The notes under the pieces: generated by a model
Databases searched by the model: none
The model's input: the letters and a program-made list of their open reading frames with translations, nothing else
Told to the model about the DNA's origin: nothing
Position numbers and translations under genes: made by a program
Origin: Cesiribacteraceae bacterium YIM B00369
Lineage (GTDB): Bacteria > Bacteroidota > Bacteroidia > Cytophagales > Cyclobacteriaceae
NCBI GenBank assembly: GCA_017948555.1
Contig: JAFMYY010000022.1
Span: 43,006 to 107,005, forward strand
Direction of reading: 5' to 3'
DNA length: 64,000 nt
In this document: one piece after another, positions 1 to 64,000 of the stretch
How the letters are laid out: every line of letters starts with the position of its first letter
Numbering within the stretch: the first letter of the stretch is position 1

Positions 1-230
1 CTGCTTATACAACACGAATGGAATTCAATAAAGTTAAAAAAATCAGCGCGGGAGAAAAATTTTCATCCAAAGGAAATTATCCCTTCCCCCGCAGGCAGCC
101 GGAACCAGAATGCAGTTTTTGCCTGCAGCCAGTCAGGGACAGAATAAAAGATATTTCAAATCTGTTCTCTGAAAACTATGTACAGCTTTTTTTTAAAGGT
201 CTCCCATCTCAATCAGGTACTTTAGCATCT

Positions 231-941
231 TTACAGCAGTTCCTTCAGTTCCGACAGGCAATTAATTTCATGCTGCACCTCCATAAAATAAGATCGTTTA
301 GCCGGGTTATAGTAAATATGATCGATACCTGCATTCTGTGCTCCCAGAATATCTGTTTTAAGATTATCGCCCACCATAATACATTCCGATGGTTTTGCAC
401 TTATCTTTTGCAAAACCTGTGTAAAATATTTCTTGTCGGGCTTTCCTGCCCCGAGCTCATCGGCAGTAAATACATGCCGGAAAAAGTGAGGGATACCTGC
501 CGATGCCAGTTTAACCGCCTGAACATCGCTGAAGCCATTGGTAAGAATGTACAGGTAATATTTGCTGTGAAGGTACTCCAGTATAGCCATGGCATGGGGC
601 AGCAAGGCTGGCTTCTGAGGGCACAGAGCTACATAATCTTCTCCCAGGCGAAATGCCATTTCTTCATTTTCCACCCCCAGCCCGTCAAATATTAATCTGA
701 ACCGGTCTTTGCGCAATGTTTCCTTGTCCAGCTTTCCTTCGTCGCTCATAGTCCAGAGCCTGCTGTTTACTTCCCGGAACTGCCGCTTAAAGCTATCTTC
801 ACAAAATGTTCCCAGAGAGGCCAGTTCGTGTTTATGATATAGCTCCGAGAGGGTATCTGCCGAATTTTTCTCAAAGTCCCATAACGTATGGTCAAGATCG
901 AAAAAGATATATCTGTATTTATTATAAGACTTCAATGCCAT
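231..941 (-). CDS. HAD-IA family hydrolase (YjjG-like 5'-nucleotidase)
   Basis: 236-aa ORF; N-terminal DxDxT motif (FFDLDHTLWD); C-terminal GDNLKTDILGAQNAG motif typical of HAD subfamily IA. Confidence 0.8.
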   Translation of the reverse strand: MALKSYNKYRYIFFDLDHTLWDFEKNSADTLSELYHKHELASLGTFCEDSFKRQFREVNSRLWTMSDEGKLDKETLRKDRFRLIFDGLGVENEEMAFRLGEDYVALCPQKPALLPHAMAILEYLHSKYYLYILTNGFSDVQAVKLASAGIPHFFRHVFTADELGAGKPDKKYFTQVLQKISAKPSECIMVGDNLKTDILGAQNAGIDHIYYNPAKRSYFMEVQHEINCLSELKELL

Positions 942-951
942 CTTTTAGCTG

Positions 952-1350
952 TTAACGGGACTCCGACCACTTTTTACTTTTAACTTTGTTGGCAGCCAGT
1001 TCCCTGTTCGAAAACAGGATCTGGTATACTTCAAGGTCGTCTCTCAGCTGCTGATCCTTTTCCAGGAACTTTATCACCTGCCTGACAATTTCGTATACCT
1101 CTTCCTTTATAAAATAGAAAACGTATAAATCATACTTTTTGTAACCTAAAAGGCCCGAATTTTTCAGATAAGTAATATGCCTCGAGGTTTTCGTTTGAGT
1201 AAAATCAAGTGTAAGCTCAAGGTCAGAAATACACATTTCATTGTTCTGGTATAATAAGTGCATTATTCTTACACGGGACTCATCTGAAAAAGCCTTGAAA
1301 ATTTGGGTACCGTATGATAAACTAAAGTTCTTGAGCCGCATAGGATGCAA
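952..1350 (-). CDS. ArsR/SmtB-family HTH transcriptional regulator
   Basis: 132-aa ORF with winged-helix segment (SRVRIMHLL...ISDLELTLDFTQTKTSRHITYLKNSGLL) matching the ArsR-type pattern. Confidence 0.7.
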   Translation of the reverse strand: MHPMRLKNFSLSYGTQIFKAFSDESRVRIMHLLYQNNEMCISDLELTLDFTQTKTSRHITYLKNSGLLGYKKYDLYVFYFIKEEVYEIVRQVIKFLEKDQQLRDDLEVYQILFSNRELAANKVKSKKWSESR

Positions 1351-1451
1351 AAATGAAGGAATAAAGATACACGCAAAGGAACCAATTTAACGTTATTTTA
1401 TTATTATATTAAAAAAAGGCGCCTTAAATTAGAACTAAAATTACCGCTACC

Positions 1452-2105
1452 TTGAATAAGCAACTACTAAAAACATTTTTATATACCGCCTGTACCTGCC
1501 TTACAATAATAGCAGCAAGCAGCGGGTTGTTTGCTCAGGGCAAGCCTCCTGTGGTGCAATTTTCCGGCATTGTGCTGTCAGCCGACGATACCAGTACTAT
1601 TATTCCGGGCGTTCACATTTATGTGCCCAAAGCAGGTCGTGGTACCACATCTAATGTACTGGGCTACTTTAGTATGCCCGTTCAGGTCGGTGACAGCGTA
1701 GTTGTAAGCGCAGTAGGTTTCGAAAAACAGCATTTCATTATTCCTAATGACAGGGGCGACCAGCTGACGGTAATAATTGAAATGAGCCAGGATACTGCCT
1801 ACCTTCCGGAAATAGCCGTATTCCCTTACCCTACCGAAGCAATGTTTAAGGAAGCTATTCTTGCCCTGGAACTACCGAATCAGGAAGAGGTGGATTTTTT
1901 GAAAAAGAACCTCTCGCCGGATGTACTGGCCTACATGATGCAGAATACACCTATGGATGGCAGCGAGAATTATAAATTTTATATGCAGCAGCAGATAATG
2001 CAGGAGCATTATGGCAGTTCCATACGTTCAAATCCTTTCTTTAACCCGCTTAACTGGGCCCGTTTTATTCAATCTATTAAAAGAGGAGATTTTAAGCAGA
2101 AATAA
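1452..2105 (+). CDS. secreted hypothetical protein, carboxypeptidase-regulatory-like beta domain
   Basis: Signal peptide (LLKTFLYTACTCLTIIAASSGLFAQG) followed by a beta-rich segment resembling CarboxypepD_reg; no catalytic motif. Confidence 0.5.
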   Translation: MNKQLLKTFLYTACTCLTIIAASSGLFAQGKPPVVQFSGIVLSADDTSTIIPGVHIYVPKAGRGTTSNVLGYFSMPVQVGDSVVVSAVGFEKQHFIIPNDRGDQLTVIIEMSQDTAYLPEIAVFPYPTEAMFKEAILALELPNQEEVDFLKKNLSPDVLAYMMQNTPMDGSENYKFYMQQQIMQEHYGSSIRSNPFFNPLNWARFIQSIKRGDFKQK

Positions 2106-2158
2106 ACGAATTTTTATATTTTTGTAAACAATTTTTACCTTTATGCTCTTCCTTTCCC

Positions 2159-2980
2159 ATGAGCACACCACTCTGGTTTATTGAACTACATCCTGTATTA
2201 CAAGCTTTACTGGCTACTACTTTTACCTGGAGCGTAACTGCTGCAGGCGCCGCCGTTGTATTCCTGTTCCGTTCCTTTAACAGAAGGGTGCTGGACACAA
2301 TGCTGGGCTTTGCAGCAGGAGTAATGATTGCAGCCAGTTTCTGGTCATTGCTGGCTCCTGCTATTGAAATGGCCTCCGAAGTGAACGATGGCCCTAAATG
2401 GGCACCCGCAGCTATAGGCTTTATGCTGGGCGGATTATCTTTATGGATTCTGAACAAATACCTGCCACACCTCCACCCGGGCCTTAAGCCTGAAAAAACG
2501 GAGGGTGTAAAAAGTAAGCTGCAGCGGAGCCTGCTGCTTGTGTTTGCTATTACTCTGCATAATATTCCGGAAGGCCTTGCCATAGGCGTAGCCTTTGGTG
2601 CCGCTTATGGTGACCTTAGCGGCGCCTCCCTTGGCGGTGCCATTGCCCTTACCATTGGAATAGGGCTGCAGAATTTTCCGGAAGGCACCTCCGTTTCTGT
2701 TCCGCTCAGGAGAGAAGGTTACAGCAGGGGCCGCAGCTTTTGGTTTGGCCAGCTTTCGGGTATTGTGGAGCCTATAGGAGGTGTGGTTGGTGCGCTTATG
2801 GTTACCCACATCCGCCCCCTGCTACCTTACGCACTCTCTTATGCTGCCGGCGCAATGATTTTTGTAGTGGTGGAAGAATTAATTCCTGAATCACAAATGG
2901 AAAGGCACCGCAGCCTGGCTACCCTTGGCGCAATTTCCGGCTTTACTATTATGATGATTCTGGATGTGGCACTGGGATAA
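2159..2980 (+). CDS. ZIP family metal (zinc) transporter
   Basis: Multi-TM protein with HNIPEGLAIGVAFGAA and QNFPEG motifs characteristic of ZupT/ZIP permeases. Confidence 0.85.
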   Translation: MSTPLWFIELHPVLQALLATTFTWSVTAAGAAVVFLFRSFNRRVLDTMLGFAAGVMIAASFWSLLAPAIEMASEVNDGPKWAPAAIGFMLGGLSLWILNKYLPHLHPGLKPEKTEGVKSKLQRSLLLVFAITLHNIPEGLAIGVAFGAAYGDLSGASLGGAIALTIGIGLQNFPEGTSVSVPLRREGYSRGRSFWFGQLSGIVEPIGGVVGALMVTHIRPLLPYALSYAAGAMIFVVVEELIPESQMERHRSLATLGAISGFTIMMILDVALG

Positions 2981-3335
2981 TGATAAAAACATCAGTAGTG
3001 TAAAATAAAGTGCCGGATTACCCTTCCTGCGGCACCTCATGTACCTTATGTGCCGGTGCAAAAGCAAAAACAGGCAGTCACTAACTTTTTATCAATCAAT
3101 ATATAATTTTTCCTTACCTGCCTTAAAAAAAGAGGAGTTAATCCGTTTTTCAGCCCGCTGATTTCTGCTTTTCCTCATTACACCTTAATTTATTACATTT
3201 CCCGGCTACCCGTACTTATACAGTTGAAAAACAGAATCTTATCCCGTAAGATTGTCTCAATTATCTGAATTACAATATAATTGATAAGGAGACCTTTTAA
3301 ACTTCTTCATCACTACCTGACTCATTCATACTTCA

Positions 3336-5708
3336 ATGATCAAAAGCCAAATTACCCGCTGGCAGCATTTCGCTATTTTCTTTTATGCATTTATTGCCCT
3401 GCTGCTGGTTTTCATTCCTTTTTTCAGCTACCGGAGCCTTAGTACGCTCATAGAAAAAGAACATTGGGTAAAGCACACTAATCAGGTTATTCTCACAAGT
3501 CAGGAAATTCTTATAACAATCAACGAAGCTGAAAGCAGCCAGCGGGGATACATTATTACCTCAGATAGTCTCTATCTGAAAAATTACAGAGAAAATATTC
3601 AGGCAGTTCAATCAAACCTGAAGTCGCTGACATTTCTTACAAAAGATACCCCCCGGCAGCTGGAGCAGGTTGAAATCCTGAAAGACCGGTTGAATAATAA
3701 AATAAAATTAATGAACCAGTCAATCAGCTGGAGAAACAAAAACAATATTAGCCTGCTCCATGTGCACTTTAGCCAGGGGACAGGAAGGCAGAGCATGGAT
3801 GCCGTTAAAGAATCCTTAAATAAAATTGTAGAAGGGGAGGAAAAGCTCCTGACTGCCCGCAGCGGGGAACTTGATGCTACCCGGCGCCTTACTTTAAGAG
3901 CAATTTACATTTTTACCGGAATCGCCCTCCTGGTAATTATTCTGCTCCACTTTTTATACCGCCAGCACGTGCGCGTTAAAAATACTTTTGAGCTTTCCAT
4001 CCACAAAGCAAATCTGGAACTGGCTTCAGCTAACGAAGAGCTACAGGCAAGTATGGAAGAAATAAGCGCAGGGAATGAGCAATTAACTGAGCTTAACGAA
4101 AAACTGCAGCAGTCGCAGGACTCATTACAGCAATTGAACGGCCAGCTGGAAAAAAAAGTGGAAGTACGAACCGCAGAACTTACAGCAATAAACAGAAGAT
4201 TGCGGATAGAAGTAGCTGAAAGAAGACTTGCTGAAGACGCTCTCCAGAAGGCCCGTGACCTTTACAAGGATCTTTACGACAATGCACCGGAAATGTATTT
4301 ATCTGTTAATTTAAAAACAGGAACAATTATAAATTGTAATAAAAGATTCTTACAGAAACTGGGCTATTCGAAAGATGAAGTAATTGACCAGCCTGTTCTG
4401 AATTTTCACTATTCCAAAACTCTTGAGGAGGGAAAAGCTGCCATAGAAGAGTTAAAAGAAAAAGGCTCAATAGAAAACGTACCATTAAAAATTGTAACAA
4501 AAAAAGGAAAGGCACTGGATATGTTGCTGAGTTCAACTGTTATCCAGAATGAATCCGGAGAAATGATTGCCACCAGAGGATGCTGGCAGGATATTACGGA
4601 ATTAAAGAAAATACAGGATGAGCTCCGGGAGCGGGAGGAGCACTTCAGGCTGCTTACTGAAAATGCTTCCGATTTAATTTCCAAACACAGACTGGATGGC
4701 ACCTACACATACGCCTCACCTGCAAGTCTGCCACTCCTGGGTTACAATCCGGAGGAACTGGTGGGCAAATCTGCCTTTCAGTTCTTTCATCCCGATGATA
4801 TAGAGCCTGTAACTGAATTACATTCCCCGGAAAACGATCTGCCGGACCAGATTCAGTTCTCCTACAGAAAAAGGAACAAAGCCGGAGAATATATCTGGTA
4901 TGAAACTACCGGTAAGGCCTTGCGTGATGAAACAGGAAAAGTAACAGAGCTTCTATGCGTATCGCGGGATATTTCTGAAAGAAAAAAAGCGGAGGAAATC
5001 CTGAAAAAAAATTCCCTGAAGCTGGAAACAGCCAACAAAGAGCTGGAATCGTTCAGTTATTCGGTTTCCCATGACCTCCGGGCCCCGCTACGTGCCATTA
5101 TCGGTTACTCAAAAATTCTGCTGAATGATTTTGAAGGTAAGCTGGGCGGTGAAGGGAAAGAAATAGCAGGATATATTATTAAGAATACCAGCAAAATGGG
5201 TATGCTCATAGATGACCTCCTGGCTTTTTCCCGCTTAGGCCGGCAGGAAAAGAAGGACTCTGAGTTTGACATGAACCTTATGGTGGAAGATGTAGTAAAG
5301 GAATTAAAATTCATAAACCGCGACAGAAAGATAAATTTCAACACAGAACCTCTCCCTCACAGCAAAGGGGACCCTGCCCTCATCAGGCATGTAGTATCAA
5401 ACCTTTTATCCAATGCGGTAAAGTTTACAGCCCACAGGGAGGAGGCAGAAATTACCATCAGCAGCTTTATTCAGGAGGGAGAGGTGGTTTATGCATTCCG
5501 GGATAACGGGGTAGGCTTTAACATGAAATATGTGGGTAAAATATTCGATGTATTTCAGAGGCTTCATAGCGAAGCAGAGTTTCCTGGCACAGGCATAGGC
5601 CTTGCGCTTGCACAAAAAATTATTCACAGGCATGGAGGCAGCATATGGGCAGAGGGCGAAATAAACAATGGAGCCTCCTTCTACTTTACACTACCTAAAA
5701 CTACTTAA
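3336..5708 (+). CDS. sensor histidine kinase, CHASE3-TM-coiled coil-PAS-PAS-HisKA-HATPase
   Basis: N-terminal TM plus CHASE3-like periplasmic region, second TM, long coiled coil, two PAS-like regions, H-box SHDLRAPLRAI, G-box GTGIGLALAQKII. Confidence 0.9.
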   Translation: MIKSQITRWQHFAIFFYAFIALLLVFIPFFSYRSLSTLIEKEHWVKHTNQVILTSQEILITINEAESSQRGYIITSDSLYLKNYRENIQAVQSNLKSLTFLTKDTPRQLEQVEILKDRLNNKIKLMNQSISWRNKNNISLLHVHFSQGTGRQSMDAVKESLNKIVEGEEKLLTARSGELDATRRLTLRAIYIFTGIALLVIILLHFLYRQHVRVKNTFELSIHKANLELASANEELQASMEEISAGNEQLTELNEKLQQSQDSLQQLNGQLEKKVEVRTAELTAINRRLRIEVAERRLAEDALQKARDLYKDLYDNAPEMYLSVNLKTGTIINCNKRFLQKLGYSKDEVIDQPVLNFHYSKTLEEGKAAIEELKEKGSIENVPLKIVTKKGKALDMLLSSTVIQNESGEMIATRGCWQDITELKKIQDELREREEHFRLLTENASDLISKHRLDGTYTYASPASLPLLGYNPEELVGKSAFQFFHPDDIEPVTELHSPENDLPDQIQFSYRKRNKAGEYIWYETTGKALRDETGKVTELLCVSRDISERKKAEEILKKNSLKLETANKELESFSYSVSHDLRAPLRAIIGYSKILLNDFEGKLGGEGKEIAGYIIKNTSKMGMLIDDLLAFSRLGRQEKKDSEFDMNLMVEDVVKELKFINRDRKINFNTEPLPHSKGDPALIRHVVSNLLSNAVKFTAHREEAEITISSFIQEGEVVYAFRDNGVGFNMKYVGKIFDVFQRLHSEAEFPGTGIGLALAQKIIHRHGGSIWAEGEINNGASFYFTLPKTT

Positions 5709-5709
5709 T

Positions 5710-6156
5710 ATGAAAACTATAGATTATGTGGAGGTTCTTTTGGTAGAAGATAATCCCGATGATGCAAACCTTACGATAAGAGAGCTGAAAAAGCACAACC
5801 TCGCCAATAAGCTGGTTTGGGTAAAGGATGGCGAAGAGGCATTGGAATTTATTTTCGGCGAGGGCCAGTATGCAGACCGGAACATTGAGTTTAAACCAAA
5901 AGTAGTTCTGCTTGACTTAAAACTACCTAAAATAGATGGAATAGAAGTACTACGGGAAATAAGAGGGCGGCAGGAAACCAAACTGCTGCCAGTGGTTATG
6001 CTAACCTCTTCCCGCGAAGATCAGGACATTATTCAAACCTATAACCTGGGAGTAAACAGCTATATTGTAAAACCTGTTGAGTTCGAGAATTTTTCTAAAG
6101 CAATAAGAGACGTAGGTTACTACTGGCTGGTAACTAACCAGCCTCCCCAATTATAA
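5710..6156 (+). CDS. single-domain response regulator (receiver only)
   Basis: CheY-like fold: LLVEDNPDD, phospho-acceptor Asp in VLLDLKLPKIDG, conserved Lys in SYIVKPV. The ORF-track start at 5668 overlaps the upstream kinase; the in-frame ATG at 5710 sits right after the kinase stop. Confidence 0.85.
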   Translation: MKTIDYVEVLLVEDNPDDANLTIRELKKHNLANKLVWVKDGEEALEFIFGEGQYADRNIEFKPKVVLLDLKLPKIDGIEVLREIRGRQETKLLPVVMLTSSREDQDIIQTYNLGVNSYIVKPVEFENFSKAIRDVGYYWLVTNQPPQL

Positions 6157-6162
6157 AACAGT

Positions 6163-7959
6163 ATGCAGGATATTTTAAAAAGGTTCAAAGAAGGAAATGA
6201 ATTAAAAGTTTTGTTAGTCGAAGATTCTGAAGACGATGCCGTCTTCATTAAATACCAGCTGAAAAAGACTAAAATTCCTTTTACCATCAGGCGGGTCGAA
6301 GATAAGGAAACCTATATAAGTGCATTAAATGATTTCCTGCCGGATATTATTTTATCTGATTATAACCTTCCTTCTTTCAACGGACTTGAAGCACTTGAAC
6401 TAAAAAACAGCTACTCGAATGGCACCCCTTTCATATTCGTAACCGGTTTTCTGGGAGAGGAAAAAGCAGTCGAAACTTTAATAAGCGGTGCCAGTAACTT
6501 TGTATTAAAAGATAATTTAAACAGACTTACCAATGCTTTGATAAGTGCCCTACGCGAAAATGAAGAAAGATTAAAGCGGATCGGCTCTGAAAATGCTTTA
6601 AGAAAAAGCGAGGCGAAATACAGGCAGCTCATAGAGCAGGCGGCCGATGGCATATTTATAACCGACGGAGGTTTTCATTTTATAGACGTTAATTCAAAAG
6701 CCTGCCAGTTATTAGGATATTCCAAAGCAGAATTAGTGGGATTAGGCGTAAAAGATGTTGTTCCTCCGGGAATTTCCTCCCCCACTGACGACATCGGCAA
6801 ACTTGAAACAGGTGAATCGTTGCATTACGAAACCCTGCGAAAAAGAAAGGATGGTTCTGTCTTTGCCGTGGAAATAAGTGTAACTAAAACGACTGACGGA
6901 TATTTTCAGGCTATTATGCGGGATATATCCCGACGGAAACAAACTGAACAGGCTCTGAAGTCTGCACTCCGGAAACTGGAATTTCATATAAGCAATTCGC
7001 CCCTGGCGGTTATAGAATCTGACAGTACCGGGCTTATAAAAAGATGGTCGGGGCAGGCAGAAAAAATGTTTGGCTGGACAGAAGAAGAAGCAACAGGTAA
7101 ACATCCTGATGAGCTGAAACTGGTACACCCTGAGGATATGGCAGAAGCCCGGAAGGCATTCAGGAAAAGCATTGAAAGCTCCTCCAATACCTTCTTCTAT
7201 GTTTGCAGAAGTTATACAAAAGAGGGTACCATTATGCATATTGAATGGTACAATTCTATTTTTACTGATGAAAAGGGAAGGCACCAGTCACTACTTTCAC
7301 TGGCTAACGATGTAACAGCACGCAAAGTAGCCGAAGAAGCAAAGTGGGAAGGGCAAATGCAGGAACGGAACAGAATTGCCAGGGAAATACACGAAGGCAT
7401 AGGGCAACTCCTGGTAGCTTCGAAGTTTAAAGTAGCCAGCCTTGATTATGATAAAGCCCCCGGAGAAGAAAAAATAAGTCAGGTGGAAAGCCTGTTAGAA
7501 AAGACGATTGAAGAAGCCAGGAGAATTTCCCTTAACATGGCTCCCCGGAGTGTAGAGGAAATAAGCATTGAAAGTGCAATAAGACAACTATGCCGGCAAA
7601 TTAAAAAACTAACCGGCATGGAAGTTACTTTTAACTACACCGGCCGGGCCAATGAGGCAGGCAACAGTATTTTATCTACTGTTTACAGGCTTGTACAGGA
7701 AACCCTCAACAATACAATTCAGCATGCACGGGCCTCGCAGGTACAAATAGAGTTACACCAGAACCAAAAGAACATTGAGCTTTCTGTAAAGGACGACGGC
7801 AAGGGCTTTAACACCTCCGGTGCAGAAATACCCGCCAGCAGCAGCCTTGGCAATATGAAGGAAAGAATAAATATGCTTGGAGGCCATTTTAAAATTGAAT
7901 CCTCACCGGGCAAGGGTACCTATGTGGCGGTAAATATTCCTGTAAAGCCCGGCATATAA
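6163..7959 (+). CDS. hybrid sensor kinase: REC-PAS-PAS-HisKA_3-HATPase
   Basis: N-terminal receiver (LLVEDSEDD; Asp in ILSDYNLPSFNG), two PAS regions, NarX/DegS-type H-box (RIAREIHEGIGQLL), HATPase motifs (DDGKGFN, GGHFKIESSPGKGT). Confidence 0.85.
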   Translation: MQDILKRFKEGNELKVLLVEDSEDDAVFIKYQLKKTKIPFTIRRVEDKETYISALNDFLPDIILSDYNLPSFNGLEALELKNSYSNGTPFIFVTGFLGEEKAVETLISGASNFVLKDNLNRLTNALISALRENEERLKRIGSENALRKSEAKYRQLIEQAADGIFITDGGFHFIDVNSKACQLLGYSKAELVGLGVKDVVPPGISSPTDDIGKLETGESLHYETLRKRKDGSVFAVEISVTKTTDGYFQAIMRDISRRKQTEQALKSALRKLEFHISNSPLAVIESDSTGLIKRWSGQAEKMFGWTEEEATGKHPDELKLVHPEDMAEARKAFRKSIESSSNTFFYVCRSYTKEGTIMHIEWYNSIFTDEKGRHQSLLSLANDVTARKVAEEAKWEGQMQERNRIAREIHEGIGQLLVASKFKVASLDYDKAPGEEKISQVESLLEKTIEEARRISLNMAPRSVEEISIESAIRQLCRQIKKLTGMEVTFNYTGRANEAGNSILSTVYRLVQETLNNTIQHARASQVQIELHQNQKNIELSVKDDGKGFNTSGAEIPASSSLGNMKERINMLGGHFKIESSPGKGTYVAVNIPVKPGI

Positions 7960-8026
7960 TTACTACCGCAGGCTGTTCTCAGCAATAATATAATAATTAC
8001 TTATGGGGAAACACTCCACTTTATCC

Positions 8027-9790
8027 CTATTCGGGCAGATAGCCAAATTCTTTCAGCCGGTTTTTAAATTTTGTAAGGTCTTTTTTCATTACCAGAATAA
8101 TCAGGCCTTCGGCCTTTATTACCAGCTGTTTCAGCACCGGATCTTTAGCTACCAGGCTAATCATTTCCTGGTCTTCGCGCGAAAGCTGGTAAGCCACATG
8201 GGGCTCTAAGGTTTGCAGGGGATCACATTTAAGCTTCAGGGTATTAAAAAATGCCTGCCAGTTTGGCGGCAGATCACTGCTGACGGTTTGCCGGAACAGG
8301 CTGATCTTCGCCTCTAAATCATCTGCATTGCGCACCCCTTTCATAAAGGTAGCAAAATCTGTTTTATACCTGCTGCTACCTACCTTTACCGTAAAACTCT
8401 CCAGCAGCACATCAACTGTTTGGGAAGGCTTATCGCTGAGAATATTCAGGCTGTCTCCGAGCAGCTGAATTTCGGCTTTATCCTCAGTCTGTGGAGGATT
8501 ATATATTTTGGTTCTGCCGGAGAGGTATTCGCCCAGGGAGGTCAGGCGCACATAGGAAAGTTTATGGTAAAAAGGGTTATCTTCTTCCCCCTCCTCTTCC
8601 CCTGCCGGTTCCTCATAAGCAGCTTCCACCAGGCCGAAAGCTGCAAAAAGGGAAAATCCGGCCTGCAGCACCGGCTTTTTTATAAGCTTATTATAGCTGT
8701 AAACATTTACCTCTATTTTCCGGGTATAGCCATCCGTTTTCACAGGGTAATAAGCGTACCTGCTTAAAGGGTAATCAGCGGCAGGTTTTAAACTTATGGA
8801 GCGGTAACTGCTGAATTTATAAATATTATCCATACTCACCCAACTGCCTTCTTCCGGAAATTCCCGGAGAATATCTATATAAGCCTTCCCTGTTTTATAC
8901 TTATCATAATCATTTATATAAGAGAGCCCCTTTAAATGATGGAGGAGGTGAAGAGGGTAAAAGCTATTGGTAAAATAAGCAAACAGCTGTTCTAACGACT
9001 GAAGTCCATCCTGCGAAACCACCGTTTTCGCACTTTCGGCTAAAAGGGTAGCAATAAGGGAGGTACGGATAGTATCATAAGGCTTCGGCAACTCCTCATA
9101 ATACTCCCGGAGGCTAAGTGCTTTTCGCATTTTAGCATAACCGGAGGCTACCGGCATACCTGAGGTCGTAAGCTTTATATTATCCTGGTTAGCATACACC
9201 AGCAGGCGGGGAAGCTCCTGAAAAATAGTTTTCTCAGCATTAAACTGCTGCAGCTCCCCGGGAATTTCCATCACCGGCTGCAGGTAATACTCTTTTGGTT
9301 TTTCAAAATAATCAATAATTTCCTTCCGCAAAGGCTGCGGAATACCCAAAAAATACTGATACCCTGCCGTCCAGTTATACTCTTTCTTTGCACTCAGCAA
9401 ATGAAACTCTTTCTTCAGTTCACTATCGCTTCTCCAACCCGCCCCCTTATCATGAATAGTAGGCTCTATCCCATAATCGAATTTAATCACATCCTCATGC
9501 AAAAAACCATCTTCCCACATTAAAATTTCAAAAAGCTGCCTTACCTCTTCAGGAATCATAGAAAAAAACTCCCGGAACAGCTCTTCGGCGGAGAATACAG
9601 CTGCCACCAAAGTTACCAGCTCTTCCTTATTCCTGTTTTTCTTACTGAGTAAATGCTGAATACGCAAATCGGCAACAGGCAGCTTATCTATGGAAAAAAG
9701 CCTCAGGATATAAGGCAGGTATCCGGTTGTAAGGTGCTCCTTTGTAAAACTAAGGTCAATAGCCTCCATTAATTCGTTGCGGATATCCAT
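8027..9790 (-). CDS. hypothetical protein (587 aa), downstream partner of the SNF2 helicase
   Basis: Long uninterrupted ORF on the same strand, 183 bp downstream of the helicase gene. No recognisable motif; only one Cys, so no SWIM zinc finger; acidic patch EEPAGEEEGEED. Confidence 0.6.
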   Translation of the reverse strand: MDIRNELMEAIDLSFTKEHLTTGYLPYILRLFSIDKLPVADLRIQHLLSKKNRNKEELVTLVAAVFSAEELFREFFSMIPEEVRQLFEILMWEDGFLHEDVIKFDYGIEPTIHDKGAGWRSDSELKKEFHLLSAKKEYNWTAGYQYFLGIPQPLRKEIIDYFEKPKEYYLQPVMEIPGELQQFNAEKTIFQELPRLLVYANQDNIKLTTSGMPVASGYAKMRKALSLREYYEELPKPYDTIRTSLIATLLAESAKTVVSQDGLQSLEQLFAYFTNSFYPLHLLHHLKGLSYINDYDKYKTGKAYIDILREFPEEGSWVSMDNIYKFSSYRSISLKPAADYPLSRYAYYPVKTDGYTRKIEVNVYSYNKLIKKPVLQAGFSLFAAFGLVEAAYEEPAGEEEGEEDNPFYHKLSYVRLTSLGEYLSGRTKIYNPPQTEDKAEIQLLGDSLNILSDKPSQTVDVLLESFTVKVGSSRYKTDFATFMKGVRNADDLEAKISLFRQTVSSDLPPNWQAFFNTLKLKCDPLQTLEPHVAYQLSREDQEMISLVAKDPVLKQLVIKAEGLIILVMKKDLTKFKNRLKEFGYLPE

Positions 9791-9900
9791 GTCGTCTGGT
9801 TGTTCAGTTTTAGTTATTTCTTTTAGTGGCTGGTGGTTTGTGCCTGATGCCTGGTGGCCGACGCACGATACTTGTAATCAGTGATCAGGACCTGAGCCTG

Positions 9901-9978
9901 CTTCTATTCTATTGTCCATCGTCTATTGTCCGTTGTCAAAATTCTCATGTCTCACGTCTCAAATCTCACGTCTCTATT
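9901..9978. repeat. degenerate heptanucleotide tandem-repeat element (copy A; GA-rich strand is the minus strand)
   Basis: Reverse complement reads GAGACGT GAGATTT GAGACGT GAGACAT GAGAATT TTGACAA CGGACAA TAGACGA TGGACAA TAGAATA; shares GACAATAGAC / TGGACAA / GAGnCGTGAG words with copies B and C. Confidence 0.6.
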
Positions 9979-12763
9979 TGCTGAGCATAAAATCAATGTC
10001 GTCTTCGGACATAGACTTCAGCGAACTGCTGTCAGATGAAATAATACTATTGAACAGCTCACCTTTCTTTTCCTGCAGGAGCAGGATCTTTTCTTCTATA
10101 GTTCCCTGTGTAATCATTTTATAGCTGATTACATTACCCTTCTGGCCAATACGATGCGCCCGGTCTACCGCCTGGCTTTCTGCCGCTTTGTTCCACCATG
10201 GGTCGAAAATAAATACCATGTCGGCAGCTGTGAGGTTTAGCCCTGTGCCACCGGTTTTAAGCGTAAGCAGAAAGACCTTACAGTTCGGGTCCTGCTGAAA
10301 CCGGTCCACCAGCTCCTGGCGGTTGCGTGTTGCCCCCGTCATGCTTACATACTCGATCCCCTCCTGGTTAAGCTGCTCCCCGATATGCTCTATGGCAGCC
10401 AGGTAATTGGTAAAAATCAGTGCTTTGTGCCCGCCGGCCAGGGCAGAATATAAATTTTCCGACAATACCTCAAGCTTTGGCGAGCTTATAGCGCCCTCGG
10501 TCCGGGCCTCCGGAATGCTGGCCAGCTGCCGCAGCTCGTTCAGTGCCTGGAAGATAAAAAACTGCGACTGCTGCACCCCCTTTTGGGCTATCTGCAACCT
10601 TATAGCCTCCTGATAAAAAGCCCTCCGTTCTTCGTACAGTTTCTTTTGCTTGTCGCTCATCTCCACATATAAAACCTGCTCGGTTTTATCGGGCAGCTCA
10701 GTAAGTACATCTTTTTTAAGCCTGCGCAAAATAAAAGGGTAGATCTTCAGCTTAAGCTCTCTTATGGCATCCGGATCCTCTCCTTTTTGAATGGGCGTGG
10801 CATAATGCCGGTTAAAGTGCTCTGCGGAGCCGAACATTGCAGGGTTCAGGAAGCGGAAGAGTGAATACAGCTCTCCAAGGTTATTTTCGATAGGCGTGCC
10901 GCTGAGCGCCAGCCGGTGCCTGCTGCTGAGCAACATTACCGACTGGGTAGCCTGCGCCTGCAGGTTCTTGATATTCTGCGATTCATCCAGGATTACGTAA
11001 TAGAACTCCTTGTCCTTCAGCTGCTCTATATCGTTCCGCACAAGGGCATAAGTTGTAAGAATCAGGTTAGCTTTTTCAGCCTCCTCCCAGTTCCTGTTGG
11101 TTCCGTAATAAATATGGGTTGTTATTTCCGGAGCGAACTTCTTCACTTCCTGCGCCCAGTTGTACAAAAGGCTTTTTGGTACCACAATCAGACTGGGGAG
11201 CTTTTCCTTTGGGTAAACAGAGCTTAGCTGCGCAATAGTCTGCAGGGTTTTACCCAGACCCATATCATCTGCAAGGCAGCCACCCAGCTTATTTTCGTGC
11301 AGGTAATCGAGCCATTTAACTCCCTGCTTCTGGTAATCGCGTAAGGTAGCATTTACCTTTGGCTGCTTAAACCTCTTGCTCTTAAGCTTATTGAAGCCTT
11401 CAAATACTTCCTTCGATTTTTTAAACTCCGCCTGTCCTATTTTTTCTTCCAACAGCTCTTCCACCAGTGGCAGGTCAAAAAAGGAAAGCTGTGCCTTATC
11501 TTTTTTCTTTTTAAAGATACGCTCCAGCTTTTTAAAATATTTGTCATTTACCACCGCATGGGTGCCATCGTTCAGCAACACATAGTTGTTTTTCTGGTAC
11601 TGCTTCAGGGCATCGAATAAAGAAACGCTTTGCTCACCAAAACTCAGGCTCACATCTCCCTCCAGGAAGTCTATTCCTGAACTAAGCTTCATGCTGAGCT
11701 TAGGCATGGTGGCGCTTATTTTATACGACTTAAGTTTTTCTGCACCATATACCTGGTACTCCTGCATAAGCTGTGGCAGCTCACTGTAAATAAAACTGCC
11801 TGCTATTTCGCGGGGAACAATAAAATGGTCTTCATCAACAATAATATCAAGCTCCTTTTTTTCCTTTCCTTTTGGCCGGTGTTTTTTGAGCAGCTTTTCC
11901 ACCTGCTCAATATACCCAAACCGGGTATCCTGCTCCACATCGCGCACTACAATTACTTTTTCCAGCTCATTTACAGAAGCCATCTTCTCCGGCTGAAACT
12001 CCGAAAAAAAATCCATACCCAGAGAGGGCAGCACCTGGCTTACCTGCATGTAAAGGGCATCGTCGGCATCTATCTTTTCTATGATCAGGGCAGGCCGCGG
12101 AACCACTTTTTCATCGGAGAAAAAGGTGGTGTACCCTTCAAAATCCACCTTTATGCCGGGGAGGTAAGAGTACAGCAGGGTAAAAAAGCGCGGAAGGTCA
12201 TCCGGTGCAAAGGATCCGTTAAAATAAGTAACCTGCCCGTAGTTGGGCCCTATTGGCAGCGTTTCATAAATGGTATCCTTTGCGAGTACAAAATCTTCCA
12301 GGATCGGATTAAACTCATCAAGCTGCTGCTTTGCTCCCTGCAGAACCACACGGCTCCGGTAAGTGCCATTCTCCTCCCCTTCTATTTTAACCGTATACTG
12401 CAGCTTATCATTGCTAAGGGTAAGGAAGCCTTTCTGACTGTCGATCAGGTTCGTGAGCTCCTTCAGCTGCCACATCAGGTGCTCATGATCGCTGAGGTAT
12501 ATTTTATCTTCCTGTTTTTCCCAATCAATTACAAAAGCACTTTTTTCCCGTATGGATTCCAGCGACTTCAGCAGATTCCGCTCTGCACCGCTGTACTCCT
12601 CGTAGCTGACATTTACAGGCTTTGCCTTTTCATCCACCACCTCCAGGAAAGCTCCATAATCATCGAAACCTATCATAAAATAGATTTCCTGCGCCTTGCT
12701 ATGCAGCTGTGTCCGGCTTTGCTGTGGTTTTTTAAAATGCTGAAAGATGTCGTTGGCTGGCAT
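9974..12763 (-). CDS. SNF2-family helicase with N-terminal SNF2-associated domain (YwqA-like)
   Basis: C-terminal half carries SNF2 motifs (LRDYQKQGVKWL, DDMGLGKT, ILDESQNIKN, LSGTPIENNLGELYSLFRFLNP) and helicase-C motifs (QAVDRAHRIGQ). The ~450-aa N-terminal extension is like bacterial SNF2_assoc. Confidence 0.9.
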   Translation of the reverse strand: MPANDIFQHFKKPQQSRTQLHSKAQEIYFMIGFDDYGAFLEVVDEKAKPVNVSYEEYSGAERNLLKSLESIREKSAFVIDWEKQEDKIYLSDHEHLMWQLKELTNLIDSQKGFLTLSNDKLQYTVKIEGEENGTYRSRVVLQGAKQQLDEFNPILEDFVLAKDTIYETLPIGPNYGQVTYFNGSFAPDDLPRFFTLLYSYLPGIKVDFEGYTTFFSDEKVVPRPALIIEKIDADDALYMQVSQVLPSLGMDFFSEFQPEKMASVNELEKVIVVRDVEQDTRFGYIEQVEKLLKKHRPKGKEKKELDIIVDEDHFIVPREIAGSFIYSELPQLMQEYQVYGAEKLKSYKISATMPKLSMKLSSGIDFLEGDVSLSFGEQSVSLFDALKQYQKNNYVLLNDGTHAVVNDKYFKKLERIFKKKKDKAQLSFFDLPLVEELLEEKIGQAEFKKSKEVFEGFNKLKSKRFKQPKVNATLRDYQKQGVKWLDYLHENKLGGCLADDMGLGKTLQTIAQLSSVYPKEKLPSLIVVPKSLLYNWAQEVKKFAPEITTHIYYGTNRNWEEAEKANLILTTYALVRNDIEQLKDKEFYYVILDESQNIKNLQAQATQSVMLLSSRHRLALSGTPIENNLGELYSLFRFLNPAMFGSAEHFNRHYATPIQKGEDPDAIRELKLKIYPFILRRLKKDVLTELPDKTEQVLYVEMSDKQKKLYEERRAFYQEAIRLQIAQKGVQQSQFFIFQALNELRQLASIPEARTEGAISSPKLEVLSENLYSALAGGHKALIFTNYLAAIEHIGEQLNQEGIEYVSMTGATRNRQELVDRFQQDPNCKVFLLTLKTGGTGLNLTAADMVFIFDPWWNKAAESQAVDRAHRIGQKGNVISYKMITQGTIEEKILLLQEKKGELFNSIISSDSSSLKSMSEDDIDFMLSK

Positions 12764-12927
12764 AATTACTCCTGCTTTGAATAAAATTAGCTAAAAAGCA
12801 AATGTAGTAAACCTGCACTTAAAAAGATTCTGTATCAAAGAAAACTCAAAAAAAGAGATTCTGCTATGGTTCAGCATAAAAATTCCGCTCAAAAAATTTG
12901 AAACAATAAAAATTTAAATTACGTTTG

Positions 12928-12953
12928 TAGTGTACTAGTCAACTAGAACAGTA
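12928..12953. promoter_or_regulatory. imperfect 26-bp inverted repeat upstream of the ABC operon; candidate GntR (YtrA-like) operator
   Basis: TAGTGTACTAGTCAACTAGAACAGTA matches its reverse complement at 20 of 26 positions and lies 13 bp upstream of the ABC ATPase start. Confidence 0.4.
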
Positions 12954-12965
12954 AACGCTTTCAAG

Positions 12966-13820
12966 ATGGTGGAATTAATAAATATCGATTTCAGGTACAA
13001 AAAGAAGAAACCTCTCTTCAGGGACCTGAATTTGCAGCTTAGCGGAGGCTCCATTTACGGACTACTCGGGAAGAACGGGGCAGGAAAAACATCCCTGCTC
13101 AAACATATATCCGGTCTGCTTTTCCCGAATGGAGGAGAGTGCCTTGTGAACGGGCAAAGGGTAAGTGAGCGCCTGCCAGAGGTGCTGCAGGATATTTATG
13201 TAATTCCTGAGGAATTTGCACTGCCTCCTGTAAGCATTGACCGCTATGCCCGTATCAATGGCTTATTCTACCCGGATTTCAACAGGGATCAGCTAAACCA
13301 TTACCTGCAGGAGTTTGAATTAAATACCGATGAGAAGCTGTCTTCAATGTCGTACGGGCAGAAGAAGAAATTTCTGATTTCCTTTGGTCTTGCCACCAAT
13401 GCCCGGCTGCTGATACTGGATGAACCAACCAACGGGCTCGATATTCCTTCTAAAAGCCAGTTCCGGAAAATAATTGCATCGGCGCTGACAGAAGAGAAAC
13501 TGATGATAATTTCCACCCACCAGGTAAGAGACCTCGAAAACCTTATCGATACAGTGCTGGTACTGGAAAGCGGGCAGATCATCTTCAATCATAATATTGC
13601 AACCATCTCAGAAAAGCTGCGCTTTATGCAGGATGTAAAAGCAATACCAGCCGGAGAAGTACTGTACAGCGAAGAAGGTGCCGGAAGAAAAGCCGGCATT
13701 GTAAAGAACACTTCGCAGCTGGAATCAAGGGTAGACCTGGAAATCCTGTTTAATGGTATTATAAAAAACCCCGCAGCCATTGAGGCCCAACTAAGCAAAC
13801 AAAATGATTATGTCTGTTAA
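12966..13820 (+). CDS. ABC transporter ATP-binding protein
   Basis: Walker A GKNGAGKTS, signature-like SYGQKKK, Walker B LLILDEPTNGLD. Confidence 0.9.
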   Translation: MVELINIDFRYKKKKPLFRDLNLQLSGGSIYGLLGKNGAGKTSLLKHISGLLFPNGGECLVNGQRVSERLPEVLQDIYVIPEEFALPPVSIDRYARINGLFYPDFNRDQLNHYLQEFELNTDEKLSSMSYGQKKKFLISFGLATNARLLILDEPTNGLDIPSKSQFRKIIASALTEEKLMIISTHQVRDLENLIDTVLVLESGQIIFNHNIATISEKLRFMQDVKAIPAGEVLYSEEGAGRKAGIVKNTSQLESRVDLEILFNGIIKNPAAIEAQLSKQNDYVC

Positions 13821-14562
13821 TAATATATTCAACACCCAAAGGCAATATAATTTTATACTGAGGCAATTTTCAGTCTACCAAAATAAATGGACTATTGCGG
13901 CGGCAGTTATATTCAGTCTGTTGCTTCTTATTTCATTTGGAAAAGCAATCCTTGATCCTTCTGATCTTTACGACATTTTGGGATCGTATAAGGGCATATT
14001 TTTCTTTGGCGGATTAATACTTACCAGTCAGGTTTTTTCTGAATTGCACTCCCCGCATAAAAGCTACGCACTGTTTACATTGCCCGTTTCCAACCTGGAA
14101 AAGCTAACAGGCTCATGGCTTATTACTTCGCCCATTTACATATTTGTTTTCTGGACTATTAGTTTTATTATTTATTGCTCAAGCTTTCTTATAGCCGGAG
14201 AACCAATTGCAGTTAATCAATTTTTTTCAAGCGGATTAGGGAATTCCATTGCCACTTATATGGTAATCCAGACTATTTTCCTCTGGGGAGCCTGCTATTT
14301 CAGAAAAAATAATTTCATGAAAACTGTGCTGTCCCTGATCGGACTCTTTATTATGACAGGGATGTTTGCCGGCCTTCTGACTTTTCTAATGTTCAATGAA
14401 GATAATGTGCTTGTATTCAATATTAATTCGAATGATTATGCCAATTTGGATAACACAACAAAAAGATTACTGGAAGGGACGACTCAATTTCTATTTTGGG
14501 CGGTTCTGGGTCCCTACATGCTCCTGATGTCCTACTTCACTTTAAAAGAAAGGCAGGTATGA
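13804..14562 (+). CDS. ABC-2-type permease-like membrane protein
   Basis: About 6 predicted TM helices; overlaps the ATPase gene end (operon). Confidence 0.65.
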   Translation: MIMSVNNIFNTQRQYNFILRQFSVYQNKWTIAAAVIFSLLLLISFGKAILDPSDLYDILGSYKGIFFFGGLILTSQVFSELHSPHKSYALFTLPVSNLEKLTGSWLITSPIYIFVFWTISFIIYCSSFLIAGEPIAVNQFFSSGLGNSIATYMVIQTIFLWGACYFRKNNFMKTVLSLIGLFIMTGMFAGLLTFLMFNEDNVLVFNINSNDYANLDNTTKRLLEGTTQFLFWAVLGPYMLLMSYFTLKERQV

Positions 14563-14942
14563 TAGAGTTTAAGGACAATCAGGCCATTTACCTGCAGATT
14601 GCCGACCAGTTTGTAGAGAAAATTCTACAGAAGGTATGGCAAAGCGAGGAAAGACTACCCTCTGTAAGGGAAACAGCAGTGGAGTTTGAAGTAAACCCCA
14701 ATACTACCCTCCGCACTTTCAGCTACCTGCAGGAAAAGGGAATAATTTACAATAAGCGGGGCTTAGGATATTTTGTAGCGGAGGAGGGCTTTGCAAAATC
14801 CATGGCCTTAAAAAAGGAACAGTTTATCAGCGAAGAGCTGCCAACACTTTTTAAAAGCATGGAGCTCTTAGGCATTTCTTTTTCTGATTTAAAAACACAT
14901 TATACAAAATTCACCCAAAACGGACATCAAAATGAAAACTAG
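14559..14942 (+). CDS. GntR-family (YtrA-like) transcriptional regulator
   Basis: HTH LPSVRETAVEFEVNPNTTLRTFSYLQEKGIIYNKRGLGYFV. The ATG at 14559 overlaps the permease stop; short YtrA-type C-terminus. Confidence 0.85.
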   Translation: MIEFKDNQAIYLQIADQFVEKILQKVWQSEERLPSVRETAVEFEVNPNTTLRTFSYLQEKGIIYNKRGLGYFVAEEGFAKSMALKKEQFISEELPTLFKSMELLGISFSDLKTHYTKFTQNGHQNEN

Positions 14943-15138
14943 CAACAAACTTCTTATCGGCTTAATCGCATTCATTTTTCTGCTCGCCACTGTTTTTATC
15001 GGGATTATAAAATACCACCAGCTACCTGAAGGTGCCCGTATGGAAAATACCAGCAGCAAATCCTTTAATGATCTGGATTCGAAAACAGCATATCTTCTTT
15101 ACTTCCCAAGGACATTACTGCTTCCATTAAGCTGGTAA
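14932..15138 (+). CDS. small single-TM membrane protein (hypothetical)
   Basis: 68-aa ORF with one hydrophobic helix, start overlapping the GntR stop; weak evidence. Confidence 0.3.
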   Translation: MKTSNKLLIGLIAFIFLLATVFIGIIKYHQLPEGARMENTSSKSFNDLDSKTAYLLYFPRTLLLPLSW

Positions 15139-15211
15139 CAAGTCAGGAAGTTAAAAGGAGCCGGCGGTTTAATTTTTTCTTAACCAGGGATCAGGCTCAT
15201 TTGAATTCCAT

Positions 15212-16750
15212 TTAACCGGCCCAGCCTTCTCTGTCGAGGCTCCGGTACTGGATGGCTTCTGCCAGGTGCTCAATCCTGATTTCTTCGGTACCTGCCAGGT
15301 CGGCGATGGTGCGGCTTACTTTAAGAATGCGGTCGTAGGCTCGCGCAGAAAGACCGAGGCGCTCCATGGCTGTTTTTAGCAGGGTTTTACCTGCTTCATT
15401 AATCTGGCAAACCTCTTTTACCATTTGCGATGGCATCAGAGAGTTGGAGAAGATCTCGGGATAATCCTTAAACCTTTTTTCCTGCCGCTCACGGGCTGCC
15501 AGCACCCGTTCACGAATTTCCCGGCTGCTTTCAGCCTTGCGGTTGGCCGTCATTTCATCGAAAGAAACAGGGGTTACTTCCACATGAAGATCAATCCGGT
15601 CGAGCAGCGGGCCGCTTACCTTGTTCAGGTAACGCTGCACTGTGCCGGGAGCGCAAACACATTCTTTTTCAGGATGATTGTAGTAGCCACAGGGGCATGG
15701 ATTCATGCTGGCAATGAGCATAAAATTAGCCGGAAAATCGACTGATATCCTCGCGCGGGATATGGTAACACGCCGCTCCTCCAGGGGCTGGCGCATTACT
15801 TCCAGTACAGTCCGTTTAAACTCCGGCAGCTCATCGAGGAACAAAACCCCGTTATGGGCCAGGGAAATTTCACCCGGTTGCGGATTACCGCCCCCTCCCA
15901 CCAAAGCCACATCGGAAATGGTGTGGTGAGGCGCACGATAGGGGCGCCGGGCTACTAAAGAAGCATGGGCACCCATTTTCCCTGCCACTGAATGGATTTT
16001 AGTGGTTTCCAGAGCTTCGTGCAGGCTCAGCGGAGGCAGTATACCTGGCAGGCGCTTGGCAAGCATGGTTTTTCCGGCACCGGGAGGGCCAATCATTATT
16101 ACATTATGACCTCCGGCTGCAGCAATTTCCATTGCCCGTTTAATATTCTCCTGCCCCTGCACATCGGCAAAATCAGCCTCAAACTCATCGAGCTTGCTGT
16201 AAAATATATCCCGCGTATCCTGCTGGTGGGGCTTTATCTGCCGCTTCCCTTCAAAGAAATCAACCGCCTCTTTAATATTGGTAACACCAATAATATCAAT
16301 ATTATTTACAATGGCTGCCTCCGAAGCATTTTCAACAGGAAGAACAAATCCCTTATATCCTTTTTTGCGGGCTTCAATAGCAATAGGCAAAACGCCCTTA
16401 ATAGGGCGAAGCATTCCATCCAGGGCCAGCTCTCCCATAATAATGTAATTGCCCAGCTCCGGAGCTTCAATCTGGCCGGAGGCCTGCAGAATACCCAGTG
16501 CGATGGGCAGGTCATAGGCCGATCCCTCCTTTTTAATATCTGCCGGTGCCATATTAATCACCACCTTTTGCCGCGGCATTTTATATCCGTATTCTTTGAT
16601 GGCCGATTCCACCCTTTGCTCACTTTCTTTTACAGCGCTGTCAGGCAAGCCTACCATAAAGAATCTTGTTCCCTGTGCCACACTTACCTCAATTGTGATA
16701 AGGGTTGCATTTACTCCGTATACAGCACTGCCAAAAGTTTTTGCAAGCAT
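15212..16750 (-). CDS. YifB/ComM-family Mg-chelatase-like AAA ATPase
   Basis: N-terminal Lon-like/ChlI region (VSVAQGTRFFMVGLPDSAVKESEQRVESAIK), Walker A GPPGAGKT, full-length match to the YifB pattern. Confidence 0.9.
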   Translation of the reverse strand: MLAKTFGSAVYGVNATLITIEVSVAQGTRFFMVGLPDSAVKESEQRVESAIKEYGYKMPRQKVVINMAPADIKKEGSAYDLPIALGILQASGQIEAPELGNYIIMGELALDGMLRPIKGVLPIAIEARKKGYKGFVLPVENASEAAIVNNIDIIGVTNIKEAVDFFEGKRQIKPHQQDTRDIFYSKLDEFEADFADVQGQENIKRAMEIAAAGGHNVIMIGPPGAGKTMLAKRLPGILPPLSLHEALETTKIHSVAGKMGAHASLVARRPYRAPHHTISDVALVGGGGNPQPGEISLAHNGVLFLDELPEFKRTVLEVMRQPLEERRVTISRARISVDFPANFMLIASMNPCPCGYYNHPEKECVCAPGTVQRYLNKVSGPLLDRIDLHVEVTPVSFDEMTANRKAESSREIRERVLAARERQEKRFKDYPEIFSNSLMPSQMVKEVCQINEAGKTLLKTAMERLGLSARAYDRILKVSRTIADLAGTEEIRIEHLAEAIQYRSLDREGWAG

Positions 16751-16751
16751 A

Positions 16752-17330
16752 TTATTGAAGGAATTTTTCGATCAGATAAATAAAAATATGAATTACTTTG
16801 ATGTGGATTTCCTGAATTCTGTCGGCATACCCATTATGCGGTACCCGCACTTCAGCATCGGCCAGGTAAGCCAGCTTGCCGCCCCCTTTTCCTGTAAGGG
16901 CAACCACCTGCATACCCCGCGCTTTGGCGGCTTCGGCCGCGCGAATAATGTTAGAGGAATTGCCACTTGTGCTGATGGCAAGCAATACATCACCAGGCTT
17001 TCCCAGGCCCTCCACAAAGCGCGAAAACACATATTCAAACCCATAATCATTAGCAGTGCAGCTCATGAAAGTAGGATCAGAAATAGCAATGGCAGCTAAA
17101 GGCCGCCGGTCTTCGCGGTACCGGCCTGTAAGTTCCTCGGCAAAATGCATGGCATCGCAGTGCGATCCGCCATTTCCGCAGCTTATTATTTTTCCGCCAC
17201 CCTTAAGTGATACAGCCATTATGCTGGCTGCCTTATGAATGCGCTGCAGGTTCTGAGGGTTATTCAGAAAATTCTCCAATACATTGGCAGCCTCCTTGAG
17301 GTGCCCCTTGATCAATTCTATTGCTTCCAT
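16752..17330 (-). CDS. gmhA: SIS-domain phosphoheptose isomerase (GmhA/DiaA-like)
   Basis: [25 protein letters not shown] resembles GmhA GNGGSAADAQHFAAEL. Confidence 0.75.
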
Positions 17331-17341
17331 ATATTTTATGG

Positions 17342-17830
17342 TTATACAGATGTATCACCATCTGAAGAAGGCCTTGTATCCCCTGACTGGTAGCCGCGCT
17401 TATCGAAGCCTGCATTCTTATCAGGATCAGTCCTTCCAGTACCTGCATTATAGTTATCTCCTGCCCTGTTTTTATCTTTCAGCGACTGGTTAAAAGCATT
17501 CAGCTTTCTTTCTGTTTCTTCCTCCTCTGTCTGACGGCGGGTTATTTCAGTCTTCCTCTCCTCTTCAATGTCATAAAGGCGGGCTTTTACAGCATTATAA
17601 TCCTTTTCGAGCTGCCTGTTCTCTTTTTTAAGATTACGTATATACAGCGAACCTGCAACAATCACCCCTACCAGCAACACCAGACCTACAATAATCCAGG
17701 CCTGCAGGTAATCGATAAGCTTAAGCAGGTTAAAGTTATTGAAGAGCGAATCGTCGTTCAGTAAAAAGATAATGGTAAGCAGCACATACACTGCACTAAG
17801 TGCTACCAGTACGATACGGATTTTTTTCAT
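17342..17830 (-). CDS. LapA-like membrane protein (2 TM plus coiled coil, low-complexity tail)
   Basis: Two N-terminal TM helices, coiled coil, Gly/Asp-rich C-terminus. Confidence 0.5.
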
Positions 17831-17900
17831 AGCTTGATTTAAATGGACCTTTGTTAATGTAATCTTAATTAAAGAAAAATGTTACAACTCCCGCCCCTCA

Positions 17901-19736
17901 TCAAACCGACTGCATAAGTGTAAGTTTCCTGTACAAACCATCCTGCTGAAGCAGATCCTTATGATTACCACGCTCCACTATCCTGCCATTTTCCACCACC
18001 ACAATCTCATCGGCATGCTGTATTGTACTCAGGCGATGCGCAATTACTATCGAGGTTCTGTTCTTCATCAGATTAGTGAGAGCCTCCTGCACCAGTTTTT
18101 CCGATTCCGAATCCAGGGCCGAAGTAGCTTCGTCAAGGATCAGGACCGGAGGGTTTTTAAGCACTGCCCGTGCAATGCTCAGGCGCTGCCGCTGCCCGCC
18201 GGACAACCTGCTTCCCCTCTCTCCTATTTTCGTCTGGTATCCCTGCTCCGTTTGCATAATAAAGTCGTGTGCGTTGGCAATTTTAGCCGCCTGCATCACA
18301 GCATCCTCACTTGCATCGGGGAGTCCAAAAGCAATGTTATTAAAAATAGTATCATTAAACAAAATACTCTCCTGGGTAACGATGCCCATCAGCTTACGGA
18401 GCGACTGCACTTCATAAGCCTGCAGAGGCTTACCATCCAGGCGCACCTCGCCTCCCACAGGATCGTAAAAGCGGGGAATAAGGTCCGCCAAAGTAGATTT
18501 ACCACCTCCGGATGGCCCAACCAGCGCCACTGTACTTCCTTTTCTGATGCGGAGGTTAATATCTTTCAGCACCAGCTCTTCGCCATAACTGAACGACACA
18601 TTACTAAATTCTATACCTTCGTTAAAAGCCTCCACAGGTGCAGCCTCCGGATGGTTTTGAATAGCCGGCTTCGTATCGATAACTGCAAAAATACGCTCTC
18701 CTGATGCCAAACCCCGCTGTATACTGGTATAGGATTTAGAAATGGCCTTTCCGGGTTGCAACACCTGAGTAAAAATGCCCAGGTAAGCAAAAAACTCAGA
18801 GGCATCCAGCTCCGACTGTTCGTTTAAAACCAGGTTTCCGCCATAAACTAATATAACAGCAACAAAAAAAACACCCAGGAACTCCGAAATCGGAGAAGCC
18901 AGCTCATTCTTTTTTGCGATATTGATGGTAATATCCGCATAGCGTTGTGTTTCCCGGCTGAAGCGGCCAAAAATAAACCCTCTGGCGGTAAAGGCCTTTA
19001 TCACCCGCATACCGCTGAGGCTCTCCTCCAGTATATTAACTATATTCCCCAGGGTTTCCTGGCTCTCCCGCGCCTTCTTCTTCAGCCGCTTGGCAATGGC
19101 CGATATCAGCCCTCCTGAAATGGGTAAAATCAGAATGGCAAAAAGAGTTAGTTTGGTCGACAGGGCAAACAAAACCGCAAAATAGGCAATAATTGTTGCC
19201 GGCTCCCTGAAGAAAACCGTCATTGAATTTACAATGGAATTTTCCACCTCCTGCACATCGTTGGTAATACGCGACATAATATCGCCTTTGCGCTCATTGG
19301 TAAAATACCCTATATGCAGCCTGGTTACCTTATCGAAAATGGTATTACGGATACGTGTAACTGCAGTAACTCTTATTTTCGACAGCTCCACATTCGAAAA
19401 GTACTTAAAAAGATTACTCAGAAGAGATGAAACTGCTATTACGGAGCAAACATACAGGAGTGTACCGAAAGGCCCGTATTCCTGCTTCCACAAATAAAGG
19501 TAGTGGTAAAAAAGTCTCTTAAAATATTCGAACCCGAATGTAAATTCAGGCTTCCTGGTGTATTCTATTAACTGCTCAGGAGTCAGCCGCTCGAAAATAA
19601 CATCAAAAACAGGAATCAGTAATGATAGAGTGGTTAAGCTGAAAATAATAGATAAGAAAGTAAAAACGATATATTTAGGCAGCTTAGACCCTAATGGCCG
19701 TGCAAATGAAATAAGTCTTATATAGGTGTTGTCCAT
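17901..19736 (-). CDS. ABC exporter, fused permease-ATPase (MsbA-like)
   Basis: 6-TM N-terminal domain; Walker A GPSGGGKST, signature LSGGQRQR, Walker B ILILDEATSALD. Confidence 0.9.
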   Translation of the reverse strand: MDNTYIRLISFARPLGSKLPKYIVFTFLSIIFSLTTLSLLIPVFDVIFERLTPEQLIEYTRKPEFTFGFEYFKRLFYHYLYLWKQEYGPFGTLLYVCSVIAVSSLLSNLFKYFSNVELSKIRVTAVTRIRNTIFDKVTRLHIGYFTNERKGDIMSRITNDVQEVENSIVNSMTVFFREPATIIAYFAVLFALSTKLTLFAILILPISGGLISAIAKRLKKKARESQETLGNIVNILEESLSGMRVIKAFTARGFIFGRFSRETQRYADITINIAKKNELASPISEFLGVFFVAVILVYGGNLVLNEQSELDASEFFAYLGIFTQVLQPGKAISKSYTSIQRGLASGERIFAVIDTKPAIQNHPEAAPVEAFNEGIEFSNVSFSYGEELVLKDINLRIRKGSTVALVGPSGGGKSTLADLIPRFYDPVGGEVRLDGKPLQAYEVQSLRKLMGIVTQESILFNDTIFNNIAFGLPDASEDAVMQAAKIANAHDFIMQTEQGYQTKIGERGSRLSGGQRQRLSIARAVLKNPPVLILDEATSALDSESEKLVQEALTNLMKNRTSIVIAHRLSTIQHADEIVVVENGRIVERGNHKDLLQQDGLYRKLTLMQSV

Positions 19737-19894
19737 CCTGTCCCTTCTGAATAATTTTGCCGCAAGTTACGGTAAATTGAATTTAATGTGGCAAAGAAAC
19801 TCCCGGAGCAGGCAATTGCCACAGCCCTGCCACTTCCTGCCGGCTCATTATTTCATTACCGGCAGCCTGAAATTAAACTTAATGGAAATAATTC

Positions 19895-20113
19895 TCAAAC
19901 AACAATAAACAGTATAGTAAAACGGGAATCCCGCATCCAGCTAACAGGATGGATCCCCGGTAAAAGGTCGCGCACTGTTCCTCCGCCTACGGCAGTTACA
20001 AAACCAATTACAGCCGCCCCCATTAAATCGAGCTTTTTATCGGCAGCAGTAATAGCTCCGCTTATAGCAAAAACAAAGGTTCCCGCAAAGTCAAAGAATA
20101 AAAGGATATCCAT
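19895..20113 (-). pseudogene. truncated remnant of a UPF0126/TRIC-type membrane protein (first repeat only)
   Basis: The 72-aa ORF matches the first glycine-transporter repeat of YadS/YicG-type proteins (FAISGAITA...AVGGGTVRDLL) but stops where the second repeat should begin. No downstream frame continues it. Confidence 0.55.
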
Positions 20114-20118
20114 ATATA

Positions 20119-21828
20119 CTAGAAAAGGTATGGGCGGCGGGCAAAATTCCAGCGCATCCCTATTTGGGTAATATTCCCCTGCCTGTTCCGTTCCGCTAAT
20201 TCACTTTCCTGCCTCCGGAAAGTCTGGGTCAGCTCCAGGTACAGACGGTGTACCGGCATATAGGAAAGTGTAAAATCAGCATACTGCACCTTATTACTTA
20301 TTCCCTGCCCGATTTCATTCCCATACTCAGCTCTTTGCTCCGTATAGTCCCTGAATATATTACCGCCAAAATTTCTGTCGGCCGTATCTTCTCCATATTC
20401 TGTTTGCATAAAGGTTGCCTCCAGCTTCCAGCGGCCTGCCGGCTGGTACCGTAATACTGCCAGCTTTTCATCGAAGTTTGCACCAAAAGGATGTGTAAGC
20501 ACCTGAGAGTAATGGGTATAATTAGTATAGCCCGACGAATGGGAGTACATAAATGGCCTTACCCTGTTCCACTCCAGCTGCAGGTCCAGGTTTGGCAGCC
20601 CGAAAACATCCACATACTTCGTTCCCAGCTGCAGCGCCCATTTATTGGCCCACCATCCATTATTTTCAGTATAAGCCGACAGCAGGAATTCGTCCAGCAC
20701 AAACTGGCTGTATATCTGAAAATGATTCAGGAAATTCCACTTCAGGTCCATACCCACCATGGCATTATCCTGGCTGCCTCCATACTGCTCTGCCGCGCGG
20801 TAAAATATAACCGGGTTCAGGTACTCCACATCAAAGCCATTATTGGTGCTGTCGCCGGAAATAATGGCCTCGAAAAGCCCCAGGTTAAAATTATCGGTTA
20901 CATTAAAGCTCAGGTGATGCAGTGCCATAAATTTTTTAGGATACCGCATATTGGCAATACTCCCTGTCGGAGAGCCCGGTACGTTTCCTCTAAGCTGGGC
21001 AAAAATGTTTGTATAGTTAAATTTCCATACCTGTGTCTGAAGTTTCAGAAAAGGATAGGAACTGCCAAAGTCCGAAAGGATGAGAGACCTCACGCCATTG
21101 CCGATAAAAAAGCGGTCCTGCCCGAACTGCACCCCAATATGTTTGGTGGCTTTTATACTTACATAGGCCCTGGCGGTAAAGTAATCCACCCCGTTCTCTT
21201 TAAACCGTTTCCAGAAAGCCTCCCCGGGCACAATACGCCGCTCCGGATTCCAGATTCTCTCCCGCACATAAGCAGGAAAAACAGCCTGATTCTCTGCTAA
21301 AAAAGTATAGAAACCCACTTTATCATCAATAGTACCCCTTATTTCCACTCCGCGTGTATTTACCATTGGCCTTACATCCGAATCCTGCTCCACACCTGCT
21401 TTCAGGTGCAGTACCGGATTTATGTGCAAATCAAAATCAGGAGTACGGACGTGGAAAAAATCAGGCTTTGCCTTGTAGAAATATTTCAGCACAGGTTTTC
21501 TCATTACCTCAGAGCCCGGCGTCCATTCCCAGTTATCGTTGAGCAGGAACTGAATATTGAACTCATCTGCTGAACTTTTATCAAAATCCGCACTGTCTTT
21601 AAGGCTTTCAGCAAAAGCGGCAATAGATTTCCGGCCTATAGGTTTAAAACCGGTAAAATAAGTATCGGAGAACCGGCCGTTCCTTATTTCGTACCTGTCC
21701 AGCAAATGATAATATCCTGCATCCTGAGGAGCCCAAACACTTTGCGCCATTAAAGAAGCAGGCAACTGCAGGCACACTCCAAAGATCAGGCAGAGAAAAA
21801 CTAATTTTGTAAACCTTTCCGTCATCAT
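20119..21828 (-). CDS. outer-membrane beta-barrel protein (hypothetical; possibly Wzi-like)
   Basis: Signal peptide, aromatic-rich beta-strand pattern, C-terminal ...RRPYLF with terminal Phe. Confidence 0.6.
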   Translation of the reverse strand: MMTERFTKLVFLCLIFGVCLQLPASLMAQSVWAPQDAGYYHLLDRYEIRNGRFSDTYFTGFKPIGRKSIAAFAESLKDSADFDKSSADEFNIQFLLNDNWEWTPGSEVMRKPVLKYFYKAKPDFFHVRTPDFDLHINPVLHLKAGVEQDSDVRPMVNTRGVEIRGTIDDKVGFYTFLAENQAVFPAYVRERIWNPERRIVPGEAFWKRFKENGVDYFTARAYVSIKATKHIGVQFGQDRFFIGNGVRSLILSDFGSSYPFLKLQTQVWKFNYTNIFAQLRGNVPGSPTGSIANMRYPKKFMALHHLSFNVTDNFNLGLFEAIISGDSTNNGFDVEYLNPVIFYRAAEQYGGSQDNAMVGMDLKWNFLNHFQIYSQFVLDEFLLSAYTENNGWWANKWALQLGTKYVDVFGLPNLDLQLEWNRVRPFMYSHSSGYTNYTHYSQVLTHPFGANFDEKLAVLRYQPAGRWKLEATFMQTEYGEDTADRNFGGNIFRDYTEQRAEYGNEIGQGISNKVQYADFTLSYMPVHRLYLELTQTFRRQESELAERNRQGNITQIGMRWNFARRPYLF

Positions 21829-21901
21829 TAAAGTATCAGTTAAATAAGAACAGCAAAAAATGCCTGTTCCGGAGGTAAATTTATAACAAAAAAAACAAAT
21901 T

Positions 21902-22669
21902 ATGCTTGGAGCGGTAGCCGGCGATATTATAGGTTCTGTTTATGAACACGAACCTATAAAACATACCAATTTCGACCTTTTTGGAGAGGAAAGCAGGTTT
22001 ACTGACGACACAGTACTGACAATTGCCATTGCCGACAGTTTATTAAGCGGTAAAAGCTATGCAGCTGCATTAAAACAGTGGGGAAGAAAATATCCGCAGG
22101 CAGGGTATGGCCAAAGTTTTTACCAGTGGCTGATGAGCCGCTGCTCAGTTGCTTATAACAGTTGGGGAAATGGCTCTGCAATGCGGGCAAGCCCCATAGG
22201 CTGGGCTTTCGACACACTGGAACGCACATTGGAAGAGGCAAAAAAGAGTGCTGAGGTAACGCACAACCACCCTGAAGGAATTAAAGGGGCACAGGCTGTT
22301 GCGGGCGTTATATTCTTATGCAGGAAAAACAAAACGAAAAAAGAAATAAAAACCTGGACAGAAGAGTTTACCGGTTACAACCTTAGCCGCTCCACCACCT
22401 ACATACGACCTGATTACAGCTTTGAAATCAGCTGCCAGGGCTCAGTTCCTGAAGCTATTATTTGCTTTCTGGAGGCTGGTGGAGTTGAAAGCGCCATCCG
22501 GCTGGCAGTATCTCTTGGAGGAGATGCCGACACACAAGCCTGCATAAGCGGAGCACTGGCGCATGCCTGGTACAAAGAAATACCGGAAACAATATGGGAC
22601 CAGACAGAAACGCGCTTAACTGAGGAAATGAAAACAATTGTACAGAATTTCCGGAAGGCATTCCTTTAA
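21902..22669 (+). CDS. ADP-ribosylglycohydrolase family protein (short form)
   Basis: N-terminal GAVAGDIIGSVYE...FTDDTVLT and C-terminal GGDADTQACISGALA, the hallmark ARH metal-binding segments. Confidence 0.85.
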   Translation: MLGAVAGDIIGSVYEHEPIKHTNFDLFGEESRFTDDTVLTIAIADSLLSGKSYAAALKQWGRKYPQAGYGQSFYQWLMSRCSVAYNSWGNGSAMRASPIGWAFDTLERTLEEAKKSAEVTHNHPEGIKGAQAVAGVIFLCRKNKTKKEIKTWTEEFTGYNLSRSTTYIRPDYSFEISCQGSVPEAIICFLEAGGVESAIRLAVSLGGDADTQACISGALAHAWYKEIPETIWDQTETRLTEEMKTIVQNFRKAFL

Positions 22670-23076
22670 AAATACCTCTCCGCCAGGTCCTCCAGCTTGT
22701 CAAAAGTTAAGGGCTTGGTAATTAACTCTTTAATATTTTTATAAGTACCTGCACGTGAAATATCACGATGGTTCACCGAGGAAGTCAGCATAAAAATAGG
22801 AGTTGAAAAATCTCGGCTATACTCCTTTCCCTGGAAGGCATCCATAAAGTCAAAACCATCCATTTCGGGCATTTTAATGTCCAGAAAAATTATATCAGGC
22901 AATTTATCACTCCTTTCCTGAACCAGCTCATCAATATACTCCAGCGCCCTTGCCGCTTCTGTAAAAAAGTTAACTTTCAGATTATACTGACTTTCAAATA
23001 TTTCCTTTAAAATGAAATTATTGATCTCATCATCATCAATAAACAACACTTCTCTTATTTTTTCCATTGCTGACAT
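22666..23076 (-). CDS. single-domain response regulator receiver
   Basis: LFIDDDEINNF..., Asp in IIFLDIKMPEMDG, Lys in ELITKPL. Confidence 0.8.
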   Translation of the reverse strand: MSAMEKIREVLFIDDDEINNFILKEIFESQYNLKVNFFTEAARALEYIDELVQERSDKLPDIIFLDIKMPEMDGFDFMDAFQGKEYSRDFSTPIFMLTSSVNHRDISRAGTYKNIKELITKPLTFDKLEDLAERYF

Positions 23077-23817
23077 GTATCCGAAATTTTAGCTATTCAG
23101 GAATATGATATTAAAGTAACGCTGTGTCAGACTTTTCCTCACTACATCTTTATGCAGTAAAACAAAGCACGTATTGCACAAAATTAAACCATCACCCGTA
23201 ATATTCAAACGATTGAACAACCAGAGCCATTAAACAGGTAAGGATATAAATTAAATACTTCTCTTTTTCACTTTACTTACAAAAGAGGATTAAGGTTTCC
23301 ATTTCGTTAATTTATTTATTATATATATTAACGGTCAGGCCATCATTAATCAGGTATTTGCATCTTATAAAACCACGTAACTAACTAAAACAGAGCCACA
23401 ACATATTTAAAAAGATAAATTAGTATCCTGATACAGCTGCTTATATTTTTATTTAAGAATTGCCAGTATAACCTCATATCCCTTACTCTCTCTCATTTAA
23501 ACTGCACTGCTCCTGATAAGATAACACCCCCTCAACACGCCGCTCATTTCCATTACTTAAATCACTCCCAGTTCTCTCATGAATATTTACACTTCAAAGG
23601 AAGAGCAGGCACAATCTCAAAGAACCTGTTCTTTAACGATCCAAAATAATTATTAAAAAGTACCATTATACTTACCTGAATAAAAGGCAATTAAAAATCA
23701 TTAAAAACCTGAATAGCTATTGGTTAGCCTTAAAAAACAACCTTTAAAAAACCGAAAAATTAAAACCACCTGTTTACCGGAATAAATTTCAGGAAAAGAA
23801 ATACATATAGACCGAAA

Positions 23818-23851
23818 AGATTTGATATTTCCAATTATTACCAGTAGTTTT
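23818..23851 (+). promoter_or_regulatory. Bacteroidetes sigma-A-type promoter for rpmE2 (-33 TTTG / -7 TAGTTTTG)
   Basis: TTTG at about 23819-23822 and TAGTTTTG at about 23843-23850 (about 20 bp spacing), about 45 bp upstream of the L31 ATG. Confidence 0.45.
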
Positions 23852-23897
23852 GTGGCTCTTTTGGAAGAAGTAAACGGTTTATAAAAGTAATAAAGCA

Positions 23898-24143
23898 ATG
23901 AAAAAAGATATTCACCCGGACTACAGAGAAGTGGTTTTCATGGATACTTCCAGTGATTCCAAATTCCTTACCCGCTCTACTATAGCAACAAAGGATACTA
24001 TCGAATTGGAAGACGGAAAAACATATCCTTTGGTAAAAATAGAGGTTAGCTCTGATTCCCACCCATTCTACACCGGCAAGAAACTATTCGTAGATACTGC
24101 AGGACGTGTGGAGAAATTCAACCAGCGTTACAAAAAGAAATAA
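23898..24143 (+). CDS. rpmE2: 50S ribosomal protein L31 type B (non-zinc-ribbon)
   Basis: [19 protein letters not shown]...HPFYTGK; lacks the CxxC pairs of type A. Confidence 0.9.
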
Positions 24144-24167
24144 GCTTTCCATTAGAAAGACATTTAC

Positions 24168-24198
24168 TAACCCGACCTGAAAAGGCCGGGTTTTTTTG
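24168..24198 (+). terminator. rho-independent terminator after rpmE2
   Basis: AACCCG-ACCTGAAAAGGC-CGGGTT hairpin followed by TTTTTTT. Confidence 0.6.
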
Positions 24199-24408
24199 TG
24201 CCCACCCCCTGCTTTTAGCCTATAAATCAGCACAATAACTTATTTTTTCATCAAAAAACACCAAAACATTACACCTCTCCCTCAGCCTGCCAGCTACCTG
24301 AATTACAGTACCTCATGAATTTCTTTTAGTTTTATAACTCCAAATGGTGATTCACAAACCACAGGATAACAAAACAACTCCGAGGAACCAATAAACCTAA
24401 TTCATTAT

Positions 24409-26055
24409 ATGTTAAAAATCAGGCCCGGCGCCAAAAAACTGCTCCCTGTACTGGCAGTTTTACTGAGCGCGCAGTCATGCATTGACCGCAATAATTTTGA
24501 CTTTGAAAACCTTGACAACGTAAAGCTGCAACCATCTGTAGCTCTGCCGCTCGTGCACGGTAAGCTCACCATGAGGGACCTCTTGCCCAAAGAGGAAAAT
24601 TCTATGATAGATACGGACGAGAACAATCTTATCCGCATTGTTTATAGCGACACCCTTGCTTCAAGATCAATTCTTGAATATTTCTTACTTGAGCCATTAT
24701 TTATTGATGAGACATACCCGGTTATATATACCGGTATACCAGGCACCCCACAAGCTTTTAACGGCACCTACCGCGAAAATCTGAACCTTGATTTTCCGGA
24801 GGCTGATTTTGACCGGATTCAGCTAAAACAGGGTATGGTAACCATTACAGCAAGTAATTCAGCCAGAGAAAATGTGGAGGTTACTGTAAATTTCCCCACA
24901 CTTACCAAAAACGGAGAAGCTCTTACTAAAAAAATTCAGTTCACTCCTTCCTCTCAAAGTTCTCAAACTCAATATATCGACCTATCAGGATATTCGGCAG
25001 ATCTGAGCGATTATGGAACAGGTAACAATATAGTTCCGGTTGATTTCACTATTGATGCCACAAACCAGAACGGAAACTTATTGGCCAATGGCGCAGTGGA
25101 TATTTTCCTGGAAATGAAGAACCTTGAGTACAGCCTTTTAGAAGGTTACTTCGGACAGTTGGAGATTGACCTGCCGAGCGACGAGGTTGAATTTGCCGCT
25201 TTCGATGAAATTTTCGGCAAAGTTGGAAAGGACCAGTTTGGCCTTACAGGTGCCACCCTCAGCTTCGATATCCTGAACACCAACGGCGTGCCTATGCAGG
25301 CTCATATACAAAGGCTCGAAGCACGTAACAGGGATGGAAATAAACTGGCTATCCAAACCAACGCTAATCCGGTAAATGTTGCCGCCCCTGCCACCCCCGG
25401 AGCGTTAACAGTAACTAAACTCGATGTAACAAATGAAGATGAGGTAATTAAATTCGCCCCTTCTGTAATTGATTACAGGCTAACCGGTAAAATAAATGAA
25501 GGTGTACCTGCAGGCACTCCTAACTTCCTTACCGACAAAAGCGAAACCTCAGTAGTGGTTAATGCCAATATTCCGCTGTGGGGCTACCTGAAAGGCTTTA
25601 CCCTTACCGATACTCTGGATATGGGAATTGAACTGGAAAATGACCAGGACTATATAAAAGAGGCCTCCATCAAAATTAGGATAGAAAATGGGTTTCCGCT
25701 TAACGCAAATGTGAAGATTGATTTTACAGATGCTGACTATAAAATTATTGAAACCCTGTTTACAGAAGGTGATAACTACCTGAATATCCTTCCCGGCAGC
25801 GAGGTAAATGCAGATGGTGACCTTGTAAAAGCTAAAATTTATAATGATGATATATCCATTACTGCCGAACGCTTCGAGAAGATTTTGAAAGCAGCTAAAA
25901 TAATCATACGCGCCGACCTTTCCACCAGCCAGCTCGGTGACGGAACTTACCCTCATGTAAAAATTAAAGCTGACCAGACACTAAGCATTAACCTGGGTGT
26001 AAAAGCAGCAGCCAATAACCTTGTGATAAAATTAAATGAAGACAACGACGAATAA
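24409..26055 (+). CDS. lipoprotein, hypothetical (548 aa)
   Basis: Signal peptide with lipobox LLSAQSC; beta-rich, no recognisable catalytic motif. Confidence 0.6.
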   Translation: MLKIRPGAKKLLPVLAVLLSAQSCIDRNNFDFENLDNVKLQPSVALPLVHGKLTMRDLLPKEENSMIDTDENNLIRIVYSDTLASRSILEYFLLEPLFIDETYPVIYTGIPGTPQAFNGTYRENLNLDFPEADFDRIQLKQGMVTITASNSARENVEVTVNFPTLTKNGEALTKKIQFTPSSQSSQTQYIDLSGYSADLSDYGTGNNIVPVDFTIDATNQNGNLLANGAVDIFLEMKNLEYSLLEGYFGQLEIDLPSDEVEFAAFDEIFGKVGKDQFGLTGATLSFDILNTNGVPMQAHIQRLEARNRDGNKLAIQTNANPVNVAAPATPGALTVTKLDVTNEDEVIKFAPSVIDYRLTGKINEGVPAGTPNFLTDKSETSVVVNANIPLWGYLKGFTLTDTLDMGIELENDQDYIKEASIKIRIENGFPLNANVKIDFTDADYKIIETLFTEGDNYLNILPGSEVNADGDLVKAKIYNDDISITAERFEKILKAAKIIIRADLSTSQLGDGTYPHVKIKADQTLSINLGVKAAANNLVIKLNEDNDE

Positions 26056-26059
26056 TAAA

Positions 26060-27427
26060 ATGAGAAAGATATACCTTCTGTTAATTGCAATGGTTGCAGG
26101 CAGCCTTCCTTCTCTTGCCCAGCAGGAGGCTGTACTCCACAGCATGAGAAGCCTTCCGCAGGCACAAACAACTAACCCTGCCTTTATTCCGCAGCAGCAG
26201 TTTTACCTGGGGCTACCGGGTATTTCCTCCACCTATCTGTCAATAGCCAACAGCGGTTTTAACTATAATTCTATTGTGGACCTTGGTCCTGACGGAAGAC
26301 CGCAGGCATTGGATCTGGTACGGTTCCAGAATGGCCTTGCCAAAAAGAATTACATTTCAATGATTGGCCATACCGACCTGCTGAGCATGGGAATGAAGAT
26401 AAATGCCCGCATGTATCTTACCTTTAACTCCACGGCAAAGCTTTACAACAGATTTATGTACCCTGAAGGGCTTACCGGCCTGATCATCAGCGGAAACGGA
26501 GCTTATTTAGGCCAGGAAGTTGCTTTTTCCCCTGCGATAGACCATATATCCTATCTTGAAAATGCTATAGGAGGTTCCTACATTATAAACAACAAACTTA
26601 CCGTAGGCACGCGCTTTAAATTCTTAAAAGGCATAGGCAATATCCGCACAGAGGCATCTGACTTTACCATTGCCACTGACGCAGAAACGTACGCACTTAC
26701 CCTTACAGGCAATATGCAGGTAAAAGCAGCAGGCTTTTATGATTACATAAAGGAAGACGGCGAAGATTTTGACTCTGAAACTTTCACATATTCAGACCTC
26801 AGAAACAATGGATTTGCCATGGATCTTGGAGCTACTTACAAAGTAAACACCCGCCTTGAAGTTGGATTCAGTGCCCTTAACCTGGGCAGGATCAACTGGA
26901 AAACAGGTGTAGGTGAACTTTTTATGAACGAAGTATCTGCAGAATTTAAAGGACTGGATGCGCAGGAACTTGCTAACGATGGGGATGGCCTTGGAGAATT
27001 TGCAGATGAACTGGAAGAGAAGTTTAAATTTGAAGACCGTGAGGCAGCGCCTTACCGCACCGGACTTCCCACCCAGTTTTACCTGAGTGCCCGTTACGAA
27101 CTGCTACGGAACCTGCATGCAAATGGTCTGTTTTTCTCCGAGCTTTACAATGGCCGCTTTATGCCTGCATTCTCTGCAGCCTTAAACAAGGATTTTGGCC
27201 GCCGCTTAAGCACAACAGTAAGCTATACCGCATCTAACAGAAGCTACAATAATTTAGGAGCAGGCTTTGCTTTCCGCTTAACCCCTATCCAGTTTTACAT
27301 GGTCAGCGATAACCTTATCAGCACCCCATTATTTTACCGCAGCGCCAAAGCCTTTAATTTTCGCTTAGGGTTTAACATGGTATTTGGCTACCGTAAAAGT
27401 GAAACCAAATTACCTTCTGCCAACTAA
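26060..27427 (+). CDS. outer-membrane beta-barrel protein, PorP/SprF-like
   Basis: Signal peptide (SLPSLAQQ), N-terminal NPAF motif region, alternating beta pattern, C-terminal aromatic. In-frame MRKIY start right after the upstream stop. Confidence 0.55.
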   Translation: MRKIYLLLIAMVAGSLPSLAQQEAVLHSMRSLPQAQTTNPAFIPQQQFYLGLPGISSTYLSIANSGFNYNSIVDLGPDGRPQALDLVRFQNGLAKKNYISMIGHTDLLSMGMKINARMYLTFNSTAKLYNRFMYPEGLTGLIISGNGAYLGQEVAFSPAIDHISYLENAIGGSYIINNKLTVGTRFKFLKGIGNIRTEASDFTIATDAETYALTLTGNMQVKAAGFYDYIKEDGEDFDSETFTYSDLRNNGFAMDLGATYKVNTRLEVGFSALNLGRINWKTGVGELFMNEVSAEFKGLDAQELANDGDGLGEFADELEEKFKFEDREAAPYRTGLPTQFYLSARYELLRNLHANGLFFSELYNGRFMPAFSAALNKDFGRRLSTTVSYTASNRSYNNLGAGFAFRLTPIQFYMVSDNLISTPLFYRSAKAFNFRLGFNMVFGYRKSETKLPSAN

Positions 27428-27442
27428 ATCTGCTACAATTTT

Positions 27443-29542
27443 ATGAACTTGAAATATACTCTTTACTTATGCCTGGGCCTGTTGGCTCAAACTGCTATGG
27501 CTCAGCAGGGGCAAAAAATTCAGGCGCCCCAACATTTATATGCGACTGAAAAAATGAGTGCTGCAATCAACAGCCCATACCCCGAAATAAACCCTGTTAT
27601 CTCTCCCGATGGAAAAACCCTCTATTTTGTAAGAGAGAACCACCCGGAAAATACTTTCGGCACTCACCAAACCCAGGACATCTGGTTTAGTGAGCTGCAG
27701 GAAGATGGCAACTGGTCTGAAGCAGCAAGAATGCCTGATCACCTTAACAAGAACCGTTATAATGCTGTTTTTGGTGTTTTTGATGATGGCAACAGCCTGT
27801 TACTTAACGGCCGCTACAACAAAGCAGGTACAATATGGAAAAAGAGAGGCTTTTCTGTAAGCAAGAGAACTGAAACAGGATGGAGCAAGCCTTATCCGCT
27901 TAAAATAAAGAAACTTGCGCGCAAGAATAAAGGGCTTTACACTACCGCCACTATTTCCAACGACGGCAAGTACCTGGTTTATGGCTTCAGCAAGCGCTAT
28001 AACAGCAAAAGGAGTAAATTGTACGTAAGCCAAATGAAGAAAGAAGGAAAATATACAAAGCCTAAGAAGATCAGGAACAAAAACCTTAACACTTCAGGCT
28101 CTGAGGATGCTCCCTTCCTTTCTGCAGATGGTAAATACCTCTACTTAACCAGTGATTTAACACGCGATCATATGATCTTTTACCTGGAGCGCCAGGATGA
28201 AAAAGGCCGCAACTGGTCTTTTCCAAAATCTGTAGGCGACTCTGTAAATACCAGGGCATGGGAGTCTTATTTCAGCACAAACCCCGCCGGAACTCATGGC
28301 TTCTTCTCCAGAAACTACAGGAAAACAGGAGCCGATATTTACCAGGTAAAACTGAAGGAAGCCAGACCATATATTTTAGTAACAGGAAAAATATTATCAC
28401 CTGATGCTAAAGTACCTTTTGATTCCCTTACGCCCCTTACCTTTTACATTAATAATGAACCAACAGACTCTGTTAAATACGATGCTGCTGCAGGTTCTTA
28501 TGAATTACGTCTGCCATTTGGCAGTAATTATGAGCTAAAGGCCACCGCTCCAAGCCACAGAGAAAAAACAACAATTATTGAGGGAGCAGGCCTGGTTGAT
28601 TACACTGAAATGGAAAAGGACCTGTACATTTTACCTGTTCAGGTAGCAAAAGTGGAGGGCAAACTCCTTATCCGCAGCTCCAGCACTCCTATTCCTTCAG
28701 CTACCAGTCCAAAAATCCTGGTAAACGGAAAAGAGGCAGATTCTGTAATAATAGACCCTGTAACCAACCGCTACCAATTGTTTTTGCCTTACGGAAAAGA
28801 TTATAAGATAGAGGTAAAGGCAAATGGCTTTGAAGCAGAAAAAGAAACTCTTGTTCTCAGCCACATAAAAGGATACGAGGAACTGACCAAGGACCTTTAT
28901 GTAGACAAAGGAAAAAAAGCAGTGATCAACGGGATTGTGTATGACAAGAAAACAGGTAAGCCTTTTTCTTCAGATGTACCGCTTCGGGTTATCATTAACG
29001 ACAAAATTGAAGCCGACGTTATATTTAACGAAGAATCGAGCACCTTCAGCTTAGAGCTTCCCCTAGGCACGCAATATACAATTAATGCCAAGGCAGAAGG
29101 TTACTACCCGATGATTGAAACGGTTGACCTAAGCAAAGAAAAGGAAAATGTAAAGGTATTGAAAGACCTTTACCTGGCTCCGATAGAAGTAGGACAATCT
29201 ATCCGCCTGAACAATATCTTCTTCGAAACCGGTAAGGCTAATCTTAAAACAGATTCGTATCCGGAACTGGAAAGAGTCCTTACCTTTTTGAAGGAAAATC
29301 CAAAAATGAAGATTGAAATTGCCGGACATACCGACAATGTGGGCAGCGCTGCATCAAACAAAAAATTGTCCGGCGACCGGGCAAAGGCAGTGGAAACCTA
29401 CCTTGTATCGAAAGGACTGGAAGATGACCGTATTACTCACAAAGGATATGGCAGCACAAAACCTGAGGCCGACAATGCCACAGAAGAAGGACGCAGCCTT
29501 AACCGCCGTGTGGAATTTACGATCCTTGAAATTGTAAAATAA
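27443..29542 (+). CDS. OmpA-family protein with TolB-like beta-propeller and CarboxypepD_reg-like repeats
   Basis: C-terminal OmpA/MotB peptidoglycan-binding domain (NNIFFETGKANL...AGHTDNVGS...LSGDRA...NRRVEF); N-terminal PD40-like repeats (ISPDGKTLYFVRE). Confidence 0.85.
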   Translation: MNLKYTLYLCLGLLAQTAMAQQGQKIQAPQHLYATEKMSAAINSPYPEINPVISPDGKTLYFVRENHPENTFGTHQTQDIWFSELQEDGNWSEAARMPDHLNKNRYNAVFGVFDDGNSLLLNGRYNKAGTIWKKRGFSVSKRTETGWSKPYPLKIKKLARKNKGLYTTATISNDGKYLVYGFSKRYNSKRSKLYVSQMKKEGKYTKPKKIRNKNLNTSGSEDAPFLSADGKYLYLTSDLTRDHMIFYLERQDEKGRNWSFPKSVGDSVNTRAWESYFSTNPAGTHGFFSRNYRKTGADIYQVKLKEARPYILVTGKILSPDAKVPFDSLTPLTFYINNEPTDSVKYDAAAGSYELRLPFGSNYELKATAPSHREKTTIIEGAGLVDYTEMEKDLYILPVQVAKVEGKLLIRSSSTPIPSATSPKILVNGKEADSVIIDPVTNRYQLFLPYGKDYKIEVKANGFEAEKETLVLSHIKGYEELTKDLYVDKGKKAVINGIVYDKKTGKPFSSDVPLRVIINDKIEADVIFNEESSTFSLELPLGTQYTINAKAEGYYPMIETVDLSKEKENVKVLKDLYLAPIEVGQSIRLNNIFFETGKANLKTDSYPELERVLTFLKENPKMKIEIAGHTDNVGSAASNKKLSGDRAKAVETYLVSKGLEDDRITHKGYGSTKPEADNATEEGRSLNRRVEFTILEIVK

Positions 29543-29560
29543 AAAGCAGGAACAAGATCT

Positions 29561-29663
29561 GTCTCCCCTGGTTTAAAACAGGGGAGACTTTATAACTGAT
29601 TAAAACCTGATATAAAATTAAAAGTCTCCCGGGTATCTATCTGTGGAGACTTTTTCTATTTTT
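29561..29663 (+). terminator. tandem pair of rho-independent terminators after the OmpA-family gene
   Basis: GTCTCCCCTG-GTTTAAAA-CAGGGGAGAC (perfect 10-bp stem) then GTCTCC-CGGGTATCTATCTGT-GGAGAC followed by TTTTTCTATTTTT. Confidence 0.7.
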
Positions 29664-29669
29664 GCCCTT

Positions 29670-30881
29670 ATGAATCTTATACTTTTTGACCAGCCAGACA
29701 TCAGAGAACAGCTGTTACCCCTGACTTTTACAAGGCCCATAGCTGCCTTGCGTGTAGGTATTTTAACCATAGCAGAAAAATGGAAAAAGTATTTCCCCGA
29801 TTCTCATGTAAGCTTCCTGACAGAGCCTTACCTGCGCAAAAAATTCCCGATGCAAAGAGGAAACTCCAATTTACTGGTAAACGGAGCGCTATGCCCGAAT
29901 CCGGAGGTACTGGAGGCCATTAAAGCCCTGGGCGAAGGAGAAAGTCTTATTAAAGATAATATACTGATTGCCTGCCGCTGCTCAAAAACAGGCATAGAGG
30001 AGTTCGAACAGGCTCCCGAAGCGTTCCGCAAAAACAGCACCGCTTTCAGGGGAGCATTCTTTACACTTATAGACCAGGTCTGGCTGATTTTCAGCCAGAA
30101 TGGTGCAGAAATAAAAGCAGACTTTGATCTCCTGACCCGCAACCGGAAAACAGCAGGCATTAACGATGCGCATACCCGCACTTATAACGAAGACCAGATC
30201 TTTGTGGAAGAGGGAGCAAAAATTAAAGCGGCTATCCTGAATGCCGAGGACGGACCTATTTATATTGGGAAGAATGCCCGCGTGCATGAAGGTGCTTTTA
30301 TCAAAGGTCCTTTTGCGCTATGCGAAGGCTCTCATGTAAATCCGGGTGCTAAAATGCGCGGCGACTCCACCATTGGCCCGCACAGTAAAGTAGGCGGAGA
30401 GATCAGCAACTCAGTAATTACCGGCTATTCCAATAAAGGGCACGAAGGCTTTTTAGGAAACAGCGTATTGGGAGAATGGTGCAATATTGGTGCCGACAGT
30501 AATAATTCCAACCTTAAGAATAATTATGCAGATGTAAAGCTCTGGAATTACAAAAAAGGCGGATTTATAAACACCGGGCTCCAGTTCTGCGGCCTTATAA
30601 TGGGCGACCATAGTAAATGCGGCATTAATACCATGTTCAATACAGGTACAGTGGCTGGTGTATCGGCAAATATTTTCGGAGCCGGTTTTCCACGCCAGTT
30701 TATACCAAGCTACTCATGGGGCGGGGCTGCCGGCCTTACCACCTACAAACTGGATAAAGTGTACGAAACAGCTGAGCGTGTAATGGAGCGCCGGCATATT
30801 AACCTCGACGACACTGAGAAAGAAATTTTACAGCATGTATTTGAGCAAACTGCCCGGTACCGGGTGTGGGAAAAAAGTTAA
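29670..30881 (+). CDS. putative sugar-phosphate nucleotidyltransferase with left-handed beta-helix (GlmU-like)
   Basis: N-terminal nucleotidyltransferase-like region plus C-terminal hexapeptide-repeat region (GPHSKVGGEISNSVITGYSNKGHEGFLGNSVLGEWCNIGA). The ATG at 29670 avoids overlapping the terminator. Confidence 0.65.
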   Translation: MNLILFDQPDIREQLLPLTFTRPIAALRVGILTIAEKWKKYFPDSHVSFLTEPYLRKKFPMQRGNSNLLVNGALCPNPEVLEAIKALGEGESLIKDNILIACRCSKTGIEEFEQAPEAFRKNSTAFRGAFFTLIDQVWLIFSQNGAEIKADFDLLTRNRKTAGINDAHTRTYNEDQIFVEEGAKIKAAILNAEDGPIYIGKNARVHEGAFIKGPFALCEGSHVNPGAKMRGDSTIGPHSKVGGEISNSVITGYSNKGHEGFLGNSVLGEWCNIGADSNNSNLKNNYADVKLWNYKKGGFINTGLQFCGLIMGDHSKCGINTMFNTGTVAGVSANIFGAGFPRQFIPSYSWGGAAGLTTYKLDKVYETAERVMERRHINLDDTEKEILQHVFEQTARYRVWEKS

Positions 30882-30964
30882 TGCGAAAGCAGGTGCTGAT
30901 GTTGCCGGCAGGTAATTTGCTGATTAGAAAATGATTGAATCCGGAAATGGATATTAAAAGTTGA

Positions 30965-31004
30965 AAGCCGGAAATCAGGTCTCCCGGTTTCCGGCTTCTT
31001 TTAT
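30965..31004 (+). terminator. rho-independent terminator
   Basis: AGCCGGAAA-TCAGGTCTCCCGG-TTTCCGGCT then TCTTTTATT. Confidence 0.6.
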
Positions 31005-31054
31005 TGTATATTTACTAACTCTGCTTTTTAAAGCATTCTTAATTACAGGATTAA

Positions 31055-32194
31055 ATGCGCTTTGCCGATATTACAGGGCTGGAAGATGTAAAAACCAACC
31101 TCATCAATTCAGTTAAAAACAACCACCTGGCACATGCACAGCTATTCTTTGGCCCCGAAGGAAGCGGGAGCCTTGCTATGGCCCTGGCATTTGCCACTTA
31201 CCTGAATTGCACCAACCGGCAGGCTGCCCCGGGAGAAATGGAAGATGCCTGTGGCAAGTGCCCCAGCTGCCAGAAAATGGCTAAATACATTCATCCTGAC
31301 ATGCACTATGTTTTTCCTGTAAGTGCCACCAAAAATATCAGCGGGAAAGATGTAATCAGCAACAGCTATCTTCCCGACTGGCGCACCTTCCTGCAGAAAA
31401 ATCCTTATGCAAACCTCAGCCAGTGGATGCAGCACTATGGAGGAGAGGATAAGCAGGCCAACATAAGCAAGGAAGAAAGCCGCCATATTCTGCGCAACCT
31501 GTCCCTTAAGGCTTTTGAAGGCAATTATAAAATTATGCTCATCTGGCTCCCGGAGTACATGCACGTTTCTGCAGCCAACGGCATACTTAAAATTCTGGAG
31601 GAACCACCAGCAAAAACAGTTTTTCTGCTGGTAAGCTCCGATGTGGAAAAACTGCTTACCACCATTCTGTCGCGCACCCAGATATTTAAAATCCGGGCAT
31701 TTACAGATGAGGAGGTAGCCCGTTACCTTACTACCCGAATGGAGCTGCCTCCTGAAAAAGCAGAACAGCTTGCCCGCCTGTCGAACGGCAGCCTTGCTGC
31801 CGCAATCAACGGCACAGAGGAGGTTAAAAACGACAGCCATGGCATTTACAGCCAGTGGATGCGCTTTTGCTATGACAGGAACTTCAGCCAGCTTATTCAA
31901 ATGGCCGACGACTTCCACCAGTTTAGTAAAGATGCACAAAAAGCCCTGCTGCTGTATGGACTTAACATTTTGCGGGAAACCCTCGTTTACCCTTATACAA
32001 GTGAAGAGAACGTTAAACTCCGGGGCGATGAGCGGCTTTTCGTTGAGCGTTTCAGCAAAGTAATGCAGTGGAACAAGGTACAACTGATCTCAGAAAAGCT
32101 CAACGAAGCCTTATACCACCTTGAACGGAATGCCAGCCCTAAAATAATGTTTCTGGATTTATCGCTGCAAATTGCAGGAATTATCAGGTCATAA
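31055..32194 (+). CDS. holB: DNA polymerase III delta-prime subunit
   Basis: AAA-like N-terminus (HAQLFFGPEGSGSLAMALAFA), zinc module CGKCPSCQK, SRT-like LSRTQIF. Confidence 0.8.
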   Translation: MRFADITGLEDVKTNLINSVKNNHLAHAQLFFGPEGSGSLAMALAFATYLNCTNRQAAPGEMEDACGKCPSCQKMAKYIHPDMHYVFPVSATKNISGKDVISNSYLPDWRTFLQKNPYANLSQWMQHYGGEDKQANISKEESRHILRNLSLKAFEGNYKIMLIWLPEYMHVSAANGILKILEEPPAKTVFLLVSSDVEKLLTTILSRTQIFKIRAFTDEEVARYLTTRMELPPEKAEQLARLSNGSLAAAINGTEEVKNDSHGIYSQWMRFCYDRNFSQLIQMADDFHQFSKDAQKALLLYGLNILRETLVYPYTSEENVKLRGDERLFVERFSKVMQWNKVQLISEKLNEALYHLERNASPKIMFLDLSLQIAGIIRS

Positions 32195-32251
32195 TTTTTT
32201 AATGTAAAACTTTACTACAGGTTAAATTTTTCAACCAATATTGCGGACTGA

Positions 32252-32731
32252 ATGAAGAGTAAAAAGCCGCTGCAGATCATAGGCAGATCAGACATTATTG
32301 ACATGCCTGAATTGGGGCTGCACAACGTAGATGCAAAAACAGATACAGGAGCCTATACATCTTCTATTCACTGCTCCCGTATAAAAAAAAAGAAAGAAAG
32401 TGATGGAACGGAAGTTATAACCTTTACAATTCCCGGCTCCAAGCTGCACGAAAAGGGACTACACCATTTTAAAGTACCCGAATTTGAAGAAAAGAACATC
32501 CGGAGCTCAAATGGACAAATTCAGAAACGGTATGTAATTAAAACCCAGATCATCATTTTTGGCAGGAAAATAAGAGCAGAGTTCTCACTGGCCGACCGGA
32601 GCAGCATGAAGTTCCCTGTTTTACTGGGCCGGAAATTATTACAGAACCGTTTTATTGTGGATGTAACCCAAAAAGATCTTTCTTATTCAGAAAAGAAAAG
32701 AAAAAGAACTGAACTGACAGAAAAAAAGTAA
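32252..32731 (+). CDS. RimK-associated retropepsin-like aspartic protease (DUF785 family)
   Basis: About 160 aa, DTGA motif (DAKTDTGAYTSSI), immediately upstream of rimK as in many genomes. Confidence 0.7.
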   Translation: MKSKKPLQIIGRSDIIDMPELGLHNVDAKTDTGAYTSSIHCSRIKKKKESDGTEVITFTIPGSKLHEKGLHHFKVPEFEEKNIRSSNGQIQKRYVIKTQIIIFGRKIRAEFSLADRSSMKFPVLLGRKLLQNRFIVDVTQKDLSYSEKKRKRTELTEKK

Positions 32732-32926
32732 ACCAAAAGCCGGAAGTAAAAAGTAAAAGAATTAATCGTTGCTTTTTATCATCAGTTCCTCATAAATACT
32801 TGTTGTAAACTTCTGTAAAAAAATCGCCCTTGGGTTAAATACATACCTGAGCGTCTCCTGAAAATCCAATAAAAAAGATTTTTTGAGGTAGCTGATACCA
32901 GGCAATTAAAGTAAAATATCAATCGG

Positions 32927-33835
32927 ATGAAAATAGCTATATTATCACGAAACGCAAATTTATATTCCACGCGCCGCCTTGCCGAAGCTGCGGAAAAGCG
33001 TGGTCATAAAGTACAGGTACTTGATCACTTAAAATGTGATATCATTATAGAGCAAAACAATCCTCTTATTTATTATAAAGGCGAGAAGATTACAGATATT
33101 GACGCCATTATTCCGCGCGTTGGAGCATCCGTAACATTTTATGGATCGGCAGTGGTGCGCCAGTTCGAAATGATGAACGTTTTTACCACCACCAATTCGC
33201 AGGCAATAGTAAGGTCGCGCGACAAACTGCGCAGCCTTCAGCTCCTTGCCCGCGCAGGTGTCGGCCTGCCCAAAACCGCCTTTACCAACTACAGCAAAGA
33301 AGAAAAAAACCTGGTGGAAGTAGTAGGCGGCGCTCCTCTTGTAATTAAATTACTGGAAGGCACCCAGGGCCTGGGCGTTGTGCTGGCAGAAACAAAAAAA
33401 GCAGCCCAGTCGGTAATTGAGGCCTTTCATAACCTGAAAGCCCGCGTAATTGTACAGGAATTTATTAAGGAAGCAAAAGCTGCCGACATCCGTGCCTTTG
33501 TGGTAAACGGCGAAGTGGTTGGCGCTATGAAACGCCAGGGCAAAGAAGGAGAATTCCGCTCCAATCTCCACAGGGGCGGCTCAGCTACAGTAGTAAAACT
33601 CAGCAGGGCCGAAAAATCTGCCGCCTTAAAGGCTACAGAGGCCATGGGACTGCACATAGCCGGAGTCGACATGCTCCAGTCAAGCCGCGGCCCGCTTATT
33701 CTGGAGGTAAACTCCTCTCCCGGGCTTGAAGGCATTGAAAAAGCAACAGATATAGATGTAGCCGACAGGATTATTGAATTTGTAGAAACCAGACAGCCAA
33801 AAGCAAAAGTTACCCGCAAAAAAGTAACACATTAG
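32927..33835 (+). CDS. rimK: ribosomal protein S6 glutamate ligase (ATP-grasp)
   Basis: MKIAILSRN...ATP-grasp motifs; full-length match to the RimK pattern. Confidence 0.9.
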
Positions 33836-33880
33836 AAACCGGTATATTCGAATACCTTACCTTTGCAAAAAAAAGAGCCC

Positions 33881-34819
33881 ATGAAAATAAGGATAGGAAC
33901 CCGTGGCAGTCAGCTGGCCCTGTGGCAGGCAAACCATGTTGCTGACCTCCTTCACCAGCAAGGAATAGAAACAGAAATAATTACCATCGATACTAAAGGA
34001 GATAAAATTCAGGAGGTATCTATAGCCAAAATTGGCAGCAAAGGAGTATTTACCGAAGAGATTGAGGATCAGTTACTGCAAGGTACCATCGATATAGCCG
34101 TACATAGTGCAAAAGACATGCAGTCGGAAATACCTGCGTATTTTGAATTGATAGCTTTTACGGAACGTGAACAGGTAAACGATGTGGTGGTTAGCCATAA
34201 CCCGAACTTCCGCCTTGAAGAAGGAGGCACTAACCCCATCAGGCTTGGCACCTCTTCCACCCGCCGTGTAGCCACACTACGGAAATATTATCCGCAGGTG
34301 GAAACAGTATCTGTAAGAGGCAACCTGCAAACCCGCATCCGTAAAATGGAAGAGGGCGTATGCGATGCTCTTCTGCTGGCTTTTGCCGGAGTACACCGCA
34401 TGGGTTATGATAACATGATTGTGCAAACCCTTTCGCTGGAACAGTTTACACCTGCTGTGGGCCAGGGAAGTGTGGCCATTGAAGTGAGCAGGGAACTGCC
34501 TGCTGATAAAAAGGAAGCTGTCCGTAATTGCATCAACCACCCCGAAACTGAAACCCGCCTGCTGGCCGAGCGCGCTTTCCTGCGCAAGCTCCAGGGAGGA
34601 TGCAGCGTACCTGTGTATGCACTTGCCACTCTCCTTAATAAAGAGGAACTGGAAATTAAAGGAGGAGTGATTGCGCTTGATGGCAAAACGCGCATACATA
34701 TTGTAGAAAAAGGTCACCCTTCTGCCGCAGAAACTATTGGAAACCTTTTGGCAGAAAAAGTAATTGCCGCCGGCGGTGCCAGAATACTGAAAGAAATTAA
34801 GGGAGAACAGGGAGTGTAA
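33881..34819 (+). CDS. hemC: hydroxymethylbilane synthase (porphobilinogen deaminase)
   Basis: MKIRIGTRGSQLALWQA start, GGCSVPV cofactor-binding region. Confidence 0.9.
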   Translation: MKIRIGTRGSQLALWQANHVADLLHQQGIETEIITIDTKGDKIQEVSIAKIGSKGVFTEEIEDQLLQGTIDIAVHSAKDMQSEIPAYFELIAFTEREQVNDVVVSHNPNFRLEEGGTNPIRLGTSSTRRVATLRKYYPQVETVSVRGNLQTRIRKMEEGVCDALLLAFAGVHRMGYDNMIVQTLSLEQFTPAVGQGSVAIEVSRELPADKKEAVRNCINHPETETRLLAERAFLRKLQGGCSVPVYALATLLNKEELEIKGGVIALDGKTRIHIVEKGHPSAAETIGNLLAEKVIAAGGARILKEIKGEQGV

Positions 34820-34865
34820 AAATTTAACCTGATTCCATCACTTTTTCATTCTATCATTTTCTTAT

Positions 34866-35600
34866 TTGGAGGCTATTGAAGATTTTATCCGGAGAGCATG
34901 GCCGGAGTGGCAGGACGTGCTGCTCTTTACACCCCTTGCACTGGTTGTAAGCTTTGCAGCAAGCCGGTTCGCTGGCTGGCTGAAGGCTGCTAAAAAGTGG
35001 AAAACACCTTATACCCGAAAAGTTTTTCATTTTATTATCTTCACTACCGCAAGCGTTCTCCAGATTACTGCCGGCCTGCCTGCTGTTATTATTTTAGGAG
35101 TGGTTACCAGCCTTTTTGTGCTGGCCGCTGTTTACCAGGGCGAACAGTCCTCGTTTTACATGGCCCTTGCCCGCCCCAACGATGCACCTCAGCAGAAGCT
35201 TTTTATTCTTGTTCCGCTTATTACCACGGCCCTGGGTGGTGTGCTTTCCAACTTGTTCTTTGGCGCTTTTGCAAGTATAGGTTACCTGGTAGGAGGCTGG
35301 GGCGATGCGGTTGGAGAACCTGTTGGCACCCGCTGGGGAAAGCACCGCTACAAAGTACTCTCGCTGGCCGGAGTACCTGCCACCCGCAGCCTGGAAGGCT
35401 CAGCAGCTGTTTTCCTGGTGGGCTGGCTTGTAGCCTCCGCCGGCCTTGCCGCATTTGGCGCCAGTCCCCGTGAGGTACTATTAATCGGCTTATCCTGTGG
35501 AGCGGGCGGCATGATGGTGGAAGCTGTAAGCAGCCATGGCCTTGATAATTTAACCATACAGGTAGCCGCTTCGGGCATAGCGTATTACCTGTTAGCCTAG
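34866..35600 (+). CDS. polytopic membrane protein, possibly polyprenol/dolichol-kinase-like (DUF92-type)
   Basis: 6-7 TM helices; Gly-rich loop YLVGGWGDAVGEPVGTRWGKHRY reminiscent of CTP-dependent lipid kinases; weak. Confidence 0.45.
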   Translation: MEAIEDFIRRAWPEWQDVLLFTPLALVVSFAASRFAGWLKAAKKWKTPYTRKVFHFIIFTTASVLQITAGLPAVIILGVVTSLFVLAAVYQGEQSSFYMALARPNDAPQQKLFILVPLITTALGGVLSNLFFGAFASIGYLVGGWGDAVGEPVGTRWGKHRYKVLSLAGVPATRSLEGSAAVFLVGWLVASAGLAAFGASPREVLLIGLSCGAGGMMVEAVSSHGLDNLTIQVAASGIAYYLLA

Positions 35601-35715
35601 CCTGATATTAAGACAGCTTTGCTGGTAAATTTTAAAAAACATTTAATTTTGTTCCTGAACCATTTGCAGGAATCCCTGCAAAAAAGAGACTGACATTTTT
35701 AAGGTTACAATAAAT

Positions 35716-36579
35716 ATGAATTCACGAACCCTTTTATTTTTCCTCCTGGTAATCAGCACCTGGCTGGGAAGCTGTGCCGCAGAAAAAGACTACCTTGTCA
35801 CAATTCGCACCAAATTTGGCGATATGAAGGTAGTGCTATACGATGCCACCCCTCTGCATAAAGAAAACTTTATTAAACTGGCCCAAAGCGGAGCTTATGA
35901 CAGCACCACCTTCCACCGTGTAATAAAAGATTTTATGGTACAGGGTGGAGATGTAAATGCGAAAGAAGAGGCGAACCCTATCAATTATACCATCCCTGCC
36001 GAGTTCAACGATACGCTTATTCACGAAAAAGGTGTTCTTTCCGCTGCCCGCATGCCCGACCAGGTAAACCCTGAAAAGGAAAGCAGCGGCAGCCAGTTTT
36101 ACATTGTGCATGGCCGTACGTTTACTGAAGAAGAAATAAATGCAATGGTGTATAACCAGAAGTTATCTGTTATGCAGTCGTTATTTATGCGGCTCCTGGA
36201 AAAGCCTGAGTATTCCGGCCTCAGACAGGAAATGATTGAACTGCAGAGAAGCGGCAATTATGCACAGATGCAGGAAAAAATTATGAACTCCGAGGAGCTG
36301 ATTGAAAAGGAATTTGGAAATATCCCTGACCTTGAATTTAACGAACAGCAAATAAAGGCATATTCCACCAAAGGAGGGGCTCCTCACCTCGACCGCGGAT
36401 ACACTGTTTTTGGCAGAGTAGTGGAAGGTTTGCCGGTTATTGACTCCATTGCCAATGTAGTTACAGGAGCCGGCGACAGGCCCGAGCAGGATGTGTACAT
36501 GACCATGGAGGTGGAAGAAGTAAAGAAAAAAGAGCTTAGTAAGAAATACGGATTGTATTATCCGGAAACTGAAAAATAA
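35716..36579 (+). CDS. cyclophilin-type peptidyl-prolyl isomerase (lipoprotein)
   Basis: FHRVIKDFMVQGGD and YTVFGRVVEG cyclophilin motifs; lipobox LGSC. Confidence 0.85.
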   Translation: MNSRTLLFFLLVISTWLGSCAAEKDYLVTIRTKFGDMKVVLYDATPLHKENFIKLAQSGAYDSTTFHRVIKDFMVQGGDVNAKEEANPINYTIPAEFNDTLIHEKGVLSAARMPDQVNPEKESSGSQFYIVHGRTFTEEEINAMVYNQKLSVMQSLFMRLLEKPEYSGLRQEMIELQRSGNYAQMQEKIMNSEELIEKEFGNIPDLEFNEQQIKAYSTKGGAPHLDRGYTVFGRVVEGLPVIDSIANVVTGAGDRPEQDVYMTMEVEEVKKKELSKKYGLYYPETEK

Positions 36580-36592
36580 GATTTTTTAAACG

Positions 36593-37486
36593 ATGAAGAT
36601 CTTAATTACGGGTGCAAACGGCCTTTTGGGCCAGAAGTTAGCAGGCATGCTTCAGCATGAGGAGGGTATTGAAACCCTGGCCACCTCCAGGGGCGAAAAG
36701 AAGTTCATCAGTGCTATCAGTTATAAAAGCATGGATATTGAGGATAAGGATCAGGTAAATGAGGTAATTAACAGATTCAGGCCGGATACCATTATCCACA
36801 CTGCTGCAATGACCAATGCCGATACCTGCGAGGAGGAAAAGGAAAATTGCTGGAAAACCAATGTTACTGCTGTGGAACATCTTGTAGCGGCAGCCGAAGC
36901 AAATAAGTCCTTTTTTATATACCTGAGCACCGATTTCGTTTTTAGCGGCGAAGCAGGACCCTACAGCGAAGAAGATGAAACAGGGCCGGTAAACTACTAT
37001 GGAAAGAGTAAGGCTGCCGCAGAGGAGATAGTAAAGAATTGCAAAACCTCATGGGCAATTATAAGAACTGTACTTGTATACGGTATTAATCCTTCCCTCA
37101 GCCGCTCTAACATTATTTTGTGGGTAAAAAACAGCCTTGAGAACAGCCGGGATATTCAGGTGGTTGATGACCAGGTACGATCCCCCACTCTGGCAGAAGA
37201 TCTTGCAGCTGGTTGCCTGCTGGTTGCCAAAAAGAAAGCCGGAGGCATCTGGCATATATCAGGAAAGGATATACTCACCCCCTATGAGATGGCTATTAAA
37301 ACCGCCGGCTTTTTCGGACTCGACAAAAGCTTTATCCACAGAACAGACAGCAGCCGATTTACTCAACCCGCTAAAAGACCACCCAAAACCGGATTTATTA
37401 TAAAAAAAGCAGAAGAAGAGCTGGGTTATAAACCTCATTCTTTTGAGGAAGGAATAGCCATTCTTGCAGCGCAAATAAAGGGCTAA
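36593..37486 (+). CDS. dTDP-4-dehydrorhamnose reductase-like SDR (RfbD family)
   Basis: MKILITGANGLLGQ Rossmann motif, YGKSKAAAE catalytic YxxxK, length about 297 aa. Confidence 0.7.
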   Translation: MKILITGANGLLGQKLAGMLQHEEGIETLATSRGEKKFISAISYKSMDIEDKDQVNEVINRFRPDTIIHTAAMTNADTCEEEKENCWKTNVTAVEHLVAAAEANKSFFIYLSTDFVFSGEAGPYSEEDETGPVNYYGKSKAAAEEIVKNCKTSWAIIRTVLVYGINPSLSRSNIILWVKNSLENSRDIQVVDDQVRSPTLAEDLAAGCLLVAKKKAGGIWHISGKDILTPYEMAIKTAGFFGLDKSFIHRTDSSRFTQPAKRPPKTGFIIKKAEEELGYKPHSFEEGIAILAAQIKG

Positions 37487-37570
37487 AAGCTTTTTGAAAG
37501 CTGGTTTATAAAGCTTTTACAGGATAAATTGCTTATTTTAGCAATATTCCAGTTTTTTAAACCTCTGTTC

Positions 37571-39127
37571 ATGAAGAAATTCACATGCCTGCTTCCTGTA
37601 TTTTTATGTTCAAATTCTCTGACAGGATACGCACAGGAAGCAGCCGGTAAAAGTATTGATGACCGTATAAATGAATTTGTAGCACCTGCCACGGAACTGG
37701 TTTCAGGGATAATATTTAAGGAAATCCCCTTTTCAGATTCCGTTGCTATTCCTTTTATTCTGATATGGCTTATCTCCGGAGCTATTATCCTCACCATTTA
37801 TCTTAAGTTTATAAATTTCCGCGGGTTCAGGCATGCCGTCAACATTATTAAGGGAAAATACACCGAAGATGATGACCCCGGGCAGGTTACCCACTTCCAG
37901 GCCCTCACCGCTGCCCTTTCCGGCACTGTTGGCCTGGGCAATATTGCCGGTGTAGCTATTGCAGTAGCCGTGGGTGGCCCCGGCGCCACCTTCTGGATGA
38001 TTATTGCAGGCTTATTCGGAATGGCCTCCAAGTTTACAGAATGTTCCCTGGCTGTCCGCTACCGCACTATAGAAGAAGATGGCACCGTCAATGGCGGCCC
38101 CATGTACTACCTGAGCCGCGGCCTTAAAGAAAAAGGGTTTGGCGCGTTTGGCAAAGTACTGGCAGTACTGTTTAGTATACTGTGCGTTGGCGGCTCTTTT
38201 GGTGGCGGTAACATGTTCCAGGTAAACCAGGCGGCTGCGCAGTTTATCAGCCTTCCGGGCATCAACGACAGCTTTCTGGCTGATAACAACTGGATTTTCG
38301 GTCTTGCAATGGCTGCACTGGTAGCCATTGTAATCCTGGGCGGCATAACAAGTATTGTAAAAGTAACTGAAAAGGTTGTTCCTTTTATGTGCGGGATGTA
38401 TATATTGGGAGCCCTGGTTGTACTGGGGGTACATTTCAGGCAAATACCGGAAGCCTTCTATGCCATCTACGATGGTGCCCTTAACGGTTTGGCAATGGCT
38501 GGCGGTGTGGTGGGAGCCATGATCCAGGGGGTGCGGAGAGCAGCCTTTTCCAATGAGGCCGGCGTAGGTTCCGCGGCAATTGCTCACTCCACTGTTAAAA
38601 CAAAAATTCCTGTAACGGAAGGTTTTGTCGCCTCACTGGAGCCATTTATCGATACGGTAGTGGTCTGTACCATGACCTCCCTGGTAATTATTATTTCCGG
38701 CGCTTATACAGAGGCAGGGAGCAACGATGGTATTGCTTTAACTTCTGCCGCTTTTGCCACTGTTATCGGCTGGTTTCCTATCCTCCTTTCCGTGGCAGTA
38801 ATCCTGTTTGCGTTCTCTACAATGATCTCCTGGTCCTACTATGGCCTGAAAGCCTGGACTTACCTTTTTGGCACGAAGAAATCAACTGAAAATATCTACA
38901 AAGCTATTTTCTGTATTTTCATAGTAATAGGCTCCGCATTAAACCTATCTGCTATAACTGATTTCTCCGATGCCATGATCCTGGCAATGAGCTTTCCGAA
39001 TATACTGGGCCTGTACTTTCTGGCTCCCCTGGTAAAAGAAGAGCTGAATGTATTTCTGAACAGAGTAAGGAATGACCGCCCTCCGGTTTCGGCAAGGCAG
39101 GCAGCCAGGGAAAGAGCTAAAAAGTAG
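37571..39127 (+). CDS. alanine/glycine:cation symporter (AGCS family)
   Basis: DDRINEFVAPA...GFRHAVNIIKGKY N-terminus and 11-TM pattern typical of AGCS. Confidence 0.85.
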   Translation: MKKFTCLLPVFLCSNSLTGYAQEAAGKSIDDRINEFVAPATELVSGIIFKEIPFSDSVAIPFILIWLISGAIILTIYLKFINFRGFRHAVNIIKGKYTEDDDPGQVTHFQALTAALSGTVGLGNIAGVAIAVAVGGPGATFWMIIAGLFGMASKFTECSLAVRYRTIEEDGTVNGGPMYYLSRGLKEKGFGAFGKVLAVLFSILCVGGSFGGGNMFQVNQAAAQFISLPGINDSFLADNNWIFGLAMAALVAIVILGGITSIVKVTEKVVPFMCGMYILGALVVLGVHFRQIPEAFYAIYDGALNGLAMAGGVVGAMIQGVRRAAFSNEAGVGSAAIAHSTVKTKIPVTEGFVASLEPFIDTVVVCTMTSLVIIISGAYTEAGSNDGIALTSAAFATVIGWFPILLSVAVILFAFSTMISWSYYGLKAWTYLFGTKKSTENIYKAIFCIFIVIGSALNLSAITDFSDAMILAMSFPNILGLYFLAPLVKEELNVFLNRVRNDRPPVSARQAARERAKK

Positions 39128-39216
39128 AAAGTTTCCGCCACCAGGCTGGCTATATGTGCTGAAGCTTAAGCCGCAGAGCAGATATGGAATAAGCTTAAAA
39201 GAAAGCTTATTTCCCT

Positions 39217-39645
39217 CTAAAAAAGGAGAAGCAGCAGCACAAAGCAAATAACGGAAATTCCCGTTAAAATTAATCCCAACAAGGGAGTACCCTCTTTAAG
39301 CTGTGCCTGACCGGGAAAATACGGATCGTAAAGGATTTTAACGCTGGAAAGAGCTCCATTCTTTTGGATTTTTTTAATGTTGGTTGCCAGCAAATAGGTT
39401 TTACCATCTACTATATAAGAAATTACTGCTGCAGACCCCCTTTCTTCGCCTGCCTCCTCCAATTGCCTTTCCTCATCAGGATTGCACATCAGGTAGTCTG
39501 TTACCTCCCCCTCTGTCTCAACAAGAGTGGAATATTTGGCGAGGCTCATAAAAGAAATCGCTGCCCCTGTAATGAAGAGAATGGTAATAAATAATAAAAG
39601 GAGTAAAAACATAAAGAAGTAAAATAGCTTGTTACCGGCTCTCAA
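39217..39645 (-). CDS. DUF3592-like small membrane protein
   Basis: TM at both ends flanking a beta-rich soluble segment. Confidence 0.4.
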   Translation of the reverse strand: MRAGNKLFYFFMFLLLLLFITILFITGAAISFMSLAKYSTLVETEGEVTDYLMCNPDEERQLEEAGEERGSAAVISYIVDGKTYLLATNIKKIQKNGALSSVKILYDPYFPGQAQLKEGTPLLGLILTGISVICFVLLLLLF

Positions 39646-39841
39646 CCACTACTTCAACCTTTAATATATCCACAATGCAGCATAAAAGAAAGAGATAAAA
39701 TGTTTTTCTTAACTCAGCTGCCTTACCTTTATATCCCCCGGATTAAAACAAACAAGGCCGCAGAAGCTATAATCCTCTGTGGCCTTGTCTGAATAGCGGT
39801 ATTACCCCTTCTGTATCTTCTGCCAGCCTCAGTAACTGATA

Positions 39842-41527
39842 TCAGTCTTTCAATAATTCCATAATCGGCTCACCGTTGGCTCCGTTAGGCAGGCCAATCC
39901 GCAATAAAAAGGACAGGGTGGGTGCAATATCAGTAATATGTTGCCTCTTAACTGATTCTCCTGCTTTAATTCCCCAGCCATACCAGAGCAAGGGCACGTG
40001 GGTATCGTAATTATAAGATGAGCCATGAGTGGTTCCATAATTCGCGTAATCCATCCAGCCAGGGTCAAGCACCAGAAACACATCGCCCGAACGCTTATAA
40101 TAATAGCCCTTCTGAAGCATCTGAGCCACCCCTTCTGTAAATCCCTGCTCCTGTAAATCTTTTGCAGTATATACTGATGCCACCCCTGACAAGTCTCTGA
40201 GATAAGCAGCGAGCGACTCCTGCACATCGGCCAGCTTTAACTTTTTATCCCTGATAAGCTTGTGGTTAAGGTAATACTGAAGGTTAGTGGCTGATTCAAT
40301 CAAGCCATCCACCCCAAAAGTACTCTTCAGGTAAGCCGACACTTCATTGAGTCCTCCCTTCTGGCTAAAGTATCCGGCAGGCACATTTTTATCGGCCAGG
40401 TACTGTGGCACCTCCGCTGCAGCGTGATCAGCCGTTACAAACACCACATACTCTCCTCTGCCAACTTCAGCATCCAGGTACCGCAGCAATTCTTCAATAT
40501 CCCTGTCCAGGCGGATGTACATATCCTGAACCTCCACAGACCTGGGGCCAAAGCTATGGCCAAGAATGTCGGTGGAGGAATAGCTGATCGCCAAAAGATC
40601 AGGCACTTCGTCTGCCCCCATCTGCTCCCCTTCAATTGCTGCCTTTGCCAGTTCAGTTACTATGGTATTAGCAAAAGGGGTGTAAGTCAGTAAATCGTAA
40701 TTTCCGTTTGCGTTCCTGAGTTCAGCCAGGTTGTATGGAAAAGTGGGCCTTTCTTTGCCACGGATAATTCTCTCGTAAGGAGTATCATCAGGGTTGTCAT
40801 ACTCATTAAGTGCCAGAAGTGGGCTCCAGGTACTGTCCATATACTGCTGCGGAAGGCGACGATCATTAAAATCCACAACCCAGCCGGGGAGCTCTTCCAC
40901 AAAATAAGTACTGGAAATGAATTTACCGTACTTTTTATCGAACCAATAGGCGCCATCGGGCATATGGCCTGCAGGAAAAGCCGCTCCCCTGTCTTTTACA
41001 GCCAGCCCCACCACTTTGGCCTGCTGATTGGTGGCAAGCTTCAGTTCATCAGAAATATTAGTGCTCAGCAGGTTCCGGGATGACATGCTCCCGTCGCCGG
41101 AGTTACTGCCCACTGCTTCTGCCAGGCTGTCTTCCGCACAGTATACGCTGCGCCCAAGCTCCCTGCTATACCAGCCGTTTCCCACCACGCCATGGATGGC
41201 AGGAGTGGTACCCGAATATACAGAAGCATGGCCGGGGCCTGTAACGGTGGGCACGTAATTATAGTGAGTATTCCTGTTGGTAAAGCCCTCCCTCATTATT
41301 CTTTTAAAGCCTCCCTCACCAAACTGAGTACTGTAGCGGGCCAGGTAATCGGGCCGGAACTGATCTATTACAATTCCTACCACCAGCTTAGGTTGTGCAA
41401 TTACTCCGGAATTGGGGGCCTCCGTTTCATTATTATCATCAGCAGCACCCACAGCTGCAGTTTGCCGGGGATGACAGGCAGCCATAAGCAGGCAGGCGGT
41501 CAAAAAAAGACAGGGTAGTTTTCTCAT
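39842..41527 (-). CDS. alkaline phosphatase / phosphodiesterase, PafA-like (AlkP superfamily)
   Basis: Signal peptide; VGIVIDQFRPDY and Thr-nucleophile motif PTVTGPGHAS as in PafA/NPP enzymes. Confidence 0.8.
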   Translation of the reverse strand: MRKLPCLFLTACLLMAACHPRQTAAVGAADDNNETEAPNSGVIAQPKLVVGIVIDQFRPDYLARYSTQFGEGGFKRIMREGFTNRNTHYNYVPTVTGPGHASVYSGTTPAIHGVVGNGWYSRELGRSVYCAEDSLAEAVGSNSGDGSMSSRNLLSTNISDELKLATNQQAKVVGLAVKDRGAAFPAGHMPDGAYWFDKKYGKFISSTYFVEELPGWVVDFNDRRLPQQYMDSTWSPLLALNEYDNPDDTPYERIIRGKERPTFPYNLAELRNANGNYDLLTYTPFANTIVTELAKAAIEGEQMGADEVPDLLAISYSSTDILGHSFGPRSVEVQDMYIRLDRDIEELLRYLDAEVGRGEYVVFVTADHAAAEVPQYLADKNVPAGYFSQKGGLNEVSAYLKSTFGVDGLIESATNLQYYLNHKLIRDKKLKLADVQESLAAYLRDLSGVASVYTAKDLQEQGFTEGVAQMLQKGYYYKRSGDVFLVLDPGWMDYANYGTTHGSSYNYDTHVPLLWYGWGIKAGESVKRQHITDIAPTLSFLLRIGLPNGANGEPIMELLKD

Positions 41528-41619
41528 AAATCAACAATAGTATTCCAGCTCATAAATTAAGTAGCTGCAAAAATAGAAAGGCTGCCAACAGACAGCCTTT
41601 CGGTAATATTAAGGTTAAG

Positions 41620-42174
41620 TTATTTTTTTTGAGGAATAGCAATGCGATAATCCGCTTTTACATTTCCTTTACTGATGTTAGTAAGCTTGCTCTTCAGCAG
41701 CCTTCGTTTAAGGCCTGTTAAATGATCGGTAAACAATACACCTTCTATATGATCATACTCATGCTGAATAATACGGGCGGCAAGGCCTTCGTATTCTTCC
41801 TCATGCTCATTCCAGTCTTCGTCGAAATACCGGATGTGTAATTTTTCCGGCCTGAAAACCTCGGCACGGATACCGGGAATGCTCAGGCAACCTTCTTCAA
41901 AAGACCACTCATCGCCTTCTTCGTCAAAGATTTCGGGATTAATAAATACTTTTTTAAATCCTTTAAGATTTTCTTCATCCATTGGCTCTCCATCCACCAC
42001 AAAAATGCGGAGGCTTTTGCCAATCTGAGGACCTGCAAGCCCTACACCACTGGCATTGTACATGGTTTCAAACATGTCTTCGGCCAGTTGTTTTACATCA
42101 ATACTGCCTTTTTCAATATCTTCGGCCGGCTTTTTCAGTACCGGGTCGCCATAAACCACAATTGGATAAATCAT
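41620..42174 (-). CDS. def: peptide deformylase
   Basis: GVGLAGPQIG, EGCLSIPG, QHEYDHIEG motifs. Confidence 0.9.
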   Translation of the reverse strand: MIYPIVVYGDPVLKKPAEDIEKGSIDVKQLAEDMFETMYNASGVGLAGPQIGKSLRIFVVDGEPMDEENLKGFKKVFINPEIFDEEGDEWSFEEGCLSIPGIRAEVFRPEKLHIRYFDEDWNEHEEEYEGLAARIIQHEYDHIEGVLFTDHLTGLKRRLLKSKLTNISKGNVKADYRIAIPQKK

Positions 42175-42590
42175 AAACGGGAGCTTCTTTCTAAAAATGA
42201 CTGTAAAATAATAGTGGCACTCAGCTTATCAATATTTGCCTTATTTTGCCTGTCCTTCTTTTTTACGCCTCCGGCTATCATAGCACTCATAGCCATTTGC
42301 GACGTAAAACGTTCGTCCTGCAAATGTATGGAAATATCCGGAAAATTCTTTCTTAGTATGGTCACACATCCTTTGGCCATTTGGGTGGCATTGGTATCGG
42401 TATTATCCAGTTTCTTAGGCATACCTACCACAAATGCTTCAACAGCTTCTTTTTCGATGTATTTCTTTATATAATCAACAAGGTCCTTGCTGTGCACAGT
42501 ATCAAGCGGAGAGGCAATTAATTGAAGGGGATCAGTTACAGCCAGGCCAACTCTTTTGGCGCCATAGTCAATGGCCAAAATCCGGGGCAT
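42171..42590 (-). CDS. ruvX: Holliday-junction resolvase-like YqgF/RuvX
   Basis: RILAIDYGAKRVGLAVTD start; 139 aa; overlaps def start by 4 bp. Confidence 0.9.
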   Translation of the reverse strand: MPRILAIDYGAKRVGLAVTDPLQLIASPLDTVHSKDLVDYIKKYIEKEAVEAFVVGMPKKLDNTDTNATQMAKGCVTILRKNFPDISIHLQDERFTSQMAMSAMIAGGVKKKDRQNKANIDKLSATIILQSFLERSSRL

Positions 42591-42594
42591 GAAA

Positions 42595-43338
42595 TTAATT
42601 TAAGTTTACTTTGTTGCGCAAAATCTTTTTTACTTCCTTTTCTATCATCAGTGCTTTAGGAAAAAGGATTTCGTTTTCAATTTTAGCGTGTGTAATAAGG
42701 TTCTCCTCGAAAGACTGCAGCTCTTTATAAACTACCTTTACCAGCAGGCTTGTTTTTTCTGTTGTCTGGTAATCGTTGGTAATATTCCTTATCCCCGCCA
42801 TTTCGTCATCATGCACATCGTGCTCAACAGCAAAGTGCTCCACCGAATGGTTTTCCATCATATAAAACAGCTTTCCCGGATGGAAGTTGCCATTCAGGGC
42901 ATTATTAAGCTGGAGAATGTAAGAGAAAAGGGTGTCCTCTTCCTCGAAAATATGATGGATAAAATCTTCAATAAATAAGGGGAAGACAAACTTAAGATCT
43001 TCGGCTGGAGGGCAGGTAGAAGCCTCCTTCGTACTAAGGCTATGAATAAGCTTGGCAATATAAGGGAGCTTATGCTTTACAAAAAGAAAGTGTGAGTGCT
43101 TAAGGTATTCTATAATAACTTCGACAGGCAGGCTGTTCAGGTTTGGGACATCTCCCTGGCGGGTAGCCGTTTCAAGACTGTTTATCACACTCTGCATACT
43201 CAGGCCCCGCTCACGGCATACCTCTTCCAGTGTATGTTCAGAATAGTCGTAAAATTCTATTCCAAAGTAATACAGCACCGAGGCAAACACATAGTTCTTC
43301 TCAATCAGCTCCGTTATCTTAAACTTTTTATACTCCAC
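42595..43338 (-). CDS. hypothetical protein, hemerythrin/HHE-like cation-binding motifs
   Basis: His/Glu-rich helices (HHIFEEED, HFAVEHDVHDDE); no Cys; weak. Confidence 0.35.
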   Translation of the reverse strand: MEYKKFKITELIEKNYVFASVLYYFGIEFYDYSEHTLEEVCRERGLSMQSVINSLETATRQGDVPNLNSLPVEVIIEYLKHSHFLFVKHKLPYIAKLIHSLSTKEASTCPPAEDLKFVFPLFIEDFIHHIFEEEDTLFSYILQLNNALNGNFHPGKLFYMMENHSVEHFAVEHDVHDDEMAGIRNITNDYQTTEKTSLLVKVVYKELQSFEENLITHAKIENEILFPKALMIEKEVKKILRNKVNLN

Positions 43339-43654
43339 TTTCTCACGCTGTTAAGATTACAAATATACAAAAACGTACTTAAAAATATTGTAAACCAAAA
43401 GCAAAATGGTGTTTTTCTTTTACAGGAACTAATCCTGATGTACTATAAAAGTTTAATTCTGTTTTTATTGCAATAACAGATATTATAACTTTAGTGCAGG
43501 AGCCTGCTAAAAGCAATCAATAAATAAAATTTGCACGATCTTTGTTTAATATTAAAAACGTAAAATTTATTTTTATCGTTAGCATATATAAATAAGCCGA
43601 ACTACCCATTCCCGGTACTGAATTTCAAATACCTGTAAATCAAAAAAATTAACT

Positions 43655-45277
43655 GTGGCCGAATACAAAAACTCAAAATATTCTATCCGGATGCCCTTCC
43701 TTGTTTCTTTAGGAATTGCAGCGGGCATTTTACTTGGCGCAGCCATGAGCAGTGGCAGCAATACACGCAATTCATATTCCGCTATTCTTAAGTTTCGCGA
43801 CATTGTTTCTCATATTGAGAGAAGCTATGTTGATGAGGTGGATACCGATAAACTTGTGGAAGGAGCCATTAACCAGATGCTGGATAAACTGGACCCACAT
43901 TCAGTATATATTCCTAAGGAAGACCTGGCAATAAGCAAATCGCAACTGGAGGGCCAGTTCGAAGGGATTGGCGTGGAATTTAACCTGATGAAGGACACCA
44001 TTTACGTGGTGGCTCCTTTAAGTGGCGGCCCCTCAGAAACTGCCGGTTTAAAACCAGGCGACAAAATTATTAAAGTGGACGGCAAAACAATTGCCGGCAC
44101 CGGCCTTACCAATAAAGATGTGTTTACCCTGCTCCGTGGCCCTAAGGGAAGCAAAGTTGAACTGGGAGTTAAACGCCGTGGAGAAGAAGAACTGGTAAGC
44201 TATACAGTAGTACGGGATAAAATCCCTCAGCACTCTGTGGCTGTAAACTATATGGTAAATGATGAAATCGGGTATATTAAAGTTACCCGCTTCTCAGCCA
44301 CCACCTACGATGAATTTAAACAGGCCATGAGTGAGCTGCAGAACAAAGGCATGAAAAAGCTCATCCTTGACCTGCAGGATAACCCGGGTGGTTATATGGA
44401 CCGCGCCATTAACATGGCCGATGAGTTTATAAGCGGCAACAAACTGATTGTATATACCGATGGCAAACAGTCGCGCTACGACAGCCAGTCGCGTGCGCAA
44501 AGGAAAGGGATGTTCGAGGAGCAGCCGGTTATTGTACTGGTAAATGAAGGAAGCGCTTCTGCCTCTGAAATTGTAGCAGGTGCCCTGCAGGATAATGACC
44601 GCGCCCTTATTGTCGGACGCCGCAGCTTTGGCAAAGGTCTGGTTCAGATGCCAATTGACCTGGCCGATGGCTCACAGCTTCGCCTTACCATCTCACGCTA
44701 CTATACACCAAGCGGGCGCTCCATACAAAAATCTTATGATCCTGATACTGATTACCGGAACGACCTTAATGCCCGTTTTGAGCATGGAGAGTATTTCAGT
44801 GCAGACAGCATTAAGTTTAACGACACCCTGCGCTACGAAACCAGAAACGGACGAGTTGTATATGGAGGAGGAGGGATTATGCCCGATTTCTTTGTGCCTT
44901 TTGACACTACCCAAAATTCATTGTATATGAATAAGCTGTTCCTTAATAATATAATGGGAGAATATACCCTTAATTATACCGAAGACAACCGCAAAAAGCT
45001 TGAGAAAATGGGTTTTGAACAGTTTAAGAACTCTTTTACTGTAACGGACCAGATGTTAAAGGAAATGGTTGCTTTAGGAAAACAGCAGAATGTAAAGTTC
45101 GATGAGAAGGGATATAATAAATCCAAAGAGCTGCTTCGGGTTCATATGAAAGCACTTATAGCAAGGAGCATCTGGAGCAACAAAGGATATTACCCGATAT
45201 TTAACCAGACAAATGAAGTATTCCAGAGAGCTTTGGAGTTATTCGACGAAGCTGCTGAGCTTGCCAGCAACGGGTAA
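43655..45277 (+). CDS. ctp: C-terminal processing peptidase S41 with PDZ domain
   Basis: PDZ (GLKPGDKIIKVDGK), LILDLQDNPGGY, catalytic GSASASEIVAGALQD. Confidence 0.9.
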   Translation: MAEYKNSKYSIRMPFLVSLGIAAGILLGAAMSSGSNTRNSYSAILKFRDIVSHIERSYVDEVDTDKLVEGAINQMLDKLDPHSVYIPKEDLAISKSQLEGQFEGIGVEFNLMKDTIYVVAPLSGGPSETAGLKPGDKIIKVDGKTIAGTGLTNKDVFTLLRGPKGSKVELGVKRRGEEELVSYTVVRDKIPQHSVAVNYMVNDEIGYIKVTRFSATTYDEFKQAMSELQNKGMKKLILDLQDNPGGYMDRAINMADEFISGNKLIVYTDGKQSRYDSQSRAQRKGMFEEQPVIVLVNEGSASASEIVAGALQDNDRALIVGRRSFGKGLVQMPIDLADGSQLRLTISRYYTPSGRSIQKSYDPDTDYRNDLNARFEHGEYFSADSIKFNDTLRYETRNGRVVYGGGGIMPDFFVPFDTTQNSLYMNKLFLNNIMGEYTLNYTEDNRKKLEKMGFEQFKNSFTVTDQMLKEMVALGKQQNVKFDEKGYNKSKELLRVHMKALIARSIWSNKGYYPIFNQTNEVFQRALELFDEAAELASNG

Positions 45278-45304
45278 GCCCTCTTAAATACTACCCGGCA
45301 GATA

Positions 45305-45357
45305 AAAAGCAAAAAAGCAAGAGGCTGTTCCCCAATGGAACAGCCTCTTGCTTTTTA
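45305..45357. terminator. bidirectional rho-independent terminator between convergent genes
   Basis: A-run, GCAAGAGGCTGTTCC-CCAAT-GGAACAGCCTCTTGC (perfect 15-bp stem), T-run. Confidence 0.8.
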
Positions 45358-45584
45358 AATGACTATCTATATTCTCTATCCTTTATTCCTATGCATCAGA
45401 CATTTATCAAAAATTGCGGCAGGTATTACCCCATACCGTAGTCCGCAGAGCATCCTTATTTAAGGAAAACCCTGGCTTAAGCCCGGAAGCCGTTGCTGAT
45501 ACAGCAACAACAGGCATAATAGCTACATATTATACCTGCGTACTTTTATTTTATCCTCAGCATAAAGAAAATCAGGACTAAGGC

Positions 45585-46772
45585 TTAGTAATTCCGCTCT
45601 TTTTTATAGGCGAATATCTTCCATTTTCCGCTACCTGGCTCCGCTTCCCGTACCGGCTCCCTGTTAGTAGTGGTGGTTTTAAAGATAAATTTCCTTTCTT
45701 TAGGCTTTACAGCCTCTTCTCTGCTCCGGAGGCTACGCACGCGCCTGATGCTTTCCGGCTCAGGAAGCTTTTTAGCTTTTCGGCTAACCACTACAGGCTG
45801 CCTGTCTTTTTTCGTGGAATGACCGGATTGGTTATTCCGGCGGTTTTTAACGATACCGAAGGTAGTAATTGCAGCAAGAATTCCTGCGGCAGCCCCGGCA
45901 ATAATTTTTGGCAAAGGATCATTTGCCGGAGGGGGCAGGCTCACTACACCTGTTTCATTAAAATGAGGAGGAGTATCTACATAACGGCCTTCTTTCGGAG
46001 GCAGAAATCTATCAGCAAAATCGATCAGGTCGAGATCAAGCCCCTGGTAATAAAGAGGCTCTCCGTGGCCGGCAGCCAATATGGCCGGACGCAAAGAAGC
46101 CAGCTTATCAATAGATTTTAAAGAAGCTACCCAATCAGGAGTAAAATATTCAGGTGGGCCGTTCAGTACCGGCTTACCGGACATCATGTCTCCCATATTT
46201 CTCATATTTAAAGTAGTAAGTGCATCGCCTGCTACCAGAACGGCGTCACTGTCCCTGAAAAGAGAAATATGCCCCGGAGTATGGCCGGGGGTGTGCAGCC
46301 ATTTCCAGTCTTTTAATCCCGGCACACTGCCATCTTCAGGCAACATATGAATGCGTTCAGAAATATTTACAGGTTTGTTGGTATAGAAACGGCTCAGCTG
46401 GCCGCCAAAACCTCCTACAGTGGGGTCTGCAGGCGGGTATTCCGACTGCCCTGTCAGGTAAGGGATTTCCATGGGGTGAGCGTAAACCGGAACATCCCAG
46501 TAGCGCGATACCTCTTCCACTGTTCCGGCATGGTCGAAATGTCCGTGGGTAAGCACTATTGCTGCAGGGCGGGCCTGAACACCAAAAAGGTCATCAACTG
46601 CCTTTTTAATTTGTTCTGCTGAAAAAGGCATGCCTGTATCAACTAATATCCATGAACCTCCCGGTTCGCCCAGAATGTAGGCATTTACATAGGCGGTGTT
46701 GATCCGGTACACACCAGTTGTTACTTTTCCGGGTGCAGAACCCGGAAATATCTTTTGCATTATTGAAGCCAT
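45585..46772 (-). CDS. MBL-fold metallo-hydrolase with C-terminal TM anchor and basic tail
   Basis: THGHFDHAG metal-binding motif; C-terminal IIAGAAAGILAAITTFGIV helix then a Lys/Arg-rich tail. Confidence 0.85.
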   Translation of the reverse strand: MASIMQKIFPGSAPGKVTTGVYRINTAYVNAYILGEPGGSWILVDTGMPFSAEQIKKAVDDLFGVQARPAAIVLTHGHFDHAGTVEEVSRYWDVPVYAHPMEIPYLTGQSEYPPADPTVGGFGGQLSRFYTNKPVNISERIHMLPEDGSVPGLKDWKWLHTPGHTPGHISLFRDSDAVLVAGDALTTLNMRNMGDMMSGKPVLNGPPEYFTPDWVASLKSIDKLASLRPAILAAGHGEPLYYQGLDLDLIDFADRFLPPKEGRYVDTPPHFNETGVVSLPPPANDPLPKIIAGAAAGILAAITTFGIVKNRRNNQSGHSTKKDRQPVVVSRKAKKLPEPESIRRVRSLRSREEAVKPKERKFIFKTTTTNREPVREAEPGSGKWKIFAYKKERNY

Positions 46773-47036
46773 AAAAATAACATTTTCGTCAGGTTGTCCT
46801 ATTAGTAATTAATTTCCTCCGTTTTTGTTGGGTAAGTTGCTGACTTTTATATGTTTTTAATAAAAATCCAGAACATTCATCTTTCCTATACTACAGCTTA
46901 TAAAAAGAAATGGCATTACCTCCAAAAAGGAGCTCCTGTTCATGAGCCGTATAAGAGGAAAAATAATCCTTAACAATTTTCAGGATAGAATAACAGATAT
47001 AAAAAAATAAAATTTGTTGCTCTTAGAGGCGACACC

Positions 47037-48053
47037 TTAATCTAATTCCACTATAGCTTTAATTACTCCATTGGCAGGATCCAACCAACTTTTAAACTCA
47101 TCTTTTACCTGTCCAAACAAAACCCGGTGTGTAATATAAGTTGTAGGGTCTACCTTTCCGCCTTTCATGGCGCTTACCACGTGCTCAAAATCCTGCCGGG
47201 TAGCATTGCGGCTACTCATTAAAGTTGCTTCCCTCTTATGAAACTCAGGATGACTCACCACCAGATCGCCTTTTTGTAAACCTACCAGCACATAGCGGGC
47301 CCCATGAGCCATATAGTAAAATGCATTATTGATGGCCTTTTGGTTTCCCGTAGCATCTATTACCACTGTTGGCATATCTCCATTAGTAATTTCTTTTAAT
47401 CTTTGCGCCACATCTTCCGTCATTGCATTAACAGTAAAAGGCACCTCAAGCTTATCCTTACAAAAGGAGAGCCTGGTTTCATTAACATCTAATGCAATTA
47501 CCTTAGCTCCTGCAATACGGGCAAATTCCATGATACCCAAACCAATGGGACCTGCACCAGTAACCAAAACAAATTCCCCTGGCTGTACATTCGCCCTCCT
47601 GACACCGTGCGCACCAATGGCGAGTGGTTCCACTAAAGCAAGTGCATCATAGCTCAGCCCTTCTCCGTGCACTAACGAGGATGAAGGAACTGAAAGGTAT
47701 TCCACCATTCCTCCATCAACATGTACTCCACACACATTAATATTACTGCAGCAGTTTGGCTTTCCTGACCGGCAGGCAATACACTCCCCGCAGTTTAAAT
47801 AAGGAATAAATGTTACAGACTCCCCTTTTTCAAAACCAACAGCATCATCAAAATCCACCAGTTCACCAGCCAATTCGTGTCCTAAAATCCTAGGATAGCT
47901 AAAAAATGGTTGTGTACCTTCAAAAGCGTGCAAATCGGTGCCGCATATGCCAATTCGTTTTACTTTTATAATTGACTGCCCCTTCTTCAATTCCGGTTTT
48001 TCTCCCTCGGTATACTCGAAGCTTCCGGGGGTGGTACATATTAATGTCTTCAT
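47037..48053 (-). CDS. zinc-dependent alcohol/polyol dehydrogenase (MDR family)
   Basis: GICGTDLH, GHELAG, structural-zinc Cys cluster CGECIACRSGKPNCC, GAGPIGLG Rossmann. Confidence 0.85.
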   Translation of the reverse strand: MKTLICTTPGSFEYTEGEKPELKKGQSIIKVKRIGICGTDLHAFEGTQPFFSYPRILGHELAGELVDFDDAVGFEKGESVTFIPYLNCGECIACRSGKPNCCSNINVCGVHVDGGMVEYLSVPSSSLVHGEGLSYDALALVEPLAIGAHGVRRANVQPGEFVLVTGAGPIGLGIMEFARIAGAKVIALDVNETRLSFCKDKLEVPFTVNAMTEDVAQRLKEITNGDMPTVVIDATGNQKAINNAFYYMAHGARYVLVGLQKGDLVVSHPEFHKREATLMSSRNATRQDFEHVVSAMKGGKVDPTTYITHRVLFGQVKDEFKSWLDPANGVIKAIVELD

Positions 48054-48101
48054 ATTTTTCAGTAAACAATTTAAATTATTGCAGGGGGATAATCGCCTGC
48101 C

Positions 48102-48947
48102 TTACAGTTTGTAAAAAGTAGTTGCGTTACCGCCAAAAAAAAGCTCCCGCTCATGAGCTGTAAAAGAGGAAAAATAATCTTCTACAATCCCCAGCACTTC
48201 TTTATAAGAGGCCGCTACCAGACAAACCGGCCAGTCGGAGCCGAACATAATTCTTTTAGTACCAAATGCTTCTACAATCACATCCAGGTAAGGACGAAAA
48301 TCTTCCTTTTTCCAGTTCTGCCAGTCTGCCTCGGTAACCATACCGGAAATCTTACAGTATGTATTTTCATTTGCTGCCACTGCCAGCATATCCTTTTTCC
48401 ATTCTTCAATTTTCCCGCCCCGGATGTCAGGCTTTGCCAGATGATCTACCACAAATGGCTGATCCGGAAAAGCTGCAACAAATTCACGGACAGGCTTCAG
48501 CTGGTTTGGAAATATGAGGACATCGTAGGTATAACCAAACTGCCTTAACTTGCTGATGCCTCTCATAAAAGCAGGATGCAGCATAATAGCCGGATCTTCT
48601 GCGCCCTGTAAAACATACCGGAAGCCTTTTAACTTAGGGTATTGCTTCAAAGCAGAAAGCCTTTCTTCCACATCTTCAGCCCAAAAGTCCACCCATCCAA
48701 CTATTCCTTTTATAAAATCATGCTTTCCGGCATTTGCAAGTTGATAGGTATTTTCAGCCTCTGACTGGTCAGACTGCACTACTACACACCCATCTATACA
48801 ATTCTCCTTCAATACAGGCTCTAAATCCTCAGGTAAAAAATCACGCTGGATTACAGCCATTTCCTCCGTTATCCAGCTGTCCCGCACAGGGTTAAACTGC
48901 CAAAAATGTTGGTGCGAATCAATTCTTTGCATTTCCTTCAATCTCAT
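48102..48947 (-). CDS. amidohydrolase-2 family lactonase (L-fucono-/L-rhamnono-1,5-lactonase-like)
   Basis: IDSHQHFW N-terminal metal motif of the amidohydrolase_2 TIM-barrel family; about 280 aa. Confidence 0.75.
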   Translation of the reverse strand: MRLKEMQRIDSHQHFWQFNPVRDSWITEEMAVIQRDFLPEDLEPVLKENCIDGCVVVQSDQSEAENTYQLANAGKHDFIKGIVGWVDFWAEDVEERLSALKQYPKLKGFRYVLQGAEDPAIMLHPAFMRGISKLRQFGYTYDVLIFPNQLKPVREFVAAFPDQPFVVDHLAKPDIRGGKIEEWKKDMLAVAANENTYCKISGMVTEADWQNWKKEDFRPYLDVIVEAFGTKRIMFGSDWPVCLVAASYKEVLGIVEDYFSSFTAHERELFFGGNATTFYKL

Positions 48948-48950
48948 TTT

Positions 48951-49280
48951 TTACAATTTAAAAATCCGGTCCATCAGGATCCATTTCTCCCCTTCTTTTG
49001 CCCAGGGGAGCGGCTTTTGGAATTTCCACATTAGTTCTTCCCATTCCTGCACCTTAGGATTGCCAGCATCCATTGCTGCTTTCTTTTCAAAACTAAAAGC
49101 ATCGTCTGCTTCCATGATCATAAAAAGCCTGTTACCTGTCCGGTAAATCTCCATATCAGTAATTCCGGCATCCAGAATGCTCTTTTTTATTTCAGGCCAC
49201 CCATTTTGGTGCCAATACTCATATTCAGCTATCAATTCAGTATCTTCTTTCAAATCAAGCGCTAAACAATATCTGGTCAT
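48951..49280 (-). CDS. L-rhamnose-mutarotase-family protein (likely L-fucose mutarotase)
   Basis: About 109 aa; YEYWHQNGWPEI...NRLFMIME...WEELMWKFQ matches the RhaM fold pattern. Confidence 0.8.
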   Translation of the reverse strand: MTRYCLALDLKEDTELIAEYEYWHQNGWPEIKKSILDAGITDMEIYRTGNRLFMIMEADDAFSFEKKAAMDAGNPKVQEWEELMWKFQKPLPWAKEGEKWILMDRIFKL

Positions 49281-49352
49281 AATTATTTTTCAAGCTAAAG
49301 GACAGGGAATTAAATTTTATGGTTTATACCTCAGTATGCTTCAATCAAACCC

Positions 49353-50690
49353 TTACACCACCTTTGGCCTGACTTTGCCTGTTAAAGCCTCCTGGCTGCC
49401 TCCATGGTGCTGATGATCTGCTGCTTCCGGTTTACCTTCTTTAAGTGCATATAAGGCAACAACCAGAAAACAGGCCAGTGGCACATAAAAGGCATCGCTG
49501 ATGCTCCCTGATAAATCGGAAAGCTGGCCCTGGACTGCAGGTAAAACCGCACCGCCTAAAATAGCCATAATCAGCCCGGAGCCACCAATTTTAGTATCTT
49601 TCCCCAAGCCCCGTATACCTAAACCATAAATAGTAGGGAACATCAGCGACATACAGCCGGAAATTCCTATTAATGCATAAACAGCCATCTGCCCGCCTCC
49701 AAATATAACGACAAGTGTCAGCGCCATAGCAGCCAGGGAAGCAAAAAGCAGTAGCTTTCCTGCTGAAATAATTTTCATCAAAGCTGTAAAAACAAACCTG
49801 CTCACCATAAATAAAACCAGTGCTGCCATATAGTAATCAGAGGCGCCTGCTTCGGTAAGGCTAAGCTCCTGCATTACATAGCGGATTGTAAATGACCAGA
49901 TGCCAATTTGTGCCCCTATATAAAAGAACTGTGCCACCACTGCCCAAACATAATGAGGTGTTTTAAATAATCTTTTAAAAGTAGGCCCTAAATCCAGCCT
50001 GGAGCCATCATCGGAAGCTTTGGGCATATCAGTAAATTTAACCACCAGCCAAAGCACTATTAGAAAAACAGCAACACCTACGTAAGGACCCATCACTGCT
50101 GTTAACTCTTCGGATTGAATAGCGGCTAATTGCTCCTCACTCATTCCCGCCCTTTCATTTGCACCTGACAGGTTTAACTGGCTAAGAATGAAAACCTGAC
50201 TCAGGAATACTCCTGTTATGGATCCTATCGGGTTAAAAGCCTGTGCAAGATTTAAGCGGCGGGTACCGGTAGCATCCGGCCCCATGGCTACTATATAAGG
50301 GTTTGCCGCGGTTTCCAGTATTGAAAGTCCTCCTGCCAAAACGAATAGCGCCACCAAAAAATGACTGTAGGCCATGGTTATGCTTGCAGGGTAAAACAAT
50401 AAGGACCCAAGGATAAACAATCCCAACCCTAAAAGAACGCCGGTTTTGTAGGTATACTTCTTGATCAGGATGGCTGCAGGCAGGGCCAGACAAAAATAAG
50501 AGCCATAAAAAGCCACCTGTATCCATGAGGTCTGGAAATCGGTCATGCTCATTATCCGCTTGAAGGCCGCCAGCAGGGTATCGGTCATATTATTAGCAAG
50601 TCCCCATAAAAAGAAAAGACTGGTTACCAGAATAAAAGGCCAGACATTTCCTACGCTGATGAGGGATGTGTTGGAGGACCGGTTCTTCAT
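49353..50690 (-). CDS. fucP: L-fucose:H+ symporter (MFS)
   Basis: N-terminus WPFILVTSLFFLWGLANNMTDTLL matches FucP; 12 TM. Confidence 0.85.
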   Translation of the reverse strand: MKNRSSNTSLISVGNVWPFILVTSLFFLWGLANNMTDTLLAAFKRIMSMTDFQTSWIQVAFYGSYFCLALPAAILIKKYTYKTGVLLGLGLFILGSLLFYPASITMAYSHFLVALFVLAGGLSILETAANPYIVAMGPDATGTRRLNLAQAFNPIGSITGVFLSQVFILSQLNLSGANERAGMSEEQLAAIQSEELTAVMGPYVGVAVFLIVLWLVVKFTDMPKASDDGSRLDLGPTFKRLFKTPHYVWAVVAQFFYIGAQIGIWSFTIRYVMQELSLTEAGASDYYMAALVLFMVSRFVFTALMKIISAGKLLLFASLAAMALTLVVIFGGGQMAVYALIGISGCMSLMFPTIYGLGIRGLGKDTKIGGSGLIMAILGGAVLPAVQGQLSDLSGSISDAFYVPLACFLVVALYALKEGKPEAADHQHHGGSQEALTGKVRPKVV

Positions 50691-50740
50691 ATTTCTTTGG
50701 TGTTAAGTAGTAAGTATAGAGGTAATGGAGACACTTTTTT

Positions 50741-51781
50741 TTATTCAGGGCAGGAATAATATGCCTTTATCAGACCTTTTTCTTTCATTGCTTTCCAGAA
50801 TGGAGCCGGAACCTTCACCCGGGCGATATCAACATTCTCCTTTACCCTTTCCGGATTCGAGGAGCTTAAGGCAATGCTTACCACCCCCGGGGCGCACAGG
50901 CCAAACTGTACAGCAGCCTCTGCAGGTTTTACATCAAAATCCTTGCAGATTGAAAAGAATTGAGCTCTCCATTGTAATTTTTTCCTGTCCTCCTCATTTG
51001 CCGCATCCACCAGCTTATAGTCACAGTAGTCGCCGCCTGTTAAAAAGCCTCCATGAAAAACAGCAGAGTTAAATATCTGCACTACTTCTTTTTCCAACGT
51101 TTGCATAAAAGCGAAAAGGTCTTCGGGGTGGCTCATAATAGTCATACTGTTGGCAATCATCACCCAATCGAGCTTTACATCCCGGAATATTCGCTGAATA
51201 ACGGGCCATTTTTTTGCCCCCACTCCAATGGCCTGCACTTTCCCCTGCTTCTTTAGCTCCTCCAGCGCTTTGTATGCCCCTAAAATATCCTGATAGAGCT
51301 TGGCTGCCTCCGCTTCGCTCCTCGCCTGCGCCATATACTCATCAGGGTCGTGTACAGATACCAGTTGAGGAATATAGCCCTGCAGCAATTCATTTCCCTG
51401 CTCAAAGCATTCCATAATACCTTCGTAACTTATTTTCTGAACGGCATCATGCTTCAGCTCACGCCATACCCCCTTTTCGAATGTTGGCTCCGGGGTTTTA
51501 AGCGCTGTACGTACCCAGCCCAGTTTATTGCTGATGATTACCTCATCCTGCTTTACCCCCAACTCTTTCAGGCTCTTTCCTAAAGCTTCCAGCGCAAGCC
51601 CCGCCCCATATTTTCCTGCAGAATCAAACACTGCCGGTTTAGGGGAGTGAAGCACATGCTGCCTCACAATTTCCTGCTTCACCTTTTCATCAAGGGCTAC
51701 ATAGAGGTTTCCTAAACCACTGGTACCATAAATAACCGGTGGCATTTTTAATTCTTTTAGGTTTGTTTGATTTCCTGACAT
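50741..51781 (-). CDS. aldo/keto reductase (candidate L-fucose / D-threo-aldose 1-dehydrogenase)
   Basis: AKR TIM-barrel motifs (IYGTSGLGN); position in a fucose cluster. Confidence 0.75.
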   Translation of the reverse strand: MSGNQTNLKELKMPPVIYGTSGLGNLYVALDEKVKQEIVRQHVLHSPKPAVFDSAGKYGAGLALEALGKSLKELGVKQDEVIISNKLGWVRTALKTPEPTFEKGVWRELKHDAVQKISYEGIMECFEQGNELLQGYIPQLVSVHDPDEYMAQARSEAEAAKLYQDILGAYKALEELKKQGKVQAIGVGAKKWPVIQRIFRDVKLDWVMIANSMTIMSHPEDLFAFMQTLEKEVVQIFNSAVFHGGFLTGGDYCDYKLVDAANEEDRKKLQWRAQFFSICKDFDVKPAEAAVQFGLCAPGVVSIALSSSNPERVKENVDIARVKVPAPFWKAMKEKGLIKAYYSCPE

Positions 51782-52194
51782 CAGAAGAAATTAATCACTA
51801 GGAATTTACAAAAAAATAGCTGGTGCTCTATTCCAACAATTGCCCAAAATAAGAAAATAATGCGAAAGAACAATAAGTTTTTTTTCTACCCTTTCACAAA
51901 AAACCAAAATAAAACGCAAAAAAACCAAAGGAAACAGCTTCCATAGCGGGAAGAATTCGAAAGTTAAGAAAAGGACTGTTATCCTTTTTCCAGAAGGCAG
52001 GCGATATCAACAGCATTAAAAGTCCACTATGCCTCAATTTAAATTTTCAGATCCGGTCCAAAATCATTATCAGTTAAAAATGACAATCAGTAAAGGTAAT
52101 TTCTGCAGCAAAAACAAAAGTCTCAACGCCCGTAAAAAATCAGAACCCCTGCATAGCACAAACCACAGCTAAACCAAGGGCCGGAAAGCCTGAA

Positions 52195-52230
52195 ACAAAA
52201 AAAACCCGGCTGTTACACCGGGTTTTTTCA
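52195..52230. terminator. bidirectional terminator downstream of the yciE-like gene
   Basis: AAAAAAAA-ACCCGG-CTGTTACA-CCGGGT-TTTTTT. Confidence 0.6.
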
Positions 52231-52255
52231 TTAGTATAGAATGCTAAATCTATAA

Positions 52256-52756
52256 TTACTTCTGCGCTTTTTCATTTACGCTGTCGATCGCAATTTTATT
52301 CAGTTTCTCGTCAGCAGCCTTTTCTTCATTCAGGGTTTCTTCCAGAAGACCAGCTACTTCGTCAAGTCCTAAACGCTTTGCGTAATGGTGAGCAGTACCA
52401 TAGCCTGCCATTTCATAATGCTCCACGCGCTGAGCTGCGGCAATTAAGCCGGCATCTTTCACGTCGCTTTCGGCATCCATCTTCAGCATTTCTTCACCTT
52501 CTTTAATAAGGCCTGCCATTGCTTCGCACTTCTCGCCTTTTACGCTTATGTTGCAAATTTCGCCAATTTTTTCAATGCGCTCTTTTTGCTTTTTGGTTTC
52601 TTCCAGGTGAGACTCAAAAGCTTTTTTCAATTTGCTGTCACTTGCTTTTTCAGCCATTTTTGGAAGAGCTTCAGACAACTGGGTTTCAGCGCTATATAGG
52701 TCTTTTATTTCGTGTTCAAAAAGATCTTTTAATGATTTTAATTTATCACTAGCCAT
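52256..52756 (-). CDS. YciE/YciF-family ferritin-like stress protein (DUF892)
   Basis: LKDLFEHEIKDLYSAETQ...EHYEMAGYGT pattern of DUF892. Confidence 0.8.
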   Translation of the reverse strand: MASDKLKSLKDLFEHEIKDLYSAETQLSEALPKMAEKASDSKLKKAFESHLEETKKQKERIEKIGEICNISVKGEKCEAMAGLIKEGEEMLKMDAESDVKDAGLIAAAQRVEHYEMAGYGTAHHYAKRLGLDEVAGLLEETLNEEKAADEKLNKIAIDSVNEKAQK

Positions 52757-52967
52757 AATATTTTGGTTTTAATGGTTAAAAAAATATTGTTGCATTATTT
52801 CCACAACACCTCATTATACTCGCTTAGCGATTGTAAGGTTTCCCCTAACTATTCTTTTTATTAAAAACCTTTAAATTTCTGCAAATCACAACATTACATT
52901 AACTTTTTCTTAAACTTCACATCGATTATATCCTTTATATAGTTACCGTTTACCTATATGACAAAAA

Positions 52968-55900
52968 CTATATCCCGCGCACCTCATCCACAGAGGGTGT
53001 TTCTCCGTTCAAACGATACAACTGCTTATCTGACAAGGCACTCCTGATCCCGTATAAGGCGTGGCTTACATTCTCAATCTGGGCCAGCATCTGCGCCATA
53101 TTATTTCCCCCGAAAGCTTTTGCCTTCTGGCTTTTTTGAAAGATGGCCTTAATTTCTTCCCAGCGCATTTTTTCCTTTTCACTTATTCTGCCTGTCAGCT
53201 CTTTAAACTTCAACAGGTTGGCCTCTGCTCCGGTGGTAAGGGTTTGGGATTCCCCTTCATAATGCGAAAGAATGAGCGTTTCCAGCTCCTTTTCATTCAT
53301 TACCGGCATTACCTTTTCGGCCAGCTTGCTCATGTTTCTGTACGATCCCTGCAGCTTAAAAGGAGGCTCTGTCCGGTATTCCTCTGCCTGGGCGGCAGAA
53401 GCGATATAGGCAAGGTTCACCTCCAGCACCACATCCCTGATCTTCAACAGCTTTTCTAAAATACTTATGTACTCATTAATTTCCTGCGGAGAATGATTGG
53501 CCTCAAATTCCATTCCTTCGCGCGAACCGGTTTCAGCAACCTTTACAAGGGTAATTACATCCTTCTGGCTCTTCCCTGCCAGCCTGGCAAGGGTGGCATT
53601 CGAGGTAAGGCAGTTTTCAATATAGCTCAGCTTAAACACCTCTGCACTGTCGCCAATAATATCGCCCAAGTTATAAATATCGGCACGGTTGGCAAGCATA
53701 TCCGGTATCTGAAACTTATCACCGCTTTCGGTGTAGGGATTACCCGCCATTACCACGCACACTTTCCTGCCACGGAAATCGTAGGTTTTGCTGCGGCCTT
53801 TATAAATACCTTCTATCTTCCGCTGCCCATCGCAAAGGGAGATAAACTTCTGCAGGAATTCCGGATTACAGTGCTGGATATCGTCCAGGTAGATCATCAC
53901 ATTGTCGCCCATTTCAAAAGCCAGATTCAGCTTTTCCAGCTCCTGCCTGGCACCTGAGTTTTTGGCATCCGCCGGATCCACCGCCGTTACATCGTGCCCT
54001 ATGGCGGGTCCGTTGATCTTCATAAACACCAGCCCCAGCCTGTCGGCTATGTACTCCATAAGAGTGGTTTTACCATAGCCCGGAGGGGAGATCAGCAGCA
54101 ACATACCCATAAGGTCTGTGCGCTTGTTTTCGCCTGCTGTACCCATTTGCTTGGCCAGGTTATTGCCTATAAGCGGAAGGTACACCTTGTCTATTAACTG
54201 ATTACGAACAAAGCTGCTCATTACCCGTGGCTTAAACTCCTCCAGCCGCAGGTCCTGCGCAAAACGGCTGGTAAGTTCTTTCTTCAGCGCTGTAAATGCC
54301 AGGTTTGCCGGCACGGTTACCTGCTCAAAGTGCTGCAGGCGGGCCATAAACTCATTAAAGCGAAGTGTATACTGTTTATTCTCTATCAGGCCATGGGTTC
54401 CCTGCAAGCCTTTTAGCTCCTCCTGCAAATGAGCCTGCATTACCTGCCCATCCTGGTAACCGCCCGCCAGCAGCCACACCGCTGTTTCATCTATCCACCC
54501 CAGCTGCTCAGGATGCCCTGCCGCATAGGCACGCAGCCAGCTTCTAGTCAGCTTATATGCATGCACAGGACTGTCTTTCAAGGCCTTAACAGACTGTTCA
54601 TACTCCTTCCAGGCTCCTTTTTTTTCCAGGTGTTTCGCAAAGGCCTGGTATAAAGTGCCCGCCGCTCCTGCCACCACAAAAGCCGCTGATTTTGCAAGGG
54701 AGTGGAACAGAAAGGCTGCCGCTTCCGCTGCTAACTCCGGAGAGAAGAGGCGGGTATCGGCTATATATTCCAGAATTGCTGTTTTCAGCTCTTCCTGAAT
54801 TCCTTCAAACTCTTTTGTTTCCGGAAAAACCTGCAGAATATAACCGGCACCTTTTAACTGGTGCTCCAGACTCTTTTTCTGCTCCGGATGGGCAAAATGC
54901 TGCCAGAACATCATGGCACAGGAGCGGGCTTCGCTGCCGTAGCGCAAAAGCCCTGCTGTTTGCCTGATCTGCAACAGCACCTGCAGGATAAGGGTGGCAT
55001 CTGCGTCGTGCACTCCTTTAACATAACCTTCGTTATAGCGGGTGGCCATAAACTGCTGTACATACTGCCTCAGCTCATCGGCAGTCTTTTTTTGCAGATC
55101 AGCCAGGGAAGTCTCTCCCCCGGCTGCCGTTTCCGCAGCCTGTAATATTTTATAGGCAAGGTACTCTCCCCTGTATACCTGCTGATTTTCAGAGATCAGG
55201 GACTGATCCCACACCCCTCGCAGACTGTTGAGGGAAGGATCATTTATTTCCTCAAAAAACCCGGTTCCTGCCAGGTGAAAGTATAGTGCATCATTACGTT
55301 GCACCAGACTCAGCGCCAGTGGCTGTGTATTTACAGTAAACAGATGTGTACCGAAGCGAATAGTGTTTTCACCGGCAACGTACAGCTCATTTTTATCTTT
55401 CAGCTGCCGTACGGCATCTTCCTTAATGGTCTTTAGCTTGCTCTGTATATCATCGGCTTTTACCGAATCGCCCAGCTCCTTCAGTTCCTGTACAAGGCTG
55501 CGGAGCTTTTCTATCATCAGGTCGGCTGCAAAATACCCGTTTATCTCACTTACTTCCGTAAAGCGGACAAGGCGGTTTTGCACCGCTTTAAGTATGCGCT
55601 CCGCTGCCTGCTGCAGGGTGTTAGCCCGCTTGTTACGCGCCTCGGTAAGGCTTAGTTTGCGCGATTCAAAGGCATTATAAATCTCATCTCTTTTTATGGA
55701 AAGCTGGTCTACATACTCATCAAACTCAGAGAAGCGCCCTTCCAGCTCTTCCAGCTGCACCATCAGTTTGGTAAGGTATTCATCTGTTTTTTCAGGAGTA
55801 TCGCAAACATCCAGGTAGTTAATTACACCCTGATCCACCAGCTTAATCTGTGCATTGAACTCCGCCTTGCCTTCCACCAGCATCAGCTCCCTGCGCTTCC

Positions 55901-57896
55901 GCTTTATACCTGCTTTCAGCTGATTAAAGTGGGCATAAATAGCCGATATATTATCGATGATACGGGTGGTTTCTGTAGCATCCTCAATCTTAAGGTTACT
56001 TACAATTTCAATGAGCATTTCCAGCTCTCCCGAAAGTTTGGTCGCCTGCTCATCCAGCTCATTAATGCGGCTCACTTTGGCCGCTTCCTCAATGGCTTTT
56101 TCAAGCTCTTTTACCTTTTCCTGGTAAGGCTTCAGCGCATCATCGCGCAGCAGGAATTTCACACAGTTTGCCGACACCTCCCGGCTGAACTTCTGCAGCT
56201 CTTTTTCATACTGCCCGATAGCTTCAGTATCGGCATAGCGCAAATCCTTCAGGGAAATTACCGCTCCGCTCAGCCTCCTCAGCTCTGCCAGAGATGCCAC
56301 AAAGTCCAGTATATGTTCGGCTTTCCTGCGCCTGATCTTCTTTATCAGCTCGTCTGCCTCTCCTAAAACCTGCCCCGTCTGCCGTTTTGTATTTTCCCGT
56401 ATGCTGTTTACTTTTTCAAACTCATCCACCGCAGCGGAGGCGGTATGCCTGATATCCCGAAGGGGCTCCTCCAAGGCGGCATCCTGGTGCTTGAGCCAAT
56501 GGTAATGGTCGAGCAGAGCAGTACTGTTACTTATAAGGTCGTGGTAAAGGTCAGCATAGGAATCGCCTTTATTGATGAGGTTCAGCAGCTCCCTCGACTC
56601 GGCAATGGCGCGCACAATTTCGCGGTTGCCTATTTTATAGAGGTAAGAGTCGCTGGTTTGCGCCAGCTGGAAGTTTGTGCCGGTAAAAGGGGTTTGCCAG
56701 ATCTGCACAGCATGGTGCTTTGCCGCTTCCTTGTCGCCGCGGAAAAAGCACATTTCACCGTTTTCGAAAATTGAATAGCCGTGGCAATATATAGGAGTGC
56801 CAATTTGCTGCTCAATCAGATTATACGACAGCAACAGGTAAAGCCCCTTCACACGGTTATAAAATACATACAGGTAATCCTCCCCGTTAGGGCTGGCAAT
56901 GCGCTTTTCAAACAACAGGCTACTGGTAACTTGCTCAAAAAGCTTGTATTCGCCTGTTTGCAGGTAGTATCCGTTCGGAAATAAAACTCCCTGATCGTCG
57001 GGAAGCAGCACACAGGCATCCTTAAGGGCATCGACCCGGCGAACAGCCTGAATTTTTGCATTATACACCAGGTAACGATAAGCCTCTTCCTGGTAAGGCT
57101 TTATTTTCAGCAGCACCAGGTTGCCTACAAAGGCATACTGAATATCGGCATCGTCGAGGGTCTGGTCTTTATTCTCCACTGCTTCGGAATAAATCCCCTG
57201 CCCTTCCTGAGTATTGTCTTCTATCTTGATAGTAAGGTCGCCGCCCACTGTTTCCACAAAAAGCCGGTCTTCGATACTAATGTGGGGGTAAGTTCCCTGC
57301 CGGTGCATATCGCGGGTAGCCCTTTTCCAGCGGAATTCATGCTGATCAGGAAAACCAAACTCATGTTCACTGCGGTTGTCGAGATAGCGAAGCCGGCTTC
57401 CTTCCACCAGCCACTTAAATACTTTTATATCAGTGAGGCTTTTGCCAATCCGGAAAACCATGTAAAGATGCGGCCCCACAAGAGCGAACTTTACAAAGTG
57501 GGTATCTTTATAATACTTGTATAGCTTCTGAAAATCATCCTGAAAGGTTTTGTCGTCCAGCAGCCCATATTCTTCCTGGAAAAATGTATGGTCTTCATAC
57601 CTGTAAATACTGAAAACATCGGGCAGCTCTGCCTGTGCTTTAAGGCCCAGGTGTACGTTGTAACCGAATATAAAGCTGTTAGCTACCGGAATCATATCCT
57701 GCGGCACGCAATTGTGCTCCGTGCTGATGCGCTCCGTAGCAAGCAATTTGCTCTCAATGGAGCCGAACACTTCCTTACGGCTGTTATTCAGCCCTTCAAT
57801 TTTTGCAGCCAGTTCCTTCGCAGCTTTTTGAAGCCTGCCCTGAAGAATTTCGTAAGTACCTGTCTCCAGCTGTTGTTTATTTATATCTTCACTCAT
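52968..57896 (-). CDS. giant (1642 aa) coiled-coil protein with a single C-terminal MoxR/AAA_5-type AAA+ ATPase domain
   Basis: Residues about 1-430 beta-rich, about 430-800 coiled coil, about 800-1230 alpha-helical. ATPase at about 1250-1450: Walker A ISPPGYGKTT, Walker B and arginine region MIYLDDIQHCNPEFLQKFISLCDGQRKIEG (MoxR DEINRA...LLEAM equivalent), sensor region VMAGNPYTESGDKFQIPDMLANRAD (MoxR ATQNP...LDRF equivalent). No second P-loop. Confidence 0.85.
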   Translation of the reverse strand: MSEDINKQQLETGTYEILQGRLQKAAKELAAKIEGLNNSRKEVFGSIESKLLATERISTEHNCVPQDMIPVANSFIFGYNVHLGLKAQAELPDVFSIYRYEDHTFFQEEYGLLDDKTFQDDFQKLYKYYKDTHFVKFALVGPHLYMVFRIGKSLTDIKVFKWLVEGSRLRYLDNRSEHEFGFPDQHEFRWKRATRDMHRQGTYPHISIEDRLFVETVGGDLTIKIEDNTQEGQGIYSEAVENKDQTLDDADIQYAFVGNLVLLKIKPYQEEAYRYLVYNAKIQAVRRVDALKDACVLLPDDQGVLFPNGYYLQTGEYKLFEQVTSSLLFEKRIASPNGEDYLYVFYNRVKGLYLLLSYNLIEQQIGTPIYCHGYSIFENGEMCFFRGDKEAAKHHAVQIWQTPFTGTNFQLAQTSDSYLYKIGNREIVRAIAESRELLNLINKGDSYADLYHDLISNSTALLDHYHWLKHQDAALEEPLRDIRHTASAAVDEFEKVNSIRENTKRQTGQVLGEADELIKKIRRRKAEHILDFVASLAELRRLSGAVISLKDLRYADTEAIGQYEKELQKFSREVSANCVKFLLRDDALKPYQEKVKELEKAIEEAAKVSRINELDEQATKLSGELEMLIEIVSNLKIEDATETTRIIDNISAIYAHFNQLKAGIKRKRRELMLVEGKAEFNAQIKLVDQGVINYLDVCDTPEKTDEYLTKLMVQLEELEGRFSEFDEYVDQLSIKRDEIYNAFESRKLSLTEARNKRANTLQQAAERILKAVQNRLVRFTEVSEINGYFAADLMIEKLRSLVQELKELGDSVKADDIQSKLKTIKEDAVRQLKDKNELYVAGENTIRFGTHLFTVNTQPLALSLVQRNDALYFHLAGTGFFEEINDPSLNSLRGVWDQSLISENQQVYRGEYLAYKILQAAETAAGGETSLADLQKKTADELRQYVQQFMATRYNEGYVKGVHDADATLILQVLLQIRQTAGLLRYGSEARSCAMMFWQHFAHPEQKKSLEHQLKGAGYILQVFPETKEFEGIQEELKTAILEYIADTRLFSPELAAEAAAFLFHSLAKSAAFVVAGAAGTLYQAFAKHLEKKGAWKEYEQSVKALKDSPVHAYKLTRSWLRAYAAGHPEQLGWIDETAVWLLAGGYQDGQVMQAHLQEELKGLQGTHGLIENKQYTLRFNEFMARLQHFEQVTVPANLAFTALKKELTSRFAQDLRLEEFKPRVMSSFVRNQLIDKVYLPLIGNNLAKQMGTAGENKRTDLMGMLLLISPPGYGKTTLMEYIADRLGLVFMKINGPAIGHDVTAVDPADAKNSGARQELEKLNLAFEMGDNVMIYLDDIQHCNPEFLQKFISLCDGQRKIEGIYKGRSKTYDFRGRKVCVVMAGNPYTESGDKFQIPDMLANRADIYNLGDIIGDSAEVFKLSYIENCLTSNATLARLAGKSQKDVITLVKVAETGSREGMEFEANHSPQEINEYISILEKLLKIRDVVLEVNLAYIASAAQAEEYRTEPPFKLQGSYRNMSKLAEKVMPVMNEKELETLILSHYEGESQTLTTGAEANLLKFKELTGRISEKEKMRWEEIKAIFQKSQKAKAFGGNNMAQMLAQIENVSHALYGIRSALSDKQLYRLNGETPSVDEVRGI

Positions 57897-58210
57897 CAGA
57901 TGCTTTTTTTAGAATAATCGGCTGTTCCTAAAGCCAATATTATAAAGACCAGGAGGCTGCCTGCCGCAAAAGCAAGCGCAGCCCAAATAATCTGTCCTGT
58001 CATTAACCCTGCTACTCCGCAAATGGCCTGTAAAACAGCCATTACCATCAGGTTTGTTCCTGCCCAGCGGGCAAGTCCTGGCTTATCGGTGGTGGCTTCG
58101 GCATTATAGACTACCAAAACCTCCAGCTTTTGCCGGTACCGCACAATACAGCCTGCCCATAAAACCAGGCAGCTTACCAGCAACAAAAAGATTAATAATG
58201 CTGTGTGCAT
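57896..58210 (-). CDS. 3-TM mini-membrane protein translationally coupled to the giant ATPase gene
   Basis: 104 aa with three hydrophobic helices; its stop TGA overlaps the ATG of the downstream giant gene (TGATG). Confidence 0.55.
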   Translation of the reverse strand: MHTALLIFLLLVSCLVLWAGCIVRYRQKLEVLVVYNAEATTDKPGLARWAGTNLMVMAVLQAICGVAGLMTGQIIWAALAFAAGSLLVFIILALGTADYSKKSI

Positions 58211-58249
58211 GAAAAAATTGTTTTTCTTTAGATGTTAGATATGAAACAA

Positions 58250-58410
58250 GATTCAAGAACCAGGAGTCAAGAGTCAAGACAATAGACTTTAGATAATGGA
58301 CAAAGAAGGAGTAGTGAGTGAGTAAATGAATGACAGACTGAAAATGAAATTAAAAAAAACAAGTCCAATTTTCAATTCTATCATTCTATCATTCCATCAC
58401 CCACCCACTC
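58250..58410. repeat. degenerate heptanucleotide tandem-repeat element (copy B)
   Basis: GAGTCAA GAGTCAA GACAATA GACTTTA GATAATG GACAAAG AAGGAGT AGTGAGT GAGTAAA TGAATGA CAGACTG AAAATGA ... then ATTCTATC ATTCTATC ATTCCATC ACCCACCCACTCC. Confidence 0.6.
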
Positions 58411-58417
58411 CTTAAAT

Positions 58418-60559
58418 TTACTTCTCCAGCATTTCAATCGTTTTGTCCGAAACGCCTATGGTAGTGGCAAGGCTGCTCAGGTTTTGCAGACTCAGACGGG
58501 TTTGCTCATTAGTGGTGCTGTTGATCATTTTCACCAGCAGTGCTGAGATGCTCAGGTTGCGGATATCTTCAGTTGTAAGGCCGAATTTATCTACAAAATC
58601 CTTCAGCTGGCTTTTAAAATCAGTACCTCCGTTTGGACTGAAGAAGGTATTCTTCATATCCGTGAGAGTAGGGCTTTTGCTTACCATACCGTCTATGGCT
58701 TTTCCTTTGGCTATGGAACCAACAATCTGGTTAAAGAACATGGTTTCCCCACCTATTATATCAATATTAGATGCCTTCAGTGCTTCTGCAATAACAAGGG
58801 CCTGGGCGTCGGCAATATCCTTCTGGATTCCGATATTGGCCATTTCAATTTCCTTGTCCTTGTTCAGGCGCAGCTTAAACTCTTCGTGGTCTTTGCCTGG
58901 TCCGTCGAGCTTGCTCATGGCAGCTGCTTTCTCGCCTATTCCTTTTGCTTCGGCAGCAAACTTCTGCTCCATTACACGTGCTTCGGCAGCACCCTGTATT
59001 TCAATAGCTTCGGCTTTGGCACGGATAATTGCTGCTTCAGCTTCACCCAGTTTTACATCGGCATCGGCTTTGGCAAGGCCTTTCACCCTGATTGCCTTAG
59101 CTTCTGCATCTGCTGTATCTTCAATAACACTGGCTTCGGCTTCACCCTGCTTGCTTAAGGCGGCAGCTTTGGCTTCCATTACCTGTGCTTCACTTATACC
59201 AAGTGCCGCTTCTTTCGCAGCTTCGGCCTGTGCCATAATCTTGATGGCTTCAGCTTTCATATCGGCACTGTTGCGCTCGGCTTCTGCATCTATCATCATT
59301 TGCTTCGAGCGGAATTCAGCAGCATCACGTGCAGCCTCTGCAGACTTGATCTGTTTCACCAGGCTCTCCTCAGCTTCCCTTTCGGCATTAATAATGGCCA
59401 CCCGCTTCACGCGCTCAGCCTCAGCATGTGCTTTGGTGTCTTTAATGCGCTCTTCCTCTTCAACCGTTCCTTTCTCCACAATAACCCGCTCACGAATTAC
59501 TTCCTGTATATTCTTACGTTCTTCTTCCAGTGCTTTCTCTTTCTCGATCTGAGCAAGTGAAACTATTCTGTCGCGCTCATTTGCTTCGAGTCCGCGGGCC
59601 TGCTCCACGCGCTCCTGCTCAATGGCATCGGTTTTCTCCTTATTGCGCATGGCCACCAGTATCTGGCGTTCCTTATTCTGCTCCGCTATTTCAATTTGTT
59701 CCTCTGCAGCTATGCGTGCATTCTCAGACTTCAGGCGCTCCTCAGAACGAACCTTTTCAATTTCAGCAGCCTCTTTTGCTTTAATGCTCTGGATTTCGCG
59801 GTACTGCTTTTCTTCACTTTCGGCCAGCTGGCGGTCAAGTGCCAGTATGGTTTCACGGGCTTCCACATCCTGCTTCTTCAGCGTTTTTTCCTTCTCCCGC
59901 TCAATCAGGTTCGCTTCCATTTTCTGCTTCGCCGTAAGATCTATGATCTTTTTCATACCTTCGGAGTCCAGAATATTGCTTTCGTTCAGGAACTCCAGCG
60001 GCGTTTGCTCCAGGTAATCAATGGCGCAGTCATCGAGAATATAACCGTTCAGGTCAGTTCCTATAATCTGCAGAATTTCGTCTTTAAACTCCTTACGGTT
60101 GGTATATAAGTCAACAAAATCAAAGCCTTTCCCTACCGCTTTCAGTGCTTCTGAAAACTTGGCATCGAACAGCAATTCCATTTGCTGAGGATCGGAAGCA
60201 CGCTTACAGCCTATACTCTGAGCTACCGTCATTACATCCTCTTTCGTCTGGCTTACCCGCACGAAAAAGGTTACTTTAATGTCTGCCCGCATATTGTCGC
60301 GGCAAATAAGACCTTCTTTACCTGTGCGGCTGATCATAATGGTTTTTACAGTAATATCCATTACTTCGAGCTGCTGAATTACAGGAATGACCATAATTCC
60401 GCTAAAAGATACCTTTGGCCCGCCCATGCCGGTTATTACCAGCGCCTGACCCTGCTCCGCCTTCCGGTAGAGCTTAGCGATAAATATCGCTATGGCAAAC
60501 AGGACCCCTATAAGGATCAGTCCGCCCATTAACAATGCATTTCCTGCTATGCTTTCCAT
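58418..60559 (-). CDS. flotillin-family SPFH protein (YqiK-like) with long Ala/Glu/Lys coiled-coil region
   Basis: N-terminal TM, SPFH/band-7 domain, about 300-aa EA-repeat coiled coil, flotillin C-terminal domain. Confidence 0.9.
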   Translation of the reverse strand: MESIAGNALLMGGLILIGVLFAIAIFIAKLYRKAEQGQALVITGMGGPKVSFSGIMVIPVIQQLEVMDITVKTIMISRTGKEGLICRDNMRADIKVTFFVRVSQTKEDVMTVAQSIGCKRASDPQQMELLFDAKFSEALKAVGKGFDFVDLYTNRKEFKDEILQIIGTDLNGYILDDCAIDYLEQTPLEFLNESNILDSEGMKKIIDLTAKQKMEANLIEREKEKTLKKQDVEARETILALDRQLAESEEKQYREIQSIKAKEAAEIEKVRSEERLKSENARIAAEEQIEIAEQNKERQILVAMRNKEKTDAIEQERVEQARGLEANERDRIVSLAQIEKEKALEEERKNIQEVIRERVIVEKGTVEEEERIKDTKAHAEAERVKRVAIINAEREAEESLVKQIKSAEAARDAAEFRSKQMMIDAEAERNSADMKAEAIKIMAQAEAAKEAALGISEAQVMEAKAAALSKQGEAEASVIEDTADAEAKAIRVKGLAKADADVKLGEAEAAIIRAKAEAIEIQGAAEARVMEQKFAAEAKGIGEKAAAMSKLDGPGKDHEEFKLRLNKDKEIEMANIGIQKDIADAQALVIAEALKASNIDIIGGETMFFNQIVGSIAKGKAIDGMVSKSPTLTDMKNTFFSPNGGTDFKSQLKDFVDKFGLTTEDIRNLSISALLVKMINSTTNEQTRLSLQNLSSLATTIGVSDKTIEMLEK

Positions 60560-60600
60560 AATTAAAGGTTTATGATGAATTGGTTAAAGATTTTGTTATT

Positions 60601-61230
60601 TTATAAGATATAAGGCTCAACAAGGTAACAGCGCTTATCCGGCTGGTACTCCAGCACCAGGGCTGTGTCGCCGTTTTTTACAGCAGTACCGGCTTTACTG
60701 CTGACCATTAATATAATGGGGGCACCATTACCTTTTTGCATTACCACTGCCTGCCCTATGCGCCCCTCCTGCAGATTGCTTTGCAGGGTGCATATTTTCC
60801 CTATTACACTATAGTTCTTTTCTTCCTCCATTTTATCGAAAAGTTTAACAAATGGAAGGGTGAGAAATTTGGCAGCCATCAAAGAAATGAAGAATCCTGC
60901 GCCCAGCGTCAGCAGGCCGGGCAGGAGGCTATAAATGCCCAGCAGGTCGTTTACCAGGATGCAGAAAAGCCAGAGCGGGAGCACCATGAAGGTAAGAAAT
61001 ACCATAAGCGGTATCCGGCCAAGGTTGAAAAAGCGCAATATATTATTTAGCCATTCAAGCCCGCCTTCCGGATGGCCGTCCATATCATGATCCAGGTCTA
61101 CATCCACATCGAACAGATCAAGATCAACAGCACCTATTAATACTGTGCACCAGTAGAGGATAATGGCTATGAGTAGTAAGGTGGGGATTATATTTGCCCC
61201 TGCAATGGCAAAATTCAACAATTCAATCAT
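60601..61230 (-). CDS. YqiJ/NfeD-like membrane protein (OB-fold C-terminus)
   Basis: 209 aa: TM helices, acidic DLDLFDVDVDLDHDMD linker, C-terminal NfeD-type OB fold; 41 bp upstream of the flotillin gene (yqiJK arrangement). Confidence 0.8.
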   Translation of the reverse strand: MIELLNFAIAGANIIPTLLLIAIILYWCTVLIGAVDLDLFDVDVDLDHDMDGHPEGGLEWLNNILRFFNLGRIPLMVFLTFMVLPLWLFCILVNDLLGIYSLLPGLLTLGAGFFISLMAAKFLTLPFVKLFDKMEEEKNYSVIGKICTLQSNLQEGRIGQAVVMQKGNGAPIILMVSSKAGTAVKNGDTALVLEYQPDKRCYLVEPYIL

Positions 61231-61401
61231 GAGTCAGGTGGTTATAATTATCGATTGAAATCTTTTCAGGCGGAGTCAGTTCCGGGAAAGGGACAGAGAC
61301 AGCACAACCCTTCCCGCATCCCGGAAACCAACCTTTTTTTACAATCCTCCTCCGGGGCTATGCGGATACTGGCATTAAATTATTCTGCCAGGCAGAGGGA
61401 A

Positions 61402-62127
61402 TTATTTACCTGCTTCGCTTCCACCTATTCCAAGCCGGGACTTCAGCGCTGCCAGCTCAGCGGATGTTTTAGATGAAGCAGAAGTGTTTTCCAGTACTTT
61501 ATCAATTTCCTGATCGATGCTGCGGCTTTCATTGGCAATTTCTCCGTAAGATTCTGCCAGCGCTTCCTGCTGCGCCACCTTGTCTTTCATACGCTCCAGC
61601 ATCGATACAGTACTGCTGCTGTCAATCTGGGCAAGCTGCTTATTCAGTCGCTGCGTGGCATCGCTCACCTTAACACGGGCCTTGAGGGTTTTAAGCTCAT
61701 TTTCCCATTTGCTGATGTTACTCTTAATGGTTTTAATATTCCCGTCAAGCTGCGACACGCTTTGCTCAAACTTCTCACGTTCCTCTTTTGCCCGTTGCGC
61801 CTGCTGTATACTATTTTCCTTTTTTAATAAAGCCTCACCGGCAAGGCGGTCGGCCTCCTCAGAGGCAACTTCTCCTGCCTGCGCTTTTTTCAAAAGCATT
61901 ACTGCCTTATGCTCATAATCACCTGCAATATTGGTATAAGTCTCGACATCATTCCTGGCGCGGATGGCAAGTGCTTTAACCTCTGCCAGCGCATGCAGGC
62001 TTTTATCCAGTTGTTCCTTCATATCGCGGATTCCCTGCTCTGTAAGCCTGATAGGATTCTCCAGCTGGTCTACAGCAGAATGTGCTTCTGACTGGCCGAT
62101 TTTAAAAAGTCTTGTGAAAATATTCAT
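61402..62127 (-). CDS. pspA: PspA/IM30 (phage-shock protein A, ESCRT-III-like)
   Basis: MNIFTRLFKIGQSEAHSAVDQLENP N-terminus and full-length coiled-coil pattern of PspA/Vipp1. The start is chosen at the internal Met matching the family N-terminus. Confidence 0.85.
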   Translation of the reverse strand: MNIFTRLFKIGQSEAHSAVDQLENPIRLTEQGIRDMKEQLDKSLHALAEVKALAIRARNDVETYTNIAGDYEHKAVMLLKKAQAGEVASEEADRLAGEALLKKENSIQQAQRAKEEREKFEQSVSQLDGNIKTIKSNISKWENELKTLKARVKVSDATQRLNKQLAQIDSSSTVSMLERMKDKVAQQEALAESYGEIANESRSIDQEIDKVLENTSASSKTSAELAALKSRLGIGGSEAGK

Positions 62128-62165
62128 GTTGATTAATTTTAAAGTGAACATTAAAGTTTAAACAC

Positions 62166-62182
62166 TGCTCATAAAATGAGCA
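62166..62182. promoter_or_regulatory. perfect palindrome TGCTCAT-AAA-ATGAGCA upstream of pspA
   Basis: 17-bp inverted repeat about 40-55 bp upstream of the pspA start codon (minus strand); candidate operator. Confidence 0.35.
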
Positions 62183-62284
62183 CCCGTTGAGAATGAAGGA
62201 TGTGCTTTATAGCAGCCATAATGTTAAACTTGCCTGGTTCTTCCTTTGACCGGCGCAACTTCTCCGGTCAGCATTATACCTGCC

Positions 62285-62680
62285 TTACTGGTGTGCAAAC
62301 CGCAGCAGCTCGTCGGAGTATTCGCTCAGCAAAAGCCCCAGAGCATTAAAGGTTCCCTCCATTTCGTTTAAATCGAGGTTTTCCAGCATCAGGGTATTCC
62401 TGAACAGCACTTTCGTTCCGGAATCATCCACCACGAACGCTCCTGCTATCATATCCCTGTTTTTCTGAAGCAGGCTTTTGTACAACTCTATGCTTTCCTG
62501 CCCTATTTCAAAGATAAACTGTTCAATAATCAGGATAGGGTCCGCACAGCCAATTACCAGGTTACGTATCCCCATCTCTTCATTATCCACCACAAACAGT
62601 CCGTCATCACCGTTCACATGCCGGATGGTACATCCCATTTCCAGCAAAAACTCTTTAACTTTATCAAAATAGCAGTTCAT
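62285..62680 (-). CDS. YbjN-domain protein
   Basis: 131 aa; KVKEFLLEMGCTI...ILIIEQFIF pattern consistent with the YbjN (T3SS-chaperone-like) fold. Confidence 0.65.
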   Translation of the reverse strand: MNCYFDKVKEFLLEMGCTIRHVNGDDGLFVVDNEEMGIRNLVIGCADPILIIEQFIFEIGQESIELYKSLLQKNRDMIAGAFVVDDSGTKVLFRNTLMLENLDLNEMEGTFNALGLLLSEYSDELLRFAHQ

Positions 62681-62827
62681 ATGGGCAAAAGTTATACTTT
62701 AGCAATCGGTTAATATCCAAATGTAAAAAATATTATCATTTGAATATTATGTTTTTTGTTATTCTTATATATTATGGCGGCTTTTTTATAGTTTTTGGCT
62801 TCATTCTCAATGGTGTTTACGTAAATA

Positions 62828-62837
62828 TATAAAAAAC
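62828..62837. promoter_or_regulatory. perfect 10-bp palindrome TTTACGTAAA in the divergent control region
   Basis: Lies between the divergent ybjN-like and XRE/S24 repressor genes, about 20-50 bp upstream of the repressor start. Confidence 0.35.
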
Positions 62838-62856
62838 AGTTGCTAAAAAAAATAGA

Positions 62857-63726
62857 ATGCTCAAAAAAAGAGCAAAAATTTTTCATATGTCTTTTATAGG
62901 AAAAAATATCAAAAAGATCAGGACTGTAAAAAAGCTCTCCCAGGCCCAGTTTGCAGAACTTTTCAACCTGGCAAGGCCAAGTGTGGGAGCGTATGAGGAA
63001 GGAAGGACAGAGCCTAAAATTGACACCATTATTGCCATGGCCAACCATTTTGGCCTTTCTATAGATGCGCTGCTACGAAAAGAGCTAACGGTAAATGAGC
63101 TTTACAGTCTCGACATACTTAAAGGAGAGTTTGACCCTACCCAACTGCCCCCTGCACTGGGCAAAAGCCAGAAACAATCCCTCACGCCTGTGCAGGAGCC
63201 TTTAAAATCACCGGCCACTGATACAGGCGTTCCATTGGTTACCCGCGATTTAAACCTGGAGTATATTGTAAACCTGGGTAATATGGATTTTATTGGCACA
63301 CTCCCTAAAATATTACTGCCCCACCAGTTAAAAAGCAACCAGCGGGCATTTGCCCACAGCGGGCAGGAGATGTACCACAATGAATGCGGAATACGCCAGG
63401 ATGATATTCTGCTGTGCAGCTTCCGGCAGAAGGACCAACCGGCAAAGCTAAAGAGCGGAAATGTGTATGTGGTGGTAACCCCGAGACGAATCGTTACCCG
63501 CAGGCTCGCCGGTGCCAGTAATAATAGCATTGAGCTGAAAGCTGACAATCCGGCTTTCGACAACACCAGCCTTCCGGCAGAGGAAATCCTGGAGATCTGG
63601 GAAGCCATCGGCTTCTGGAGCGAATACCTTGCCCCTCCCATGCACATGGAAAACCGTATGTTCCAGCTGGAAAACCGCATGCAGGAACTGGAGGAGAAGC
63701 TTCTTAAAATCAGCCGTGAGTTGTGA
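62857..63726 (+). CDS. XRE-family HTH repressor with LexA/cI-like S24 domain and C-terminal leucine-zipper-like tail
   Basis: HTH (GKNIKKIRTVKKLSQAQFAELFNLARPSVGAYEEGRTEPKIDTIIAMA). The C-terminal region aligns by eye with the LexA catalytic domain (GVPLVTRD..., DDILLCSFRQKDQPAKLKSGNVYVVVTPRRIVTRRL). The Ser of G-x-S-M appears replaced (SGQEM) and Lys by Arg (VTRRL). Final 30 aa is a heptad coiled coil (MFQLENRMQELEEKLLKI). Confidence 0.7.
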   Translation: MLKKRAKIFHMSFIGKNIKKIRTVKKLSQAQFAELFNLARPSVGAYEEGRTEPKIDTIIAMANHFGLSIDALLRKELTVNELYSLDILKGEFDPTQLPPALGKSQKQSLTPVQEPLKSPATDTGVPLVTRDLNLEYIVNLGNMDFIGTLPKILLPHQLKSNQRAFAHSGQEMYHNECGIRQDDILLCSFRQKDQPAKLKSGNVYVVVTPRRIVTRRLAGASNNSIELKADNPAFDNTSLPAEEILEIWEAIGFWSEYLAPPMHMENRMFQLENRMQELEEKLLKISREL

Positions 63727-63825
63727 CCAGTCCTGAGTAGTGAGTCGTGAGTCCTGAGGTGGAGGAAATTCAGAATGAGAGAATGCAGGAATGAACGAAT
63801 GACAGAAGCGGAGAGGGACAACAGT
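63725..63825. repeat. degenerate heptanucleotide tandem-repeat element (copy C)
   Basis: CCTGAGT AGTGAGT CGTGAGT CCTGAGG ... GAATGAGAGAATGCAGGAATGAACGAATGACAGAAG; shares GAGTAGTGAGT and AATGAATGACAGA with copy B. Confidence 0.6.
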
Positions 63826-64000
63826 GCAAAATATGCTCATAAAAGGGACAGGAACTATGGAGCTTTTCAACAGGCTGATTTTTCTTTCAGGCCCTGAACC
63901 ATACATCGTATTCAATAAACCTATTCCCAGATTCAGTCAGAATTCTGTAAATTACCAGATAATTAATTCAAGTTGCGAGAAACAAAAATAGCCTGTCCCT

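Follow-up and report, generated by a model that had tools for sequence, protein, structure and literature searches.

A 2025 review (PMC7619361) explicitly describes as unresolved how bacteria turn over their PspA/Vipp1 polymers and flotillin assemblies with no ATPase of the Vps4 type. SPFH cages surround the AAA+ protease FtsH (PMC13220708) and, according to work cited in PMC10936438, the SPFH protein YdjI recruits PspA in B. subtilis. The best genomic lead on PspA and flotillin turnover, in the literature since 2020, is an operon class with a prototype in Dokdonia (Ravi et al., 2024, mSystems, PMC11237479, section 19 and Table S3; bioRxiv 2020). In the prototype row (Dokdonia donghaensis ANH61663.1, Table S3), a divergent regulator gene (cHTH plus protease) stands beside genes for CesT/Tir, PspA, YqiJ/YuaF, Band-7/flotillin and a protein combining a β-propeller, a coiled coil and an AAA+ ATPase (PMC11237479). 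The same work defined the CesT/Tir-PspA dyad and had already put forward a role in ESCRT-like, ATP-dependent remodelling of membranes (Ravi et al., 2024, PMC11237479).

The locus described here, from Cesiribacteraceae bacterium YIM B00369 (GCA_017948555.1, contig JAFMYY010000022.1, 43,006-107,005), lies in a window of 64,000 nt, the whole stretch of DNA that was analysed, and its architecture is identical to that in Dokdonia. It is almost certainly an ordinary member of the published class (PMC11237479). At its head, a divergent plus-strand gene (62857-63726, 289 aa) encodes a regulator with a cHTH and a protease fold, as in the Dokdonia row of Table S3. On the minus strand, the gene for a CesT/Tir-like (YbjN-like) small chaperone-fold protein (62285-62680, 131 aa; CesT_Tir_1, PF22550, E 1e-55) adjoins pspA (61402-62151, 249 aa; PF04012, E 2.7e-41, 142 bits against a cut-off of 33.9), 133 nt away in the same orientation. 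The PspA match spans positions 1-217 of the 220 in the PspA_IM30 profile, so that a full-length PspA/IM30 protein of the ESCRT-III superfamily is encoded, probably starting at 62127 (MNIFTRLF). There follows a gene for a YqiJ/YuaF-like (NfeD-type) membrane protein (60601-61230, minus strand, 209 aa), with an N-terminal TM helix, an Asp-rich loop, more TM helices and a C-terminal β-rich domain. Its YqiJ_N match (E 2.5e-3) is under the Pfam cut-off; positional orthologues in loci L030 (34 bits) and L049 (23.4 bits) pass it, and the assignment as the multi-TM protein upstream of flotillin was made through these orthologues and through its position in 63 of 65 loci.

The Band_7/flotillin gene (58418-60559, minus strand, 713 aa; PF01145, E 2.7e-8) encodes a flotillin-type SPFH protein in which a TM segment at the N-terminus precedes the Band_7 domain, a long coiled coil rich in Glu and Ala, and a C-terminal region. 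Both the Glu/Ala-rich repeat and the hydrophobic start of the protein can be read directly off the sequence, and database annotations of the orthologues read 'flotillin family protein' or 'SPFH domain-containing protein'. Downstream of it, a mini-gene (57896-58210) precedes the gene for a giant protein (52968-57896, minus strand, 1642 aa), in which AlphaFold2, Foldseek and Pfam together identify the β-propeller, coiled coil and AAA+ ATPase of the class. Intergenic gaps of 133-207 nt occur within the cluster and count against a single transcript. The positions and domains that the earlier note had assigned to eight genes are all confirmed by gene coordinates and Pfam. Its description of the system as a novel candidate does not survive, the same architecture having been in print since 2020/2024 (PMC11237479); that work does not report that the regulator has lost its catalytic dyad, to which AAA+ clade the ATPase belongs, or that its Walker B motif is DD.

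The cluster is real and strongly conserved. Among the 65 Bacteroidota loci with enough flanking sequence for linkage to be counted, 42 carry the full seven-gene order, which bears out the view of a conserved, co-oriented, membrane-associated module and argues against chance juxtaposition. Synteny is stable across families of Bacteroidota, and the surroundings consist of housekeeping genes with normal GC content. Flotillin and YqiJ adjoin the ATPase gene in 63 of these loci (97%), the ATPase gene standing alone in the other two (L047, L075). Furthermore, flotillin lies directly upstream in all seven loci from Proteobacteria, Actinobacteria and Deinococcota (Pseudomonas, Streptomyces, Deinococcus, Proteus, Vibrio, Nonomuraea and Halomonas), where the ATPase is 39-43% identical and YqiJ is detected by tblastn in four. 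The giant gene is thus no widespread stand-alone gene, an outcome that would have told against the earlier proposal.

The linkage to PspA is looser. PspA is encoded in 45 of the 65 Bacteroidota loci (69%), and the CesT/Tir-like gene adjoins pspA in 42. A PspA HMM, which as a positive control recovers the copy on plasmid pQBR103, finds no PspA within about 9 kb of the ATPase gene in 18 of the 65 Bacteroidota loci and six of the seven from other phyla, a copy elsewhere in those genomes being possible. On the Pseudomonas plasmid pQBR103, the YqiJ-flotillin-ATPase triad is linked with a PspA dyad of another type, YjfI/DUF2170-PspA with polyamine genes, which shows that the PspA link recurs. Together, these observations define an invariant YqiJ-flotillin-ATPase core, to which PspA, CesT and the regulator are a recurrent add-on, and the giant ATPase is tied more tightly to flotillin than to PspA. 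The suggestion that it is a dedicated partner of PspA fails on the loci from which PspA is missing; the obligate neighbour is flotillin. Flotillin and YqiJ, as invariant neighbours, are thus the first partners to consider for the ATPase, with PspA-CesT optional.

Two further minus-strand genes are confined to close relatives and are no part of the system. The mini-gene encodes 104 aa with three hydrophobic segments (DUF3784, 22.5 bits, under cut-off); the orthologue of 104 aa in L088/L089 carries a precomputed annotation as PF12650 DUF3784. It shares one base with the giant gene (TGATG). It is missing from L001 and L012, the genome relatives nearest to this one (67% identity over the giant protein), which have a gap of about 100 nt in its place. 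The slot between flotillin and ATPase is variable, with unrelated small genes in other loci, including DMP19-like, DUF3800 and DUF559 endonuclease-like ones. The DUF892/YciE-like gene (52256-52756, 166 aa; E 3e-55), said earlier to follow immediately, is present as described but stands 211 nt downstream of the giant gene, and is a neighbour rather than a component: it is kept in one of 80 related loci, and in two near-identical metagenome contigs.

The giant protein, which had been thought to match no nameable family, is composed in Pfam of DUF3686 (PF12458, residues 28-466, E 4e-192), DUF7902 (PF25472, residues 586-670) and AAA/AAA_5 (residues 1266-1389; AAA_5 27 bits against a cut-off of 22). 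DUF3686 is essentially confined to proteins of 1600-1900 aa. In the AlphaFold2 models (pLDDT 83.5 for residues 1-1180 and 78.4 for residues 1121-1642), an N-terminal helix is followed by a predicted β-propeller (about residues 50-401, nt 56694-57749), helical and coiled-coil bundles (residues 418-838), a small β unit with a helical domain (residues 862-1144) and a C-terminal AAA+ module (about residues 1265-1456, nt 53529-54104). A Foldseek search with the N-terminal model, one of the checks proposed in the earlier note, matches propellers.

Public databases name the protein 'DNA repair ATPase' (NCBI), 'MoxR-like ATPase' or 'ATPase involved in DNA repair'. That it acts in DNA repair is very improbable: such inherited names and a weak P-loop similarity to RuvB are the sole support, and this similarity extends over only about 45 residues at Walker A. 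Neither a DNA-binding nor a nuclease domain was found in the protein, and its invariant neighbours are membrane proteins. Our literature search found no paper on DUF3686, none linking the DNA repair ATPase with flotillin, no experiment on a family member and none that backs the name, which is probably wrong.

The AAA+ region is the best conserved part of the protein, and its Walker A (PPGYGKTT, K1276), Walker B (YLDDIQH, D1338 and D1339), sensor 1 (N1386) and arginine (Arg1404) are invariant across four phyla, which argues for an active nucleotide site under selection. Walker B reads DD, not DE, in every homologue, so that the protein could be a slow switch and not a motor. In the AlphaFold2 model, a β-hairpin follows the Walker B strand and precedes that of sensor 1; the ATPase belongs to the pre-sensor-1-hairpin group, nearest the MoxR proteins NorQ/CbbQ, RuvB and Lon. 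The best 50 Foldseek matches of the module comprise NorQ, MCM, Lon, RuvB, Clp and CbbQ. NorQ comes first (E 2.6e-7), and NorQ/CbbQ together range from E 2.6e-7 to 3e-6, with target-normalised TM-scores of 0.56-0.60; Lon, RuvB and MCM score almost equally, and the clade assignment is therefore loose. The earlier label of a MoxR-type ATPase is thus roughly right, in that AAA_5 passes its cut-off and NorQ/CbbQ are the best structural matches.

MoxR-type ATPases usually act as maturation chaperones together with VWA-domain partners. The ATPase could likewise serve the assembly or maturation of client membrane proteins in a flotillin microdomain, and not the scaffolds themselves. The NorQ/CbbQ and AAA_5 matches would fit, and SPFH proteins are platforms for AAA+ machines in the literature (e.g., HflK/C-FtsH). 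But VWA domains are absent from the Pfam results for the cluster and from the annotation of the related loci, and the operon contains neither a conserved VWA-domain partner nor an obvious client gene. Identity to MoxR proteins is only 12-17%, a helix-2 insert is not seen in the DSSP trace of the model, and the huge N-terminal part of propeller and coiled coil is unlike any MoxR protein. We consider such a chaperone role rather unlikely.

A rival reading, after the earlier note, makes the giant ATPase specifically the missing bacterial counterpart of Vps4: it would disassemble or recycle PspA polymers, with flotillin and YqiJ as accessories. The co-oriented PspA and CesT genes in 45 of the 65 Bacteroidota loci and the different PspA dyad joined to the triad on pQBR103 speak for it. 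Furthermore, according to reviews, bacterial PspA has no known partner of the Vps4 type (PMC7619361), and ESCRT-like analogues were suggested by Ravi et al. (PMC11237479). However, the loci without nearby PspA (18 of 65, and six of seven in other phyla) speak against this role, and the AAA+ domain, with its β-hairpin before sensor 1 and its best matches to NorQ, MCM, Lon and RuvB, falls outside the classical clade. Nor does Pfam find an MIT domain in the giant protein, whose N-terminal part is the helix and β-propeller. This role is therefore unlikely too, if a little less so than that of a MoxR-like chaperone. Likeness to Vps4 by homology we reject on the hairpin, the lack of an MIT domain and the absence of Vps4, katanin and spastin from the best 50 Foldseek matches. 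Given the different AAA+ group and the DD Walker B, Vps4-like mechanics are not expected.

The divergent regulator, homologues of which lie divergently upstream of cesT in 44 of the 65 loci, has its probable start at ATG 62887 (MSFIGKNI), in agreement with theirs. It consists of an XRE-type HTH (residues 18-71; HTH_3, E 1e-11), an S24-like β-barrel (residues 162-247; Peptidase_S24, 29.2 bits against a cut-off of 23.3) and a C-terminal helix, both domains passing their Pfam cut-offs. The fold thus agrees with the cI/LexA-like repressor described earlier, but the Ser-Lys catalytic dyad (LexA S119/K156) is missing from the S24 domain in an alignment of 46 homologues and by hhalign against LexA (probability 81%). 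The S119 position holds a variable residue or Glu, the GxSM motif is replaced by GxE/DM in 38 of the 46, and the K156 position is Arg in 30-42 of them. Without the dyad, the regulator is unlikely to cleave itself as LexA and cI do; judging from the alignment, the S24 domain probably serves in sensing or dimerisation, without catalysis. With its protease site dead, SOS- or RecA-type induction is not expected.

In the divergent intergenic region (62681-62886), a palindrome, TGCTC-N7-GAGCA (62858-62874), contains TTTTGAGC, which recurs beside the regulator start in 31 of the 42 homologous regions compared. Another inverted repeat, TAATATCCAAATG-N13-CATTTGAATATTA, lies at 62711-62749. Both are candidate promoter or operator elements; the models of the promoter scan leave out Bacteroidota promoters.

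A membrane-targeting anti-phage (abortive infection) module under a phage-repressor-like regulator would be in keeping with the copies on megaplasmids, the changing small genes in the flotillin-ATPase slot and the resemblance of the regulator HTH to those of the defence-system regulators RmrA and CapH. Yet the core proteins match no PADLOC-DB 2.0 defence model: hits are confined to generic coiled-coil, P-loop or HTH regions, the sole core hit being a P-loop region at E 4.5e-3. A search of 50,697 phage records found no homologue, the cluster encodes neither a toxin nor a nuclease effector and, with the dyad gone, there is no SOS-type trigger; the stable synteny, housekeeping neighbours and normal GC also count against defence. 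The abortive-infection idea is therefore improbable.

From the observed gene content, domain folds, ATPase motifs and linkage, we infer a working mechanism of the YqiJ-flotillin-ATPase module, including its oligomeric state, substrate, inducing stress and regulatory logic, that we hold tentatively, at somewhat less than even odds. The conserved engine would be the triad itself, with YqiJ as the NfeD-type membrane partner and flotillin as an SPFH scaffold at the inner membrane, on its cytoplasmic side. The giant ATPase, the third member, probably forms an oligomer by way of a C-terminal AAA+ ring, from which long helical arms would extend, each tipped by a β-propeller that docks on the scaffold. 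During membrane or envelope stress, ATP turnover could then build up, reshape or take apart flotillin assemblies, and do the same to PspA polymers in loci that carry the add-on module. In this lineage, the CesT/Tir-like chaperone may hold PspA in a deliverable state, and the XRE regulator, through its catalytically dead S24-fold sensor domain, may govern the divergent promoter. Membership of the published class and this mechanism, combined into one account, we regard as slightly favoured. The specific picture of the DUF3686 ATPase as a hexameric ring with propeller-tipped arms, remodelling flotillin (SPFH) cages and, where linked, PspA/ESCRT-III-like polymers as a non-homologous functional analogue of Vps4, is doubtful. 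If true, it would be the first ATPase shown to act on an SPFH scaffold; as the remodeller idea is already hinted at in print, only its experimental proof would be new.

Compared with archaeal and eukaryotic ESCRT-III and Vps4, the locus likewise encodes an ESCRT-III-superfamily protein, PspA, near an AAA+ ATPase, and nucleotide-driven polymer remodelling is conceivable; the ATPase here, however, is non-classical, MIT-less, three genes away from PspA and often PspA-free. The MoxR proteins NorQ, CbbQ and RavA offer the closest solved folds to the ATPase module and share its match to AAA_5, and its sensor-1 motif 'GNP' resembles the MoxR 'NP' motif, whereas the giant ATPase has no VWA partner, 12-17% identity, a DD Walker B and a giant N-terminal extension. 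LexA, lambda cI and UmuD share the order of HTH then S24-fold domain with the regulator, which differs in having Arg at the Lys position and no conserved Ser. HflK/C-FtsH also couples an SPFH scaffold to an AAA+ machine, but the giant ATPase is a soluble AAA+ protein that lacks a protease domain and includes a propeller together with about 800 residues of helical bundles. In E. coli YqiJ-YqiK and B. subtilis YuaF-FloT, an NfeD-type membrane protein is similarly paired with an SPFH/flotillin protein, in operons without such an ATPase (PMC2636767). From the class of Ravi et al. there is no essential difference: genes, order, orientation, divergent regulator and phylum are the same, and the window copy adds a DUF3784-like mini-gene in the flotillin-ATPase slot, as in its close relatives only.

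YqiJ, flotillin and the giant ATPase form an invariant unit at the core of the cluster. In the window they are encoded on the minus strand as a YqiJ-like membrane protein (60601-61230, 209 aa; YqiJ_N at E 2.5e-3, under the cut-off), a Band_7/flotillin protein (58418-60559, 713 aa; PF01145, E 2.7e-8) and the giant protein itself (52968-57896, 1642 aa; DUF3686, DUF7902 and AAA/AAA_5). The same strand carries PspA/IM30 (61402-62151, 249 aa; Pfam 142 bits) and a CesT_Tir_1/YbjN-like protein (62285-62680, 131 aa; PF22550, E 1e-55), and a divergent plus-strand gene (62857-63726, 289 aa) encodes a regulator with HTH_3 and Peptidase_S24 domains, both of which exceed the cut-off. A mini-protein with three hydrophobic segments (57896-58210, minus strand, 104 aa; DUF3784, under the cut-off) precedes the ATPase, one base being common to its stop codon and the giant start codon (TGATG), and a DUF892/YciE-like, ferritin-like gene (52256-52756, minus strand, 166 aa) lies 211 nt 3′ of the giant gene. 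Every gene listed in the earlier note is present in the ORF list and Pfam scan. For two genes the true start is probably internal to the longest ORF, which would lose 62857-62886 in the regulator and 62128-62151 in PspA: regulator homologues start at MSFIGKNI (ATG 62887), and the PspA profile match begins at MNIFTRLF (ATG 62127).

Scanning GTDB at one genome per species identified 547 loci encoding relatives of the giant protein, the best 80 of which are all from Bacteroidota (55-67% identity). These 80 were searched with the window proteins by tblastn, and the 65 with 7 kb or more of sequence upstream were retained. Flotillin and YqiJ adjoin the ATPase in 63 of the 65 (97%), PspA in 45 (69%) and CesT in 42; the XRE-S24 regulator is near the ATPase in 44, divergent in every case. 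The full gene order is found in 42/65, YqiJ-flotillin-ATPase and nothing more in 18 (e.g., the Pontibacter loci), and the ATPase on its own in two (L047 and L075). Furthermore, plasmid records searched by tblastn contain 13 full-length homologues (39-57% identity at 89-99% coverage), from Hymenobacter, Streptomyces, Nonomuraea, Deinococcus, Pseudomonas, Proteus, Vibrio, Photobacterium and Halomonas. Seven of these loci, all from non-Bacteroidota hosts, were taken for neighbourhood comparison, and in all seven flotillin is directly upstream of the ATPase, with a gene for a small membrane protein before it. Of the seven, only the Pseudomonas plasmid pQBR103 has a PspA recognised by an HMM of 47 PspA sequences, and this copy served as the positive control (5.7e-10). 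There the same triad is accompanied by another type of dyad (YjfI/DUF2170-PspA) and by polyamine genes, a second, independent linkage of PspA to the triad, on a megaplasmid of a genetically tractable host. In this P. fluorescens SBW25 plasmid (84437-97641), the PspA block beside YqiJ-SPFH-ATPase reads YjfI-PspA-rhomboid-DUF2491-DUF350-DUF1190-glutathionylspermidine-synthase.

The giant gene is therefore not a stand-alone gene, and the linkage claimed for it holds for flotillin (63/65 in Bacteroidota, 7/7 elsewhere) but not for PspA as a constant partner (45/65, and pQBR103 only). PspA-CesT, which in Bacteroidota comes with the regulator, is a facultative addition that has joined the core in two or more forms. 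This facultative linkage weakens the proposal that the giant ATPase is a PspA-specific analogue of Vps4, for which its place in a PspA-flotillin cluster had made it a candidate.

The flotillin-ATPase gap ranges from 86 to 3097 bp across loci and is an insertion hot-spot for unrelated small genes in Bacteroidota. By lineage it holds DMP19-like, DUF3800, DUF2321 (zinc-ribbon) or endonuclease-like DUF559 (REase-like) genes or a larger DUF3784 membrane protein. The slot is occupied in L004, L006, L008, L034, L037, L045 and L069, and at 57896-58417 in the window. It is empty in L001 and L012, the closest genome relatives (67% identity over the giant protein). The mini-protein gave zero tblastn matches in related loci, where the slot was then checked ORF by ORF; it is a slot occupant limited to close relatives and not a component of the system. 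The DUF892 gene, kept in one of 80 loci and in the near-identical metagenome contigs L088 and L089, is likewise a neighbour outside the system.

The architecture of the giant protein had been thought to match no nameable family, the one factual error of the earlier note: Pfam identifies PF12458 (DUF3686, 'ATPase involved in DNA repair') at residues 28-466 (E 4e-192), PF25472 (DUF7902) at 586-670 and AAA/AAA_5 at 1266-1389. More than 5,400 database relatives exist, mostly under the name 'DNA repair ATPase', with 'MoxR-like ATPase' used for some; a role as a DNA repair ATPase is an inherited name only. DUF3686 has 730 members among 50%-identity cluster representatives, the full-length ones being 1600-1900 aa, and no second architecture is evident among them. 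The highest identity in the GTDB species set is 67% (Roseivirgaceae MAGs), and metagenome proteins reach 82-89%, so the source belongs to a sparsely sampled Cytophagales-like lineage. An AlphaFold2 model of residues 1-1180 (52 homologues, pLDDT 83.5) predicts an N-terminal helix (11-44), a beta-rich domain of ~26 strands (50-401), long helices (418-838), a small beta unit (862-883) and a helical domain (909-1144). Foldseek of this model against the PDB, the check suggested for the N-terminal region, retrieves beta-propellers only (E 1e-5 to 1e-3, 6-12% identity; Elp1, IFT-A, CyRPA, prolyl oligopeptidase, clathrin terminal domain and thiocyanate dehydrogenase), and no specific relative emerges. 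The predicted fold classes agree with those described by Ravi et al. (2024).

Searched by sequence against the PDB, the giant protein matches over ~45 residues round Walker A only (E ~1e-3), which is uninformative on family. The model of residues 1121-1642 (pLDDT 78.4) has a beta-hairpin between the Walker B and sensor-1 strands, and its best PDB matches are NorQ and CbbQ (MoxR family), MCM, Lon, RuvB and ClpA/X (E 2.6e-7 to 1e-5, 11-18% identity), with Vps4, katanin and spastin absent from the first 50. The modelled hairpin and these matches therefore place the ATPase in the pre-sensor-1-hairpin group, nearest MoxR, a different AAA+ clade from that of Vps4, which further weakens the Vps4-analogue reading. 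Unlike MoxR proteins, the giant ATPase has no clear helix-2 insert in the DSSP trace of this model, and its operon has no VWA partner. The missing VWA partner, together with the lack of a conserved client gene in the operon, also weakens the possibility that the protein is a MoxR-like client chaperone. Walker A (PPGYGKTT, K1276), Walker B (YLDDIQH, D1338-D1339, window 53880-53885), sensor 1 (AGNPYTE, N1386) and PDMLANRAD (R1404) are shared without change by Bacteroidota, Proteobacteria, Actinobacteria and Deinococcota. The DD instead of DE in Walker B is a family trait, found in all homologues examined from the four phyla, and suggests slow or switch-like hydrolysis. Among eight distant sequences, conservation is highest in the AAA+ region (70-81% column identity), followed by propeller residues 201-350.

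Pfam supports the HTH and S24 folds of the regulator. Because the PDB sequence search matched the HTH only, the Ser-Lys dyad was assessed in alignments of 46 homologues with E. coli LexA, made by MAFFT, Smith-Waterman and hhalign (probability 81%). Against this LexA reference, used in place of a curated S24 alignment, the Lys156 position is Arg in 30-42 of the 46, depending on method, and the Ser119 position is variable (Tyr in the window) or Glu/Asp; GxSM is replaced by GxE/DM in 38/46. With Arg where the catalytic Lys should be and the Ser nucleophile not conserved, the regulator differs from LexA/cI and would thus lack the dyad. LexA/cI-type self-cleavage is unlikely, and the S24-like domain more probably serves in sensing or dimerisation. 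The pseudo-protease LexA/cI-fold domain spans window 63355-63600 (regulator residues ~167-247) and is followed by a conserved C-terminal helix. In the intergenic region (62681-62886), a palindrome, TGCTC-N7-GAGCA (62858-62874), contains TTTTGAGC, which lies beside the regulator start in 31 of 42 homologous intergenic regions, and another inverted repeat, TAATATCCAAATG-N13-CATTTGAATATTA, occupies 62711-62749. Any of these could serve as an operator or as a Bacteroidota -7 promoter element. A sigma-70 promoter scan, a model invalid for Bacteroidota promoters, gave no matches above shuffled controls.

The gene content, the folds, the conservation of the nucleotide-site motifs and the linkage counts are established; the best-supported reading of the cluster is a flotillin-centred membrane module. 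The AAA+ protein would probably form a ring, an oligomeric state that we infer, with long arms and propeller tips, and its ATP use may build or take apart flotillin assemblies, the presumed substrate. When the add-on is present, PspA polymers, brought by the CesT-like chaperone, could also be targets. The inducing stress and the regulation of the module we likewise infer. Phage defence, another conceivable role for such a cluster, is opposed by a negative PADLOC scan, a negative tblastn search against a phage collection, stable synteny and a normal GC content; indeed, the GC of the cluster (0.46-0.47, against ~0.44 for the window) carries no signal of horizontal acquisition.

The cluster is genuine and conserved, and its biology is of interest. 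The earlier note had proposed it as a candidate novel system; the locus nevertheless belongs to a gene-neighbourhood class already published and is a rediscovery. Our analysis adds that flotillin is the obligate partner, that the ATPase belongs to an AAA+ clade other than that of Vps4 and has DD in Walker B, that the S24 site is apparently dead and that the gene slot is variable, details that sharpen the testing of the open remodelling question without making the locus novel. We found no experimental work on the giant ATPase in the literature on DUF3686, on 'DNA repair ATPase' with flotillin or on YqiK/YqiJ, and a 2025 review states that a Vps4-like ATPase 'appears absent in bacteria' (PMC7619361). 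Both the class and its interpretation are in print: section 19 of Ravi et al. (2024, mSystems; bioRxiv 2020; PMC11237479) describes CesT/Tir-PspA operons with three more genes, reports shortened operons without PspA as the commoner form and proposes ESCRT-like analogues. In Table S3 of that study, the Dokdonia donghaensis ANH61663.1 row opens '<-cHTH+Protease CesT_Tir->', and its arrangement is the same as that of the window, divergent regulator included.

Follow-up and report, generated by a model that had tools for sequence, protein, structure and literature searches.

A giant DUF3686-family AAA+ ATPase encoded beside a flotillin gene in Bacteroidota: a candidate remodeller of a membrane-stress scaffold

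The window analysed here, a stretch of 64,000 nucleotides of DNA from Cesiribacteraceae bacterium YIM B00369, encodes a giant ATPase of an ordinary kind within DUF3686, a family that is widespread and already catalogued. The ATPase gene closes an operon that encodes, in this order, a CesT/Tir-like chaperone, PspA, a YqiJ/NfeD-like protein, a YqiK-like flotillin, a small membrane protein and the ATPase. Because related genes are almost constantly adjacent to a flotillin gene, the ATPase most likely powers scaffold remodelling in membrane stress. On balance, we favour a hexameric AAA+ remodeller of the flotillin/NfeD membrane-stress scaffold, which in Bacteroidota would also include PspA.

Overall architecture of the ATPase

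The ORF extends on the minus strand from ATG to stop and, according to the ORF list and its translation, codes for 1642 amino acids. The initial annotation, which left the strand unstated, was right that this protein is real, and Pfam together with the AlphaFold model bears out the order of parts that it gave, i.e., a beta-rich head, a heptad-rich segment, a helical middle and a C-terminal ATPase. The parts are as follows.

52968..57896, minus strand: DUF3686-family giant AAA+ ATPase, whole ORF (Pfam DUF3686, DUF7902, AAA and AAA_5; full-length homologues)
56499..57815, minus strand: N-terminal helix and all-beta head (DUF3686), residues 28–466 (Pfam PF12458)
55377..56498, minus strand: heptad-rich segmented helical rod, residues 467–840, including DUF7902 at 586–670 (Pfam PF25472, model)
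54222..55376, minus strand: small beta unit, all-helical middle domain and linker, residues 841–1225 (model)
53652..54221, minus strand: AAA+ alpha/beta core, residues 1226–1415 (Walker A, Walker B, hairpin, sensor 1, candidate Arg finger)
52971..53651, minus strand: helical lid/C-terminal domain and variable tail, residues 1416–1642 (model helices, invariant residues)

A hydropathy scan of the 1642 residues detects no TM segment, and the ATPase is a soluble, presumably cytosolic protein composed of head, segmented rod, helical middle and one AAA+ module. The possibility that the ORF is a fusion artefact or an assembly error, which had been raised at the outset, is ruled out by the same collinear architecture in complete genomes and in hundreds of species.

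The DUF3686 profile covers the head completely (profile positions 1–448 of 448, E 4.3e-192). In the AlphaFold model, a helix at residues 14–44 precedes an array of 24 strands that extends from residue 68 to residue 383. For the head, Foldseek returns only weak matches, all of them propellers (sortilin, WD40 proteins and the clathrin terminal domain), and the DUF3686 head is probably a beta-propeller. Comparison of the head profile with itself reveals no blade repeats at the sequence level from which the blades could be counted.

The rod had been described as a coiled coil of 370 residues. The heptad-rich region is indeed present: in a crude a/d-register score against shuffled sequences, the signal exceeds the 99th percentile of the shuffles in residues 451–795, and otherwise only in short stretches at 1174–1214 and 1580–1633. 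The model, however, places ten separate helices of 16–58 residues each between residues 476 and 837, and we therefore describe this region as a segmented rod and not as a single continuous coil. DUF7902 is found within it with an E of 1.4e-28, and Foldseek gives weak matches to spectrin and alpha-actinin rods (E ~0.1).

The region between the rod and the AAA+ module is modelled as strands (861–883), helices (909–1144) and further strands (1158–1179). It has no Pfam family in a scan against Pfam, and with a mean identity of 34% across phyla it is the least conserved part of the protein. For the head and the middle domain, Foldseek provides no informative structural match, and the model of residues 1–1200 as a whole yields no confident one either (propeller- and spectrin-like matches, E 2e-4 to 0.15, TM at most 0.28).

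The AAA+ module

The predicted model of the module has a canonical AAA+ fold. The Walker A motif SPPGYGKTT, which the initial annotation had located at about residue 1265, occupies residues 1270–1278 (S1270–T1278) with K1276 as its lysine, and it is the single P-loop in the entire protein, as had been proposed. The two further motifs quoted at the time, MIYLDDIQHCNPEFLQKFISLCDGQRKIEG and MAGNPYTESGDKFQIPDMLANRAD, are also present, at residues 1334–1363 and 1383–1406. They contain Walker B (D1338–D1339) and sensor 1 (N1386), with a beta-hairpin at about 1360–1373 and a candidate Arg finger, R1404, within LANRAD. In the lid, an invariant motif, R1508-E-P-x-F-x-x-Q-G-S-Y-R1520, is sensor-2-like.

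Between phyla, identity in the AAA+ core amounts to 81%, and the catalytic positions are all invariant; K1276, D1338/D1339, N1386, R1404 and R1520 are retained in six phyla. The module is apparently active. The C-terminal tail, on the other hand, is swapped or lengthened in other phyla, for instance by ankyrin repeats in locus L026. Walker B reads DD instead of DE, and Walker A begins with a serine; because of these two substitutions, the hydrolysis kinetics may be unusual.

When a profile of the module was compared with 1.84 billion representative sequences, 1036 matches were obtained (441 with E <=1e-30). These are family members and fragments only, and no other architecture with this AAA+ module is found among them.

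Relationship to MoxR-class and classical AAA proteins

The C-terminal domain had been assigned to the MoxR/AAA_5 class. A single C-terminal AAA+ module is correct, but the MoxR part of the assignment is not favoured by the sequence, whereas the structural neighbours do point in that direction. The Pfam matches to AAA and AAA_5 both lie at residues 1266–1389, with 35.6 bits for PF00004 (cut-off 21.2) and 27.4 bits for AAA_5 (cut-off 22). AAA_3, the MoxR family proper, is unmatched in all 17 members scanned. With hhalign against nine E. coli AAA+ proteins, RuvB scores 96%, ClpX, ClpB and FtsH 92%, and RavA is the weakest at 19%, in a comparison that mostly aligns the P-loop only and is weakened by its single-sequence templates. 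Likewise, one single-sequence and two profile searches of the PDB align only ~40–70 residues around the P-loop (p97, VAT, Rix7 and RuvB), from which no clade can be assigned.

At the level of structure, the best fold matches of the module are ring-forming remodellers (NorQ, CbbQ, midasin and ClpA/B). MoxR-class ATPases are the closest neighbours, by a small lead over other clades (ClpA 12.4, ClpB-D2 12.2, classical AAA ~11). The model, m87af4374ec15, predicts a pre-sensor-1 beta-hairpin (model strands 166–171 and 174–179, which correspond to residues 1360–1373), but the helix-2 insert hairpin of MoxR-class proteins is absent; its place between beta2 and alpha2 is taken by a short helix and a loop (model residues 102–119, pLDDT ~84). 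The N-linker, P-loop and beta2 resemble classical AAA in sequence. Classical AAA proteins are free of a hairpin before sensor 1, whereas the model carries one, and instead of the paired arginines of their second region of homology there is one invariant arginine only, R1404, at the Arg-finger position.

Compared with NorQ (9qh4), CbbQ (6l1q) and E. coli RavA, the ATPase also differs in having a DD Walker B and 1225 residues ahead of the module, close to the ~1250 first estimated. No VWA/MIDAS partner gene lies among its neighbours in the window, which agrees with the initial annotation, and 80 related loci show no conserved cluster beyond the operon genes. The size and domain order had been called highly atypical. 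This is true relative to MoxR only, since the same architecture is invariant in a large family that combines DUF3686, DUF7902 and AAA.

The DUF3686 family and its spread

A profile search of the whole protein finds a known family, DUF3686, but none of known function. The database holds 5420 homologues, and the best 120 are all collinear, with a length of ~1640 residues (1578–1848) and the same Pfam set. At least 585 species-level genomes in six phyla carry a collinear homologue of ~1600 residues; the six phyla are those of 80 related loci, namely Bacteroidota, Planctomycetota, Verrucomicrobiota, Kiritimatiellota, Desulfobacterota and Clostridia. Chance does not account for a feature that recurs to this extent. 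In representatives of 1590–2036 residues, the AAA+ module is located at about residue 1170–1280. Identity is 54% to Blastopirellula and 49–51% to Flavobacteriia.

Pfam models exist for the family, and its product name, "DNA repair ATPase", is misleading. DUF3686 is not mentioned in any paper that we found, and a search for such an ATPase together with flotillin (YqiK/YqiJ, NfeD, "DNA repair ATPase") returned no experimental work. The arrangement of the flotillin/PspA operon has nevertheless been described by comparative genomics, with the same contextual assignment (Ravi et al. 2024, PMC11237479), so that the PspA/YqiJ/flotillin context missed in the first reading was already on record. The ATPase here has the make-up of a DUF3686-type operon ATPase, with DUF3686, DUF7902 in the helical region and a single C-terminal AAA+ module. 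Flotillin and YqiJ-like genes are located upstream, and the CesT/Tir–PspA dyad of the extended variant is present.

The operon and its conservation

The genes surrounding the ATPase gene are the following.

52256..52756, minus strand: DUF892 ferritin-like stress protein, 211 nt downstream of the ATPase gene (PF05974, E 3e-55)
57896..58210, minus strand: 104-residue small membrane protein with ~3 TM segments and weak similarity to DUF3784 (Pfam, hydropathy)
58418..60559, minus strand: 713-residue flotillin-like SPFH protein, YqiK homologue (Pfam Band_7, one TM segment)
60601..61230, minus strand: 209-residue YqiJ/NfeD-like multi-TM protein (weak Pfam YqiJ_N, ~3 TM segments)
61402..62151, minus strand: PspA/IM30 protein of the bacterial ESCRT-III superfamily (Pfam PF04012, E 2.7e-41)
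62285..62680, minus strand: CesT/Tir-like chaperone, first gene of the operon (CesT_Tir_1, PF22550, E 1e-55)
62857..63726, plus strand: divergent putative regulator with HTH_3 and Peptidase_S24 (LexA/CI-like; Pfam)

An independent precomputed annotation of an 83%-identical relative corroborates this assignment of the operon. Unlike the ATPase, three of its partners (flotillin, the YqiJ-like protein and the small membrane protein) are membrane proteins according to a TM scan. Flotillin consists of an N-terminal TM segment, the SPFH domain, a Glu/Ala-rich coiled coil and a C-terminal region, and is 29% identical to E. coli YqiK over 449 residues (E 9e-48); its extreme C-terminal tail, considered as a docking tail, is unconserved and gives no lead. 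The YqiJ-like protein equals E. coli YqiJ in length and position, with a weak BLASTP similarity (E 0.002).

The core that is invariant from phylum to phylum runs from a YqiJ-like gene through flotillin to the ATPase. Of 64 informative loci, 61 have the flotillin gene directly upstream of the ATPase gene and on its strand, and three lack it there. A YqiJ-like gene occurs in 56 of 62 related loci. PspA is encoded upstream in 22 of 62, and the PspA-positive loci with a named lineage are all from Bacteroidota. The CesT/Tir-like gene occurs in 19 related loci, and the divergent HTH-S24 arrangement is shared with 20 as well as with the nearest relatives, L081 and L082. Beyond these genes, the 80 related loci show no conserved partner, and nothing downstream of the ATPase gene is conserved in them. 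In some lineages, the flotillin gene is separated from the ATPase gene by small nuclease genes (DUF559, PDDEXK_3).

The small membrane protein gene ends within TGATG, where its stop codon shares one base with the start codon of the ATPase gene. The small gene is kept with the same overlap in L081 and L082, and is missing from more distant loci. The DUF892 gene, which is possibly co-transcribed with the ATPase gene, also lies downstream in these two relatives and did not turn up in the 80 wider loci. A sigma-70 promoter and terminator scan of positions 52000–64000, of a type unsuited to Bacteroidota promoters, gives sites no commoner than in shuffled sequences.

Possible function

SPFH cages recur with AAA+ machines, as for HflK/C with FtsH, and ESCRT-III with Vps4. 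In the mechanism that we favour, the ATPase would assemble into a ring through its C-terminal AAA+ module, as in other AAA+ proteins, and head and rod would serve as a built-in adaptor that docks this ring on the cytoplasmic flotillin/NfeD scaffold. Such an adaptor would be the counterpart of the VWA partner of MoxR-class ATPases. ATP hydrolysis would then drive assembly, disassembly or extraction of scaffold components, among them the co-encoded PspA polymer in Bacteroidota, probably in response to envelope stress and while such stress is being resolved. The genetic linkage behind this proposal is observed, and we infer interaction, oligomeric state and substrate from gene order.

A bolder version of the same proposal is that the ATPase is the first bacterial counterpart of recyclers of the Vps4/NSF type, i.e., the missing ATP-driven remodeller of flotillin cages and, in Bacteroidota, of PspA/ESCRT-III polymers, which we put forward only tentatively. 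Here, an adaptor made of propeller and helical rod, which recalls coat and tether proteins of membranes, would be fused to a divergent AAA+ ring that disassembles or resets the scaffold after membrane stress. A Vps4-like ATPase for bacterial PspA is not known according to a 2025 review (PMC7619361). Found in at least 585 species, and hard-wired beside the flotillin gene in 61 of the 64 loci that are informative, the ATPase is an obvious and genetically tractable candidate for the energy-dependent step by which bacterial flotillin scaffolds and PspA polymers are built and taken down.

The ATPase could instead be a bacterial functional analogue of Vps4 with the PspA polymer as its primary substrate and flotillin as a mere platform. 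As for Vps4 and ESCRT-III, an AAA+ ATPase is here co-encoded with a member of the ESCRT-III superfamily. The distribution of the genes makes this unlikely, because PspA is linked to the ATPase in a single phylum only, as far as lineages are named, whereas flotillin accompanies the ATPase in all phyla. Furthermore, a Pfam scan of the whole protein (E up to 0.01) detects no MIT domain of the kind found at the N-terminus of Vps4, and the modelled pre-sensor-1 hairpin is absent from classical Vps4-type AAA domains.

Less probable still is a maturation chaperone of MoxR type. CbbQO acts in this manner for Rubisco, and NorQD for nitric oxide reductase. The N-terminal 1200 residues would replace the VWA adaptor, the ATPase would insert a cofactor into a client or activate it, and the membrane context would be incidental. 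Neither a VWA/MIDAS gene nor a gene for a conserved client enzyme is found in the 80 loci. The lack of an AAA_3 match and the position of RavA as the weakest of the nine hhalign references also argue against it, and flotillin and YqiJ-like genes accompany the ATPase gene too regularly for an incidental context.

A role in anti-phage defence or another type of conflict, with flotillin/PspA sensing at the membrane and the coupled NTPase acting as effector, would agree with a large NTPase carrying an adaptor-like N-terminus, with the nuclease genes inserted in some lineages, and with the closer identity to Blastopirellula than to Flavobacteriia, which hints at horizontal transfer. We nevertheless regard it as very unlikely. 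The PADLOC-DB v2 models match none of five proteins beyond coiled-coil noise, and the ATPase itself matches only mad8 (E 0.0045), around its P-loop. In the conserved core, no effector domain such as a nuclease, protease or TIR domain is detected, and synteny kept across hundreds of species has the look of a housekeeping or stress module.

The DNA repair function implied by the NCBI product name and the Pfam description of DUF3686 is scarcely credible: besides these names, it can draw on weak P-loop-level similarity to RuvB and on the LexA-like S24 regulator beside the operon, but the RuvB similarity covers ~40 residues at Walker A, the only NCBIfam matches, to RuvB, reach 23 and 19 bits over 46 residues against cut-offs of 282 and 299, Pfam finds no DNA-binding or nuclease domain, the conserved partners are all membrane proteins, and no paper that we found supports the name.

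Comparison with related systems

The scaffold remodeller favoured above has a functional analogue in HflK/C–FtsH, where an SPFH-family scaffold is likewise coupled, genetically or physically, to a hexameric AAA+ machine at the membrane. Unlike FtsH, the ATPase has neither a protease domain nor a membrane anchor, its partner is of the flotillin type (YqiK-like) and not of the HflK/C type, and the coupling is known from the genes.

As regards the locus, there is no essential difference from the family described by Ravi et al. 2024 (PMC11237479). The phospholipase D gene of some Proteobacteria is missing here, and the small DUF3784-like membrane gene, the downstream DUF892 gene and the divergent HTH-S24 regulator are additional. 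The window thus provides one more clean example, of a kind already known, of a full CesT/Tir–PspA–YqiJ–flotillin–ATPase operon with a divergent regulator.

The yqiJ–yqiK operon of E. coli and the yuaF–floT operon of B. subtilis share the NfeD/YqiJ-like gene followed by flotillin. Both stop after flotillin and work without such an ATPase (for B. subtilis, Hinderhofer 2009), whereas the operon described here and at least 61 other loci add the gene for an ATPase of ~1600 residues. The flotillin encoded here is also 160 residues longer than E. coli YqiK.

Conserved gene neighbourhood

Upstream of the ATPase gene, and on the same strand, lie genes for a CesT/Tir-type chaperone, PspA, a YqiJ-like protein, an SPFH protein and a 104-residue membrane protein, in that order.

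Genes in the window (coordinates, strand, description)
62857–63726, +, HTH_3 and Peptidase_S24 (LexA/CI-like) gene, divergent from the operon start (Pfam)
62285–62680, −, CesT_Tir_1 chaperone-like protein (Pfam E 1e-55)
61402–62151, −, PspA/IM30 (Pfam E 2.7e-41)
60601–61230, −, YqiJ-like multi-TM protein, 209 aa (length and position as YqiJ)
58418–60559, −, SPFH/band-7 protein, 713 aa, one N-terminal TM segment, long Glu/Ala-rich coiled coil
57896–58210, −, small membrane protein, 104 aa, about 3 TM, weak DUF3784 match
52968–57896, −, ATPase, 1642 codons, ATG to stop
52256–52756, −, DUF892 (YciE/YciF-like ferritin-fold stress protein), 211 nt past the ATPase gene
45585–51781, −, fucose/rhamnose cluster: FucP-type L-fucose:H+ symporter (TIGR00885, E 2e-140), aldo/keto reductase, L-rhamnose mutarotase, amidohydrolase_2, Zn-dependent dehydrogenase, metallo-beta-lactamase-fold protein
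43655–45277, +, S41 C-terminal processing protease

The SPFH protein is clearly homologous to YqiK, the flotillin of E. coli (E 9e-48, with 449 residues aligned at 29% identity). The gene order is identical in an 83%-identical relative (precomputed annotation). The stop codon of the 104-aa gene overlaps the ATPase start by one base (TGATG), an arrangement kept only in the loci of the nearest relatives (L081, 9687–10001; L082, 7852–8166). DUF892 also follows the ATPase gene on the same strand in these two loci, and was not found in 80 more distant ones. The fucose/rhamnose cluster beyond it is unrelated.

We searched these 80 related loci from other genomes with the neighbour proteins of the window, and clustered their neighbouring ORFs all against all. 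In 61 of the 64 loci with enough upstream sequence, the gene directly upstream of the ATPase gene and on its strand encodes a flotillin-like protein; an NfeD/YqiJ-like gene occurs in 56 of 62. The three other informative loci (L016, L028 and L029) have no recognisable flotillin or YqiJ-like gene within 7–10 kb upstream. The linked set is larger in Bacteroidota, where it includes PspA (22 of 62 loci, all those with a named lineage being Bacteroidota) as well as the phylum-specific CesT/Tir chaperone (19 loci) and divergent HTH-S24 gene (20 loci), the latter also found in L081 and L082. Clustering revealed no further conserved partner in the 80 loci and no conserved downstream gene; the smaller clusters inspected were unrelated housekeeping genes, with no VWA protein among them, which bears out the initial annotation on the lack of a nearby VWA partner. 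The same arrangement was described by comparative genomics (Ravi et al., mSystems 2024, PMC11237479), with abbreviated flotillin–YqiJ–ATPase operons more widely distributed, and the association of PspA with band-7/FloT and NfeD was also noted by Popp et al. 2022.

An inverted repeat, TGCTCAAAAAAAGAGCA, occurs at 62858–62874; the intergenic region between the operon and the HTH_3/Peptidase_S24 gene is 62681–62856. The divergent arrangement suggests that the operon is controlled by a self-cleaving repressor; an S24 or LexA regulator is unmentioned by Ravi et al. In loci of several lineages a small nuclease-family gene occupies the flotillin–ATPase spacer (DUF559, Vsr-like, in six; PDDEXK_3 in four; for example L006 9500–9943 and L037 9489–9941); these are apparently selfish or accessory genes that have inserted into the operon.

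Proposed role at the flotillin scaffold

On balance, we favour a ring ATPase docked on a flotillin scaffold that it remodels in envelope stress. The ATPase is soluble and probably active; a hydropathy scan detected no membrane segment. The C-terminal AAA+ modules would form a ring, the head and rod would act as an integral adaptor for docking to the cytoplasmic flotillin scaffold, and ATP hydrolysis would remodel, disassemble or extract scaffold components during or after envelope stress. HflK/C–FtsH, an SPFH cage with an AAA+ enzyme, offers one analogy, and Vps4–ESCRT-III another. A Vps4-like role centred on PspA itself is unlikely because the PspA linkage is confined, among the named lineages, to Bacteroidota. 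That the ATPase is a dedicated recycler of both flotillin and PspA scaffolds is a tentative proposal.

According to a 2025 review (PMC7619361), bacteria have no known Vps4-like ATPase, and the present protein offers a concrete handle on that question. The family is already covered by Pfam models and by a published description from comparative genomics, and is unlikely to surprise a specialist greatly; literature searches found no experimental paper on a DUF3686 ATPase.

Domain architecture

Features of the ATPase (residues; model, AlphaFold model of residues 1–1200)
14–44, N-terminal helix (model)
28–466, DUF3686 (Pfam, E 4.3e-192, full profile length)
68–383, 24 beta-strands (model)
476–837, ten helices of 16–58 residues each (model)
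586–670, DUF7902 (Pfam, E 1.4e-28)
861–883, small beta unit (model)
909–1144, all-helical domain (model)
1266–1389, AAA and AAA_5, both weak (Pfam)

The motifs on which the initial annotation relied are present, SPPGYGKTT at residues 1270–1278 and two others at 1334–1363 and 1383–1406, and a motif check of the whole sequence found no second P-loop, as had been stated. The proposed order of beta-rich head, coiled coil and helical middle is real, since Pfam, the AlphaFold model (12-sequence alignment, mean pLDDT 73) and the heptad score match it, but the coiled coil is better described as a helical rod that is segmented and rich in heptads. By a crude measure of heptad register, only 451–795 and two short stretches score above the 99th percentile of shuffles.

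Foldseek gave no confident PDB fold match for residues 1–1200. The list consists mostly of beta-propellers (sortilin Vps10p, WD40 proteins, the clathrin terminal domain, IFT-A), together with rods of spectrin and alpha-actinin; TM scores are low and E values range from 2e-4 to 0.15. The head is likely a beta-propeller, in agreement with the assignment by Ravi et al., and has no detectable sequence repeats. It contains 56 cross-phylum invariant residues between 61 and 416 (window 56649–57716), many of them Cys, His, Asp, Glu or Asn (e.g., C63, D67, H205, E215, E226, N228, D249, E339, D340, C371 and H395), a pattern suggestive of a specific site, for a ligand, a metal or catalysis; residues 358–416 are modelled with very low confidence.

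The AAA+ module

At the C-terminus lies a divergent AAA+ domain. The AlphaFold model of this module (residues 1195–1642, mean pLDDT 72, core 75–87) has the canonical beta1–beta5 order, alpha3 and beta4 are joined by a beta-hairpin, the lid region is long and helical, and the nearest predicted fold is that of the MoxR/AAA_5 group. To this extent the original MoxR/AAA_5 assignment holds, but the module cannot be placed in the MoxR family: no VWA partner was found in the loci searched, beta2 in the model is followed by a short helix and loop instead of the helix-2 hairpin, and none of 17 family members matches AAA_3 (MoxR proper). In Pfam, PF00004 outscores AAA_5, and hhalign against E. coli references gave 96% for RuvB, 92% for ClpX, ClpB and FtsH, and 19% for RavA. 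PDB profile searches align no more than the stretch from the N-linker through Walker A to beta2, with p97, VAT, Rix7 and RuvB as best matches. That the protein is a MoxR maturation chaperone working without VWA is improbable.

Walker A starts with Ser instead of Gly/Ala (SPPGYGKT; S1270–T1278, window 54063–54089) and Walker B reads hhhhDD instead of DE (D1338–D1339, window 53880–53885). Neither varies among 73 sequences from six phyla, so they characterise the family and are no mark of decay. The same invariance holds for K1276, N1386, R1404 and, in the lid, a motif whose last residues are G1517-S-Y-R1520. Cross-phylum identity is 81% in the core, 57% in the head, 52% in the rod and 34% in the helical middle, and the core value, with the invariant catalytic positions, speaks for a motor that is active and under strong constraint.

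Family distribution

Among approximately 5.8 billion proteins, 5420 homologues were found; the best 120 have 1578–1848 residues, 95–100% query coverage and an identical Pfam set. Full-length relatives (46–67% identity over residues ~10–1620) occur in at least 585 genomes, with one genome scanned per species, in Bacteroidota, Planctomycetota, Verrucomicrobiota, Kiritimatiellota, Desulfobacterota and Clostridia. All 1036 matches of an ATPase-region profile to 1.84 billion cluster representatives (441 with E ≤ 1e-30) are family members or fragments, the module starting at ~1170–1280 in proteins of 1590–2036 residues. The size and domain order regarded initially as highly atypical are hence the norm for DUF3686 ATPases. 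Collinear relatives in these genomes, complete chromosomes included, exclude a fusion or assembly artefact.

The best 120 homologues carry the names "DNA repair ATPase" (NCBI) and "MoxR-like ATPase" (JGI). A defence function of the operon is quite improbable, PADLOC being negative, and one in DNA repair, for which only the product name speaks, is very improbable indeed.

Planctomycetota homologues (L012, L019 and L021; 53–54% identity) resemble this Cytophagales-type protein more than do those of same-phylum Flavobacteriia (L034, L035, L040 and L044; 49–52%), which hints at horizontal movement of the module between phyla. In Planctomycetota, Verrucomicrobiota and Desulfobacterota, homologues are extended at the C-terminus by ~180–350 residues; the extensions of L012, L021, L043, L060 and L070 match no Pfam family, and that of L026 (Desulfobacterales, 14900–15667) consists of ankyrin repeats (E 3e-22).
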